A stretch of 40,500 bases of DNA from Candidatus Bathyarchaeia archaeon (GCA_035529355.1 DATKWX010000008.1:1-40500); one strand, 5' to 3'; counted from the stretch's first letter, positions 1 through 40,500 are shown. Notes: generated by a model not told the origin, from the sequence alone. Program-made: numbers and translations.

Positions 1-153
1 GTGGAATTCTGGCAGCAAGTTTACTCCCGAATAGTTTCTTCTTTCAAGCTGATTCCTTTGGAAAATGAAAGTGAAGCAGATTTTTCCGAGTGGTTGGGAG
101 GATTTGAAACTTCGGGAATGGACGTGGTTGAAGCAGTTGAGGTAATAGAATGA
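1..153 (+). CDS. 3' end of an upstream ORF (partial, function unknown)
   Basis: Frame 1 is open from the window edge (VEFWQQVYSR...EAVEVIE). It stops at TGA 151-153, overlapping the next start as ATGA. No recognisable motif. Confidence 0.35.
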   Translation: MEFWQQVYSRIVSSFKLIPLENESEADFSEWLGGFETSGMDVVEAVEVIE

Positions 154-1163
154 ATAAAAGGATCCTTATTATTCTTTTGATTTTTTTAGGGTTAATTGCT
201 CTCGCTGCGGGAATTTGGGCAAAAATGAGGTGGGAAAATAATGGGTGGATACTGCTGTCTCCTTTGGGAAAAATTGAGCAGGAAAAGGAAAAACCTTTAG
301 CCAAATATGAATTGGAAAGACTAAAGGATAGGGAAGCTCAACCAAGCCAAATTGTTTGGGACAAAGAAATAAATAAAGGTACCAGATTTACATCCTATAT
401 TTTTTCTTATAAGTCTGAGGGAAAGAAAATCAGCGGTTTGGCTAATGTGCCGGCCGGGAACGGGCCTTTTCCGGTAATTATCATGTTAAGAGGTTGGGTT
501 GATCCGGGAGTGTACGAAACCGGCGTAGGAACCCAGCGGGCAGGAGAGGTGTTGGCGGACAATGGCTATTTAACCTTAGCCCCTGATTTTTTAGGTTACG
601 GTGAGTCAGACATGCCGCCTAATGATGTTTGGGAAGAAAGATTTTTGAAAAATATCAGTATTTTAGACCTTTTAGCTTCAATCGGCCCTTCTACTTCGCT
701 CAGGGCAGATTCCAACAGAGTTGGAATCTGGGCACATAGCAACGGCGGCCTAAGCGCTTTAACTATTTTGGAATTAACAGGTAAAAACTATCCAACAACT
801 TTATGGGCACCGGTAAGCCAGTTTTTTCCTTATGATGTGCTTTACTATATTTTTGAAGCTGATGATAAAGGCAAGGCTTTAAGAAAGTCTTTGGCGGAGT
901 TTGAGAAAGATTATGATACGGAAAAATATTCATATGACAATTACCTTTCCTGGATTAAAGCTCCGATCCAGTTACATCAGGGACTTTTAGACCCTTATAT
1001 TCCTGTTTCCTGGTCTGATCAACTGGTGGAAAAATTAGAAGGACTGGAAAATGAGGTTTACTACTTTAAGTATGTTTCGGCTGGTCATCATATGGAAGGC
1101 AGTTGGGAGCTTGTGGTCCAAAGAGATTTGGAGTTTTTTAAAAAAGAGCTGGGGAAAAATTAG
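150..1163 (+). CDS. membrane-anchored alpha/beta-hydrolase (S9 peptidase / dienelactone-hydrolase-like serine hydrolase)
   Basis: 337-aa ORF with an N-terminal hydrophobic anchor (ILIILLIFLGLIALAAGIW). Nucleophile elbow WAHSNGG, then LLDPYIP and SAGHHMEG, in Ser-Asp-His order. Confidence 0.75.
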   Translation: MNKRILIILLIFLGLIALAAGIWAKMRWENNGWILLSPLGKIEQEKEKPLAKYELERLKDREAQPSQIVWDKEINKGTRFTSYIFSYKSEGKKISGLANVPAGNGPFPVIIMLRGWVDPGVYETGVGTQRAGEVLADNGYLTLAPDFLGYGESDMPPNDVWEERFLKNISILDLLASIGPSTSLRADSNRVGIWAHSNGGLSALTILELTGKNYPTTLWAPVSQFFPYDVLYYIFEADDKGKALRKSLAEFEKDYDTEKYSYDNYLSWIKAPIQLHQGLLDPYIPVSWSDQLVEKLEGLENEVYYFKYVSAGHHMEGSWELVVQRDLEFFKKELGKN

Positions 1164-1235
1164 TTTAATTTGAGGCGCCAGGTAATCTTAGGGCTTGAAG
1201 TTGAATCAGAAAATCAATTATAGTGATTTTAAAGC

Positions 1236-1886
1236 ATGAGAACTCAAAACATTATTTGGATATTTTGTGTTTTAATTTTAATCCAGATAGGCTGGGTTTG
1301 GTTTAGGCTGGAGAAATTAAAGCAAAAAAGACAAGAAGTATGGCAAGCACAGCAGGAAAGACAGCTTCAGCAGGAAGCGGCGGCTAAAGAGGAACTTTTG
1401 GGTGTTGTTGAGCCGGAAATTGAAGAAAAATTGGCTTCTGGAGGCAAACTGTGGTTTGAGCTTGGTGAAGGAGTTTTCAGCGGTGAATTTACGCTGGCGG
1501 TTTGGGGAGAGACCAAAAAACCGGTGAATAAAATAGATTTGCGCCTTTTTTACCCGAGCGGGTTTTTGGAATTAGTCGGTGATGAATGGGAAAAAGAAGC
1601 GCAAGGGACAGCTTTTTGGTCGGGGAATTTAGTTTCAGACCAGGATCGTCAAGATCCGCCAGCTGGCGGAGCTCCAGGAACAGAAGAAGAAAAGAAAGAA
1701 ACAGTGGGAAAATTTTTGGTTAAGACGATATCTTTTAAGGTAAAAAAGAGCAGTTCAGCAGAGGTAAGAGAAGCGGTCATTGATTTTGACTTTTCCAAAG
1801 AAAGCAAACTGGATTGCAATTTGTGGGATGACGAGGGAAATGATGTGTTGGAGGAAGTTTCCGGAGCAAGGCTGAATTTGAAATAA
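1236..1886 (+). CDS. hypothetical membrane-anchored protein (coiled-coil plus beta-rich, possibly cohesin-like, module)
   Basis: 216-aa ORF with an N-terminal TM (IIWIFCVLILIQIGWVWF) and a Q/E-rich stretch. The segment FTLAVWGETKKPVNKIDLRLFYPSGFLELV is reminiscent of cohesin-type modules. No catalytic motif. Confidence 0.5.
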   Translation: MRTQNIIWIFCVLILIQIGWVWFRLEKLKQKRQEVWQAQQERQLQQEAAAKEELLGVVEPEIEEKLASGGKLWFELGEGVFSGEFTLAVWGETKKPVNKIDLRLFYPSGFLELVGDEWEKEAQGTAFWSGNLVSDQDRQDPPAGGAPGTEEEKKETVGKFLVKTISFKVKKSSSAEVREAVIDFDFSKESKLDCNLWDDEGNDVLEEVSGARLNLK

Positions 1887-1905
1887 AACAGCGGGGGAGT
1901 TTTAA

Positions 1906-3300
1906 ATGGATAAATACAAATTTTGGCAAGTTACGCTGATAACCATTTTTTTGCTTCTTTTCGTACCTTTATGGTGGGTAGAAAGAGAACTTAGGATTAG
2001 GGTGGCCGAGGTTTATTTGGCGGTTCCTTTCCGGCAGGCAGACATAAAGGTTAATGTGAACCGCAGTTTCGGAACAATGCCTCGGGTTTGGCGGGCTTTT
2101 GCCCAGGGCGGCGAAGAAGGAGCAGGAATAAGAATGTTGCAGCCTACTGTTGCTCTGATGAAAAAAATAGGACCTGATTATATCCGTCTGGACCATATTT
2201 TTGATGATGATTATTATGGGGTAATGAAAGCCAAGGGTGATTATGATTGGTCAAAACTAGATGCGACGGTTGAAGATATTGTTGCCATGGGAGCCAAGCC
2301 GTTTTTTTCCTTATCTTATATGCCTTCAGCTGTGGCCTCATCAAAAATAGAGGTGCCTGCAAATTGGGCTGACTGGCAGGATTTAACCCGGGCGATAGTA
2401 GAACATTATTCAGGGAAAATTGATGGCGTGTATTATGAAGTTTGGAACGAGCCGTCTTTGGATCAATTTGGAGGCTGGAAAATGTATGGCAACAAGGATT
2501 ACCGGTTGTTGTATAAACATGCGGTTTTAGGAGCTATGCAAGCGCGAGGAGCAAGGAATTTTAAAATCGGCGGGCCGGCAATACCGATTTTGGATTCTAC
2601 TTGGGTAAAACTGCTTTTTGACTTTTGTCTTAGCAATAATTTGCGTTTGGACTTTATTTCCTGGCATCGTTATGGATTTTCTCCTGATATTTTTTTAAAT
2701 GACGTTTATCAAATAAATATTTTGACCGGCCAGGCAAGATATCAAAAATTTGCCGGGGCAGAGCTGGTAATTACCGAATGGGGGCCAAATTCGGAAAAAG
2801 ATACGGTTTATTCCAGCAATGTGGCAGCCAGTCATGCCGTGGCCGTGATTCGGAAATTGTTGGATAAAACTGCTTTAATTTTTGCTTTTGAGGTTAAGGA
2901 CGGTCCGGGTCAAGGCAGCGAAGCTTGGGGTCTTTTAACTCACGAAGGCACAGGCGAAGTTAAGGAAAAACCGAGGTTTTACCTTTATGATTGGTTGGGG
3001 GAACTTGAGGGAGAAAGGTTAGAAGTATTGGGGGAAGGAACCCAGATTACCGGTTTTGCGGGCAGCGACAACCGCACGGTAACCTTAGTTTTAGCCAATT
3101 ATCAACCGGGTGGCGGCCATGAGGAGAGTTTTAATATTACTTTTAATGGTTTAAAGGATGGCCAATACCGCTTATTTGAACAAAAACTTTTCGGTCAACC
3201 TCAAGAAAAAGAAGTGATGGTGCAAGGTGGAAGTGTGGTTTTAAATGAGAACCTCAAAAGTTATGAGGTAATGAGAATCAGGTTAATAAAGGTTAGCTAA
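1906..3300 (+). CDS. clan GH-A glycoside hydrolase (GH39/GH5-like), N-terminally anchored
   Basis: 464-aa ORF with an N-terminal TM. YYEVWNEPS (acid/base NEP) and LVITEWG (nucleophile) occur in the expected order. GGGGGAG Shine-Dalgarno lies just upstream of the ATG. Confidence 0.7.
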   Translation: MDKYKFWQVTLITIFLLLFVPLWWVERELRIRVAEVYLAVPFRQADIKVNVNRSFGTMPRVWRAFAQGGEEGAGIRMLQPTVALMKKIGPDYIRLDHIFDDDYYGVMKAKGDYDWSKLDATVEDIVAMGAKPFFSLSYMPSAVASSKIEVPANWADWQDLTRAIVEHYSGKIDGVYYEVWNEPSLDQFGGWKMYGNKDYRLLYKHAVLGAMQARGARNFKIGGPAIPILDSTWVKLLFDFCLSNNLRLDFISWHRYGFSPDIFLNDVYQINILTGQARYQKFAGAELVITEWGPNSEKDTVYSSNVAASHAVAVIRKLLDKTALIFAFEVKDGPGQGSEAWGLLTHEGTGEVKEKPRFYLYDWLGELEGERLEVLGEGTQITGFAGSDNRTVTLVLANYQPGGGHEESFNITFNGLKDGQYRLFEQKLFGQPQEKEVMVQGGSVVLNENLKSYEVMRIRLIKVS

Positions 3301-3555
3301 TTAAACTTAATTTTATTTGGTTCTTGACGGAACTTTGGCTTTATTGTAAAAAGAAAATACTCCTGCCGTTTTCCTGCCTTCAGATTTTAAATTTCCCGAG
3401 CTCTGCCCAGAAAGAGAATTAGATGCTTCTTTACTGGGGTATGTTTACTGCCGGTTATTTGCTGGGAGCCATTTTTGCTACCGCTGTTTTTTCCAAAAAA
3501 GACAAAGAGAACTTCTAAATTGGTAATTTCAAAGCAGGTTAGCTAAAATAAAAAT

Positions 3556-4101
3556 ATGACTCAAAAAAGAGTTTTTCAGATGATTTTAGTGGCCCTAGTT
3601 ATCATGTTGATGATTTTGCCTTTTGTGGTTTCGATTAACGACCTTTTGACGCGGGTAGTGGAGAAGTTTGGTTGGTATATGTGGGTCCAAAAAAAAATAG
3701 TTCCTTGGGAAGTAAAAATGGTAGGCGTAATGGTTAGACCATTTAAGATTGAATTTGTGGCTTATCCTGACGGCTTTTTGGCCAATGGCATTTATGCCAG
3801 AATTTCTTGGAACTGTATTGGTTGGCAAAGCCTGCTTTTGTTTTTTTTAAGCCTGCCATTTGGCTTTAAAACAGCTAATTATACTTTTTTTTCTAAAATT
3901 GAGGCTTTTTTAATTGGCATTTTAGGAACTTTTTTAATTAATTTATTAAGAATTACTTTTACGGTGATTTTACTGGTGGTTTCCCGGCCTTTATTTGCCG
4001 TTGTCTTCCATGATTACCTGGCGGCAATCATGACCATTATTTGGCTGATTTTCTTTTGGTGGTTTTGCTATGGATTTGTTTTAGTGGAGAAAACAGAGTA
4101 G
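3556..4101 (+). CDS. minimal exosortase/archaeosortase-family protein (putative sorting transpeptidase)
   Basis: 181 aa and almost entirely TM helices. Cys87 lies in WNCIGWQSLL (tgt 3814-3816), Arg132 in INLLRITF and His152 in VFHDYL. Order and context match the Cys/Arg/His signature of the EpsH/ArtA-type domain. Confidence 0.7.
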   Translation: MTQKRVFQMILVALVIMLMILPFVVSINDLLTRVVEKFGWYMWVQKKIVPWEVKMVGVMVRPFKIEFVAYPDGFLANGIYARISWNCIGWQSLLLFFLSLPFGFKTANYTFFSKIEAFLIGILGTFLINLLRITFTVILLVVSRPLFAVVFHDYLAAIMTIIWLIFFWWFCYGFVLVEKTE

Positions 4102-4133
4102 TCGGGAATAATTCTTATTTATCCCGCACCAGA

Positions 4134-4240
4134 GAAAACTCCGCGGCTTTAGCCCGGAGATGGACTGGGATAATGTTTTCCCAGTACGGGATGAAAACTA
4201 GACCTTGAAGAAACCGCGGTCTTTAGACCGCGGAGTTTTC
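4134..4240 (+). promoter_or_regulatory. structured intergenic RNA-like element with mutually exclusive helices (attenuator/terminator-like)
   Basis: GAAAACTCCGCGG (4134-4146) is the perfect reverse complement of CCGCGGAGTTTTC (4228-4240). A local hairpin CCGCGGTC-TTTA-GACCGCGG (4214-4233) uses the same 3' arm and is followed by AGTTTTCATTT. An inner hairpin is ACTGGGA/TCCCAGT (4164-4185). Confidence 0.3.
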
Positions 4241-4278
4241 ATTTGACAGAGAGGTTGATTTTGCAATAAAGTAAAGCA

Positions 4279-5715
4279 ATGTATCCCGGCCAGACATCAT
4301 TGATTCCCGTTCAGGTCGCTTTGGCCAGGTTTTTAGAATCTCAAGGCCCAAAAGCAATATTTAGTCATTATCCTTATTGGTATTTAGGGAGCACACCTTT
4401 TCGTTACCTTACCGGGCCGGTTCTACCCGGAGGACTTGTTCTTCTTCATAAACTAATACCTGGATTAAATTTTTTTGAACTGTTTTTTGGCTTGATGGTC
4501 GTTTGCTGGCTTTTTTCCGGGGTAGGGGTATATTTTTTAGTTCGTTTGTTATCCAGGCCAAAAGAAGCCGAGCAGTCAGCGAAAAACAGCCTTACTCCTT
4601 TTTTAACCGCCTTTTTTTATTTGCTGGGACCATTTGTTTTCTTTCTTTTCCCTTTTTCCGACGGCCTATCTTTAATTGCTTTTACTTTTCTACCTTGGTT
4701 TTTTATCTTATATACAAAATCTCTTCAACAACCAAAAGCTAAGTATGATATATTACTTTGTATTTTGATATGCTTCATTATACTTACTCATACTTTGATA
4801 ATGCCTTCTCTTTTTTTGGGAATGATGGCCGTGTTGCTGGCGGTTTCCGGCTGGAAAAAAATTGAGCTAAAAATCAAAAAAACCTTGAGGATTATTTTGT
4901 ATGCCTTGCTTTTTGCTACTATTTGGTACATGCCCGGTTATTGGGTTAGGGTTTTACTGGCACCTTCTTTTGCAGGCAAACCATTTTTTAAAGTTGTTTT
5001 TGAGGTAGGGCAGCTTTTGCCCTTGGGTTTGGCGTTTTACCTTGGGGTTCATAAGCTCAAGTCAAAAAACCCGCTTTTTAAGTTTTGCTTTTACTGGCTT
5101 TTTAGCTTCGGTTTTTTAACCTTTTTAAGATTTATTGCTGATCCTGATTTTTGGCTTGATTGGTCTGCTTACGGGATGGAGTTACAGCTAGGGATGAGTA
5201 TACTTTTGGGTTTACTGATTGATCGGTTCAGGCAAAGATATAGAAACCAGCTGATTTTAGTTCCGGTTTTAGCTTTTTACTTATTGCTTTTTTGCCTAAT
5301 ATTTAAAAAGTGGGTTTTAGGAACTTTGCAAAAAGAAATCAATCAATCGATAGAATATAAAATTGGCAGTCAGTTAGTAAAAATTGCCAAGCGAGATGAG
5401 ACTGTTTTTCTCTCAGGAACCAGTGTTTTTTGGCTAAATGCTTTTTATGATATTCCTCAAGTTAGAGGTGGGGTTGATCAGGCATCAGCTAATGCTGATT
5501 GGAGAAAAGCGGCCTGGGAGATAAGAGAAGGCCAAGATCCGGAGAAATCAAGGGAATGGTTGAGGAAACTAGGGGTTAGATACTTAGTGGTTCATACTTT
5601 CAAGTCAGGTGAGTTTTACCATGATTTTAAATTTCCGGACAAATTTGAAGGCTTTCCCGGTATGCAAAAAATTTTGGATTATGAAGGAGACCGAATTTAT
5701 CAGGTTTCTGAGTAG
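4279..5715 (+). CDS. polytopic membrane protein with C-terminal soluble domain (possible GT-C-type glycosyltransferase; family not assignable by eye)
   Basis: 478-aa ORF with about 10 hydrophobic helices, then a hydrophilic tail of about 120 aa. An in-frame TAA at 4267-4269 prevents upstream extension. Confidence 0.6.
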   Translation: MYPGQTSLIPVQVALARFLESQGPKAIFSHYPYWYLGSTPFRYLTGPVLPGGLVLLHKLIPGLNFFELFFGLMVVCWLFSGVGVYFLVRLLSRPKEAEQSAKNSLTPFLTAFFYLLGPFVFFLFPFSDGLSLIAFTFLPWFFILYTKSLQQPKAKYDILLCILICFIILTHTLIMPSLFLGMMAVLLAVSGWKKIELKIKKTLRIILYALLFATIWYMPGYWVRVLLAPSFAGKPFFKVVFEVGQLLPLGLAFYLGVHKLKSKNPLFKFCFYWLFSFGFLTFLRFIADPDFWLDWSAYGMELQLGMSILLGLLIDRFRQRYRNQLILVPVLAFYLLLFCLIFKKWVLGTLQKEINQSIEYKIGSQLVKIAKRDETVFLSGTSVFWLNAFYDIPQVRGGVDQASANADWRKAAWEIREGQDPEKSREWLRKLGVRYLVVHTFKSGEFYHDFKFPDKFEGFPGMQKILDYEGDRIYQVSE

Positions 5716-5732
5716 AAAAAAGAATCCCCAGT

Positions 5733-6050
5733 TTAGGAAAAAAAGAAATAAATGATTAATAAAGCGATAAGAACACCGCTACCGAAAGTAAGGGTAGTGA
5801 TAAGAATAAACTGAATGATTTTGGTTAGCCTTTTGGTTTTAGAACTGCCAAGTTTTCCTTTAATAAACCTTTTTTTTCTGGATTTACCCACCTTCATAAG
5901 GTTTACTAACTGTTTTTCGGTGTAGAAACGGCGGTTGGTTGGCGAACGAAAAGGCTTGATTTCCTTAGTTTTTTCCCATCTTCGTAAAGTATCTCTGGAG
6001 ATGCTTAGGTAACGGCTGGCTTTACCAATGGAAAACCACTTAGTTTTCAT
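5733..6050 (-). CDS. small HTH DNA-binding protein (MerR/excisionase-type) with C-terminal TM anchor
   Basis: 105 aa. N-terminal SIGKASRYLSISRDTLRRWEKTKEIKPFRSPTNRRFYTEKQL is typical of excisionase/MerR-type HTH. It is followed by a basic linker and a C-terminal hydrophobic helix (IIQFILITTLTFGSGVLIALLIIYFFF). Confidence 0.7.
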   Translation of the reverse strand: MKTKWFSIGKASRYLSISRDTLRRWEKTKEIKPFRSPTNRRFYTEKQLVNLMKVGKSRKKRFIKGKLGSSKTKRLTKIIQFILITTLTFGSGVLIALLIIYFFFS

Positions 6051-6060
6051 ATTTTTAATA

Positions 6061-6113
6061 TACTTGCATATATTTATATATAATCAAAAATATTGTATGC
6101 AAGTATATGCAAG
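6061..6113. promoter_or_regulatory. operator-like inverted/direct repeats in the 5' region of the 5733-6050 gene
   Basis: TACTTGCATA (6061-6070) and its exact reverse complement TATGCAAGTA (6096-6105) are 25 bp apart. An extra direct half-site TATGCAAG lies at 6106-6113. All lie between the putative -10 and the start codon. Confidence 0.4.
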
Positions 6114-6117
6114 CATG

Positions 6118-6126
6118 ATTATATCA
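6118..6126 (-). promoter_or_regulatory. extended -10 promoter element (TGATATAAT on - strand)
   Basis: The + strand reads ATTATATCA, which is TGATATAAT on the - strand (TGnTATAAT form). It lies about 70 nt upstream of the 6050 start. No good -35. Confidence 0.4.
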
Positions 6127-6150
6127 CAAAAAGCTTAATAAAATAGAAAA

Positions 6151-6180
6151 AGGGTCGGACCCTGTCAAGGGTCTGACCCT
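6151..6180. repeat. REP-like palindromic hairpin, copy 1; probable intrinsic terminator of the MerR-like gene on the - strand
   Basis: AGGGTCGGACCCT-GTCA-AGGGTCTGACCCT: 13-nt arms with one G.T wobble. On the - strand it is followed by TTTTCTATTTT. It lies directly after the stop of the 6185-6490 gene. Confidence 0.6.
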
Positions 6181-6184
6181 TTTG

Positions 6185-6490
6185 TCAAATTAACTTTTTG
6201 AGTTTGAAGGAGGGGAAAAGACGGCGTCGGAGTCTTAAGCCGCTTTCTTCAGCAATACTCACTGCTTCCAACAAAAGTTTGACGCCTTTGAGATTTATGC
6301 CTTCTTTTTGGGTGAGGAAAGTAATAAATTGGAGCTGGTTTAAGTCTTCAATAGAAAAGAGGCGTCTGTTAGTGCTTGTTCGGTGTGGTTCAATAAGCCC
6401 GGCTTGTTCATAAAACATTAATGTTCTTGAGTGTAACCCAAGTAGTTTTGCCGCGACTGAGATAGTTAAAATCGGTTCTTTATCAGACAT
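6185..6490 (-). CDS. MerR-family transcriptional regulator, HspR-like
   Basis: 101 aa. LTISVAAKLLGLHSRTLMFYEQAGLIEPHRTSTNRRLFSIEDLNQLQFITFLTQKEGINLKGVKLLLE follows the MerR HTH-wing pattern and the EGINLxGxK motif seen in HspR-type regulators. Confidence 0.8.
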   Translation of the reverse strand: MSDKEPILTISVAAKLLGLHSRTLMFYEQAGLIEPHRTSTNRRLFSIEDLNQLQFITFLTQKEGINLKGVKLLLEAVSIAEESGLRLRRRLFPSFKLKKLI

Positions 6491-6522
6491 AAACAGGCGA
6501 GATGAAAATGTTGTATTGCTTA

Positions 6523-6551
6523 AGTATAAAACCTGATAAAACCATTGTCAA
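6523..6551 (-). promoter_or_regulatory. sigma70-type promoter for the MerR/HspR-like gene
   Basis: On the - strand: TTGACA (6551-6546), a 17-nt spacer, then TATACT (6528-6523). It lies about 33 nt upstream of the ATG at 6490. Confidence 0.6.
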
Positions 6552-6985
6552 GATCGAAAAAAAGAGAAATTTTTTTGTGGTAGTTAGTCCGAATAAAAAA
6601 GTAGTCACAGAATAATGCTTTGCTATGTTTGACTTAGATGAAAAACTTATAATAAAATATAAATTTAATATACACAAAAAAAGGTATAAAAATTATAATA
6701 GAATTGAAGACCTATAAATAGTATAAATAATAGTAAATTTGTAATATTAATTAAAAAAACCTTTTTAACAGATTTCTTTTATTGTAGGCGTTAAATCTTA
6801 CTAATTTAGCAACTAAAAGGTTTTTAAAGAGTAAGTTACCACATTTTTATTGCACAAAAAAATTGATCAAAAACATAAAATTAGAATTTAACCCGGAAAA
6901 ACGTTTTATCCTCTAAACTAGAAGTCCATTTATCCTATAGAATTGCTCTTCGCCTGTAAACTGATATTTTTGGTTTTAATCCGCT

Positions 6986-7001
6986 TTTTTCTTGAGAAAA
7001 A
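6986..7001. promoter_or_regulatory. palindromic motif TTTTTCT-TG-AGAAAAA upstream of giant gene 1 (shared with giant gene 2)
   Basis: The 15-mer TTTTCTTGAGAAAAA at 6987-7001 recurs exactly at 15708-15722. Arms TTTTCT/AGAAAA are reverse complements. Confidence 0.35.
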
Positions 7002-7138
7002 TCATTAAAAACAGTAATTAGAAGATAAAGGTAACACTTTATAGAGTAAATTTAATTTCAAGTAAATAATCCGTCACTGACAATGTTTTTTTAGGTTTTT
7101 ATTTATATCTGTTAGGTTGAAAAAATTATAACTAACAC

Positions 7139-7167
7139 TTGACATAGTACCCATAATAGGTAACAAT
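7139..7167 (+). promoter_or_regulatory. candidate promoter of giant gene 1
   Basis: TTGACA at 7139-7144, with a weak -10 (AACAAT 7162-7167, 17-nt spacer). The context ACTTGACA is shared with the paralog upstream region. Confidence 0.3.
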
Positions 7168-7195
7168 ATCTATTGCAGGCAAACAAGATCGAACT

Positions 7196-10100
7196 ATGTC
7201 AAAATTCACTGCCCATGCCAGTAAAGTTATTGAAAAGGTCGCTTTGGGGCGCCTTAAAAAGGCGGAAGCGAGCCGTTTGCTCAAGGTTTCCCGTAAAACC
7301 GTTTATCAGTGGTTAGCCAAATATAAAAAGGCTAGAGAGAATAGGCTTCGCCACGGAAAAAAAAGAGAATTATTTAAACAAGATGTTTTAAGAATTGGTT
7401 TGGCTAATTCCGGCTTCGGACCGAAGAAAATCTCAGAAGAACTTCGTAAAAGAGAAAAATATCTTAGCCCTAAAAGTGTTTGGCTTTTGCTTAAAGATTT
7501 AGATCTGGGGACGCAGAAAAAGCGTTGGAGTTATACTTTCAACTTCAGGAAACCTCAACAGGTCAAAGATGCTAACTTTCCTGGTTATTTAAGGCTCATT
7601 CCGGAAACAAGGAAGCAGCTTTTGGAAGAAGTATTGATTGGAGATGAACCGGTTTCCCATGTCTGTCAGCGCTACCATATTTCCCGAAAGACTTTCTATA
7701 AATGGTTAAAGCGCTACCAAGAGGCACAAGCTAAAGATACGGTTCTTGTAAAGGCCATGGCAGATAACAATCCTTTGGGTTTTGCTCATCCCCGGGCAAT
7801 TTCTGAAGAACTGCAGGAAAAGATACTATATATAGTAAGAGAGCATCCGGAGTACTCGACTCACAAAGTGGCCCAGGTATTAGCTAAAGTAGGTAACCAT
7901 GGGGTGCAAAATGTTTTTCAAAGGTTTAACCTTAGTACCTATGAGAAAAGATTGGTTTACAGCCAAGCTTATCAGCCAGTAACACTGCCTCCTTTTGCCC
8001 GGATCCTGGATTTCCTCAAACCCGTTTTTGGCAGACTGCCTACCTTGTCTGCTATTCCTCCGCCTCTTATAGCTCTATTAGCAAATCTTCTGGTAAAACT
8101 TCGAAGACTTAGTCTGTCTTCTTTAAAAGAGATTAATTTAAAACAGATTAATTTCAAAAAAATCAAGCCTCTTTTACCCTATTCCTTCCTCAGTTTCCTT
8201 GCCGCTGTTGTTTTCTCCTCAGGCTTTATTTACTGGACTAAAATGTTATCTCAGGCTCCCAATCTGAGTGCTAAGATAGGCTTGGTCATGGCCAGCAGCG
8301 CTTTGTTCTTCGGTTCCATCTTCTTTGTCTATTCCCTCAAGTATTACTTTAGCCTCATCCTGGTTTTGTCTTTTTCCCGGCATTCCCCTGAAGAAGGCGG
8401 AGGTCTGAGCATTGCTTTGAATGGGAGGGTTAATGGTAATAGGAATGGTTATGGTAATGGTAGCAGTAATGCTAATGGCAATACTACTATTAATAGTCAT
8501 ACCGGGTTTTTAGGTTTCCTTAAGAAGGTCTTTGGGATTGAGGTTACTGCTAATGGGAATGGAGAAGGCAATGGTTATTCTAATGGTGAAGGTAGTACCA
8601 CCAGCCAAAACCCCAAACAGTCTTTCCTGGAAAATGGCGGAGAGCATCAGGGAAATGGTCTTCAGCCCAACCTTGACCATATCTTTCTTACCCGTCATCC
8701 TTTCATCTCCATCCAGATTCCTTTGTACAACGAGAAGAGAGTAGCCAAAAGAGTCATCAAAGCCTGCATGGCGATGAAGTATGGCCCGGATTGGCCAGAC
8801 CAACCCCAGTTTGAAGTGATTGTTTGTGATGACTCCAATGACGAAACCAGTAAACTCATCTCAGACCTCCAAAGAACCTATGGCAAGGTTAAGGTCATCA
8901 TGGGAGAAGACGGAGAAAAGATCTCCCAGGTCTCAGCCATCGGTAAACCTACCCTCAAGGTAATCCACCGGGAGAACAGGGAAGGTTTCAAAGGCAAAGC
9001 CCTGTCTTATGCCCTCAAATACATGGATTCCCAAACTGAGTTTTGTTGTGTCTTTGATGCTGACTTTGTTCCTTACCCCGATACCCTTACTCAGTTCATC
9101 AAGTATTTCAAAGCCACCGGCGGCTGGGAAGAGAAACAGAGATTTGTAACAGGAAGCATTAGTTCGATACCTTCTGATATATTGGGAAGGACAAGGCTTA
9201 ACCGCAGTCAGGAGCAAGCCTACCAAGTCCAGGAAGCAGGACTTAAGACCAAGTCCAATATCGCCTGTATTGCCGGCTACCAATGGCATGTCTTAAACAA
9301 ATCAGAAAACTGGATTACCCGGGGAGTAAGATCAGAATATGCCGGATCCTACGTCATTGAAAGACCAAGCCAGGAAATCCTGGGCAGTCTAAAACTCATC
9401 CATGGTTCTTCATACTGCATGAGAGCTGATGTCCTAAAGCACTTTGGCTGGGGAACAAGTATCACTGAAGACTTTGAACTTACCCTAAGACTATATGAAA
9501 AAGGCTTCAAGGTTGTCTACACTCCCTATGTCCAAGCTCCGGCTGAGTGTGTGAGTACCATCAAAAGACTCATCAGGCAGAGAATGAGGTGGGCTGAAGG
9601 CCACTCCTTTAATATCAAGAAGATGTTTGGGAGACTGATGTTTGGTAGGTGGCAAGAGCTTCAACCTTGTCATTCTGAATTTATTTCAGAATCTTCTCCC
9701 AAAACCGTCATACTGAATTTATTCCAGCATCTTTTTCATCTTAGAAAGGTAGGGATCCTGAAACAAGTTCAGGATGACGTTGGACGTCAAGTCCAAAGCC
9801 TGTCCCGAATTCATTTCGGGAATGACGCGGTAGAAGGTAGTGCTAGACGCTTCATCCCCAGCCCTCTTACTTTCCCTGAAAAAGTGGAATTCCTTTACTT
9901 ATCTCCCTACTACCTCCAGGCTTTCTTTTTCCTTTTAGGCACCTTTTCCTGGTTAATTGCCGAAACCGTCTTCAAAGCAAGGCTGCCTTTTTGGACAGCC
10001 TTATGGGGTTGGTCTCTGGTTTTGACCAACTTCTTTGCCTTACCTTTGCTTAATGCTGTTGGCCTCTTTCTTGAAGAAGCAGAAGAAAAAGACTATTCAG

Positions 10101-13100
10101 GTTTAGCTTCCTTCATTATCCTTTCCTACATCCTTGTTCCTTTCCAAGCCTATGCTTCGGTTAAAGGCTTCATGGAGAAAAAAGAAGGTCCTTGGTTCAG
10201 AACTCCCAAGACTGGAAAGATTACTGATGTTTTCAAAAGAGGTAGTTTTTATCGCTGGGTATCAGGAATACTGCCGGGAAGGAAACTGCCTTCTTTTGGT
10301 TTCTCTTTTCAGTCCCGTGACCTGGCCCTAAACTACCTTCATGATATTACTACCAGTAACAATCCTTTTAGCAACTTCAGGATCAGAAAAAGACATTACC
10401 GGGGTTTTATGGCAACCATGCTTGTTTTCCTGATCATTTGTTCTTCCACCATCTTCAGCATGCTGCCTTCAGTTCCCCAAAACAAGATTCCCTATGCCCA
10501 GGCTCAGGGACAGCTGGGGATTAGTCCTACATCAGCAGAGAACAAAGACACAGCAGACAATGGGAACACCAAGCTGGCCTTAAACTCCATCCCACCTTCT
10601 GGTAATGGAAAACCACCAGTGATTCTGACAGACAACAGAGAGAAGAATTCAGAATCAGCTCAGACCTACCTGCCCGGCAGGCAGGATTCAGAACTGGAAG
10701 AAACAGCCATGAGCGGGAATCAAACCCCAAGTCTTAAAGTTGAAGAACATAGTCCTGATAAAACTCCCCAGGACTTTTACCTTAAAGTCGTAGATCCTGA
10801 GTCCGCAGAAGGAAATGATAAAGGTAACTTTGTTCCTTACAGACTGACTAAGAAAGACAACACCATTGAAGTAGAAACCAGATCAGAAAAAGGCATCCAG
10901 AAGATAGTGATGGATAAAAACTCAACAGAAGTTAGACTTTATGAAAAAACCACAGCCCCAGACACCCCCGAGGTGAATTCTGCAGACACCTCGGGGGTGA
11001 ATCAGGAAGCAACTGACTTTGTTTTTAAGGCAGTCTCGGTACCTATCTTTGAGTACCTTCCTAATGATCACCTCCAAGGTGATTCTTCCTGGCAGGATTA
11101 CACTCCTTTAGTACCGGGAACTTTATCTTCCCAAGACAATGAGGATTACGCTATAGTAAGGTTAGACTTTGACCTTGTTTCCCAGGATCCCTTTGTTTCT
11201 ATCCCAGCTTCCATAGAACTTAAGATAGGCTACAGCAAAGACCAGGGAAGCATTAACAAACTTTCCTTTAGCCTTCAAGATAATCCTAATACCAATAGAC
11301 TAAGGTGGGAGACTAAGATAATTCAGAATTCACCTGCCAGCAATGCTTCGCCCGCCAGCAATGCTTCGCAAAACGATGCGGGCTGGCAAAGCGAGGCAGA
11401 CGGGGAATTCAGAATTCAGAATGATAATTTCAACCTGACAGAACAAAGGAATGAAGACCTGGAACAGCTTTACCAGGCTTCCATCATAAACCCTCCGCTG
11501 GTAAAACAAGACTTTGATAACCTCAACCTAAACTGGTTTGATTTCTTCAAACAGTATTCCTACCCTCCTTATTTAGGAAACAGCGTCAGGGTAGAACAAA
11601 ACGCAGAGGATAATACCAATACGGTTATCTTTTATCCGGAAGGAAAACCAGGCAGGTTGGAGGTGGACCCGACGGTAACTACGACGGTGGCTGTTTCAAC
11701 AATCACGGTTCAAAGTTCAGACTTTGATAACTCCGGCTCAACAGGTTTCAAGATAATCTTTGACAATACTAAAGGTGGCACCATTGATGAGTTTTACCAT
11801 GATTCAATTGGTGTCGGAGCTACTAATATTGTTTCTGGTAATGCTGTTTATGATGCTTTGTTTGATATTGAATATGATGACGCATATCTTTCTGGTGATG
11901 CGACTGGTTCTTTAACCTTAATTGAAGCTAGCCCCAATAGGGCAGTAGTGAAGGCAGTTGGTAATGTGACTACAAATGATGTAGCGACGATTGACTACAC
12001 CATTTATCCTGATGGTCAAGTTTTTATGAAAGTGGCTTTAGAGATTAAAGACGGAGAAAGGAATGGTGAAGGTGATATGTTCTTTCTGATTCAGGACTAT
12101 GACGGTTATAAAGAAACTTACTCAAGCGTGGATGATACTAACAAAGCGGTTGTTTTATTGCCTGACGCCAGCGGTTTTGATACAGCTTTAATTCCTTACT
12201 CAAGTTCTTATGTGGGAACAGTTGATAACGCTGCCAGTGAAGCTAATGACAATATCATGGTCAAATACGATTCAGCGGCTTCAGGCTATGATGATGAAAC
12301 CACGGTTGAAAGTTACTGGTTTTTGGATCTTTCCGAAAGCGCTTATGATGCCACGCTTTTGACCAACAGAAGAAACGAATACCGGAATTTGGAAAATCCT
12401 GATGTTTTGCAAAACCTAAGTCCGACGGTAGTTTCTCCATCTGATTCTTCACCTCCAATTCAGTTATCAAAAGGCTCAATCCAGGTTGATGTGCCTAACA
12501 GATACCGGGCAGTGATGCAGACAGGGGATACGGAGGACTATATGTTAATCTATGACCGGGCGCAGAATGACAGCAGTCCTCTTAATACTTATGAATTTAT
12601 GGGGCCATATATTTATGAAGATAGTGCTGCCTATATGTTAAGGTATCATAACTTGAGAAAGACAACTATTCTGGAGTCTTCCAGTGTAAGAGTGAGAGTG
12701 AGAGTTGAGGGTTGTTTTGACACTGTCGCCGGCGGCGCCTGTCTCGGCGGGACTGATTTTACGGTGATTGAAGATTACACTTTTACCACCGAAGGCATCT
12801 ATGTTTCCAACATTACCGACTTTAATAGCGGCGGCGTGGCTTTAGATACACCGGGAGCCAATGAAAACGGCTACAACTTCCTGATGATTGATGGTGATAT
12901 TCAGGATGATGCTTTTGCTGGTACTTTATATTACGGAGACGGCAATACCGAAGCTAGTTCAGCTGTAGACGCGACTTTTGAGGAAACTAACATTTATGCG
13001 ACTTTTCCGGCGGTTGACGCTTCCGGCTATCAGTCGGCTATTGTCGGTATCCAAAGAGATGGTTGGCTTGACCAAGCAGGAGGAACAGAAGACTGGCGGA

Positions 13101-15637
13101 TTGATATCGGCGTCGGCACCACCGACCGGCTCCACGCCCGAGAGGGCAATGTTACGCCAACAGGCCTTCTCTATGCCAAATGGTATTTTTTGCTCCAGCC
13201 CGAGAACGACTTGGATGCTGAAGCCGAAAGAGAGAGCTTTAACAACGATAATCGTAATCCCGACACTCTCACTTTTGCCACCGGTAACCAATGGAGTTTT
13301 GAGGACGATTCGGACTTGGAGGGACTGTGGTATATGGAGAGCGATGGCTCAACTGCTGAAACCGATCAATCCACTAGGGGTAATAACTTAACGGTTAGTA
13401 CAGACGACACTATACCGCGAACCACCGATGCCAGAGAAGGAACCTACTCCAGGGATTTTGAAAGAAGTGACACTGATTCTTTAGGTATTGCCGATGCCAG
13501 CCAGAAAGGACTGGATTTTACCGCTGTTTTTACTCTTTCCGCTTGGGTGAATCTTGAAACAAACACAAGCGCAGGCGATATAATTTGTAAAGGCAGTTCC
13601 GGAGTGGCAGCCGTCGGTGCTTACAGTATGTACTACAGCGCTGGAAATGGCCTTGGAGCTAGATTAAGTAATGGAAGCGCTTTTAGCTGGCTTGAAACAG
13701 CAGGATCGGTATTGCCTGATGGAAGTTGGAGTCACGTGGCACTTACTTTCAACGGCGCTACAGTCAGAGCTTATATCAACGGTTCGGAAAACCGGACCGG
13801 CAGTTTTCCGGCAAGTTACGCCAATACGTTAGCCAACAGTTCTTACTATTTTTGTATCGGCGGCACTGGCGGAAGTACAAGTTGTAGTGGAACCTTTGAT
13901 GGTTTAATTGATGAGGCCGCTGTTTTTTCCCGCGTCCTATTCCCTGCAGAAATTGAGCAGATTTATAAAGCCGGAGTCAAAGAACACTACAACGAAGCTG
14001 AAGGAGCTTATACGGTTGACGCTTCAGGTTCGCAGGTGAATTTGGATATTGATGGAGGGAGTAACGCTTCGACAGCTGTTGCGACGACAGCAGTTACGGT
14101 TGGAGTAACCTCTATCACCGTTGGTTCAACCACAGGCTTTCCCGCCGCTCCCAGTCTAGCCTATATTGACGGCGACAAGTTTTCCTATACCGGTACAACC
14201 GCGACTACCTTTACCGGTATCCCTGCCAACGGAGAACTCTCTGTTACCGATCATGCTATCGGCAGCGTGGTTTCTTCTATGAACCGGTACAAGCCTAACT
14301 TTAAAATCCGTAACTACCGCCAAAACAGCAAGCCAAGTTCCGTGACCATGGAAGGAGCCGCGCTGGTTGAAGGCACAAATTATAATGTTGACTATAAACC
14401 GGTCTCCGACGCCTATTTTGCCGATGAGTTGCTTTGGGCTTCGACATTAGAAAGCGCCGCGGTGGTGACTAGTCCAGATATAGGTGGCGCCGGTTCAGAA
14501 TGCGGTACTAAACCGAGCTATACTACTGGGAAGTATGGAAATGGGGTTAAGTTTGATGCCAGTGGTGAATGCCTGTATTTTGCCACTACGGGTAACTTTG
14601 ATAAGGCAAAAGGGGCGATTGAATTTTGGTATAAACCAACATTAGTCTATAGTGATGCAGCAACCCATTATTTTATTCAATTATACCAAGACGCTAATAA
14701 TTACTTCCAATTTTACAAAGCAAGTAGTAACAATTTGATTTTCATAATCGATGCCAGCAGTACTCAAAGTGGTGTTCGAGTTGTAAGCACTAACTATTCC
14801 TGGGCCGCTGGCGATTGGGTTCATTTACGAATCCAGTGGGACGATACTGATCTCAGTACCGAAACCCAGATGAAAATTTACATTAATGGAGTGGAGTCGG
14901 CCCATGATCATCCTGCAGCCAACGACTATAACTCAGCTAATTTGACTCTTCCAACTAATATAGGAATTAGTAATTCTGCTGCTGGACTCCATGCTGATGG
15001 GATTATCGATGAATTTCGCGTCTACGGTGGTGCTGCCGCCACTCCAATTACTCTGGCCGATGGCGGCGATATTGCTGATACTGACGAATATCTTTTTGAC
15101 GAAGAAAATGATTATCAATTAGACTTTGATCCGGTTGATGCTGATGCTACAGAAAGAGGAGAATATCTTTTCTTGGGTGCTGACACGATGTTTGCGGGGG
15201 TTAATATTGATCTAGCTACCAATGGGGCAACAGCCGGAAGCTTGAACCTTGTTTGGGAATACTGGAATGGGTCTTCTTGGGCTGATCTTGAGAGTATCTC
15301 CGGGTTTACTGATGGTACCAGCAACCTCACCACTGATGGAGCGATTTACTGGAATGCCAATCCTACCAACTGGAGGCCATACTCAGTTAATGGCTCAAGC
15401 GATCTTTACTATATCCGTACCTCTCTGAAGGATGATTCGGGAACTTATTCCACTGATCCAATTGAAAACTTTATTAAAACTGATATCCTAATCCTCCAAT
15501 ACCTGAGCAACGTTGTTTCAGACAGCCAGACCTTGGTGGTCGTACCGGAATACCTCTGGCCATTCCTGGCAATCATTCCTTTTATCCCAGGGTTTTTGAA
15601 GAAAAGAAAAAAGGGTCAGACCCTGTTAAGGATCTGA
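7196..15637 (+). CDS. giant multidomain membrane protein: 2x transposase-type HTH modules + processive GT2 synthase + LamG-containing ectodomain + C-terminal sorting signal
   Basis: Uninterrupted 8442-nt ORF. 7196-7960: two HTH+winged-HTH modules of IS630/IS481 N-terminal type (SRKTVYQWLAKYKK; SPKSVWLLLKDLDL; ISRKTFYKWLKRYQEAQ; HPEYSTHKVAQVL) with no DDE domain. About 8170-8390: TM helices. 8408-8670: Asn/Gly linker. 8695-9625: GT2 core with DD 8828-8833, DAD 9056-9064, TED 9464-9472 and QRMRW 9578-9592. About 9630-9860: 71 extra codons absent from the paralog. 9890-10160: TM helices, then PWFRTPKTGK. 10411-10467: TM anchor. 10470-15544: ectodomain with two LamG/ConA-like modules (about 13315-13970 FDGLIDEAAVFSRVL; about 14425-15030 ADGIIDEFRVYGG). 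15545-15634: PEY-TM-KKRKK tail. Confidence 0.85.
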   Translation: MSKFTAHASKVIEKVALGRLKKAEASRLLKVSRKTVYQWLAKYKKARENRLRHGKKRELFKQDVLRIGLANSGFGPKKISEELRKREKYLSPKSVWLLLKDLDLGTQKKRWSYTFNFRKPQQVKDANFPGYLRLIPETRKQLLEEVLIGDEPVSHVCQRYHISRKTFYKWLKRYQEAQAKDTVLVKAMADNNPLGFAHPRAISEELQEKILYIVREHPEYSTHKVAQVLAKVGNHGVQNVFQRFNLSTYEKRLVYSQAYQPVTLPPFARILDFLKPVFGRLPTLSAIPPPLIALLANLLVKLRRLSLSSLKEINLKQINFKKIKPLLPYSFLSFLAAVVFSSGFIYWTKMLSQAPNLSAKIGLVMASSALFFGSIFFVYSLKYYFSLILVLSFSRHSPEEGGGLSIALNGRVNGNRNGYGNGSSNANGNTTINSHTGFLGFLKKVFGIEVTANGNGEGNGYSNGEGSTTSQNPKQSFLENGGEHQGNGLQPNLDHIFLTRHPFISIQIPLYNEKRVAKRVIKACMAMKYGPDWPDQPQFEVIVCDDSNDETSKLISDLQRTYGKVKVIMGEDGEKISQVSAIGKPTLKVIHRENREGFKGKALSYALKYMDSQTEFCCVFDADFVPYPDTLTQFIKYFKATGGWEEKQRFVTGSISSIPSDILGRTRLNRSQEQAYQVQEAGLKTKSNIACIAGYQWHVLNKSENWITRGVRSEYAGSYVIERPSQEILGSLKLIHGSSYCMRADVLKHFGWGTSITEDFELTLRLYEKGFKVVYTPYVQAPAECVSTIKRLIRQRMRWAEGHSFNIKKMFGRLMFGRWQELQPCHSEFISESSPKTVILNLFQHLFHLRKVGILKQVQDDVGRQVQSLSRIHFGNDAVEGSARRFIPSPLTFPEKVEFLYLSPYYLQAFFFLLGTFSWLIAETVFKARLPFWTALWGWSLVLTNFFALPLLNAVGLFLEEAEEKDYSGLASFIILSYILVPFQAYASVKGFMEKKEGPWFRTPKTGKITDVFKRGSFYRWVSGILPGRKLPSFGFSFQSRDLALNYLHDITTSNNPFSNFRIRKRHYRGFMATMLVFLIICSSTIFSMLPSVPQNKIPYAQAQGQLGISPTSAENKDTADNGNTKLALNSIPPSGNGKPPVILTDNREKNSESAQTYLPGRQDSELEETAMSGNQTPSLKVEEHSPDKTPQDFYLKVVDPESAEGNDKGNFVPYRLTKKDNTIEVETRSEKGIQKIVMDKNSTEVRLYEKTTAPDTPEVNSADTSGVNQEATDFVFKAVSVPIFEYLPNDHLQGDSSWQDYTPLVPGTLSSQDNEDYAIVRLDFDLVSQDPFVSIPASIELKIGYSKDQGSINKLSFSLQDNPNTNRLRWETKIIQNSPASNASPASNASQNDAGWQSEADGEFRIQNDNFNLTEQRNEDLEQLYQASIINPPLVKQDFDNLNLNWFDFFKQYSYPPYLGNSVRVEQNAEDNTNTVIFYPEGKPGRLEVDPTVTTTVAVSTITVQSSDFDNSGSTGFKIIFDNTKGGTIDEFYHDSIGVGATNIVSGNAVYDALFDIEYDDAYLSGDATGSLTLIEASPNRAVVKAVGNVTTNDVATIDYTIYPDGQVFMKVALEIKDGERNGEGDMFFLIQDYDGYKETYSSVDDTNKAVVLLPDASGFDTALIPYSSSYVGTVDNAASEANDNIMVKYDSAASGYDDETTVESYWFLDLSESAYDATLLTNRRNEYRNLENPDVLQNLSPTVVSPSDSSPPIQLSKGSIQVDVPNRYRAVMQTGDTEDYMLIYDRAQNDSSPLNTYEFMGPYIYEDSAAYMLRYHNLRKTTILESSSVRVRVRVEGCFDTVAGGACLGGTDFTVIEDYTFTTEGIYVSNITDFNSGGVALDTPGANENGYNFLMIDGDIQDDAFAGTLYYGDGNTEASSAVDATFEETNIYATFPAVDASGYQSAIVGIQRDGWLDQAGGTEDWRIDIGVGTTDRLHAREGNVTPTGLLYAKWYFLLQPENDLDAEAERESFNNDNRNPDTLTFATGNQWSFEDDSDLEGLWYMESDGSTAETDQSTRGNNLTVSTDDTIPRTTDAREGTYSRDFERSDTDSLGIADASQKGLDFTAVFTLSAWVNLETNTSAGDIICKGSSGVAAVGAYSMYYSAGNGLGARLSNGSAFSWLETAGSVLPDGSWSHVALTFNGATVRAYINGSENRTGSFPASYANTLANSSYYFCIGGTGGSTSCSGTFDGLIDEAAVFSRVLFPAEIEQIYKAGVKEHYNEAEGAYTVDASGSQVNLDIDGGSNASTAVATTAVTVGVTSITVGSTTGFPAAPSLAYIDGDKFSYTGTTATTFTGIPANGELSVTDHAIGSVVSSMNRYKPNFKIRNYRQNSKPSSVTMEGAALVEGTNYNVDYKPVSDAYFADELLWASTLESAAVVTSPDIGGAGSECGTKPSYTTGKYGNGVKFDASGECLYFATTGNFDKAKGAIEFWYKPTLVYSDAATHYFIQLYQDANNYFQFYKASSNNLIFIIDASSTQSGVRVVSTNYSWAAGDWVHLRIQWDDTDLSTETQMKIYINGVESAHDHPAANDYNSANLTLPTNIGISNSAAGLHADGIIDEFRVYGGAAATPITLADGGDIADTDEYLFDEENDYQLDFDPVDADATERGEYLFLGADTMFAGVNIDLATNGATAGSLNLVWEYWNGSSWADLESISGFTDGTSNLTTDGAIYWNANPTNWRPYSVNGSSDLYYIRTSLKDDSGTYSTDPIENFIKTDILILQYLSNVVSDSQTLVVVPEYLWPFLAIIPFIPGFLKKRKKGQTLLRI
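9669..9826. mobile_element. cluster of four small palindromic (GTCATTC..GAATGAC family) hairpin units embedded in frame in the giant CDS
   Basis: 9669-9693: GTCATTCTGAA-TTTAT-TTCAGAATC. 9707-9731: degenerate copy. 9755-9778: ATCCTGAA-ACAAG-TTCAGGATGAC. 9802-9826: GTCCCGAA-TTCAT-TTCGGGAATGAC. The segment is missing from the paralog at the homologous position. The same unit family is intergenic at 23913-24002. Confidence 0.6.
11333..11368 (+). repeat. 18-bp tandem duplication (PASNAS x2) inside the giant CDS
   Basis: cctgccagcaatgcttcg / cccgccagcaatgcttcg, 17 of 18 identical. It is flanked by ATTCAGAAT(TCA) repeats at 11321-11332 and 11407-11422. Confidence 0.7.
15545..15634 (+). other. C-terminal tripartite sorting signal (PEY - hydrophobic helix - KKRKK)
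   Basis: PEYLWPFLAIIPFIPGFLKKRKKGQTLLRI. The layout matches PEP-CTERM/PEF-CTERM-type signals. The motif PFIP and the basic cluster are shared with the paralog tail. Confidence 0.55.
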
Positions 15638-15640
15638 CCT
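15612..15640. repeat. REP-like palindromic hairpin, copy 2 (degenerate), containing the stop codon of giant gene 1
   Basis: AGGGTCAGACCCT-GTTA-AGGATCTGACCT. It is followed by CCTAACGAA (15638-15646) and CCCTAACGAA (15652-15661), whose reverse complement flanks copy 4. Confidence 0.55.
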
Positions 15641-15707
15641 AACGAATTAAACCCTAACGAACTAAAGAAGCAAAAATACCTTAAGCAAAAATAGTCTTTT
15701 TACCTCA

Positions 15708-15722
15708 TTTTCTTGAGAAAAA
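15708..15722. promoter_or_regulatory. palindromic motif TTTTCTTGAGAAAAA upstream of giant gene 2
   Basis: Exact 15-mer match to 6987-7001. A second shared 13-mer, TTGATCAAAAACA, lies at 15739-15751 (also 6863-6875). Confidence 0.35.
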
Positions 15723-15897
15723 CTGCCGGGTATAAAGTTTGATCAAAAACAGGCAAACTTCAGCTAATTGATTTTAAGATTTTCTTGGATCTTAGTCTCC
15801 AGTCACATAGAACAGAATATTTTTCTTCTTAAAAATGATTTTGATAGCTAATTTTCTTCTACTACAGAAAAAAAGCCAAGAAAGTGAAAATTATTAC

Positions 15898-15928
15898 TTG
15901 ACAGATTATATCCAATTAATGTTAACAT
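15898..15928 (+). promoter_or_regulatory. candidate promoter of giant gene 2
   Basis: TTGACA at 15898-15903 in the same ACTTGACA context as 7139. Only a weak -10 (TAACAT 15923-15928, 19-nt spacer). TATAAT at 15930-15935 is too far away for this -35. Confidence 0.25.
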
Positions 15929-15980
15929 ATATAATATTAGACAGAAAATCAAAAAGAAGTACCCAAAATCTGTTAACAAA

Positions 15981-18900
15981 ATGACTACCAAACTGTCTGT
16001 TCAGCAAAGAATAAGGTTGATAAATAAGGTTACTAAAGAGGGAAGGTCTGTTTCTGAGGTTTGCAAAAAAGCCGGTATTTCCCGTGTCCTTTTTTACCGC
16101 TTACTAAAACGGTATCAGGAAGAGGGAACAGTTAGGCCTAAAAAAAACAAAGGAAAAAGGCCAACCCGGAGAGTCAGCGAAGAAAATGTTATCAAAATAA
16201 TTAGCTTGGTTAAGAAACATCCCCGGTGGTCTTCTCATCAGTTAAGCCAACATGTTTCCACAGGCAATCATGGGGTATGGAATGTTTTAGCCAGGTTGCA
16301 CCTAAATACCGTTAAGAAAAGGGAGTATTTCAGCAAGCAAAGCCGCAATTTAACCTTTGGCCGGTTGCGCAAACTGGCAAGAGGAGAGATTAAAAGTCCC
16401 AAGCCAACAGCTTTAAAACTCAAGGCCAGCAGGCGTTTGGCCATGATTAAGCAAATAGAAGAAGGGCAAAAGCCGGTAGCCCAGGCTTGCCGGGAGTTTG
16501 GTATTTCCCGGCCAGTCTTTTATAAATGGTATCAGCGTTATCTTGAAGCTCCGAGAGGGCAGAAATTGGTGGCCATGAAAGATAAAGAACGGAAAATTGA
16601 ACGCTTTAGCCGCCAGATTCCGGTTAAATACGAAAAAGCGGTGTTGCAGGCAGTGGTTAGGCATCCCGAATACGGGATTAAGAAAATAATGGTTTGTTTA
16701 CCCCAAATAGCGGCTAAGCCAATTGTAGGTTATCATGGCGTTCAGCGGGTTTTGGAAAGGAATAAACTAAACACTTATGAGTTGAGAAAAGCTTATGCTC
16801 AAACTCAGCTAACTCCCGTCATTAGAATCATTAGCATTCTTGAAGATAGCTTTGCCAAAATAGCTTACCTACCTCTTCTTGTCAGACAGAAATTTATCAT
16901 ATTAGGCAGTCTTGCGGTCTTTTCCTGCTTTTTGACCGTGGTAGGATTGGGAGCCTTAGGCTACTTTGGCAGTTTACTAAAACAAGTGCCAGGAAATGCT
17001 AAAATTGGTATTATTTTGGCTGGTAACGCCTTGGTTATTGGTTCAATCTTTTTTTGCTACTCTTTAAAGTACTATTTTAATTTGGCTTTAGTGCTTTCTT
17101 TTTCCAGGCATTCTCCGGAAGAAGGCGGAGGTCTAAGCCTATCCTTAAATGGGATAGTAAATAACAACAGGGCGGGTAATGGTAAAGGCAACGGTAAGCC
17201 TGGGTTTTTAGGTTTCCTTAAAAAGGTCTTTGGGGTTGACCTAGGCGCTAATGAGGGCGGTAACGGTTTTAAGAATGGCAAAAAGACATTTTTAGGTAAT
17301 GGTTTACGAATGCAGGATGGTGGTTTACAGATTAATATGGAGAGGATTGACCTTAACCGTCATCCTTTCATTTCCGTCCAGATCCCTTTGTACAATGAGA
17401 AGAGAGTAGCCAAAAGAGTCATCAAGGCCTGCATGGCCATGAAGTATGGCCCTGACTGGCCAGATAAACCCCAGTTTGAGGTAATCGTTTGTGATGACTC
17501 CAATGATGAAACCAGTAAACTCATCTCAGACCTCCAGCAAACCTATGGCAAGGTTAAGGTAGTTAGGGGAGAAGACGGAGAAAAGATCTCCCAAGTCTCA
17601 GCCATCGGTAAACCTACCCTCAAGGTAATCCATCGGGAGAACAGGGAAGGTTTCAAAGGCAAAGCTTTATCTTATGCCCTGAAGCACATGGATCCTCAAA
17701 CCGAGTTTGTTTGTGTCTTTGATGCTGACTTTGTTCCTTACCCCGATACCTTAATCCAGTTTATCAAGTATTTTAAGGCTACCGGTGGCTTTGAAGAAAA
17801 ACAGAGTTTTGTAACAAAGAATATTAGTTCGATACCATATGATATATTGGCAAGGAATAATCCACAGGGAAATACCAACCTAACCAGAGATCAGAAGCAA
17901 GCCTATCAAACCCAGGAAGCAAGACTTAAGAACAAGTCCAATATAGCCTGTATTGCCGGCTACCAATGGCATGTCTTAAACAAATCAGAAAACTGGATTA
18001 CTAGGGGAGTCAGATCAGAATATGCCGGATCCTACGTCATTGAAAGACCAAGCCAGGAAATCCTAGGCAGTTTAAAGCTTATCCATGGCTCTTCATACTG
18101 CATGAGAGCTGATGTCCTAAAGCACTTTGGCTGGGGTAGTAGTATTACTGAAGACTTTGAACTTACCCTAAGACTATATGAAAAAGGTTTCAAGGTTGTC
18201 TACACTCCCTATGTCCAAGCTCCGGCTGAGTGTGTGAGTACCATCAAAAGACTGGTTAGACAGAGAATGAGATGGGCTGAAGGCCACTCGTTTAATATCA
18301 AGAAGATGTTCTGGTTGCTGATAAAAAGTCCAGGGATGAACTTAATGGAGAAAACAGAGCTTTTATATTACACACCCTATTACCTCCAGGCATTTTTATT
18401 TTTAGTTGGCACTTTTTCCTGGTTGTTGGCAGAAACCGTCTTTAAAGCCCATCTGCCTTTCTGGACCTCACTTTGGGGTTGGAGTCTAATTTTGACCAAC
18501 TTTTTCAGCCTGCCTTTACTTAATGCCGTGGGTTTATTCCTTGAGGAAGCGGAGGAAAAAGATTATTCAGGCCTGATTTCCTTTATTATCCTTTCCTACA
18601 TCCTTGTTCCTTTTCAAGCTTATGCTTCGGTCAAAGGATTCCTGGAGAAAGAAGAAGGTCCCTGGTTCAGAACTCCCAAGACTGGAAAGATTACTGATAT
18701 TTTTAAAAGAGGTCAATTTTACCGTTGGATAGCAGGAATTTTGCCCAGGCGGGAACCAGCATTGCAAGGAGTGATGGGAAGCGGCTTGGTTCCTGCTTAT
18801 GCTTATCAGCAAAACCCTTATTTGGTCCGGCAAACAGCCACAGGCTGGTTTAACAATTTTCGCGTCCAACCCAAGCGTTTGCGTTGGGTTTCAAAAATGG

Positions 18901-19595
18901 CCTTGTCTCTTTTACTGGCTTTTTCCGTGACTCTTTTAAGTTTAAGTCAAGGGGTAAGAGAAGTTCAGGCAAGCCCTTGGAACAATTTATACTTACATGA
19001 AGATAATGGGGTATGCAGCACTTTGGATACCATGACGACTTCAGTCGGAACAACAGGCCAACAGCAAATAGTGATTTCCGCCTCAAATACGGGTCCTTTT
19101 AACTGGTATTCAAACTCCTTGCCTACCGGTACTCTTGATGCTTCAACAACCGCTGGCAACTGGAATTTCCATTGGGAGGGAGTATTTTATGCTGCCGCTG
19201 GTGGAGCCAAGGTGGTACTTAATATTGTGATTAGTTTGGTTGATGCTTCAGATTGTAGCAGCAGTGCCGATAATTTATATAGCGGAACTTACCAGTTTAG
19301 CTCCAATGGTCCGATAACGATTACTACTGCTGTTCCAGCACGAACAATCACTACGGCTGCTCCCAAAAGAGTCAGGTGGCAGACTTCTTGGAGTAGTACC
19401 AATAAGGCCGGTTCGACAATGAGCATTAAATACAATGATACGGTGGTCAGTGGTTTTGATTCCAATCTTCAGCCAGCGACTTTAACGATTCCGGAAAGAC
19501 TAGTTTTACTGCTGGTGGTAGCGCCCTTTATTCCCATACTTGCAAGTTGGCTTAAGAAGAAAAGAGAAAAGGGTCAGACCCTTGACAGGGTCTGA
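15981..19595 (+). CDS. paralogous multidomain membrane protein: 2x HTH modules + processive GT2 synthase + short ectodomain + C-terminal sorting signal
   Basis: 1204-aa ORF. 15981 to about 16800: two HTH modules (GISRVLFYRLLKRYQEEG; GISRPVFYKWYQRYLEAPRG; HPEYGIKKIM). TM helices and an NG linker follow. 17361-18300: GT2 core nearly identical in DNA to copy 1, with QRMRW at 18261-18275. More TM helices and PWFRTPKTGK follow. 18897-18955: TM anchor. The ectodomain is about 180 aa. 19491-19592: PER-TM-KKKREK tail. Confidence 0.85.
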   Translation: MTTKLSVQQRIRLINKVTKEGRSVSEVCKKAGISRVLFYRLLKRYQEEGTVRPKKNKGKRPTRRVSEENVIKIISLVKKHPRWSSHQLSQHVSTGNHGVWNVLARLHLNTVKKREYFSKQSRNLTFGRLRKLARGEIKSPKPTALKLKASRRLAMIKQIEEGQKPVAQACREFGISRPVFYKWYQRYLEAPRGQKLVAMKDKERKIERFSRQIPVKYEKAVLQAVVRHPEYGIKKIMVCLPQIAAKPIVGYHGVQRVLERNKLNTYELRKAYAQTQLTPVIRIISILEDSFAKIAYLPLLVRQKFIILGSLAVFSCFLTVVGLGALGYFGSLLKQVPGNAKIGIILAGNALVIGSIFFCYSLKYYFNLALVLSFSRHSPEEGGGLSLSLNGIVNNNRAGNGKGNGKPGFLGFLKKVFGVDLGANEGGNGFKNGKKTFLGNGLRMQDGGLQINMERIDLNRHPFISVQIPLYNEKRVAKRVIKACMAMKYGPDWPDKPQFEVIVCDDSNDETSKLISDLQQTYGKVKVVRGEDGEKISQVSAIGKPTLKVIHRENREGFKGKALSYALKHMDPQTEFVCVFDADFVPYPDTLIQFIKYFKATGGFEEKQSFVTKNISSIPYDILARNNPQGNTNLTRDQKQAYQTQEARLKNKSNIACIAGYQWHVLNKSENWITRGVRSEYAGSYVIERPSQEILGSLKLIHGSSYCMRADVLKHFGWGSSITEDFELTLRLYEKGFKVVYTPYVQAPAECVSTIKRLVRQRMRWAEGHSFNIKKMFWLLIKSPGMNLMEKTELLYYTPYYLQAFLFLVGTFSWLLAETVFKAHLPFWTSLWGWSLILTNFFSLPLLNAVGLFLEEAEEKDYSGLISFIILSYILVPFQAYASVKGFLEKEEGPWFRTPKTGKITDIFKRGQFYRWIAGILPRREPALQGVMGSGLVPAYAYQQNPYLVRQTATGWFNNFRVQPKRLRWVSKMALSLLLAFSVTLLSLSQGVREVQASPWNNLYLHEDNGVCSTLDTMTTSVGTTGQQQIVISASNTGPFNWYSNSLPTGTLDASTTAGNWNFHWEGVFYAAAGGAKVVLNIVISLVDASDCSSSADNLYSGTYQFSSNGPITITTAVPARTITTAAPKRVRWQTSWSSTNKAGSTMSIKYNDTVVSGFDSNLQPATLTIPERLVLLLVVAPFIPILASWLKKKREKGQTLDRV
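19491..19592 (+). other. C-terminal tripartite sorting signal (PER - hydrophobic helix - KKKREK)
   Basis: PERLVLLLVVAPFIPILASWLKKKREKGQTLDRV. It shares (V/I)PE-x-L, PFIP and a Lys-rich cluster with the 15545-15634 signal, although the two ectodomains are unrelated. Confidence 0.55.
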
Positions 19596-19598
19596 CCC
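19571..19598. repeat. REP-like palindromic hairpin, copy 3, containing the stop codon of giant gene 2 and lying 5' of the RAYT gene
   Basis: GGGTCAGACCCT-TGAC-AGGGTCTGACCC, a 12-bp perfect stem. The loop TGAC is the reverse complement of the copy 1 loop GTCA. Confidence 0.65.
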
Positions 19599-19615
19599 TC
19601 ATGTTAGCCTGAGCT

Positions 19616-20275
19616 ATGCCCAGAAAGAATGTGGTGAAAATTTACGTTGAAGACGGCTATTACCATCTCTATAACAGAGGTGTAGAGAAAAGAGTGATTT
19701 TTAGCGACAAAAGGGATTATAAAACTTTCCTTTACTTTTTAAAAAGCTACCTCACACCTGTGCCAAAAAAGATTCCTCCTTTTGACAGGCGGCAAGTAAG
19801 GAGTTTATCAAAGGATATTGATTTGCTTGTTTACTGCCTTATGCCTAACCATTTCCATTTATTAGTTAAACAGAAAAGCGAAAGGGGAATAACTAAATTT
19901 ATGCGCGCCTTATGTACTAATTACGTGATGTATTTTAATCAAAGGTATCAGCGTTTGGGAGGTTTATTTCAAAGTGCTTATAAAGCGGTTTTGGTAGAAA
20001 CTGATGAGCAACTATTGCATCTTTCCCGGTATATTCATTTGAATCCATCAGAATTACTTGGGAAACATCAATTATTAGAAGATTACCTTTATTCAAGCTA
20101 CGATGACTATATGGGAAAAAGAAAGACAAATTGGCTTAAAACAGAAACGATTTTGGATTATTTTAAAACTGCTCGTAAAACCAGCCTTAATGATTTTCTT
20201 TCTTATCAAGGTTTTGTGGAATCTTATAAAGAAGACGAGAAGGAATTCAGTTTTAAAGGAGTAACGTTAGAATAA
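19616..20275 (+). CDS. REP-associated tyrosine transposase (RAYT; IS200/IS605-like Y1 HUH transposase)
   Basis: 219 aa. YHLYNRGVEKRVIF; HUH motif in LVYCLMPNHFHLLVKQ; GGLFQSAYKAVLV with the catalytic-type Tyr; LSRYIHLNP. The gene is bracketed by REP hairpins at 19571-19598 and 20297-20330. Confidence 0.85.
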   Translation: MPRKNVVKIYVEDGYYHLYNRGVEKRVIFSDKRDYKTFLYFLKSYLTPVPKKIPPFDRRQVRSLSKDIDLLVYCLMPNHFHLLVKQKSERGITKFMRALCTNYVMYFNQRYQRLGGLFQSAYKAVLVETDEQLLHLSRYIHLNPSELLGKHQLLEDYLYSSYDDYMGKRKTNWLKTETILDYFKTARKTSLNDFLSYQGFVESYKEDEKEFSFKGVTLE

Positions 20276-20296
20276 TTATTATTTGTTTTTTATTCG

Positions 20297-20330
20297 TTAG
20301 GGTCTGACCCTGTTAAGGGTCAGACCCTAA
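20297..20330. repeat. REP-like palindromic hairpin, copy 4 (3' of RAYT)
   Basis: TTAGGGTCTGACCCT-GTTA-AGGGTCAGACCCTAA, a 15-bp perfect stem. The central A-T pair is flipped relative to copies 1-3, which preserves pairing. The 5' flank TTCGTTAGGG is the reverse complement of CCCTAACGAA next to copy 2. Confidence 0.65.
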
Positions 20331-20340
20331 CATAGGAAAA

Positions 20341-21660
20341 ATGCCATTTAAGCGTCCGAAAAAAGAAGAAACCTTAGCCAAAAAAGCAGTCAAAAGAAAC
20401 TATCGTCTTTTTTTTAACAACCGGCTTATGACAATTTTACCCCGGTGGTGGGTAGGGACAGCAGAGATTTTGGGTTTAACGCTTCTTTTTTTGCTAAACT
20501 TCCTTTTGCTTTTGCCCTTTTTTGGCCAGGAAGATAAGTCTAATATTTTTTCTGCGCCCTTAATCCCGGTTTTAAGTAAACTGTTTTTTTTAATGTCTTT
20601 TCCCGTGGCAATTCGTTTTTGGTTGCTGTTTTTTATTCTTTTTCTGCCGGTTACGTTCTATTTTTTTGTCCGGGAGATTTCCGGCCGGAGAATAACGGCT
20701 TTTTTGGCCTCCTTGATTATTAGCTTGCCGTTGGGCATTTTTCTACCTTTAAGATTAAAACTGGCTCTTTTTACTGAAGACGGCAACCATATTGCTTCCT
20801 TGACTTTAGGCATTTTAGCTTGCTTGTTTTTGTTAAGATTTTTGCGCAGCGGTAATTTTAAAATGGGTGTAAGTTCCAGCTTACTTATAAGCCTGGTGGC
20901 TTTAACTTCGCCTTTGGGGTTGTTTATCCTCGGCTGTTTTAGCTTGGCGATTAGTTTTTCCGAGATGCTTTTAAGTCAAGGAAGATTAAAGTTTTTCCGT
21001 TTTTTAACGGTTTTTATGCTGGCTGCGGGATTAGTATCTTTTTGGTACAATCCCGGTTTTGTTTTTCTGATTGTTGCTTCACCCCAAGGAGAGTTGATAA
21101 AAGGAACTTTGGCCAGTTTGTTCCCTTTGTCCTTTTTTTTGGTGCCTTTGCTGGGCGCTTTCGGTTTTTTGCTTTTTGAAAACCGTCCTCGCCTCCAACC
21201 GCTTTTTTTAGCCGTGTTTTTAAGCATTGGTTTTGGCCTTTTGTCTTTAGGCGCTGGCATGCAACTTTCCAGCCCCTACCGTTTTTTGCCCAGTTTAGGG
21301 ATGGCTTTGGCCTTTTTAGGAAGCATTGTCCTGGCAAGAATTTTTGATTTTTTGAAAAGAAGGCGCAGTTTCCGGCAGTTTAGCGGCATAAGCCGATACA
21401 GAAAACAGATTTTGTTTTTCTCAATTACTTTGTTTTTTACCATCATTACTTCTATTATTATGGCTTCAGCTAAAAATTTCGGACAACTGGAGCAAGAAGA
21501 GGTTTTAGGCTTGGTTGACTCCAAAACAACGGGAATTTGGGAGGCTAGGAACGCTATTGGCTGGTTTCACCACATTATAGGTGGTAGCATTAGTTTTTCG
21601 ACCGCAGGTTTGCTTATCTTTATCAGAAAACAGCTTGCTAAGCAAAAAAATGAGGAATAA
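20341..21660 (+). CDS. polytopic integral membrane protein (possible polymerase/GT-C-like; unassigned)
   Basis: 439-aa ORF, hydrophobic throughout (more than 10 predicted helices) with a basic N-terminus. It is the first gene of a same-strand, overlapping gene string. Confidence 0.6.
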   Translation: MPFKRPKKEETLAKKAVKRNYRLFFNNRLMTILPRWWVGTAEILGLTLLFLLNFLLLLPFFGQEDKSNIFSAPLIPVLSKLFFLMSFPVAIRFWLLFFILFLPVTFYFFVREISGRRITAFLASLIISLPLGIFLPLRLKLALFTEDGNHIASLTLGILACLFLLRFLRSGNFKMGVSSSLLISLVALTSPLGLFILGCFSLAISFSEMLLSQGRLKFFRFLTVFMLAAGLVSFWYNPGFVFLIVASPQGELIKGTLASLFPLSFFLVPLLGAFGFLLFENRPRLQPLFLAVFLSIGFGLLSLGAGMQLSSPYRFLPSLGMALAFLGSIVLARIFDFLKRRRSFRQFSGISRYRKQILFFSITLFFTIITSIIMASAKNFGQLEQEEVLGLVDSKTTGIWEARNAIGWFHHIIGGSISFSTAGLLIFIRKQLAKQKNEE

Positions 21661-22657
21661 AGTTCTAATCATCGGCGGAGCTGGCTTTATCGGCGTTAAT
21701 TTAGCCGATTTTTATCTTAAAAATGGTTGGCAAGTGAGTTTAGTGGATAATCTCAGCCGTTTGGGTTCAAAGAAAAACTTGGACTGGCTTTTGAAAAAAT
21801 GGGGTAGTGGGTTTAAGTTTCAAAGAATAGACTTAGGTCAGCTTGAACAATTAAAAAACGAATTAGAAAAAGCTGACGTTGTTTTTCATTTAGCAGCTCA
21901 GGTGGCAGTAACCAGTTCCTTAAAAAATCCAGCTTTGGATTTTGAAGTTAACTTAAAGGGTAGTTTTGAGCTTTTGGAAATGGTTAGGAAATTAAAACGC
22001 AGGCCGGTTTTAATTTATGCCTCAACCAACAAAGTCTATGGTGATTTGAAAAATATTAAGATAAATGAAAAGGCTAAAAGGTATGTTTTTGGCGTCTCCT
22101 TCAAAGGAATTTCCGAAGACCAACCGCTTGATTTTCGTTCGCCCTATAGCTGTTCCAAAGGCGGAGCTGATGCCTATTTTCAGGATTATGGCCGTTTATT
22201 TGGTTTAAAAACCGTGGTTTTTCGCCAATCTTGTATTTACGGCCCTCATCAGTACGGCAACGAAGATCAAGGCTGGCTTAGTCATTTTCTGAAGCAGGCA
22301 ATTTCGGGCCTGCCGATTAGTATTTATGGTAATGGTAAGCAAGTTAGAGATGTTTTATGGATAGAAGATTTAATTGAGGCTTACGACTTGGCAGTTAGAA
22401 ACATTACTAAAGTTAAAGGAGAAGTTTTTAATATTGGTGGCGGCTATAAGAATAGCCTTTCTTTATTGGAGCTTACTGACATACTGGAAAAAAAGCTTGG
22501 GAAAAAGATTAGGCTTAAATTTGAAAAGGAGAGAGTAGCAGACCAAAAGATTTTTATCAGCGATAACCGCAAGTTGGAAAAGAGACTTGGTTGGCAGCCA
22601 GAGACCAGTTACACTCAAGGGATTGGAAGGATGCTAAAATGGCTAAAAGAAAGATAA
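21650..22657 (+). CDS. NAD-dependent sugar-nucleotide epimerase/dehydratase (extended SDR)
   Basis: Rossmann motif VLIIGGAGFIGVNL directly after ATG 21650. The ORF track begins at an upstream GTG at 21581. Also STNKVYGD and the YSCSK (YxxxK) catalytic motif. The start overlaps the stop of the previous gene. Confidence 0.8.
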   Translation: MRNKVLIIGGAGFIGVNLADFYLKNGWQVSLVDNLSRLGSKKNLDWLLKKWGSGFKFQRIDLGQLEQLKNELEKADVVFHLAAQVAVTSSLKNPALDFEVNLKGSFELLEMVRKLKRRPVLIYASTNKVYGDLKNIKINEKAKRYVFGVSFKGISEDQPLDFRSPYSCSKGGADAYFQDYGRLFGLKTVVFRQSCIYGPHQYGNEDQGWLSHFLKQAISGLPISIYGNGKQVRDVLWIEDLIEAYDLAVRNITKVKGEVFNIGGGYKNSLSLLELTDILEKKLGKKIRLKFEKERVADQKIFISDNRKLEKRLGWQPETSYTQGIGRMLKWLKER

Positions 22658-23877
22658 AAATTGCTGTTTTCCAATGTAGTTTTGTTTATTCCGGAGGTGG
22701 CGAAAGGATTGTTTTGGAGGAGGTTAAAGGGTTGCGGAAAAGGGGATATAAAGTCTTTTGCTGGGCGCCAGCTTTGGAGGAAAAAAAATCTTTTCCCGGA
22801 ATGATCAAAAAAGTTAAAGTTAAAACCTTTTTACCCCAACTGCCTTCCTGGTTTCCCGCAAGACATGCTTTTTCTATGATTGCCTCAAGCATCTTTGCTC
22901 CTTTTCTAAGCTGGCGTTTTAAAGATGTTGATCTTTTTTTGACCGCCGGCCAACCCAGTGCCTGGATTGCTTTTTGCTGCGCCAAAATTTTAGGCAAGCC
23001 CTATATTACTTACCTTAACCAGCCGAACCGCTTGCTTTACCAGCGCGAGGTAGACAAAGAGAGCCGGTGGCAAACAGAGAAAAGCTACTATTTTTTAAAC
23101 CGTGTCATTCAGAATTTCCGAAGTATAGTTAACATCCTTGATAAGATTTCTTTTCAAAAAGCAAACCAAATGCTTGTCAACGGCGCTTATATGGCTGGAG
23201 TAGTGGAACAAGTTTATCAGAGAAAACCGCAGCTTTGTCCGGCCGGCGCTTATCTTAAACCTTTTGCCAAGCTGAAGTTGAACCCGACGACCAATTATAA
23301 AGGTTTGCTAAAATTAGGCAGGGTTTTAATTCCGAAGCCATTTATCTTGATTACCAATCGGCATGAACCGCAAAAAAAGTTTGAATATGTAATCCAAGCC
23401 CTAAAGCGAGTTTTAGCAAAATATCCTCATGTTTTTTTAGTCATTCCCGGGCCGTTTACCAGCTATACACCAGGGCTGATTAGCCTGGCCAAAAAACTTA
23501 AGGTAGAGGAAAGAGTTTTGTTCTTAGGAGAAATTTCCGAAGCCAAACTGCAAAAACTTTATCAGCAGGCGGCCGTCTATTGTTATCCGGCGCCGGAAGA
23601 GGATTTTGGTTTAGGGCCATTGGAAGCTGGCGCTTGGGGGGTGCCCACAGTCGCTTGGAATAAAGCCGGACCGACAGTCACGGTCAAAAACGGAGTGACC
23701 GGTTTTTTAGTCAGGCCTTTTAAGGTTGGGGACTATGCGGAGAAAATAATAAGGTTGCTAAAAAATCCTAAGTTGCGGGCCAAAATGGGCAAAGCCAGCT
23801 GGCAAAGGGTAAAAAACCAGTTTGTTTGGGAGAAACATATTGATATCCTGGAAAAAGAAATAAAAAAATTAATCTAA
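22639..23877 (+). CDS. GT4-family (GT-B fold) glycosyltransferase
   Basis: The N-terminus KIAVFQCSFVYSGGGERIVLEE begins from ATG 22639 (the track starts at TTG 22591). E-x7-E motif EDFGLGPLE. It is a paralog of the 30376-31638 gene. Confidence 0.8.
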   Translation: MAKRKIKIAVFQCSFVYSGGGERIVLEEVKGLRKRGYKVFCWAPALEEKKSFPGMIKKVKVKTFLPQLPSWFPARHAFSMIASSIFAPFLSWRFKDVDLFLTAGQPSAWIAFCCAKILGKPYITYLNQPNRLLYQREVDKESRWQTEKSYYFLNRVIQNFRSIVNILDKISFQKANQMLVNGAYMAGVVEQVYQRKPQLCPAGAYLKPFAKLKLNPTTNYKGLLKLGRVLIPKPFILITNRHEPQKKFEYVIQALKRVLAKYPHVFLVIPGPFTSYTPGLISLAKKLKVEERVLFLGEISEAKLQKLYQQAAVYCYPAPEEDFGLGPLEAGAWGVPTVAWNKAGPTVTVKNGVTGFLVRPFKVGDYAEKIIRLLKNPKLRAKMGKASWQRVKNQFVWEKHIDILEKEIKKLI

Positions 23878-23912
23878 CGTGAATTACGAAATAGTTAGCC
23901 TTATTGTTCAAT

Positions 23913-24002
23913 GTCATTCCCGATCCGATCGGGAATCTATAGACGTCATTCCCATGAAAATGGGAAACTATATAAATAGATTCCCGCCTACGCGGGAATG
24001 AC
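23913..24002. repeat. intergenic cluster of three GTCATTCC..GGAATGAC-family hairpin units
   Basis: 23913-23937: GTCATTCCCGAT-CCG-ATCGGGAATC. 23945-23968: GTCATTCCCAT-GAAA-ATGGGAAAC. 23980-24002: ATTCCCGC-CTAC-GCGGGAATGAC. The first two units carry the 5' GTCAT flank and the last carries the 3' ATGAC flank. Confidence 0.6.
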
Positions 24003-24054
24003 AGAGGTAGATTTTGTAACTCAAGCTAATTTAATGATCTAAAACCTTGCATTT

Positions 24055-24076
24055 CTGACTAACGGCTGTTAGTCAG
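24055..24076 (+). promoter_or_regulatory. 5'-UTR hairpin abutting the Shine-Dalgarno of the 24090 gene
   Basis: CTGACTAAC-GGCT-GTTAGTCAG, a 9-bp perfect stem. It is followed directly by AAAGGAGAGG and ATG 24090. Confidence 0.3.
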
Positions 24077-24089
24077 AAAGGAGAGGATT

Positions 24090-25712
24090 ATGAAAGAAAA
24101 AAATATTGAAGCTCTGAGGGTTAATAACCCTCAAGGCGTCGGTTTTTCGCGAAGGCGGAATAAAAAAACCGGGGTAAAAGAAGATTTAAAAAAGATGGGC
24201 ACGCTGTTATTATTGGTTTTTTTATTTATGATGGCTTTAGCACCGAGACTTTGGTTTATTTTCCGGATTAGCGAGCCGATTGACATTCCTATGTGGTACG
24301 GAGATGTTTTTCATCACTGGCAGATTGCTTATTTATCCAAAGAAATCGGTTTTAAACAAGGTTTTTTGCGGTTATGGGACTTAAAAGGGATGGAATTTTT
24401 TTGGGGTTTAATCCATCCTTTGGTTTTGGTAATTCTTTTTACCTTGACCGGTTCCAGCAATATTTTAGTGCCTCGATTGTTAAGCGTTGTTTGTGGTTCT
24501 TTAAACATTGTTCTTCTCTACCTGATTCTGAAAAGAGAATTTAATTGGCAGACCGGTTTGGCCGCGGCTATTTTGGCCAGCTTTTTTCCGATTACCCTTT
24601 TTTCCAATACCGTGGGAATGCAGGAGGAACTGGGGATGTTTTTTATTTTCTTGGGAATTTTCTTCTGGCCAAAAAGTCCTGCAGGAACAGGATTGCTTTT
24701 TGGTCTGGCGGCTATGGAAAGAACGGAGTATTGGTTATTTACTTGCGGTTTAGTGCTGGCGCTTATTTTAAGAAGCAAAAATTTTGACAAAAAAATAATC
24801 TTAGGCTTAAGTTATTTGGTGGTTAATTTGTTTTACATGAAGTATTTGGATTTCTGGACCGGCAATGCTATTTATCCTATTTATTGGAATTTTATTTCCT
24901 CCGTTAAAGGAGAATGGTTCGTGGAACTGCCGATTAATGGGGCTAAATTAGTTGCCCAGCAGATTAACAGGGTTGTTTTCTTTTTTGGCCTAATTGGTGG
25001 ACTTTTGACTTTCTGGAAAAAACCAAAAGGCTTTTTATTGCTGTTGTTTGGTTTCAGCAATCTGGTTTTTATCGGCTTTATGCTCGGTTTTGGCGCTTAT
25101 GTCAAGGGTTTTGCGCCGCGGGTTTGGACGGACAGGCTTTTTAACTGGCCTTACCTCTTTAGCCTGATTTTGATATTAATTTTTTTGTTTTGGGTAGTAC
25201 CAAATAAAGCTCGGTTTTGGGCAAAAATCAAACTTAACTGGCTGATTTTTTTTGGGATTTTGGTTCTTTCCTGGCAATTATGGCAGCCGATAATTTATTT
25301 TTGGAATGATGTTGGCAAGTTTAATTATGAAGCGGAAAAGGAAAAAGCGGGAATGATTGCTAAACATTATCAAAAAGGAAGTGTTTTAATTCCGGAAGAT
25401 AGACCAATTTTAACTTATTTTTTAACTAACGATTTTGCTATAAAAGGAGAAAATATAAGAGGCCAGATGTTTGACCCTTTTTTTTATGCTAAAACTGAAC
25501 CTTTAGATAATTGGGGAGAGTTTAGAAAAGAATTTAGGGATTGGTTAGAAACACAGAAAATAGAACTTTTATTTATCAGTAGTGGTGAACATAGAGCCTT
25601 ATACCAACAAGCGGCTTTAAAAGAACCGGATTGGTTTGAATTATTGGAGGAAAAAGAAGGAAGCAAGGTTTATCGCGTTATTTTACCTCCGGATAGCCAG
25701 AGTTTTGATTAA
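24090..25712 (+). CDS. polytopic membrane protein with C-terminal soluble domain (ArnT/PMT-like GT-C candidate)
   Basis: 540 aa with a basic N-terminus, about 11 hydrophobic helices and a hydrophilic C-terminal domain of about 130 aa. A strong SD precedes it. The family call is by architecture only. Confidence 0.55.
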   Translation: MKEKNIEALRVNNPQGVGFSRRRNKKTGVKEDLKKMGTLLLLVFLFMMALAPRLWFIFRISEPIDIPMWYGDVFHHWQIAYLSKEIGFKQGFLRLWDLKGMEFFWGLIHPLVLVILFTLTGSSNILVPRLLSVVCGSLNIVLLYLILKREFNWQTGLAAAILASFFPITLFSNTVGMQEELGMFFIFLGIFFWPKSPAGTGLLFGLAAMERTEYWLFTCGLVLALILRSKNFDKKIILGLSYLVVNLFYMKYLDFWTGNAIYPIYWNFISSVKGEWFVELPINGAKLVAQQINRVVFFFGLIGGLLTFWKKPKGFLLLLFGFSNLVFIGFMLGFGAYVKGFAPRVWTDRLFNWPYLFSLILILIFLFWVVPNKARFWAKIKLNWLIFFGILVLSWQLWQPIIYFWNDVGKFNYEAEKEKAGMIAKHYQKGSVLIPEDRPILTYFLTNDFAIKGENIRGQMFDPFFYAKTEPLDNWGEFRKEFRDWLETQKIELLFISSGEHRALYQQAALKEPDWFELLEEKEGSKVYRVILPPDSQSFD

Positions 25713-25737
25713 ATTGGGATAATGCCAGTTTTTAAAA

Positions 25738-26583
25738 GTGGTTAGTCGAGAAAAAAAGTTGCAGCGTGATTTTTTTGATCAAAGACCAGCACAAATAAGC
25801 TGGCAAAGTCTTTTAGTGGAAAAAGGCTTTTTAAGACTGGTTAAGCCAAGAGAAAAAAAACACTTTGATTTAATTAAAAAGTTAAAAATAAAACCTTATG
25901 ATAAAGTTTTGGATGTTGGTTGCGGTACAGGTCATTTTTTAGCCAGGTTGGAGAAAGAGTTTGGCATAAAAGGAACAGGTATAGATTTTTCTTCAAATTC
26001 AATCAAACTGGCAAAAAAACGGGAAAAAAAGAACTTGAAATTTTTTATTACTGAAGCAGAGGAACTTGGTTTTAAAAATAAAAGTTTTGATTATGTTTTC
26101 TGCTTTGATGTTTTGGAACATATTGAAAATCAGAATAAAGCGTTACAAGAAATGGTGAGGGTATTAAAGCCAAAAGCCAGGCTTCTAATTTATACGATCA
26201 ATAAAAGAAGAAGATTTACTTGGGACTGGTGCCTTGAAAAACTTGGTTTTCCTCTTGCAAAATGGACGGCCCATTATAAAAAGGTGCTTTTTTCAGAACC
26301 CGAAGATCTAATTAATAAATTAAAAAAATTAGGAATGAAAAAGGAGCAGCTGACGTTTTACGATAGTTTTTTTTGTTTAGGACTAAATGAGCTAATGACT
26401 CTTTTTGGCAATTTAATGATTAAATTAAAACTGGATAAAAATAGATTTTTAGGGAGGATAGTTCTTTGGTTTACGACAGGGGTCTCTAAAAGCTTAGGTC
26501 AGGTTTTTGATTGGCTTGACTGGCCATGGAAAATAAACGGAGTTTCAAACAGTTTTTATTTATTGGTTAAAAAAAATAATTGA
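25738..26583 (+). CDS. class I SAM-dependent methyltransferase
   Basis: Motif I VLDVGCGTGHF, then acidic loop GIDFS and FCFDVLEHI. GTG start, with no in-frame upstream ATG. Confidence 0.8.
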   Translation: MVSREKKLQRDFFDQRPAQISWQSLLVEKGFLRLVKPREKKHFDLIKKLKIKPYDKVLDVGCGTGHFLARLEKEFGIKGTGIDFSSNSIKLAKKREKKNLKFFITEAEELGFKNKSFDYVFCFDVLEHIENQNKALQEMVRVLKPKARLLIYTINKRRRFTWDWCLEKLGFPLAKWTAHYKKVLFSEPEDLINKLKKLGMKKEQLTFYDSFFCLGLNELMTLFGNLMIKLKLDKNRFLGRIVLWFTTGVSKSLGQVFDWLDWPWKINGVSNSFYLLVKKNN

Positions 26584-27395
26584 TGATAAATACTCAAAAT
26601 AAAGTTTTCGGTTTAGGAAAAGTAAGCACCAAACCTTGGGTAATTCCCGCCTTAGGTATTAAGTATTGTTTTAATGATCTGAAAGGACGTTTTAAAAAAG
26701 GTGACCAGGTTTTGGATATCGGTTGCGGCGGCGGTTCATTGACTAAGTTTTTTAAGAAAAGATTTCCTCAGATTAAAGTGTGGGGTTGTGATCTAGATAA
26801 GATGGCAATTAGAACAGCCAAGGAAAATTGTGAAGGCGTAAAGTTTGTGGCTGGAAATATATTGAATTTACCGTTTAAAGATAAAGAGTTTAAAGTAGTA
26901 ATAGGGTTTCATATCTGGGAACATTTAACTGATTTGGAGAAAGCAGCCCAAGAAATAGGAAGAATTCTTAGAAAAGACGGGATTTTTCATTTAGCAGTGC
27001 CGATTGAGGGTGATTTTTGGACTTTACACGGTTGGTTGACGAAACTTGGTTGGCAGGCAAAAAAAAAGTTCTGCGGCCATATTCACTATTTCAGTAGAAA
27101 TAAGTTGATCGTTGATTTGGAAAAACAAGGCTTTAAATTAATAAAAAAAAGGAATTCAGGTTATCTTCTTTTCCAATTAGCCGATGTGATTTTTTTTGCT
27201 TTGGCAACTTTGAGGAAAAAGGCTTTTGCCTGGACAGTTGAAGGTTATTTGGAAAAAGGAAAAAAGAATTTGAAATATTATTTAACCTTGTTTTTAAGGA
27301 TAATTTTCGCTTTATTAACTTATACAGAAAGTCGGATTTTCCGCTTTATACCAGGATATATTTGTCATCTTACTTTTGTAAAAAAGAGAAAATGA
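26583..27395 (+). CDS. class I SAM-dependent methyltransferase
   Basis: Motif I VLDIGCGGGSL and FHIWEHL. ATG 26583 overlaps the previous TGA (TGATG). The track start at 26580 is a TTG. Confidence 0.8.
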   Translation: MINTQNKVFGLGKVSTKPWVIPALGIKYCFNDLKGRFKKGDQVLDIGCGGGSLTKFFKKRFPQIKVWGCDLDKMAIRTAKENCEGVKFVAGNILNLPFKDKEFKVVIGFHIWEHLTDLEKAAQEIGRILRKDGIFHLAVPIEGDFWTLHGWLTKLGWQAKKKFCGHIHYFSRNKLIVDLEKQGFKLIKKRNSGYLLFQLADVIFFALATLRKKAFAWTVEGYLEKGKKNLKYYLTLFLRIIFALLTYTESRIFRFIPGYICHLTFVKKRK

Positions 27396-28558
27396 AAATC
27401 TTAATTATTCAGCCCTGGATTAAACAGGGTGGGGCAGAGAACATCAGTGTCTATCTTGCCTACTATTTAAAAAAAAGAGGCGAGGAGGTGAAGATTACTG
27501 CTCTTTTTACTGACTTGAAGAAAAGTCCACCTATAGCCTCTCAAGTTGATTATCTTTTACCTAATAAGAGATTAAGTCAGTTATTCAAGAAAAGCAAGCT
27601 CTTTTTTTTACTCTTTGGGCCTTTAGTTTTGTTCTGGCTTACTTTTATTCATTCCAAGGAAGTAGGGCTTTTGAATCCTCATAATTTTCCTTCTTGCTGG
27701 GTAGCAGTTTTAGTGGGAAAACTACGTCGAGTCCCCGTGGTTTGGCACTGTCATGAACCTCCCACTAGAATTTCTTTTAAAGAAGCTAAAAGCCTGGGTT
27801 GGCTTGATTTTTTGGGATGGTTTTTTGCCTCTAGTTTAGTTGATAAACTATTGGTAAAGGGTGTGAAAAAGATTATCGTTCCCTCAAAAAAAACTCAGAA
27901 AGAAGTTAAACAAAGATATGGAAGAAGTTCCCGAGTGATTAATTTGGGAGTTGATTTTAATTTTTATCAACAGAGAGGTAGGGAAAAACTAAAGTGTAGA
28001 TATAATTTAAGTAATAAGTTTATTCTTATTAATGTTGGTAAACTTAGTCCACAGAAGAATCAGGTTGTTTGTTTAGAAGCTTTTAAGCTAGTTTCTAAGC
28101 AGATTTCAGAAGGCATTTTAGTTTTAATCGGTGAAGGGCAGGATAGAAAAAGACTTAGGGCTTTAATCAGAAACAAATCATCTTCCGGCCGGAAAAATTG
28201 GAGAGTTTTTTTTACAGGTTTTCTCTCTCCTGAAGAGGTAAGAAACTGGTATCAGGTAGCCGACATTAATCTATTTTCGCCTGTAAATCAAAGTTGGGGC
28301 TTTACGCCAATTGAGGCTTTATGCTGTCGAGTAGTTTCTATTGTATCAGATGACTGCGGAGTGGCCTCGGTTTTAAAAAAAGAAAGAATTGGTCTTGTTT
28401 GCCCGGCTAAAGCAAAACCCTTTGCCGAAAATATTATAAGGGTTTATAGGCAAAGAAGTAAATTCGAGCAAATGGGTCAAAAGGGACATCTTTGGGTGAA
28501 GAAAAATTTAACCTGGGAAGAGTATGCAGAAAAAACCCTGCAAGTAATTACTGGTTAA
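27392..28558 (+). CDS. GT4-family glycosyltransferase
   Basis: MKILIIQPWIKQGGAENIS begins from ATG 27392, an ATGA overlap with the previous stop (the track starts at TTG 27362). GKLSPQKN, and a C-terminal GFTPIEAL segment at the EX7E position. Confidence 0.8.
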   Translation: MKILIIQPWIKQGGAENISVYLAYYLKKRGEEVKITALFTDLKKSPPIASQVDYLLPNKRLSQLFKKSKLFFLLFGPLVLFWLTFIHSKEVGLLNPHNFPSCWVAVLVGKLRRVPVVWHCHEPPTRISFKEAKSLGWLDFLGWFFASSLVDKLLVKGVKKIIVPSKKTQKEVKQRYGRSSRVINLGVDFNFYQQRGREKLKCRYNLSNKFILINVGKLSPQKNQVVCLEAFKLVSKQISEGILVLIGEGQDRKRLRALIRNKSSSGRKNWRVFFTGFLSPEEVRNWYQVADINLFSPVNQSWGFTPIEALCCRVVSIVSDDCGVASVLKKERIGLVCPAKAKPFAENIIRVYRQRSKFEQMGQKGHLWVKKNLTWEEYAEKTLQVITG

Positions 28559-28562
28559 TCTT

Positions 28563-30371
28563 ATGAAAATGAAAAAAGTCAGCGTTATCATTCCTATTAC
28601 CAGAGAAAAACTAGTACTAAAGACAACAAAATCTGTCCGAAAACAGGACTATCCCGAATTGGAGATCGTAAAGGTCAAAGCCAAAAGACTAAACCCTGCT
28701 CAGGCTCGGAACAAAGGGGTTCAAAAAGCCAAAGGTGAGATTTTGCTTTTTTTAGACGATGATTGTCAGGTACGGAAAGGTTGGATAAAGGAAAATCTAA
28801 AAGCATTGGCTGGTGATAAAATTGGCGCTGTTGGAGCCAAAATTGAAGGTAAATCAGAGAAATATTGGGCCAAAGTGGCTGATTTTGCCAACTTCACTTT
28901 TACTCAAGCTGATAAGAAAAGGGAGATGCCTCTTTGCGCCGCCAGCTTGGGAATAAGAAAAGAAGTTTTTAAAAAACTGGGGGGATTTGACGAAAGTTTA
29001 ATCATTGGCGAGGATGTTGATTTGTGTTTTCGTTTAAATCGGCTGGGACTGAAAACACTTTATGAGCCGAAAATTAAAGTCTGGCATGAGCATAAAAGAG
29101 AGAGTTTACTTGCACTTTTAAGATATCAATACAGCAATGGGAAGGTAAAAGGTCTCACAATTGAAAAGCGCTATCCCGACAACTTCTGGTTTATTTTTTT
29201 AAAAACAATTGCCAGACCTTGGTTTTATTGGATTTTTGTTTTACCTTTTGCTGTTTTAGCTACCTTGATAGCCGTAGGAGTCAATTGGCAGGACAGACTA
29301 GAGGTTTTTTATTTAATTCCCGGAATTTTTTCAGCCAAATTAGCCTGTCAGCTGGGAATTTTGGCAAACTTAATTTCTCATCGAAATCACAGACTGCGTT
29401 ATTTGACTCTTTTTGTAACCAATCAATGCAATCTTCATTGTCGGCATTGTTTTTATTGGCAAGTAATAAAAAGGCAAAAAAAAGAATTGAGCCTTAGGCA
29501 GATTGAGGCCTTAAGTCACGATTTAGGGAAGTTAAAACTACTATCAATCAGCGGCGGCGAACCCTTTTTACGTTCAGATTTAGCTGACATTATTCAACCA
29601 TTTGTGGCCAATAATAGGTTGAGAGTAGTTTCTATTGTTACCAATGGTAGTTTGCCCGGGAAGATTCAAAAAGAAGTGGAAAAAATCCTTAAAATCTCCA
29701 GCAGGTTGTTGGTGGTGGTTTGTCTTTCGGTTGACGGCACTGAAAAAATACATGACAAAATAAGAGGCTTTAAAGGTTCATTTAAAAAAATGGTCAAGAC
29801 ACATCGGAGATTGAGGCTTTTGAAGGAAAAATATAAAAATCTAAGAATCCGCCAGAATGCGACCGTCTTTAACTTAAATTATAAAAATCTTTATCGGCTG
29901 ATTGGTCAAGCACCTAAGCTTTTTCCCGACAATTACCTTTTTTCTTTATCTTTGCTTCGGGGTAGACCGAGAGACAAAGACTTAAAACTACCCGCCGTGG
30001 ATAAGCTTAAGAAGCTTTTTGCTTATAAAAATAAACGGCTTAAAGGAAATAGAAGTTGGTTGAGCAGGTTGGTGGAAAAAATAGTTTTTAGGGCTCAAAT
30101 CAAAACTTTAACTATTAAAAAGCAGATTATCCCTTGCCAGGCAGGGAAATTAATGGCCGTGATTTTAGAGGACGGTCGAGTGGCTCCTTGTGAACTTTTA
30201 ACTCCGGTCGGCAATATTAAAAAGCAGTCTTTTAATGAAATTTGGCAGGGGAAAAAGATGCAAGATGCCAGAAAAAGAATTTCTCAGGGAAAATGTTTTT
30301 GTACTCAGGAAGGATTTTTATATCTTAGTTTATTAAACCAACCCTTAGCGTTGTTAAATTTGTTTAGATAG
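28563..30371 (+). CDS. fusion protein: GT2 glycosyltransferase - TM helices - radical SAM/SPASM domain
   Basis: N-terminus VSVIIPITRE...LLFLDDDCQV (GT2, DxD). TM helices at about aa 205-275. CNLHCRHC (CxxxCxxC, 29427-29450) with SISGGEPFL. The C-terminal Cys-rich segment IPCQAGK...VAPCE...GKCFC is of SPASM/twitch type. Confidence 0.8.
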   Translation: MKMKKVSVIIPITREKLVLKTTKSVRKQDYPELEIVKVKAKRLNPAQARNKGVQKAKGEILLFLDDDCQVRKGWIKENLKALAGDKIGAVGAKIEGKSEKYWAKVADFANFTFTQADKKREMPLCAASLGIRKEVFKKLGGFDESLIIGEDVDLCFRLNRLGLKTLYEPKIKVWHEHKRESLLALLRYQYSNGKVKGLTIEKRYPDNFWFIFLKTIARPWFYWIFVLPFAVLATLIAVGVNWQDRLEVFYLIPGIFSAKLACQLGILANLISHRNHRLRYLTLFVTNQCNLHCRHCFYWQVIKRQKKELSLRQIEALSHDLGKLKLLSISGGEPFLRSDLADIIQPFVANNRLRVVSIVTNGSLPGKIQKEVEKILKISSRLLVVVCLSVDGTEKIHDKIRGFKGSFKKMVKTHRRLRLLKEKYKNLRIRQNATVFNLNYKNLYRLIGQAPKLFPDNYLFSLSLLRGRPRDKDLKLPAVDKLKKLFAYKNKRLKGNRSWLSRLVEKIVFRAQIKTLTIKKQIIPCQAGKLMAVILEDGRVAPCELLTPVGNIKKQSFNEIWQGKKMQDARKRISQGKCFCTQEGFLYLSLLNQPLALLNLFR

Positions 30372-30375
30372 ATTA

Positions 30376-31638
30376 ATGCCTGAAAAGAAATTAAAAATTG
30401 CTTTTTTTCATTTCGGCTTCTTTTACGAGGGAGGTGGTGAGCGTTTGCTTTTGGAACAAATGAGAGGTTTAGAACAAAGAGGTCATAAGGTAGTTTGTTT
30501 TACCCCGATTTATGAACCTAAAGTTTGCTATCCGGACTGGATTGGACAGTTTAAAATTAGAACCTTAGTACCACAATGGTTAACCTGGTTCCCGGATGGT
30601 TTAATAATTCAGATGCTAACTTCAAGCTGGCTGATTATATTCCAGTTTTGGCGGTTTTTTAAATTTGATGTTCTTGTGGGAATCGGCCAACCCGGAGCCT
30701 GGATGGCCTTTTGTTTAAGCAGGATTTTAGGAAAGCCTTATTTAGTTTGGATGAACCAGCCAACCAGGTTTTTATATCCCAGGAAAATTGACCATAAAGA
30801 AGGCCTAAGGATTAGCGATAAAAAGAGCCTATCCACGACAATTATCAATATCTTAAAACCACTAATATCATACTTGGATAAAATAAGTGTAAGCCGGGCA
30901 GATGTTTTAATGTGTAACAGCAGAATCATTGCTCGGTGGTTGAGCAGGATTTACAAAAGAAAAGTGGTTCAGAATTATCCCGGAGCAAATTTAGGTTTTC
31001 CTAAGAAAGATTTTACTTGGCAGGATTATAAAAAAAGGCTTAAAGGAGAATCGAGAGTGAAAACAAAGATAATTAAAAAACCTTTTCTTTTGGTAAGCAA
31101 CCGTCATTTTCCCCAAAAAAGATTTGAATATGCGATTGGCATCATGCCTTTTTTAATTGACAAAATACCTGGTTTAAACCTGGTGATTACCGGCGGAGAA
31201 AACAATTATACCAAGTCATTGAAGACTCTGGTTTACCAGTTGGGCTTGCGGCAAAGAGTGGTTTTTACCGGTTCAGTAGCAGAAAAAGAATTAAGCAGAC
31301 TTTATCAACAAACAGTAGTTTATCTTTATACTGCTCCTCAGGAAGATTTTGGGATGGGAATCGTAGAGGCAATGGCTCATGGAATACCTGTGGTAGCCTG
31401 GGAAAATGCCGGACCAGGGGAAATTGTGATTAATGGCCAGACTGGTTTTTTGATCAAGCCTTACGATTTAGTTGATTTTGGAAAAAAAGCGCTCGAACTT
31501 TTGACAAATAAGAAATTGAATAAAAAAATGGGACAGGCCGGTTTTAGCCGAGTGGAAGAAAAGTTTACTTGGAAAAGGCACATTGACATGCTGGAACTTA
31601 AGATAAATCGTTGTAAAGAAAAATGCAGCTTAAGTTAA
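30376..31638 (+). CDS. GT4-family glycosyltransferase (paralog of 22639-23877)
   Basis: KIAFFHFGFFYEGGGERLLLEQ, E-x7-E motif EDFGMGIVE, and the same overall layout as the 22639 gene. Confidence 0.8.
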   Translation: MPEKKLKIAFFHFGFFYEGGGERLLLEQMRGLEQRGHKVVCFTPIYEPKVCYPDWIGQFKIRTLVPQWLTWFPDGLIIQMLTSSWLIIFQFWRFFKFDVLVGIGQPGAWMAFCLSRILGKPYLVWMNQPTRFLYPRKIDHKEGLRISDKKSLSTTIINILKPLISYLDKISVSRADVLMCNSRIIARWLSRIYKRKVVQNYPGANLGFPKKDFTWQDYKKRLKGESRVKTKIIKKPFLLVSNRHFPQKRFEYAIGIMPFLIDKIPGLNLVITGGENNYTKSLKTLVYQLGLRQRVVFTGSVAEKELSRLYQQTVVYLYTAPQEDFGMGIVEAMAHGIPVVAWENAGPGEIVINGQTGFLIKPYDLVDFGKKALELLTNKKLNKKMGQAGFSRVEEKFTWKRHIDMLELKINRCKEKCSLS

Positions 31639-32345
31639 TCGCAAGACTGATTATCATTACTCCCTTGTTTTTAAGAAGATTTTTAAGACGTTTGGGATTA
31701 ACACCTATTATTGATATTTTTTTAACCAAAGAAGAAGGGGAATTAATTTTCCAGCTTACTTGGGTTAATAAATTCAGGAAAAATAAAAATAAGCTTTTGC
31801 AGTATTGGAATAAAAGCCGGAGTTTAGAACAAATAAAAAAAATCTGCCAGTTTAAAAAGAAAACCAAGGTTTTAGATGTTGGTTGCGGCATCATGACAGT
31901 TTTGCATTTCATTAAAGGAAGAAGATACGGGATAGATCCTTTAATTGATGAGTACAAGAAAATATATTCTTATCCTAAAGGAATAAATGTTATCAAGGCT
32001 GGCGCGGAAAAGACCCCTTTCCCCGCAAACTTTTTTGATGTTGTTTTTTGCACCAATGCTTTGGACCACGTTAATGATATAAAACAGGCAGTGGCGGAAA
32101 TCACCCGAGTGTTAAAAACGAAGGGCTATTTTGTTTTAATAGTGGATATTTTTAAAAAAAAGCATAGAAGAGATGTTCCTCATCCTTATACTTTAACTAA
32201 AAAAGATGTCCTTTTTTTGATTAAGAAAAATTTCAAGATTATTTTTGAGAATAAATCTACTCAGTCTAGGTCAGATTTATATATGAAAAATAAACCATCT
32301 AAGCGCAAATTTCAGGAACTGGTTTTAATATTAAAAAAGGAATAA
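31623..32345 (+). CDS. class I SAM-dependent methyltransferase
   Basis: Motif I VLDVGCGIMTV, FCTNALDHV and LKTKGYFVL. The start overlaps the end of the previous gene. Confidence 0.7.
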   Translation: MQLKLIARLIIITPLFLRRFLRRLGLTPIIDIFLTKEEGELIFQLTWVNKFRKNKNKLLQYWNKSRSLEQIKKICQFKKKTKVLDVGCGIMTVLHFIKGRRYGIDPLIDEYKKIYSYPKGINVIKAGAEKTPFPANFFDVVFCTNALDHVNDIKQAVAEITRVLKTKGYFVLIVDIFKKKHRRDVPHPYTLTKKDVLFLIKKNFKIIFENKSTQSRSDLYMKNKPSKRKFQELVLILKKE

Positions 32346-32347
32346 TA

Positions 32348-33152
32348 ATGAAAGAAAAAAAGTATATTTTTGGTTGGAAGGGCTATGGTTTGAATTTATT
32401 TTCGCCCGGAAGGCTGGTTTTAAAGTTTATCCTGGAAAGTTTGGAGTCGGTTTCCGGCCGAGTTTCTAGATCTGGGTTGTGGCGCTGGGGCCTTATCAAG
32501 GGCGATTAAAATTTTTTATCCTGAGCTTGAAATTATCGGTTTAGATCCAGACAAAAGAGCGATTTCAATGGCAAACAAGCAAGCTAAGGAAATTAAAGGT
32601 CTTAAATACAGGGTTGGAAGAGCTGAAAACTTGCCTTTTAAAGCTAATTTTTTTGATGCGGTTCTGGCCTCATCTGTTTTAGAACATACTAATGATTATA
32701 AAAAAACCCTTCGGGAAATCAGCCGGGTGCTAAAGCCGAGAGGTGTTTTTCATTCAGCCACGCCTTTAGAGGGAGACTTTTTGGTCTTGCATAGTTGGTT
32801 TAAAGGTTGGATTTGGCCAAAGACAAGTTATTACATGATGCACAAGCATCATTTTAAAAGAAAGCAATTACTAAGGGAAATAGAAAGATTAGGTTTTATG
32901 ATTGAGAGAAAATGGTCAAGCCAATTTTTCTTTTTTCAATTGAGCGAGTTGATTTATTATAAGTTATTGGAGATACTAAAGGCACCTTATGGTTTTACTA
33001 TTAGGGGAACGGTAAGGAAAAAAAGAAAAGGAGTTTGGTTTGGTTTTTTGAATTTATTTATTAAGCTTAACGCTTTTTTTGTTAATGCTGAGTGGTTTTT
33101 TTTAAGATTTTTACCCGGTCACATTTTACATATTAGGGCAAGAAAAAGCTAG
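32348..33152 (+). pseudogene. class I SAM-dependent methyltransferase interrupted by a frameshift (or assembly error)
   Basis: ATG 32348 opens a 53-codon frame that ends at TAA 32507-32509. The next frame is open from 32424. It encodes motif I FLDLGCGAGALS and runs continuously into the 32568-33152 ORF. The C-terminal half is paralogous to the 26583-27395 gene (PLEGDF..LH.W). Confidence 0.55.
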
Positions 33153-33162
33153 AATAAAGAAG

Positions 33163-36100
33163 ATGATAAAAAGTGTTTTAAAATTTTTTGGCTGGTTACT
33201 CGTCTCGTTAATTGTTTATTTGGAGAGGTTTATTTTTTTAATTTTTAGTTTAAGCTTATTTTTTATTATTACTTTATTTTTTGGTCATGGATTTTTGACA
33301 AGCGAAGACTTGCTGGGGAATGATATTTACAATGTTTTTTCTCATATTAACTGGATCAACCGCTATTTTCCCAAGATTCCCTTTTGGTACCCAGTTGAAG
33401 GAACAGGAACTTCCCTGCAGTATGGCTATCCGATTCTTAGCCATCTAATTACTGTTTTTGCTTCCCGATTATTTGGCTTATCAATTATTGAGAGTTTTCG
33501 CTGGCTGGGATTTTTGTCAATTTTTTTAACCGGAGCAGGCATTTATTTCTATGGTTGGTTAAGGCTTAAATCTCAAATAATTGGTTTAATGGCAGGCTTT
33601 TTTTATTTAGTTTCAACAATCGCTTATTGCTGGCTTTTTCAATTTGGTTTTTATGCTGAAAGCATAGGCTTGGTATTTATGCCTTGGGCAATTATTTGTT
33701 TTGAATTTTTCTTGGAAAAATTACAGAAGAAGCAGGGGAAAGCATTTTTTTGGCTATTTTTAAGTGCCTTGCTTTGGGGGATGGCGTTCTTTTGCCATTA
33801 TGTTCTTGGCATCGGTTTACTGACTTATTTTTTCTTTTTAACCATAAATTCTTTTTGGAAAAAGAGGAAACTTTCAAGAAAAAGGATAAAAAGAGGAATT
33901 TTGGCAATTTTAATTTTTGGCTTGGCGATTTTTGGCCTATGGAGTTTTAGATTTATACCTTCGGCAAGATTTTTAATGATTGCTGACCGTGAAGGCTTGG
34001 AAACCAAGCATTCTTTTGAGCAGCTTGACTACAGCGCCCCTCAATTAAAAACACTTTTCGCTATGGTAGCACCAATACTGGAAACAGAAGAGTTTAAAGA
34101 TGCTGATTATTTTTGGAAAGAATACCATTTTGTTTTACCGGTAATTTTGCTTTTTTTCCTCGGTTCTTTAGTTTGCTTATTTATTCCAAATCTTAGGTTA
34201 TTTGTTATTTTTTCATGGTGGGCATTTATAATTTTTTCCTTACCTCATCTGCGTTATTTTTTGATGAAAAAATTGCCTTTTGGCCTTTTTTTCTTTTTTG
34301 ATATCCGGACGTTTTTTAGTGTCGTAAGATTAATGATTCCTATAGTGACTGGAGCAGGAATATGGAAGTTGCTAACTGGAGTTCATGAATTAGTGGTCAG
34401 GATTTTTACGGGTAAAAGAAAGAAAAGCTGGTCGGAGAGACTGATTAAAGAAACTATGGCACTTCCTTTACTGCTGGGATTACTGATGTTTTTGTTTTAT
34501 TTTGGCCGTAAACTGCCTGAGGACCCTTCTTGGGTTTTGCGTTATGGCTGGAATAGCCTTGGTGAACGTGGAGCTTTTGATTTGCGGGACATTTGGCATA
34601 AAAGAAACGATGACATTTGCCCTCTTAGTATTGAAGGAAAGAAAGAATTGGAGGAAAAACTTTGTCAATTTCCTCAAGTAAGGAGCAAGTTTAATGTAAT
34701 TGAATTAAGCACTTTTTGTGTGCAAGAAAGAGATGCCCAAAAAGAATTGCCTGATTTTTGTTTAGCGGAAAGGATTGATCAGCAAACAGTTGATCAGCTT
34801 TTAGAGTGGTGTGATAAAAGCCCTGATTCTGTTTATTGCCAAGCAAGATTTGACAGCCCGGCTGTGCAGATTGCTAAATTCCTGCCTGAACTAAAACTAA
34901 ACAGGCAAGTTAATTTTTTAGAAGAGCAAGAACGAGGTTTTTTAAAAAATTTAAAAGAGCAAGAAGTAAATCGCTATGATGTTTCTCCAAAACTAGCCAG
35001 ATTTATTAACGGCAGCACTTATTATACTGATGTTTCTAGGTTTACTTTTTCTACGCATCAGCTTTCTTTAAATCATAGTTTTTGGAGTTATTTGCAGGGA
35101 CTTTATTATACTGATGATCCAGTTAATCGTACTCCCGGAGTGGTGGAGGAATTAGCCAAATGGTTTGGAATTAAAAAGGTTTTTTTAAATATAGATGATC
35201 CGATTGAAAATTTTGATGGAAATTTTTGGTTTAAGGATGATGAAACATCCAAGCTGGTAAGCCTAAAAACAAAGGAAGCTTTAAAATTGGCTGTTTTAAG
35301 CAATCGGCCGACCTTTTTGGTAATCGGCGATTTTAAAAAAGGAGTTCTTCATGACCTTTTTAAGTTATCAAATAGAGGGGTTCTTCCTTATGATGATTTT
35401 TGGTTGGTAGAAGGAAGTAAAAATGTTGATGATTATAGTTTAAATGAGCTTAAGAATTTTGACGGATTAATCTTGCACGGTTATGGTTATAAAAGCCGGC
35501 AAAGGGGATGGGAAAGGTTGGATCAATATATAAAAGAAGGAGGATTAGTTTTTCTTAATGCTGGTTGGCAATATACAGTGCCTGATTGGGAAATGGAAGA
35601 GGCACCGAAATTTTTACCGGTTAAGCAAACAAAATGGACTGATTACGGCAAAACAGGCGATTTTTTAGTTAATGAAAATCTTTTAGGAAAAGGAGTAGAA
35701 GAGGATAAATTTGCAGATTTAGTTTGGGATGGAAAACCATGGAGCGTTTCTGGAGTAAAATCAAATGATTTAAGAGATTGGGCTCAAATAATACTTTCAT
35801 TTAAAGACAATCCTTTAATGGTAGGAGGTAATTACGGAAAAGGAAAGGTGATTTGGTCTGGAGTAAATCTTTTGGCTCATGCTTTGGAAAATAAAAATGA
35901 AGAAGAAATAAAATTTTTAGGAACGGTATTTAAGTGGTTGGCAAAAGATAAAGAAAAAAAAGATGTTGACTTGGAAATTTTAAGGTCAAATCCAGATAAG
36001 GTAGAGTTTATTTTTCATGGTGACCTAAAAAGGGGTTGGTTGTTGTGGAAAGAAGCTTATTTTACTGATTGGCGGGCAAAGATTTATCAAAATGGCGAGG

Positions 36101-36390
36101 TAGAGAAAATTAAAATTTACCGTGGTGGACCTAGCCTTATGATTATGCCTCTTAAAGAAATTAAAGAAGGTGATAGATTGAAGCTTTATTATCAAGAGCC
36201 GGTTTTATTTAAGTTTTTAAAAATTTTAGCAGTAATGACTTTTTTAGTTCTTTTTACTTTGATGTTTGGCTGTGGGCGAAAGTTTAGTAGATCAGCTATA
36301 GCGAGGTTAAGCAGACTTAGGCCAAAAAGTTTAAACTTTAACTTTTTTAAAAGTTTAAAAGAAAAATGGGGGAAAGAAGAAGATTATTAA
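33163..36390 (+). CDS. large polytopic membrane protein with about 550-aa extracytoplasmic domain and C-terminal TM (GT-C/YfhO-like candidate)
   Basis: 1075 aa with about 13 N-terminal helices, a long hydrophilic domain and a terminal helix (ILAVMTFLVLFTLMF) followed by a basic tail. The family call is by architecture only. Confidence 0.6.
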   Translation: MIKSVLKFFGWLLVSLIVYLERFIFLIFSLSLFFIITLFFGHGFLTSEDLLGNDIYNVFSHINWINRYFPKIPFWYPVEGTGTSLQYGYPILSHLITVFASRLFGLSIIESFRWLGFLSIFLTGAGIYFYGWLRLKSQIIGLMAGFFYLVSTIAYCWLFQFGFYAESIGLVFMPWAIICFEFFLEKLQKKQGKAFFWLFLSALLWGMAFFCHYVLGIGLLTYFFFLTINSFWKKRKLSRKRIKRGILAILIFGLAIFGLWSFRFIPSARFLMIADREGLETKHSFEQLDYSAPQLKTLFAMVAPILETEEFKDADYFWKEYHFVLPVILLFFLGSLVCLFIPNLRLFVIFSWWAFIIFSLPHLRYFLMKKLPFGLFFFFDIRTFFSVVRLMIPIVTGAGIWKLLTGVHELVVRIFTGKRKKSWSERLIKETMALPLLLGLLMFLFYFGRKLPEDPSWVLRYGWNSLGERGAFDLRDIWHKRNDDICPLSIEGKKELEEKLCQFPQVRSKFNVIELSTFCVQERDAQKELPDFCLAERIDQQTVDQLLEWCDKSPDSVYCQARFDSPAVQIAKFLPELKLNRQVNFLEEQERGFLKNLKEQEVNRYDVSPKLARFINGSTYYTDVSRFTFSTHQLSLNHSFWSYLQGLYYTDDPVNRTPGVVEELAKWFGIKKVFLNIDDPIENFDGNFWFKDDETSKLVSLKTKEALKLAVLSNRPTFLVIGDFKKGVLHDLFKLSNRGVLPYDDFWLVEGSKNVDDYSLNELKNFDGLILHGYGYKSRQRGWERLDQYIKEGGLVFLNAGWQYTVPDWEMEEAPKFLPVKQTKWTDYGKTGDFLVNENLLGKGVEEDKFADLVWDGKPWSVSGVKSNDLRDWAQIILSFKDNPLMVGGNYGKGKVIWSGVNLLAHALENKNEEEIKFLGTVFKWLAKDKEKKDVDLEILRSNPDKVEFIFHGDLKRGWLLWKEAYFTDWRAKIYQNGEVEKIKIYRGGPSLMIMPLKEIKEGDRLKLYYQEPVLFKFLKILAVMTFLVLFTLMFGCGRKFSRSAIARLSRLRPKSLNFNFFKSLKEKWGKEEDY

Positions 36391-37535
36391 AAAAGCCAAT
36401 TTTAGCTGTTATTAGAGGCTTAGGGCCAAGAATGGCCCAAATTTATTTTTATAGCCAATTTAAGCATTTTCAGATTAGGCTGATTGCTAATAGTTTTCCG
36501 AAAGAAGCAGACAAGTTTAAAACTAAGATTGAGTTTATTAAGCTGGGGTTAAAACCTTTTTACGGTTTTGACCCTTTCAGTTTAAAGGGAGTTAATCATC
36601 GCTCCTGGGTGGGATTTGACGGCTTAGAAAAGTGTTTAAAAGATGTTAAGGTAATAGAAACCCTTACTAGTTTTTATTTTTATTCTCGGCAGGCGGCGAT
36701 TTTGGCTGAGAAACTTCATAAACCTTTAGTAGTGAGTATTTGGGAAATTAATCCCTTTCATCCCGCCACTTGGTTGCCTCCTTATTGTTTTAATGTACGA
36801 AAGGTCTTGCGTCAGGGAGACTTGTTTATTTTAAAGAGTAAAAAATCAGGCGAGTTTTTAGACAGATTTAAAATAGAAGAAAAAAGAAGAAAGCAAATCT
36901 ACATGGGGATTGATTTAAAGCTTTTTAAACCTGGGAAAGGAGGAGGGGGCAGCCGAATTTTGTATGTTGGCCGTTTGGTTAAATCAAAAGGAGTAGAAGA
37001 TTTAATTGAAGCTTTTAGGATTCTGAGCATGAGAAGGAGGGAAACCGAGCTTTGGTTAGTGGGTGAAGGACCGTTAAAGGAAAGATTAAAAAAATTGACC
37101 CGGGGGTTACCGGTTAAAGTTTTGGGAAGATTGAGTTATAAAAAAATGCCGGCTTTATATCAAAAAGCAGACTTAGTTTGCTTGCCCAGCAAAACTGGTA
37201 GATACTTTGGTCTTATAAAAAGAGAAGAAATGTTTCCCTATGTAGGAATGGAAGCAATGGCCAGTGGTTTAGCGGTGGTAGGTACCAGAACAGGAGGGAT
37301 TCCTGAAGCAGTTGGCCCGGCAAATACTTTAGTAAAAGCAGGTGATATTAAGGCTTTGGTAAAAGGAATAGAAAAATTTTTAAGCAATAAAGTTCTAAGA
37401 AGAAAAACAGGGATGTTAAATAGAAAATTCGCTTTAAAGAACTATGACCTGAAACGACAAGCCAGAAAAACAGAGGAAGCAATTTTGGCCTTATTGTCTG
37501 CGCCAAAGCGGGAGGAAGTGAAGAAGACGCCTTAA
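36366..37535 (+). CDS. GT4-family glycosyltransferase
   Basis: VGRLVKSKGVEDLIEAF and E-x7-E motif EMFPYVGME, followed by AMASGLAVVGTRTGGIPE. The start overlaps the previous gene. Confidence 0.75.
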   Translation: MGERRRLLKKPILAVIRGLGPRMAQIYFYSQFKHFQIRLIANSFPKEADKFKTKIEFIKLGLKPFYGFDPFSLKGVNHRSWVGFDGLEKCLKDVKVIETLTSFYFYSRQAAILAEKLHKPLVVSIWEINPFHPATWLPPYCFNVRKVLRQGDLFILKSKKSGEFLDRFKIEEKRRKQIYMGIDLKLFKPGKGGGGSRILYVGRLVKSKGVEDLIEAFRILSMRRRETELWLVGEGPLKERLKKLTRGLPVKVLGRLSYKKMPALYQKADLVCLPSKTGRYFGLIKREEMFPYVGMEAMASGLAVVGTRTGGIPEAVGPANTLVKAGDIKALVKGIEKFLSNKVLRRKTGMLNRKFALKNYDLKRQARKTEEAILALLSAPKREEVKKTP

Positions 37536-38468
37536 TTGGGGAACAGCCTTTTTTATAGTCAGTTCAGGAAAAAAAGATATAGCAATCGTACTAAGCAAAG
37601 AAGGTTGAGAAAGAGTACAGGAGCGGCAAAGAGGTTTCAACCGGCGTTTCTTAAAACTGGCGCGCAGATTCTGCCAGACTGGACCATTCCAGATAGCTTG
37701 AAAAGACTGATTTTTAATATTGCCGAGTTTGAAGCGGCAATTTGTATCCAAACAACAGGGATAGACTTCTCCCTGCCAACTGACCAAAAAAGTGCGCCAA
37801 GGAGAAAGGCAATACAAAGGCTTGCTGGATCTATTTTTTATATTAGTTGTCTGCGTTACTGGTTTAATATAGACAATAGAGGCGCGTTTATTGCTCCAGT
37901 ATTTTTTAAAATCAGCGACTTCGTTTTGATTTAGTTCCTGTTTAACGAGCTGAATAACGGTGAAGCTGGGTGAGCCTTTTTCTTGAGCCTTTTTCAAAAA
38001 GTAAGCAACATTCTTCCGCACCTGAGTAAAATTGCCTCCGCGCCTGATTTTTTGGTAGGTTTTAGCATTAAAGGCATCAATGGCAAAAATAAGATGGTCA
38101 GGGGGGTGGTTAATTAGTTGTTCCGTCATTTTCTTGTCCAAAATAGTAGCATTAGTAGAAAGAGCAACCGGGACGCCTTTTTGGTGGCAGTAGTCAATCA
38201 TCTTAAACAAAAAAGGGCATAACAAAGGTTCCCCCCGGCCGTATAAACCGTACATTTCCGCTGTAGAACAGGTTTGATCGATAATTTTGGTAAATAATTT
38301 CCAGCTCATATGTCCAAGATGCCGAGTCATTTCCTGGCGAGCGCACATTACACAATTCAGATTGCAGTGATTAGTTATTTCAATGCCGACTTCTACCGGA
38401 CCGTGAGAGGCGTAGGGATATTGGTTTAGAAAGTTATTTAGTAGTTTGAGACGATTAATAAAAGACAT
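37491..38468 (-). CDS. radical SAM protein with C-terminal SPASM-type domain
   Basis: ITNHCNLNCVMC (CxxxCxxC) near the N-terminus and GRGEPLL. C-terminal cysteines in CLSPW...YPCCLD...CRSC. Confidence 0.8.
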   Translation of the reverse strand: MSFINRLKLLNNFLNQYPYASHGPVEVGIEITNHCNLNCVMCARQEMTRHLGHMSWKLFTKIIDQTCSTAEMYGLYGRGEPLLCPFLFKMIDYCHQKGVPVALSTNATILDKKMTEQLINHPPDHLIFAIDAFNAKTYQKIRRGGNFTQVRKNVAYFLKKAQEKGSPSFTVIQLVKQELNQNEVADFKKYWSNKRASIVYIKPVTQTTNIKNRSSKPLYCLSPWRTFLVSWQGEVYPCCLDTNCRFKLGNIKNQSFQAIWNGPVWQNLRASFKKRRLKPLCRSCTLSQPSLLSTIAISFFPELTIKKAVPQLRRLLHFLPLWRRQ

Positions 38469-38513
38469 AAAGGAAACTAAAACCAGGTCTTAGACAATAA
38501 TTTTTAAAACTAT

Positions 38514-40013
38514 TCATAATTTAATTTTAGCATTTTCAGCCTTTACTAACCACCGTCCCGGAGAAATAATTTTAGCCAAGGTTAAATCAAGCCGGTAAAG
38601 AAAGGAAAAACATTTTTCGGCAAATTTTTTAGGTAGAAGATTAAGCCAGATAGGGATGGTTACTTCTAAAGGTAGCTTTTTTATGAGTTTAAACTTATTC
38701 TTTTCAAGGATTTTGTTTAGCTTTTCAAGAGAAAGAGGGTAGGTATCTTTAAGAAGTTGAGGAGAAAAAATCCTGTGGAAACGATTAGGATTCCCGCTAT
38801 CAAAAACAAGGCTCTTTTGGGTAACGCGGGCCATTTCTTTGATGGCCAGATTATTGTTTTTAATATGCCAGATAACCCGGAGGCTGAATGTTTGCGGGAA
38901 GCTTTTTGAAGGAAAAGGAAGTTTTTCTGCTTTTGCCTTGATTCCTAGAGGAAGATTTTTTTTCTTTTGGTATTCATGAAGCATAGCCAAAGACGGTTCA
39001 GTAGGAATTATTTTAAAGCCGTGCTCAGTTAATTTTTGCGTTATTCTTCCGGTGCCGGCCCCTATTTCCAGGGTTTTTAAACAAGGATTAAGAAGAGCCA
39101 AAAGAGCCTTGGTTTCAGCATAGTCTTTATAAAGATCATAGTTTTTAGTTAGGCGTTGGGTTTCATAGAAATGGGCTTGATGGAAAGAAGCGTAGGAAGC
39201 AGTTCTTTGATAGGGGAAAAACCGGCCAAGATTGAAAAAGACAAGATCAAATGGCTTTAAACTAAAAAGAAGTAAACTGGCAGAGGGAAAAGCTAAAAGC
39301 AGGTTAATATTTTTGGTGAGGAGTTTAAGTCTAAAGCTTAGTTTGGTTTGGTTGATTTGTTGGTACTTTCTTTTAAGGTAAGAATAGACGCGGCCTCTTT
39401 GAAAATAACGTTTCCAAGTAAGAAAAACACTGCTGGATTGGAAAGACTTTATGGGGTAAGGGAAAAAGGTGATTTTAATCTTTTCTTTTTCCAGTGAGAG
39501 CCGGAGATCCCAATCATCAAGAGGATTAGCATTGGGGTCAAAACCGCCAATTTTTCTAAAAAGGCTTTTTTTAATTACCCTGGGCGATTCTAAAACAGTA
39601 TTTTTTAATAACCTTTTTTCTAAAAATCTGGCTTTTTGGATAAGGGTTTTTGGTTTAGGAAAGACTTCGGGGATAATAAGAGAGTCAACAGGATGGTGAA
39701 GAAAATTTACTAGTTTTGCTAAAAAGTTTTTCTCTAATCGAAGATCGGCATCAAGATGAAAAAGATATTTTCCTTTAGCTTCTTGGGCGCCGAGATTTCT
39801 GGCGACTGATTTATTCCAATTTCCGGTAATGATTTTAACAAATGGATATTTTTTAAAAATACAGGCGTTTTTTTTAGCAAAGTCAGGAAAGGTGACAATA
39901 ATTACCTCAAAATTTATATAATTTTGATGGGCTAGGGAATCAAGACAGCGCTTAATTTTTACTTTGCTTTCTTGTCTGGATAAAGGAAGAATAATAGAGA
40001 TAATCATTTGCAT
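38514..40013 (-). CDS. fusion protein: GT2 glycosyltransferase + class I SAM methyltransferase
   Basis: N-terminus ISIILPLSRQ...FHLDADLRL (GT2, DxD). The C-terminal half has LEIGAGTGRITQKL (motif I) and EKLPFPSKSF. Confidence 0.75.
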   Translation of the reverse strand: MQMIISIILPLSRQESKVKIKRCLDSLAHQNYINFEVIIVTFPDFAKKNACIFKKYPFVKIITGNWNKSVARNLGAQEAKGKYLFHLDADLRLEKNFLAKLVNFLHHPVDSLIIPEVFPKPKTLIQKARFLEKRLLKNTVLESPRVIKKSLFRKIGGFDPNANPLDDWDLRLSLEKEKIKITFFPYPIKSFQSSSVFLTWKRYFQRGRVYSYLKRKYQQINQTKLSFRLKLLTKNINLLLAFPSASLLLFSLKPFDLVFFNLGRFFPYQRTASYASFHQAHFYETQRLTKNYDLYKDYAETKALLALLNPCLKTLEIGAGTGRITQKLTEHGFKIIPTEPSLAMLHEYQKKKNLPLGIKAKAEKLPFPSKSFPQTFSLRVIWHIKNNNLAIKEMARVTQKSLVFDSGNPNRFHRIFSPQLLKDTYPLSLEKLNKILEKNKFKLIKKLPLEVTIPIWLNLLPKKFAEKCFSFLYRLDLTLAKIISPGRWLVKAENAKIKL

Positions 40014-40079
40014 TTTATTATATCAATTTTATGACTCTAAAGAAGCATTATTGGGGAATCAATGTATAATATAGAGATT

Positions 40080-40500
40080 ATGTTGAAGAAAATAATAATT
40101 TTTTTTGTTGTTTTATTGTTGAATTGTTACATTGTTGGAAGAGTTTTTGCTTCTAATAATAAAGTCGGCATCCATATTTTGGAAACAGCTGAAGTAGAGC
40201 AAGCAGGCCGGTTGGTAAATTCTTCAGGTGGTGATTGGGGTTATGCGACCATTGTCTTGCGGGATGATGATATGGATAAAGAGAAATGGCAGAAATTTAT
40301 GGATGACTGCCGCAGGTTGCACTTAATTCCTATTGTGCGTTTAGGGACTCACACAACTCCGGCTGGTTGGGCAAAACCGGAAAGCCTTAGTAAGTGGCCG
40401 GATTTTTTGGATTCCCTAAATTGGCCGGTCAAAGAACAATGGGTAGTTTTATTTAACGAACCCAATCACACTTCAGAATGGGCTGGAGAAATAAACCCTT
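40080..40500 (+). CDS. 5' part of a secreted/anchored GH-A-like glycosidase (partial, runs off window)
   Basis: ATG 40080 opens a frame that stays open to the window end. It has a signal-like N-terminus (IIIFFVVLLLNCYIVG) and the motif VVLFNEPNH (NEP), as in clan GH-A enzymes. Confidence 0.5.
   Translation, partial: MLKKIIIFFVVLLLNCYIVGRVFASNNKVGIHILETAEVEQAGRLVNSSGGDWGYATIVLRDDDMDKEKWQKFMDDCRRLHLIPIVRLGTHTTPAGWAKPESLSKWPDFLDSLNWPVKEQWVVLFNEPNHTSEWAGEINP

Follow-up and report, generated by a model that had tools for sequence, protein, structure and literature searches.

A membrane glycosyltransferase fused to a radical SAM domain within a putative cell-surface glycan cassette of an uncultured archaeon

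Radical SAM enzymes tailor sugars in soluble antibiotic pathways. BtrN, BlsE, viperin and DesII all work as soluble proteins on their own, in pathways for antibiotic or antiviral small molecules, and we know of no case in which one is joined to a membrane glycosyltransferase, by fusion or by pairing. SkfB, a peptide-modifying radical SAM enzyme, has an N-terminal peptide-recognition domain of ~100 residues, and its gene shares a RiPP operon with the precursor peptide gene next to it. Lipid-linked donor editing is exemplified by ArnC/ArnD/ArnT and by DprE1/E2 with Emb/Aft. To our knowledge, no described three-component glycosylation system includes a radical SAM enzyme, nor has any such enzyme been linked to the membrane steps of bacterial or archaeal surface glycan building. 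In the GT136 systems, too, auxiliary enzymes edit lipid-linked sugar donors before these are used by GT-C enzymes (PMC11127046).

We analysed 40,500 nucleotides of DNA from a Candidatus Bathyarchaeia archaeon (the window). One of its genes joins a GT2 glycosyltransferase to a radical SAM (rSAM) domain:

28563..30371, plus strand: GT2-TM-radical SAM/twitch fusion gene; ATG-to-stop open reading frame, 602 aa plus stop
28563..29102, plus strand: GT2 GT-A catalytic domain, residues 1 to ~180 (PF00535, PF13641, PF13632; Foldseek GT-A folds)
29106..29390, plus strand: membrane module of interface helices (182-215), TM1 (~219-241) and TM2 (~252-276) (hydropathy, AF2, PcManGT match)
29400..29972, plus strand: radical SAM core, residues ~280-470 (PF04055 E=4e-16; invariant motifs; Foldseek)
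30120..30368, plus strand: putative twitch-type auxiliary Fe-S domain, residues ~520-602 (PF13186 E=1e-10; invariant Cys)

The reading frame is uninterrupted, and the protein runs from a GT2 domain of GT-A type through amphipathic helices and two TM helices to the radical SAM core and a C-terminal domain. All Pfam matches exceed their gathering scores, and the catalytic motifs of both halves are intact and conserved. The three-part build in one reading frame given in a preliminary description of this DNA is therefore borne out by Pfam and by the motifs, all of which we found as quoted: VSVIIP, LDDDC (D65-D67), CNLHCRHC (C289/C293/C296) and GGEPFL (331-336). The AF2 model (pLDDT 95.5, pTM 0.81) predicts the protein confidently as one body.

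The N-terminal part has the GT-A fold, DXD motif and catalytic acidic residue of GT2 enzymes within residues 1 to ~180. Glycos_transf_2 (PF00535) matches with 58.8 bits against a cut-off of 23.3, and Glyco_tranf_2_3 with 51.2 bits. The motifs are DXD (D65, D67), E150-D151 and H175; N50, D67, D151 and H175 are invariant across 54 GT2 homologues. Kyte-Doolittle hydropathy peaks at residues 218-243 and around 248. Together with the AF2 secondary structure, hydropathy places amphipathic helices at residues 182-215, ahead of TM1, and gives two TM helices; of the 'two to three' counted before, the third drops out. With two TM helices, the GT2 and rSAM domains lie on the same side of the membrane.

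By structure, residues 1-278, membrane helices included, come closest to PcManGT (6yv7; E=6.8e-11, TMq 0.64), a membrane mannosyltransferase from Pyrobaculum calidifontis and a minimal cellulose-synthase-like membrane GT. Sequence identity is ~18%, and the DXD and ED motifs of this GT2 type are conserved in the window enzyme. PcManGT ends without a C-terminal enzyme domain, whereas the window protein has its rSAM domain there. Other Foldseek matches were ppGalNAc-T and hyaluronan synthase (HAS), and a PDB sequence search gave matches confined to the DXD region. This closeness to PcManGT fits a membrane-embedded acceptor. The layout of GT-A domain, interface helices and two TM helices also fits polyprenyl-phosphate glycosyltransferases of the GtrB, DPMS and ArnC type. 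GtrB and DPMS were, however, absent from the top 50 Foldseek matches of the GT2 and TM part, so the structural comparison does not point specifically to a polyprenyl-phosphate monosaccharide as product.

Radical_SAM (PF04055) matches residues 285-418 with 60 bits against a cut-off of 29.5. The cluster motif CX3CX2C is C289-X3-C293-X2-C296 (nt 29427-29450) and GGEP occupies residues 331-334; 24 fusion homologues all keep the three cysteines and G331-P334. Foldseek matched the rSAM half to SkfB, SuiB, CteB, anSME, BlsE, MoaA and viperin, with probability 1.00 for SkfB, anSME, MoaA and viperin, and so recovered the twitch/SPASM enzyme fold that had been expected of it. By motif, profile score and barrel fold, we assign the fused domain to the radical SAM superfamily; cleavage of SAM is predicted.

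The cysteines of the C-terminal region indicate what kind of auxiliary domain follows the core. Pfam SPASM (PF13186) matches residues 525-578 with 42.2 bits, and the profile still matches because twitch domains are truncated SPASM domains. Only four cysteines follow the core, in the pattern C525-X12-G538-X4-C543 and then C578-X-C580. They and G538 are invariant in the homologues, and the four cysteines line up with CTPG...C and CKC in the twitch domain of SkfB. The protein departs from the seven-cysteine SPASM motif (CX9-15GX4C-gap-CX2CX5CX3C-gap-C) in that its second block is CXC, and the cysteine count rules out a full SPASM domain. Of the 'SPASM/twitch-like' C-terminus described earlier, the twitch type thus stands and a complete SPASM domain does not. 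We predict a one-cluster twitch domain here, not a two-cluster SPASM domain. In most relatives the second block reads CxCx3C. The fifth family cysteine (CxCTHEC) is a glycine in the window protein and is also lost in its relative P0002; if it is catalytic, the window lineage may act differently.

SkfB (PDB 6efn) is the best match of the rSAM half by sequence (profile E=9e-27, 97 bits, positions 19-327) and by structure (Foldseek E=6.5e-13). It shares the CX3CX2C core and the arrangement of the four twitch cysteines (C...G....C followed by CxC; a fifth cysteine is missing) at an identity of ~21%. The match starts only at residue 108 of the SkfB chain. In the window protein the barrel begins at residue 280, four residues after TM2, which leads directly into strand 1, so a peptide-recognition domain would have no space. 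Additionally, the 4-nt gaps to both flanking genes leave no room for a precursor-peptide gene, and in the Anaerolineales loci, too, no small ORF lies beside the fusion gene. Judged against RiPP maturases of the SkfB, AlbA and CteB type, the protein has no RRE or peptide-binding extension and its gene no adjacent precursor gene. Unlike SkfB, the window rSAM domain is attached to a membrane GT2 and encoded among sugar genes. We reject assignment as a RiPP maturase on the missing RRE and the lack of space for a precursor gene.

The kinship with sugar-active radical SAM enzymes, such as BtrN, that had been suggested did not hold in this form: the nearest characterised relative is a peptide-modifying enzyme, and sugar- or nucleoside-active enzymes score 35-55 bits, well below SkfB. 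BtrN, a twitch dehydrogenase, matches the twitch region in the profile search. The barrel is shared with BlsE, the cytosylglucuronate decarboxylase (TMt 0.68), and with viperin-like enzymes (TMt up to 0.70). From gene context, a carbohydrate is plausibly the substrate class that the window rSAM has in common with BtrN, BlsE, viperin and DesII.

In the mycofactocin pathway the same two enzyme classes cooperate, as MftF and the radical SAM/SPASM enzyme MftC. Among named GT2 models MftF (TIGR03965) scores best (E=4e-29), but its 101.7 bits compare with a cut-off of 280, and MftC (TIGR03962) reaches 64.7 bits against 265. None of mftA, mftB, mftD and mftE is among the neighbours of the fusion gene, and the context is one of polysaccharide or glycoprotein assembly, unlike that of mycofactocin. 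A mycofactocin system is thus rejected. For the whole 602-aa protein, none of 96 matches to curated NCBIfam families reaches the cut-off. A full-text literature search returned nothing on this architecture or cassette; such fusions are not mentioned in the RadicalSAM.org paper, and the Geobacter papers list only unrelated genes. We found no paper on a characterised member of this GT2-TM-rSAM fusion family.

One could suppose that faulty sequencing or assembly merged two neighbouring genes, as the closest stand-alone homologues (56-66% identical, on Patescibacteria-type contigs) are separate GT2 and rSAM genes. The gene is, however, identical over all 1809 nt (0 differences) in 10 contigs, which come from three or more independent datasets (ENA, Logan, JGI). 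A 68% identical relative (P0002) has the same continuous architecture, as do dozens of more diverged fusions, and in the split relatives the halves lie apart because genes on the opposite strand were inserted, and not because of a frameshift. With the gene identical across datasets and the architecture kept in many diverged homologues, the possibility of an artefact, which the preliminary description had asked to be checked, is negligible, and we regard it as refuted.

Mapping across genomes likewise showed the fusion to be genuine and recurrent. About 37 of the best 150 representatives (50%-identity clusters) are two-domain proteins, and one of them (P0065) has the domains in reverse order. 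Among eighty species-representative genomes we counted four fusions and 33 pairs of adjacent genes on one strand, with either half first; another 14 pairs lay within 4 kb. At E<=1e-30 the query matches 886 clusters (50% identity), a tally that includes matches to one half only. The module is found across many phyla, among them Patescibacteria-type bacteria and DPANN archaea with their reduced genomes, and stand-alone rSAM homologues have ~350 aa and no TM segment. As judged from sequence comparison, fusion of the GT2/rSAM module is a repeated event that has produced both domain orders.

The neighbours of the fusion gene in the window indicate the pathway to which it may belong:

3556..4101, plus strand: exosortase/archaeosortase-family membrane protein (TIGR04178, 33.1 bits vs cut-off 23)
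7196..15637, plus strand: giant 2813-aa protein with N-terminal HTH, TM helices, CesA/PgaC-like GT2 and VPEY-TM-KKRKK tail (NCBIfam partial matches, C-terminus)
15981..19595, plus strand: 1204-aa paralogue of the 2813-aa protein, same layout, IPER-TM-KKKREK tail
21581..22657, plus strand: SDR-family NDP-sugar dehydratase/epimerase-like protein (PF16363, PF01370)
22591..23877, plus strand: GT4 glycosyltransferase (Pfam; counterparts 54-58% identical)
24090..25712, plus strand: GT-C-like polytopic membrane glycosyltransferase (PMT_2; PF13231, 30.7 bits vs cut-off 26.1)
25738-26583 and 26580-27395, plus strand: two class I SAM methyltransferases (Pfam; counterparts 33-37% identical)
27362..28558, plus strand: GT4 glycosyltransferase, 4 nt upstream of the fusion gene (Pfam; counterparts 40-44% identical)
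30376..31638, plus strand: GT4 glycosyltransferase, 4 nt downstream of the fusion gene (Pfam; counterparts 40-45% identical)
33163..36390, plus strand: 1075-aa polytopic membrane protein, ~11 hydrophobic segments

The fusion gene belongs to a cassette of roughly ten genes. Anaerolineales contigs keep this cassette at 30-57% identity and in the same order, except for one relocated GT4 (the counterpart of 27362..28558, which lies directly downstream of the fusion there); the complete cassette was seen only in these closest relatives. The exosortase-family protein is 36-38% identical to Exosortase_EpsH genes of the Anaerolineales cassettes, and none of the named Xrt subtypes in NCBIfam reaches its cut-off. 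The GT2 region of the 2813-aa protein is 44% identical to the first gene of locus L004, and the 1204-aa paralogue is 45% identical to the L004 gene. The Anaerolineales counterparts of both also end in a PEP-like motif, a TM segment and a basic tail, and by sequence these tails resemble sorting signals (PEP-CTERM-like). For the SDR, the best NCBIfam match is dTDP-glucose 4,6-dehydratase (179 bits, below cut-off), and counterparts are 47-53% identical in loci L001-L003 and L007. The GT-C protein matches archaeal STT3 weakly and has counterparts at 40-44% identity. The 1075-aa protein matches nothing in Pfam or NCBIfam and has counterparts 30-36% identical in L001-L004 and L006. An exosortase, PEP-like-tailed proteins and GT4, GT2 and GT-C genes thus lie in one locus, as in exosortase-associated glycan cassettes.

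All neighbourhoods of the fusion or gene pair that we examined hold glycan-biosynthesis genes (GT4s, GT-C, Wzx flippases, NDP-sugar enzymes, methyltransferases), and no RiPP cluster was found among them. For instance, the pair in a planctomycete is surrounded by genes for NDP-sugar enzymes and for a sugar C-methyltransferase. More distant loci retain the pair with sugar genes and without an exosortase. GT-C genes adjoin the pair in Omnitrophota, SAR11, Anaerolineales and Acidobacteriota, and Wzx flippases do so in others. GT-C relatives occur in 7 to 9 loci (HMM and jackhmmer), and 10 polytopic neighbours sampled with Pfam comprised two GT-C proteins, three of Wzx type (one weak), one TPR membrane protein and four unassigned. 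Linkage to GT-C is recurrent, and it is confirmed in a minority of loci only. These results show that the GT2/rSAM pairing recurs in many uncultured bacteria and archaea, within cell-surface sugar gene clusters.

Based on the fusion and its context, we propose that the protein combines two enzyme activities, is anchored in the membrane and serves a lipid-linked cell-surface glycan pathway. Its rSAM domain would tailor the sugar handled by the GT2 domain; we put the probability of this proposal at about one half. Both catalytic domains would be cytoplasmic, held by the two TM helices and the amphipathic interface helices. The GT2 domain would move a sugar from a nucleotide sugar to a membrane acceptor, either polyprenyl phosphate or a polyprenyl-linked oligosaccharide. 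The rSAM domain would then cleave SAM at its CX3CX2C cluster and take a hydrogen atom from the lipid-linked sugar, and the single, fully Cys-ligated twitch cluster could serve as electron outlet. The most likely reaction would be a two-electron oxidation or an epimerisation-type tailoring at a sugar C-H/C-OH. The neighbouring GT4s and methyltransferases may elaborate the product. After flipping, the co-conserved GT-C would use it on the outer side of the membrane, with a polymer or the exosortase-sorted giant proteins as final target. We infer the acceptor, reaction order, radical chemistry and final destination from the fusion and its context.

More specifically, the rSAM domain may edit a polyprenyl-phosphate-linked sugar, for instance by oxidation or epimerisation, to make a lipid-linked donor for the GT-C outside the membrane; this is a tentative suggestion. 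The proposal of a bifunctional enzyme as a whole is favoured by the intact domains and motifs, by the confident single-body model, by the closeness of the GT2 and TM part to PcManGT, by the recurrent coupling of GT2 and rSAM (fusions, the reverse fusion, adjacent pairs), by the glycan gene context and by the precedent of lipid-linked donor editing. It is disfavoured by the nearest characterised relative, SkfB, a peptide thioether synthase, and by the GT-C neighbours being found in a minority of loci, with the full cassette in the closest relatives only. Three-component extracytoplasmic glycosylation systems, made up of a synthase for the lipid-linked donor, a flippase and a GT-C, offer a parallel, as a membrane enzyme of GT2 type, a GT-C and candidate flippases are likewise encoded together here. 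The tailoring enzyme would here be a radical SAM protein, and the window GT2 is not demonstrably of polyprenyl-phosphate type.

The 4,6-dehydratase-like SDR of the cassette fits tailoring of the nucleotide sugar equally well. The rSAM domain might thus act on the donor before transfer, by dehydration, deoxygenation, decarboxylation or epimerisation as in viperin, DesII and BlsE, and the tethered GT2 would pass on an unstable or rare product by channelling. Viperin-like enzymes and BlsE are among the structural (TMt 0.66-0.70) and profile matches; UDP-Glc dehydrogenase, RmlD-like, NTP transferase and 4,6-dehydratase-like SDR genes accompany the pair; and the small stand-alone homologues suggest that the rSAM can work as a soluble enzyme. 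However, this reading leaves the constant membrane-embedded GT2 partner, never a soluble GT, unexplained, the likeness to viperin is limited to the common barrel, and the conserved twitch domain is foreign to viperin and DesII. We therefore consider donor tailoring rather unlikely, though it deserves to be taken seriously.

Two further explanations change the substrate itself. The rSAM domain could modify a peptide or protein, by a thioether or other cross-link as SkfB does, and the GT2 could then glycosylate it, in a manner comparable to MftC and MftF; exosortase substrates or a small peptide would be the candidates. SkfB is far ahead as the best characterised relative over the whole domain, MftF and MftC both score, and the cassette contains an exosortase and PEP-CTERM-like-tailed proteins. 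This is nevertheless improbable, given a barrel so close behind TM2, intergenic gaps that exclude an adjacent small ORF, mycofactocin models far under cut-off with the other mft genes absent, and distant loci that have the pair and sugar genes without an exosortase. Finally, the rSAM domain could act on the lipid moiety of a glycolipid that the GT2 produces (cross-linking, methylating or cyclising the carrier or anchor lipid), as tetraether synthase or the hopanoid enzymes HpnI/HpnJ might suggest. The enzyme is tethered to the membrane, its Glyco_tranf_2_3/Glyco_transf_21-like GT2 type includes lipid glycosyltransferases, and GDGT-MAS (7tol) is among the profile matches (E=8e-14, core only). 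That match spans only ~85 residues around the SAM cluster, however, no lipid-biosynthesis genes occur in any neighbourhood examined, and the HpnI and HpnJ models are missing from the top family matches; we hold action on the lipid to be very improbable.

If polyprenyl-linked editing is correct, the fusion would become the first member of the radical SAM superfamily with a place in lipid-linked cell-surface glycan assembly. It would parallel donor editing of the DprE1/E2 or ArnD type but need neither oxygen nor flavin. Such editing would be widespread, extending to Patescibacteria-type lineages, DPANN archaea, Chloroflexota, Omnitrophota, Acidobacteriota and SAR11. A radical step on a lipid-linked sugar would represent a new reaction class in glycan assembly and could partly account for unexplained surface sugars of uncultured anaerobes. 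The exosortase and the giant proteins with PEP-CTERM-like tails may also bear on what exosortase systems attach their substrates to. If the nucleotide sugar is tailored instead, the family would still be a new group of sugar-modifying radical SAM enzymes. In either case, the fusion and its conserved adjacency provide a testable starting point, with two predicted activities in one polypeptide and defined partner genes.

The window also contains the second radical SAM gene that had been reported; it lies on the minus strand, together with a neighbour:

37491..38468, minus strand: stand-alone radical SAM/SPASM gene (PF04055, PF13186)
38514..40013, minus strand: GT2-methyltransferase fusion gene, directly upstream of the stand-alone rSAM gene on the same strand (PF00535, PF08241)

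BLASTP aligned the stand-alone protein with the fused domain over 81 residues only, at 28% identity, and we reject the idea that it is a recent duplicate. Orthologue-level matches occur in 11 loci, and in L007 a 61% identical orthologue adjoins split GT2 and rSAM genes. By sequence similarity, the stand-alone rSAM gene is a recurrent neighbour of the pair in other lineages.

The gene at 28563-30371 (+) is an unbroken ORF of 602 amino acids with a GC content like that of its neighbours. The preliminary description had taken it for a fusion of a GT2 glycosyltransferase, transmembrane (TM) helices and a radical SAM (rSAM) enzyme, and the ORF, the Pfam domains and the motifs confirm this. The domain models below all scored above the Pfam gathering threshold, and each motif quoted earlier was found: the GT2 acidic motif (LDDDC, residues 64-68), CNLHCRHC (C289, C293 and C296) and GGEPFL (331-336).

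Residues ~5-240: GT2 models PF00535 (58.8 bits), PF13641 (51.2 bits) and PF13632 (28.8 bits)
Residues 285-418: Radical_SAM (60 bits)
Residues 525-578: SPASM (42.2 bits)

Hydropathy revealed a strong segment at ~218-243 and a weaker one at ~248-270. AlphaFold models place amphipathic helices at 182-215, TM1 at ~219-241 and TM2 at 252-276, with a short loop between the two; TM2 continues straight into strand 1 of the rSAM barrel (280-286). As the protein has two TM helices, both catalytic domains lie on one membrane face. This face must be cytoplasmic because nucleotide sugars, SAM and reductant are available there.

The fusion is real. A sequencing error that joined two genes can be dismissed because the identical gene occurs in independent datasets and diverged fusions are common. 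ENA, Logan and JGI datasets contain 10 contigs that encode the same 602-aa product; three fetched loci among these had 0 nt differences from the window across the gene and 1 kb on either side. P0002, a 617-aa relative with 68% identity, has the same continuous layout, and more than 35 proteins of 665-712 aa with ~40% identity span 98-100% of the query. When 1.84 billion 50%-identity representatives were searched exhaustively, 886 proteins matched the fusion query at E<=1e-30. Two-domain proteins (560-780 aa) made up about 37 of the best 150 of these matches, and the remainder of the 150 were stand-alone rSAM (~350 aa) or GT2 (~290 aa) proteins. One homologue, P0065, has the opposite order, rSAM followed by GT2.

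The preliminary description had also asked how the fusion is distributed across genomes. Scanning one genome per species, we kept 80 loci from more than 580 relatives, all from MAGs or single-cell assemblies of Patescibacteria, Omnitrophota, Planctomycetota, Acidobacteriota, Chloroflexota, Proteobacteria (including SAR11 and Halieaceae), Spirochaetota and DPANN archaea. The rSAM homologue was fused to the GT2 type in 4 of the 80 loci and was its direct same-strand neighbour in 33, with GT2 preceding rSAM in 17 of these and following it in 16; in 14 loci the two lay within 4 kb of each other. That the halves have fused repeatedly and independently, in either order, and that their adjacency is conserved is strong evidence that the two enzymes act on the same or consecutive intermediates.

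In the GT2 half, N50, D67, D151 and H175 are invariant among 54 homologues, and D65 and E150 are nearly so. A separate model of residues 1-278 (pLDDT 95.4) was structurally nearest to PcManGT (6yv7; TMq 0.64), reportedly a membrane GT2 with a minimal cellulose-synthase-like fold, followed by ppGalNAc-transferases and hyaluronan synthase; GtrB and DPMS were absent from its top 50 matches. By sequence, MftF scored best among named families (101.7 bits; cut-off 280). Neither half reached a curated NCBIfam model.

The C-terminal domain is a predicted twitch domain, in which four Cys are available to ligate a single auxiliary cluster, rather than a SPASM domain, because it has four Cys that align with those of SkfB. 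Only four Cys lie C-terminal to the barrel, C525 and C543 on either side of a CX12GX4C hairpin and C578 and C580 in a CXC motif. These Cys and G538 are invariant across the family. Thus, where a complete rSAM domain with a SPASM/twitch-like C-terminus had been described, the rSAM core and the twitch stand, and a full seven-Cys SPASM domain is ruled out. Most relatives have a fifth Cys (CxCTHEC), which the window protein and P0002 replace with Gly. This position (residue 584, window 30312-30314) is Cys in nearly all members; a few others also lack it (e.g. P0051, P0060 and P0062), and a subset of close relatives has an extra Cys, C387, instead. SkfB was by far the best solved match to the rSAM-half profile (E=9e-27, whole domain); its C...G....C and CKC align with the four Cys, and it too lacks the fifth. 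CteB, MoaA, viperins, GDGT-MAS (core only), anSME, SuiB, BlsE, PqqE, YydG and BtrN (twitch region) followed. Foldseek with the full model agreed on the fold, matching SkfB, SuiB, CteB, anSME, BlsE (TMt 0.68), MoaA and viperin-like enzymes (TMt ~0.7). The proposed fold check therefore yielded a twitch/SPASM-type fold, with SkfB best and BlsE and BtrN also matching.

Within a same-strand run, the fusion gene is sandwiched between two GT4 genes with 4-nt gaps.

3556-4101: exosortase/archaeosortase-family protein, 181 aa (TIGR04178, above cut-off), upstream of the glycan cassette
7196-15637 and 15981-19595: giant proteins of 2813 and 1204 aa, upstream of the fusion gene
21581-22657 (+): SDR dehydratase/epimerase
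22591-23877 (+): GT4
24090-25712 (+): GT-C-like PMT_2 protein
25738-27395 (+): two methyltransferases
27362-28558 (+): GT4, 5' neighbour of the fusion gene
30376-31638 (+): GT4, 3' neighbour of the fusion gene
Between 30376-31638 and 33163-36390 (+): additional methyltransferases
33163-36390 (+): polytopic protein, 1075 aa
36366-37535 (+): GT4
38514-40013 (-), then 37491-38468 (-): GT2-methyltransferase fusion, then second rSAM/SPASM protein

The exosortase matched no named Xrt subtype, and we found no description of exosortase systems in Patescibacteria-type genomes. Both giant proteins carry a transposase-type HTH at the N-terminus, along with TM helices and a CesA/PgaC-like GT2 domain. Their C-termini, where VPEY or IPER precedes a hydrophobic helix and KKRKK, resemble an exosortase sorting-signal layout. 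For a processive-type GT, it is odd to combine a sorting signal with a DNA-binding-like N-terminus; counterparts in Anaerolineales have the same kind of ending.

Contigs carrying a 41%-identical fusion (L001-L005), of which L001-L003 hold P0011, a protein labelled as from an Anaerolineales bacterium, keep the cassette order of the window, except that one GT4 is placed downstream of the fusion. Their counterparts of window genes are:

Exosortase_EpsH: 36-38% identical to 3556-4101
Giant protein: C-terminal VPEY or LPEI followed by a TM segment and a basic tail
SDR: 47% identical in L001-L003; no match in L004/L005
GT4: 54-57% identical; the two remaining GT4s, 40-44%
GT-C-like protein: 40-44% identical
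Methyltransferases: 33-37% identical
Membrane protein of ~1100 aa: 30-32% identical

The nearest Patescibacteria-type relatives (stand-alone rSAM 56-66% identical) also have this cassette; in them, GT2 (220-272 aa) and rSAM (348 aa) are separate genes, parted by one or two opposite-strand genes (L006 4300-7573; L007 4958-9047). The inserted genes encode a B12-binding rSAM (~460 aa) and, in L007, also an rSAM/SPASM protein (321 aa) that is orthologous to the second one of the window (61% identity). Up to three radical SAM enzymes thus occur per glycan cassette in these relatives. The full cassette is confined to the closest relatives. Elsewhere the genes around the pair nonetheless relate to glycans, for instance:

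Planctomycete locus: UDP-glucose dehydrogenase, RmlD-like reductase, second GT2, epimerase, TylC3-type sugar C-methyltransferase and nucleotidyltransferase
Omnitrophota fusion locus: PMT_2 GT-C, DUF362-ferredoxin, GT2 and GT4s
SAR11 locus: compact PMT_2 GT-C, GT2, rSAM and GT2-TM homologue among housekeeping genes

Ten polytopic neighbours were sampled: two were GT-C proteins (PMT_2 and GT87), three Wzx-type flippases (one weak) and one a TPR membrane protein; four had no assignment. Orthologues of the second rSAM/SPASM protein lie beside the pair in 11 loci, mostly Acidobacteriota.

The membrane-embedded CesA-like GT2, the cytoplasmic position of both domains and the company of GT4, flippase and GT-C proteins point to a lipid-linked glycan pathway at the cytoplasmic membrane face. 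The likeness of the rSAM half to SkfB would suit a peptide substrate, but the absence of an RRE and of a precursor gene argues against one, and the neighbourhoods examined held no RiPP-like cluster. By membership criteria, the fusion protein is an rSAM, twitch and GT2 protein, and falls outside full SPASM, MftF/MftC and RiPP maturases. BtrN, anSME and SkfB carry out a net two-electron oxidation in which electrons pass to an auxiliary cluster ligated entirely by Cys. Because twitch/SPASM enzymes with such a cluster perform this chemistry, we favour, by analogy, sugar C-H/C-OH oxidation over a redox-neutral rearrangement. The rSAM domain would oxidise the sugar with or without later reduction to an epimer.

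If the radical step preceded transfer, its substrate would be a nucleotide sugar. We rate this somewhat lower than a step after transfer, on the lipid-linked sugar, because the partner is always a membrane GT2 and editing of lipid-linked donors before GT-C has precedent. In the Arn and Dpr systems, a lipid-linked donor is edited before GT-C transfer. Three-component systems with auxiliary epimerases edit such donors at the same stage (PMC11127046). The earlier proposal of radical chemistry on a nascent or lipid-linked glycan is supported in part: fusion, adjacency and glycan context tie the rSAM to a membrane GT; a full SPASM domain falls away. Judged from sequence, a radical mechanism on a glycan is plausible.

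Database names of the two-domain proteins are generic ('radical SAM protein', 'MoaA/NifB/PqqE/SkfB family radical SAM enzyme/GT2 family glycosyltransferase'), and we found no curated family for them and, in full-text searches, no paper on them. The component superfamilies are well known; what we regard as new is a twitch rSAM tethered to or paired with a membrane GT in predicted surface-glycan assembly. In the window lineage, the module sits in an exosortase-linked cassette common to Patescibacteria-type and Chloroflexota genomes. Given the versatility of the rSAM superfamily and its known sugar chemistry, the finding will not surprise an rSAM specialist. The module is large, phylogenetically broad and wholly uncharacterised; the hint at its function is unusually clear, and it can be approached directly by experiment.

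DUF362 proteins, one with a 4Fe-4S ferredoxin domain, lie near the GT2/rSAM pair in L011 (5769-6809), L025 (7717-8919), L068, L069 and L071, which are Planctomycetota-type (including Sedimentisphaerales and Brocadiaceae), Omnitrophota and Acidobacteriota (Solibacteraceae) loci. Such proteins may supply electrons specifically to the rSAM.

The genes at 38514-40013 (-) and 37491-38468 (-) form a second GT2-plus-rSAM module in the window. The GT2 half of the former shows a weak likeness to the arsenosugar-pathway GT family TIGR04283; the best model for the latter, a tungsten-cofactor oxidoreductase maturase, scored far below its cut-off, and the 3' end of this rSAM gene overlaps the convergent GT4 (36366-37535) by 45 nt. 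The methyltransferase at ~32350-33152, called from ATG 32568, has no N-terminus. A stop codon separates it from an in-frame LDLGCGAG SAM-binding motif further upstream, and a different frame contains what may be the N-terminal part; the gene is probably a paralogue of 26580-27395 that has undergone a frameshift or is decaying.

A 478-aa polytopic protein with no family match (4279-5715) follows the exosortase. An IS200-like Y1 transposase-family ORF (19616-20275, 219 aa), which matches just the C-terminal two-thirds of the Pfam model, separates the giant proteins from the glycan cassette. Upstream of the exosortase is a GH39-family glycoside hydrolase (1906-3300) that has a TM anchor at its N-terminus. 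A 66%-identical copy occurs at 20154-20969 of L085, a MAG contig labelled Pseudomonadales; as this contig also holds relatives of three more window genes, the taxonomic label of its bin is doubtful.
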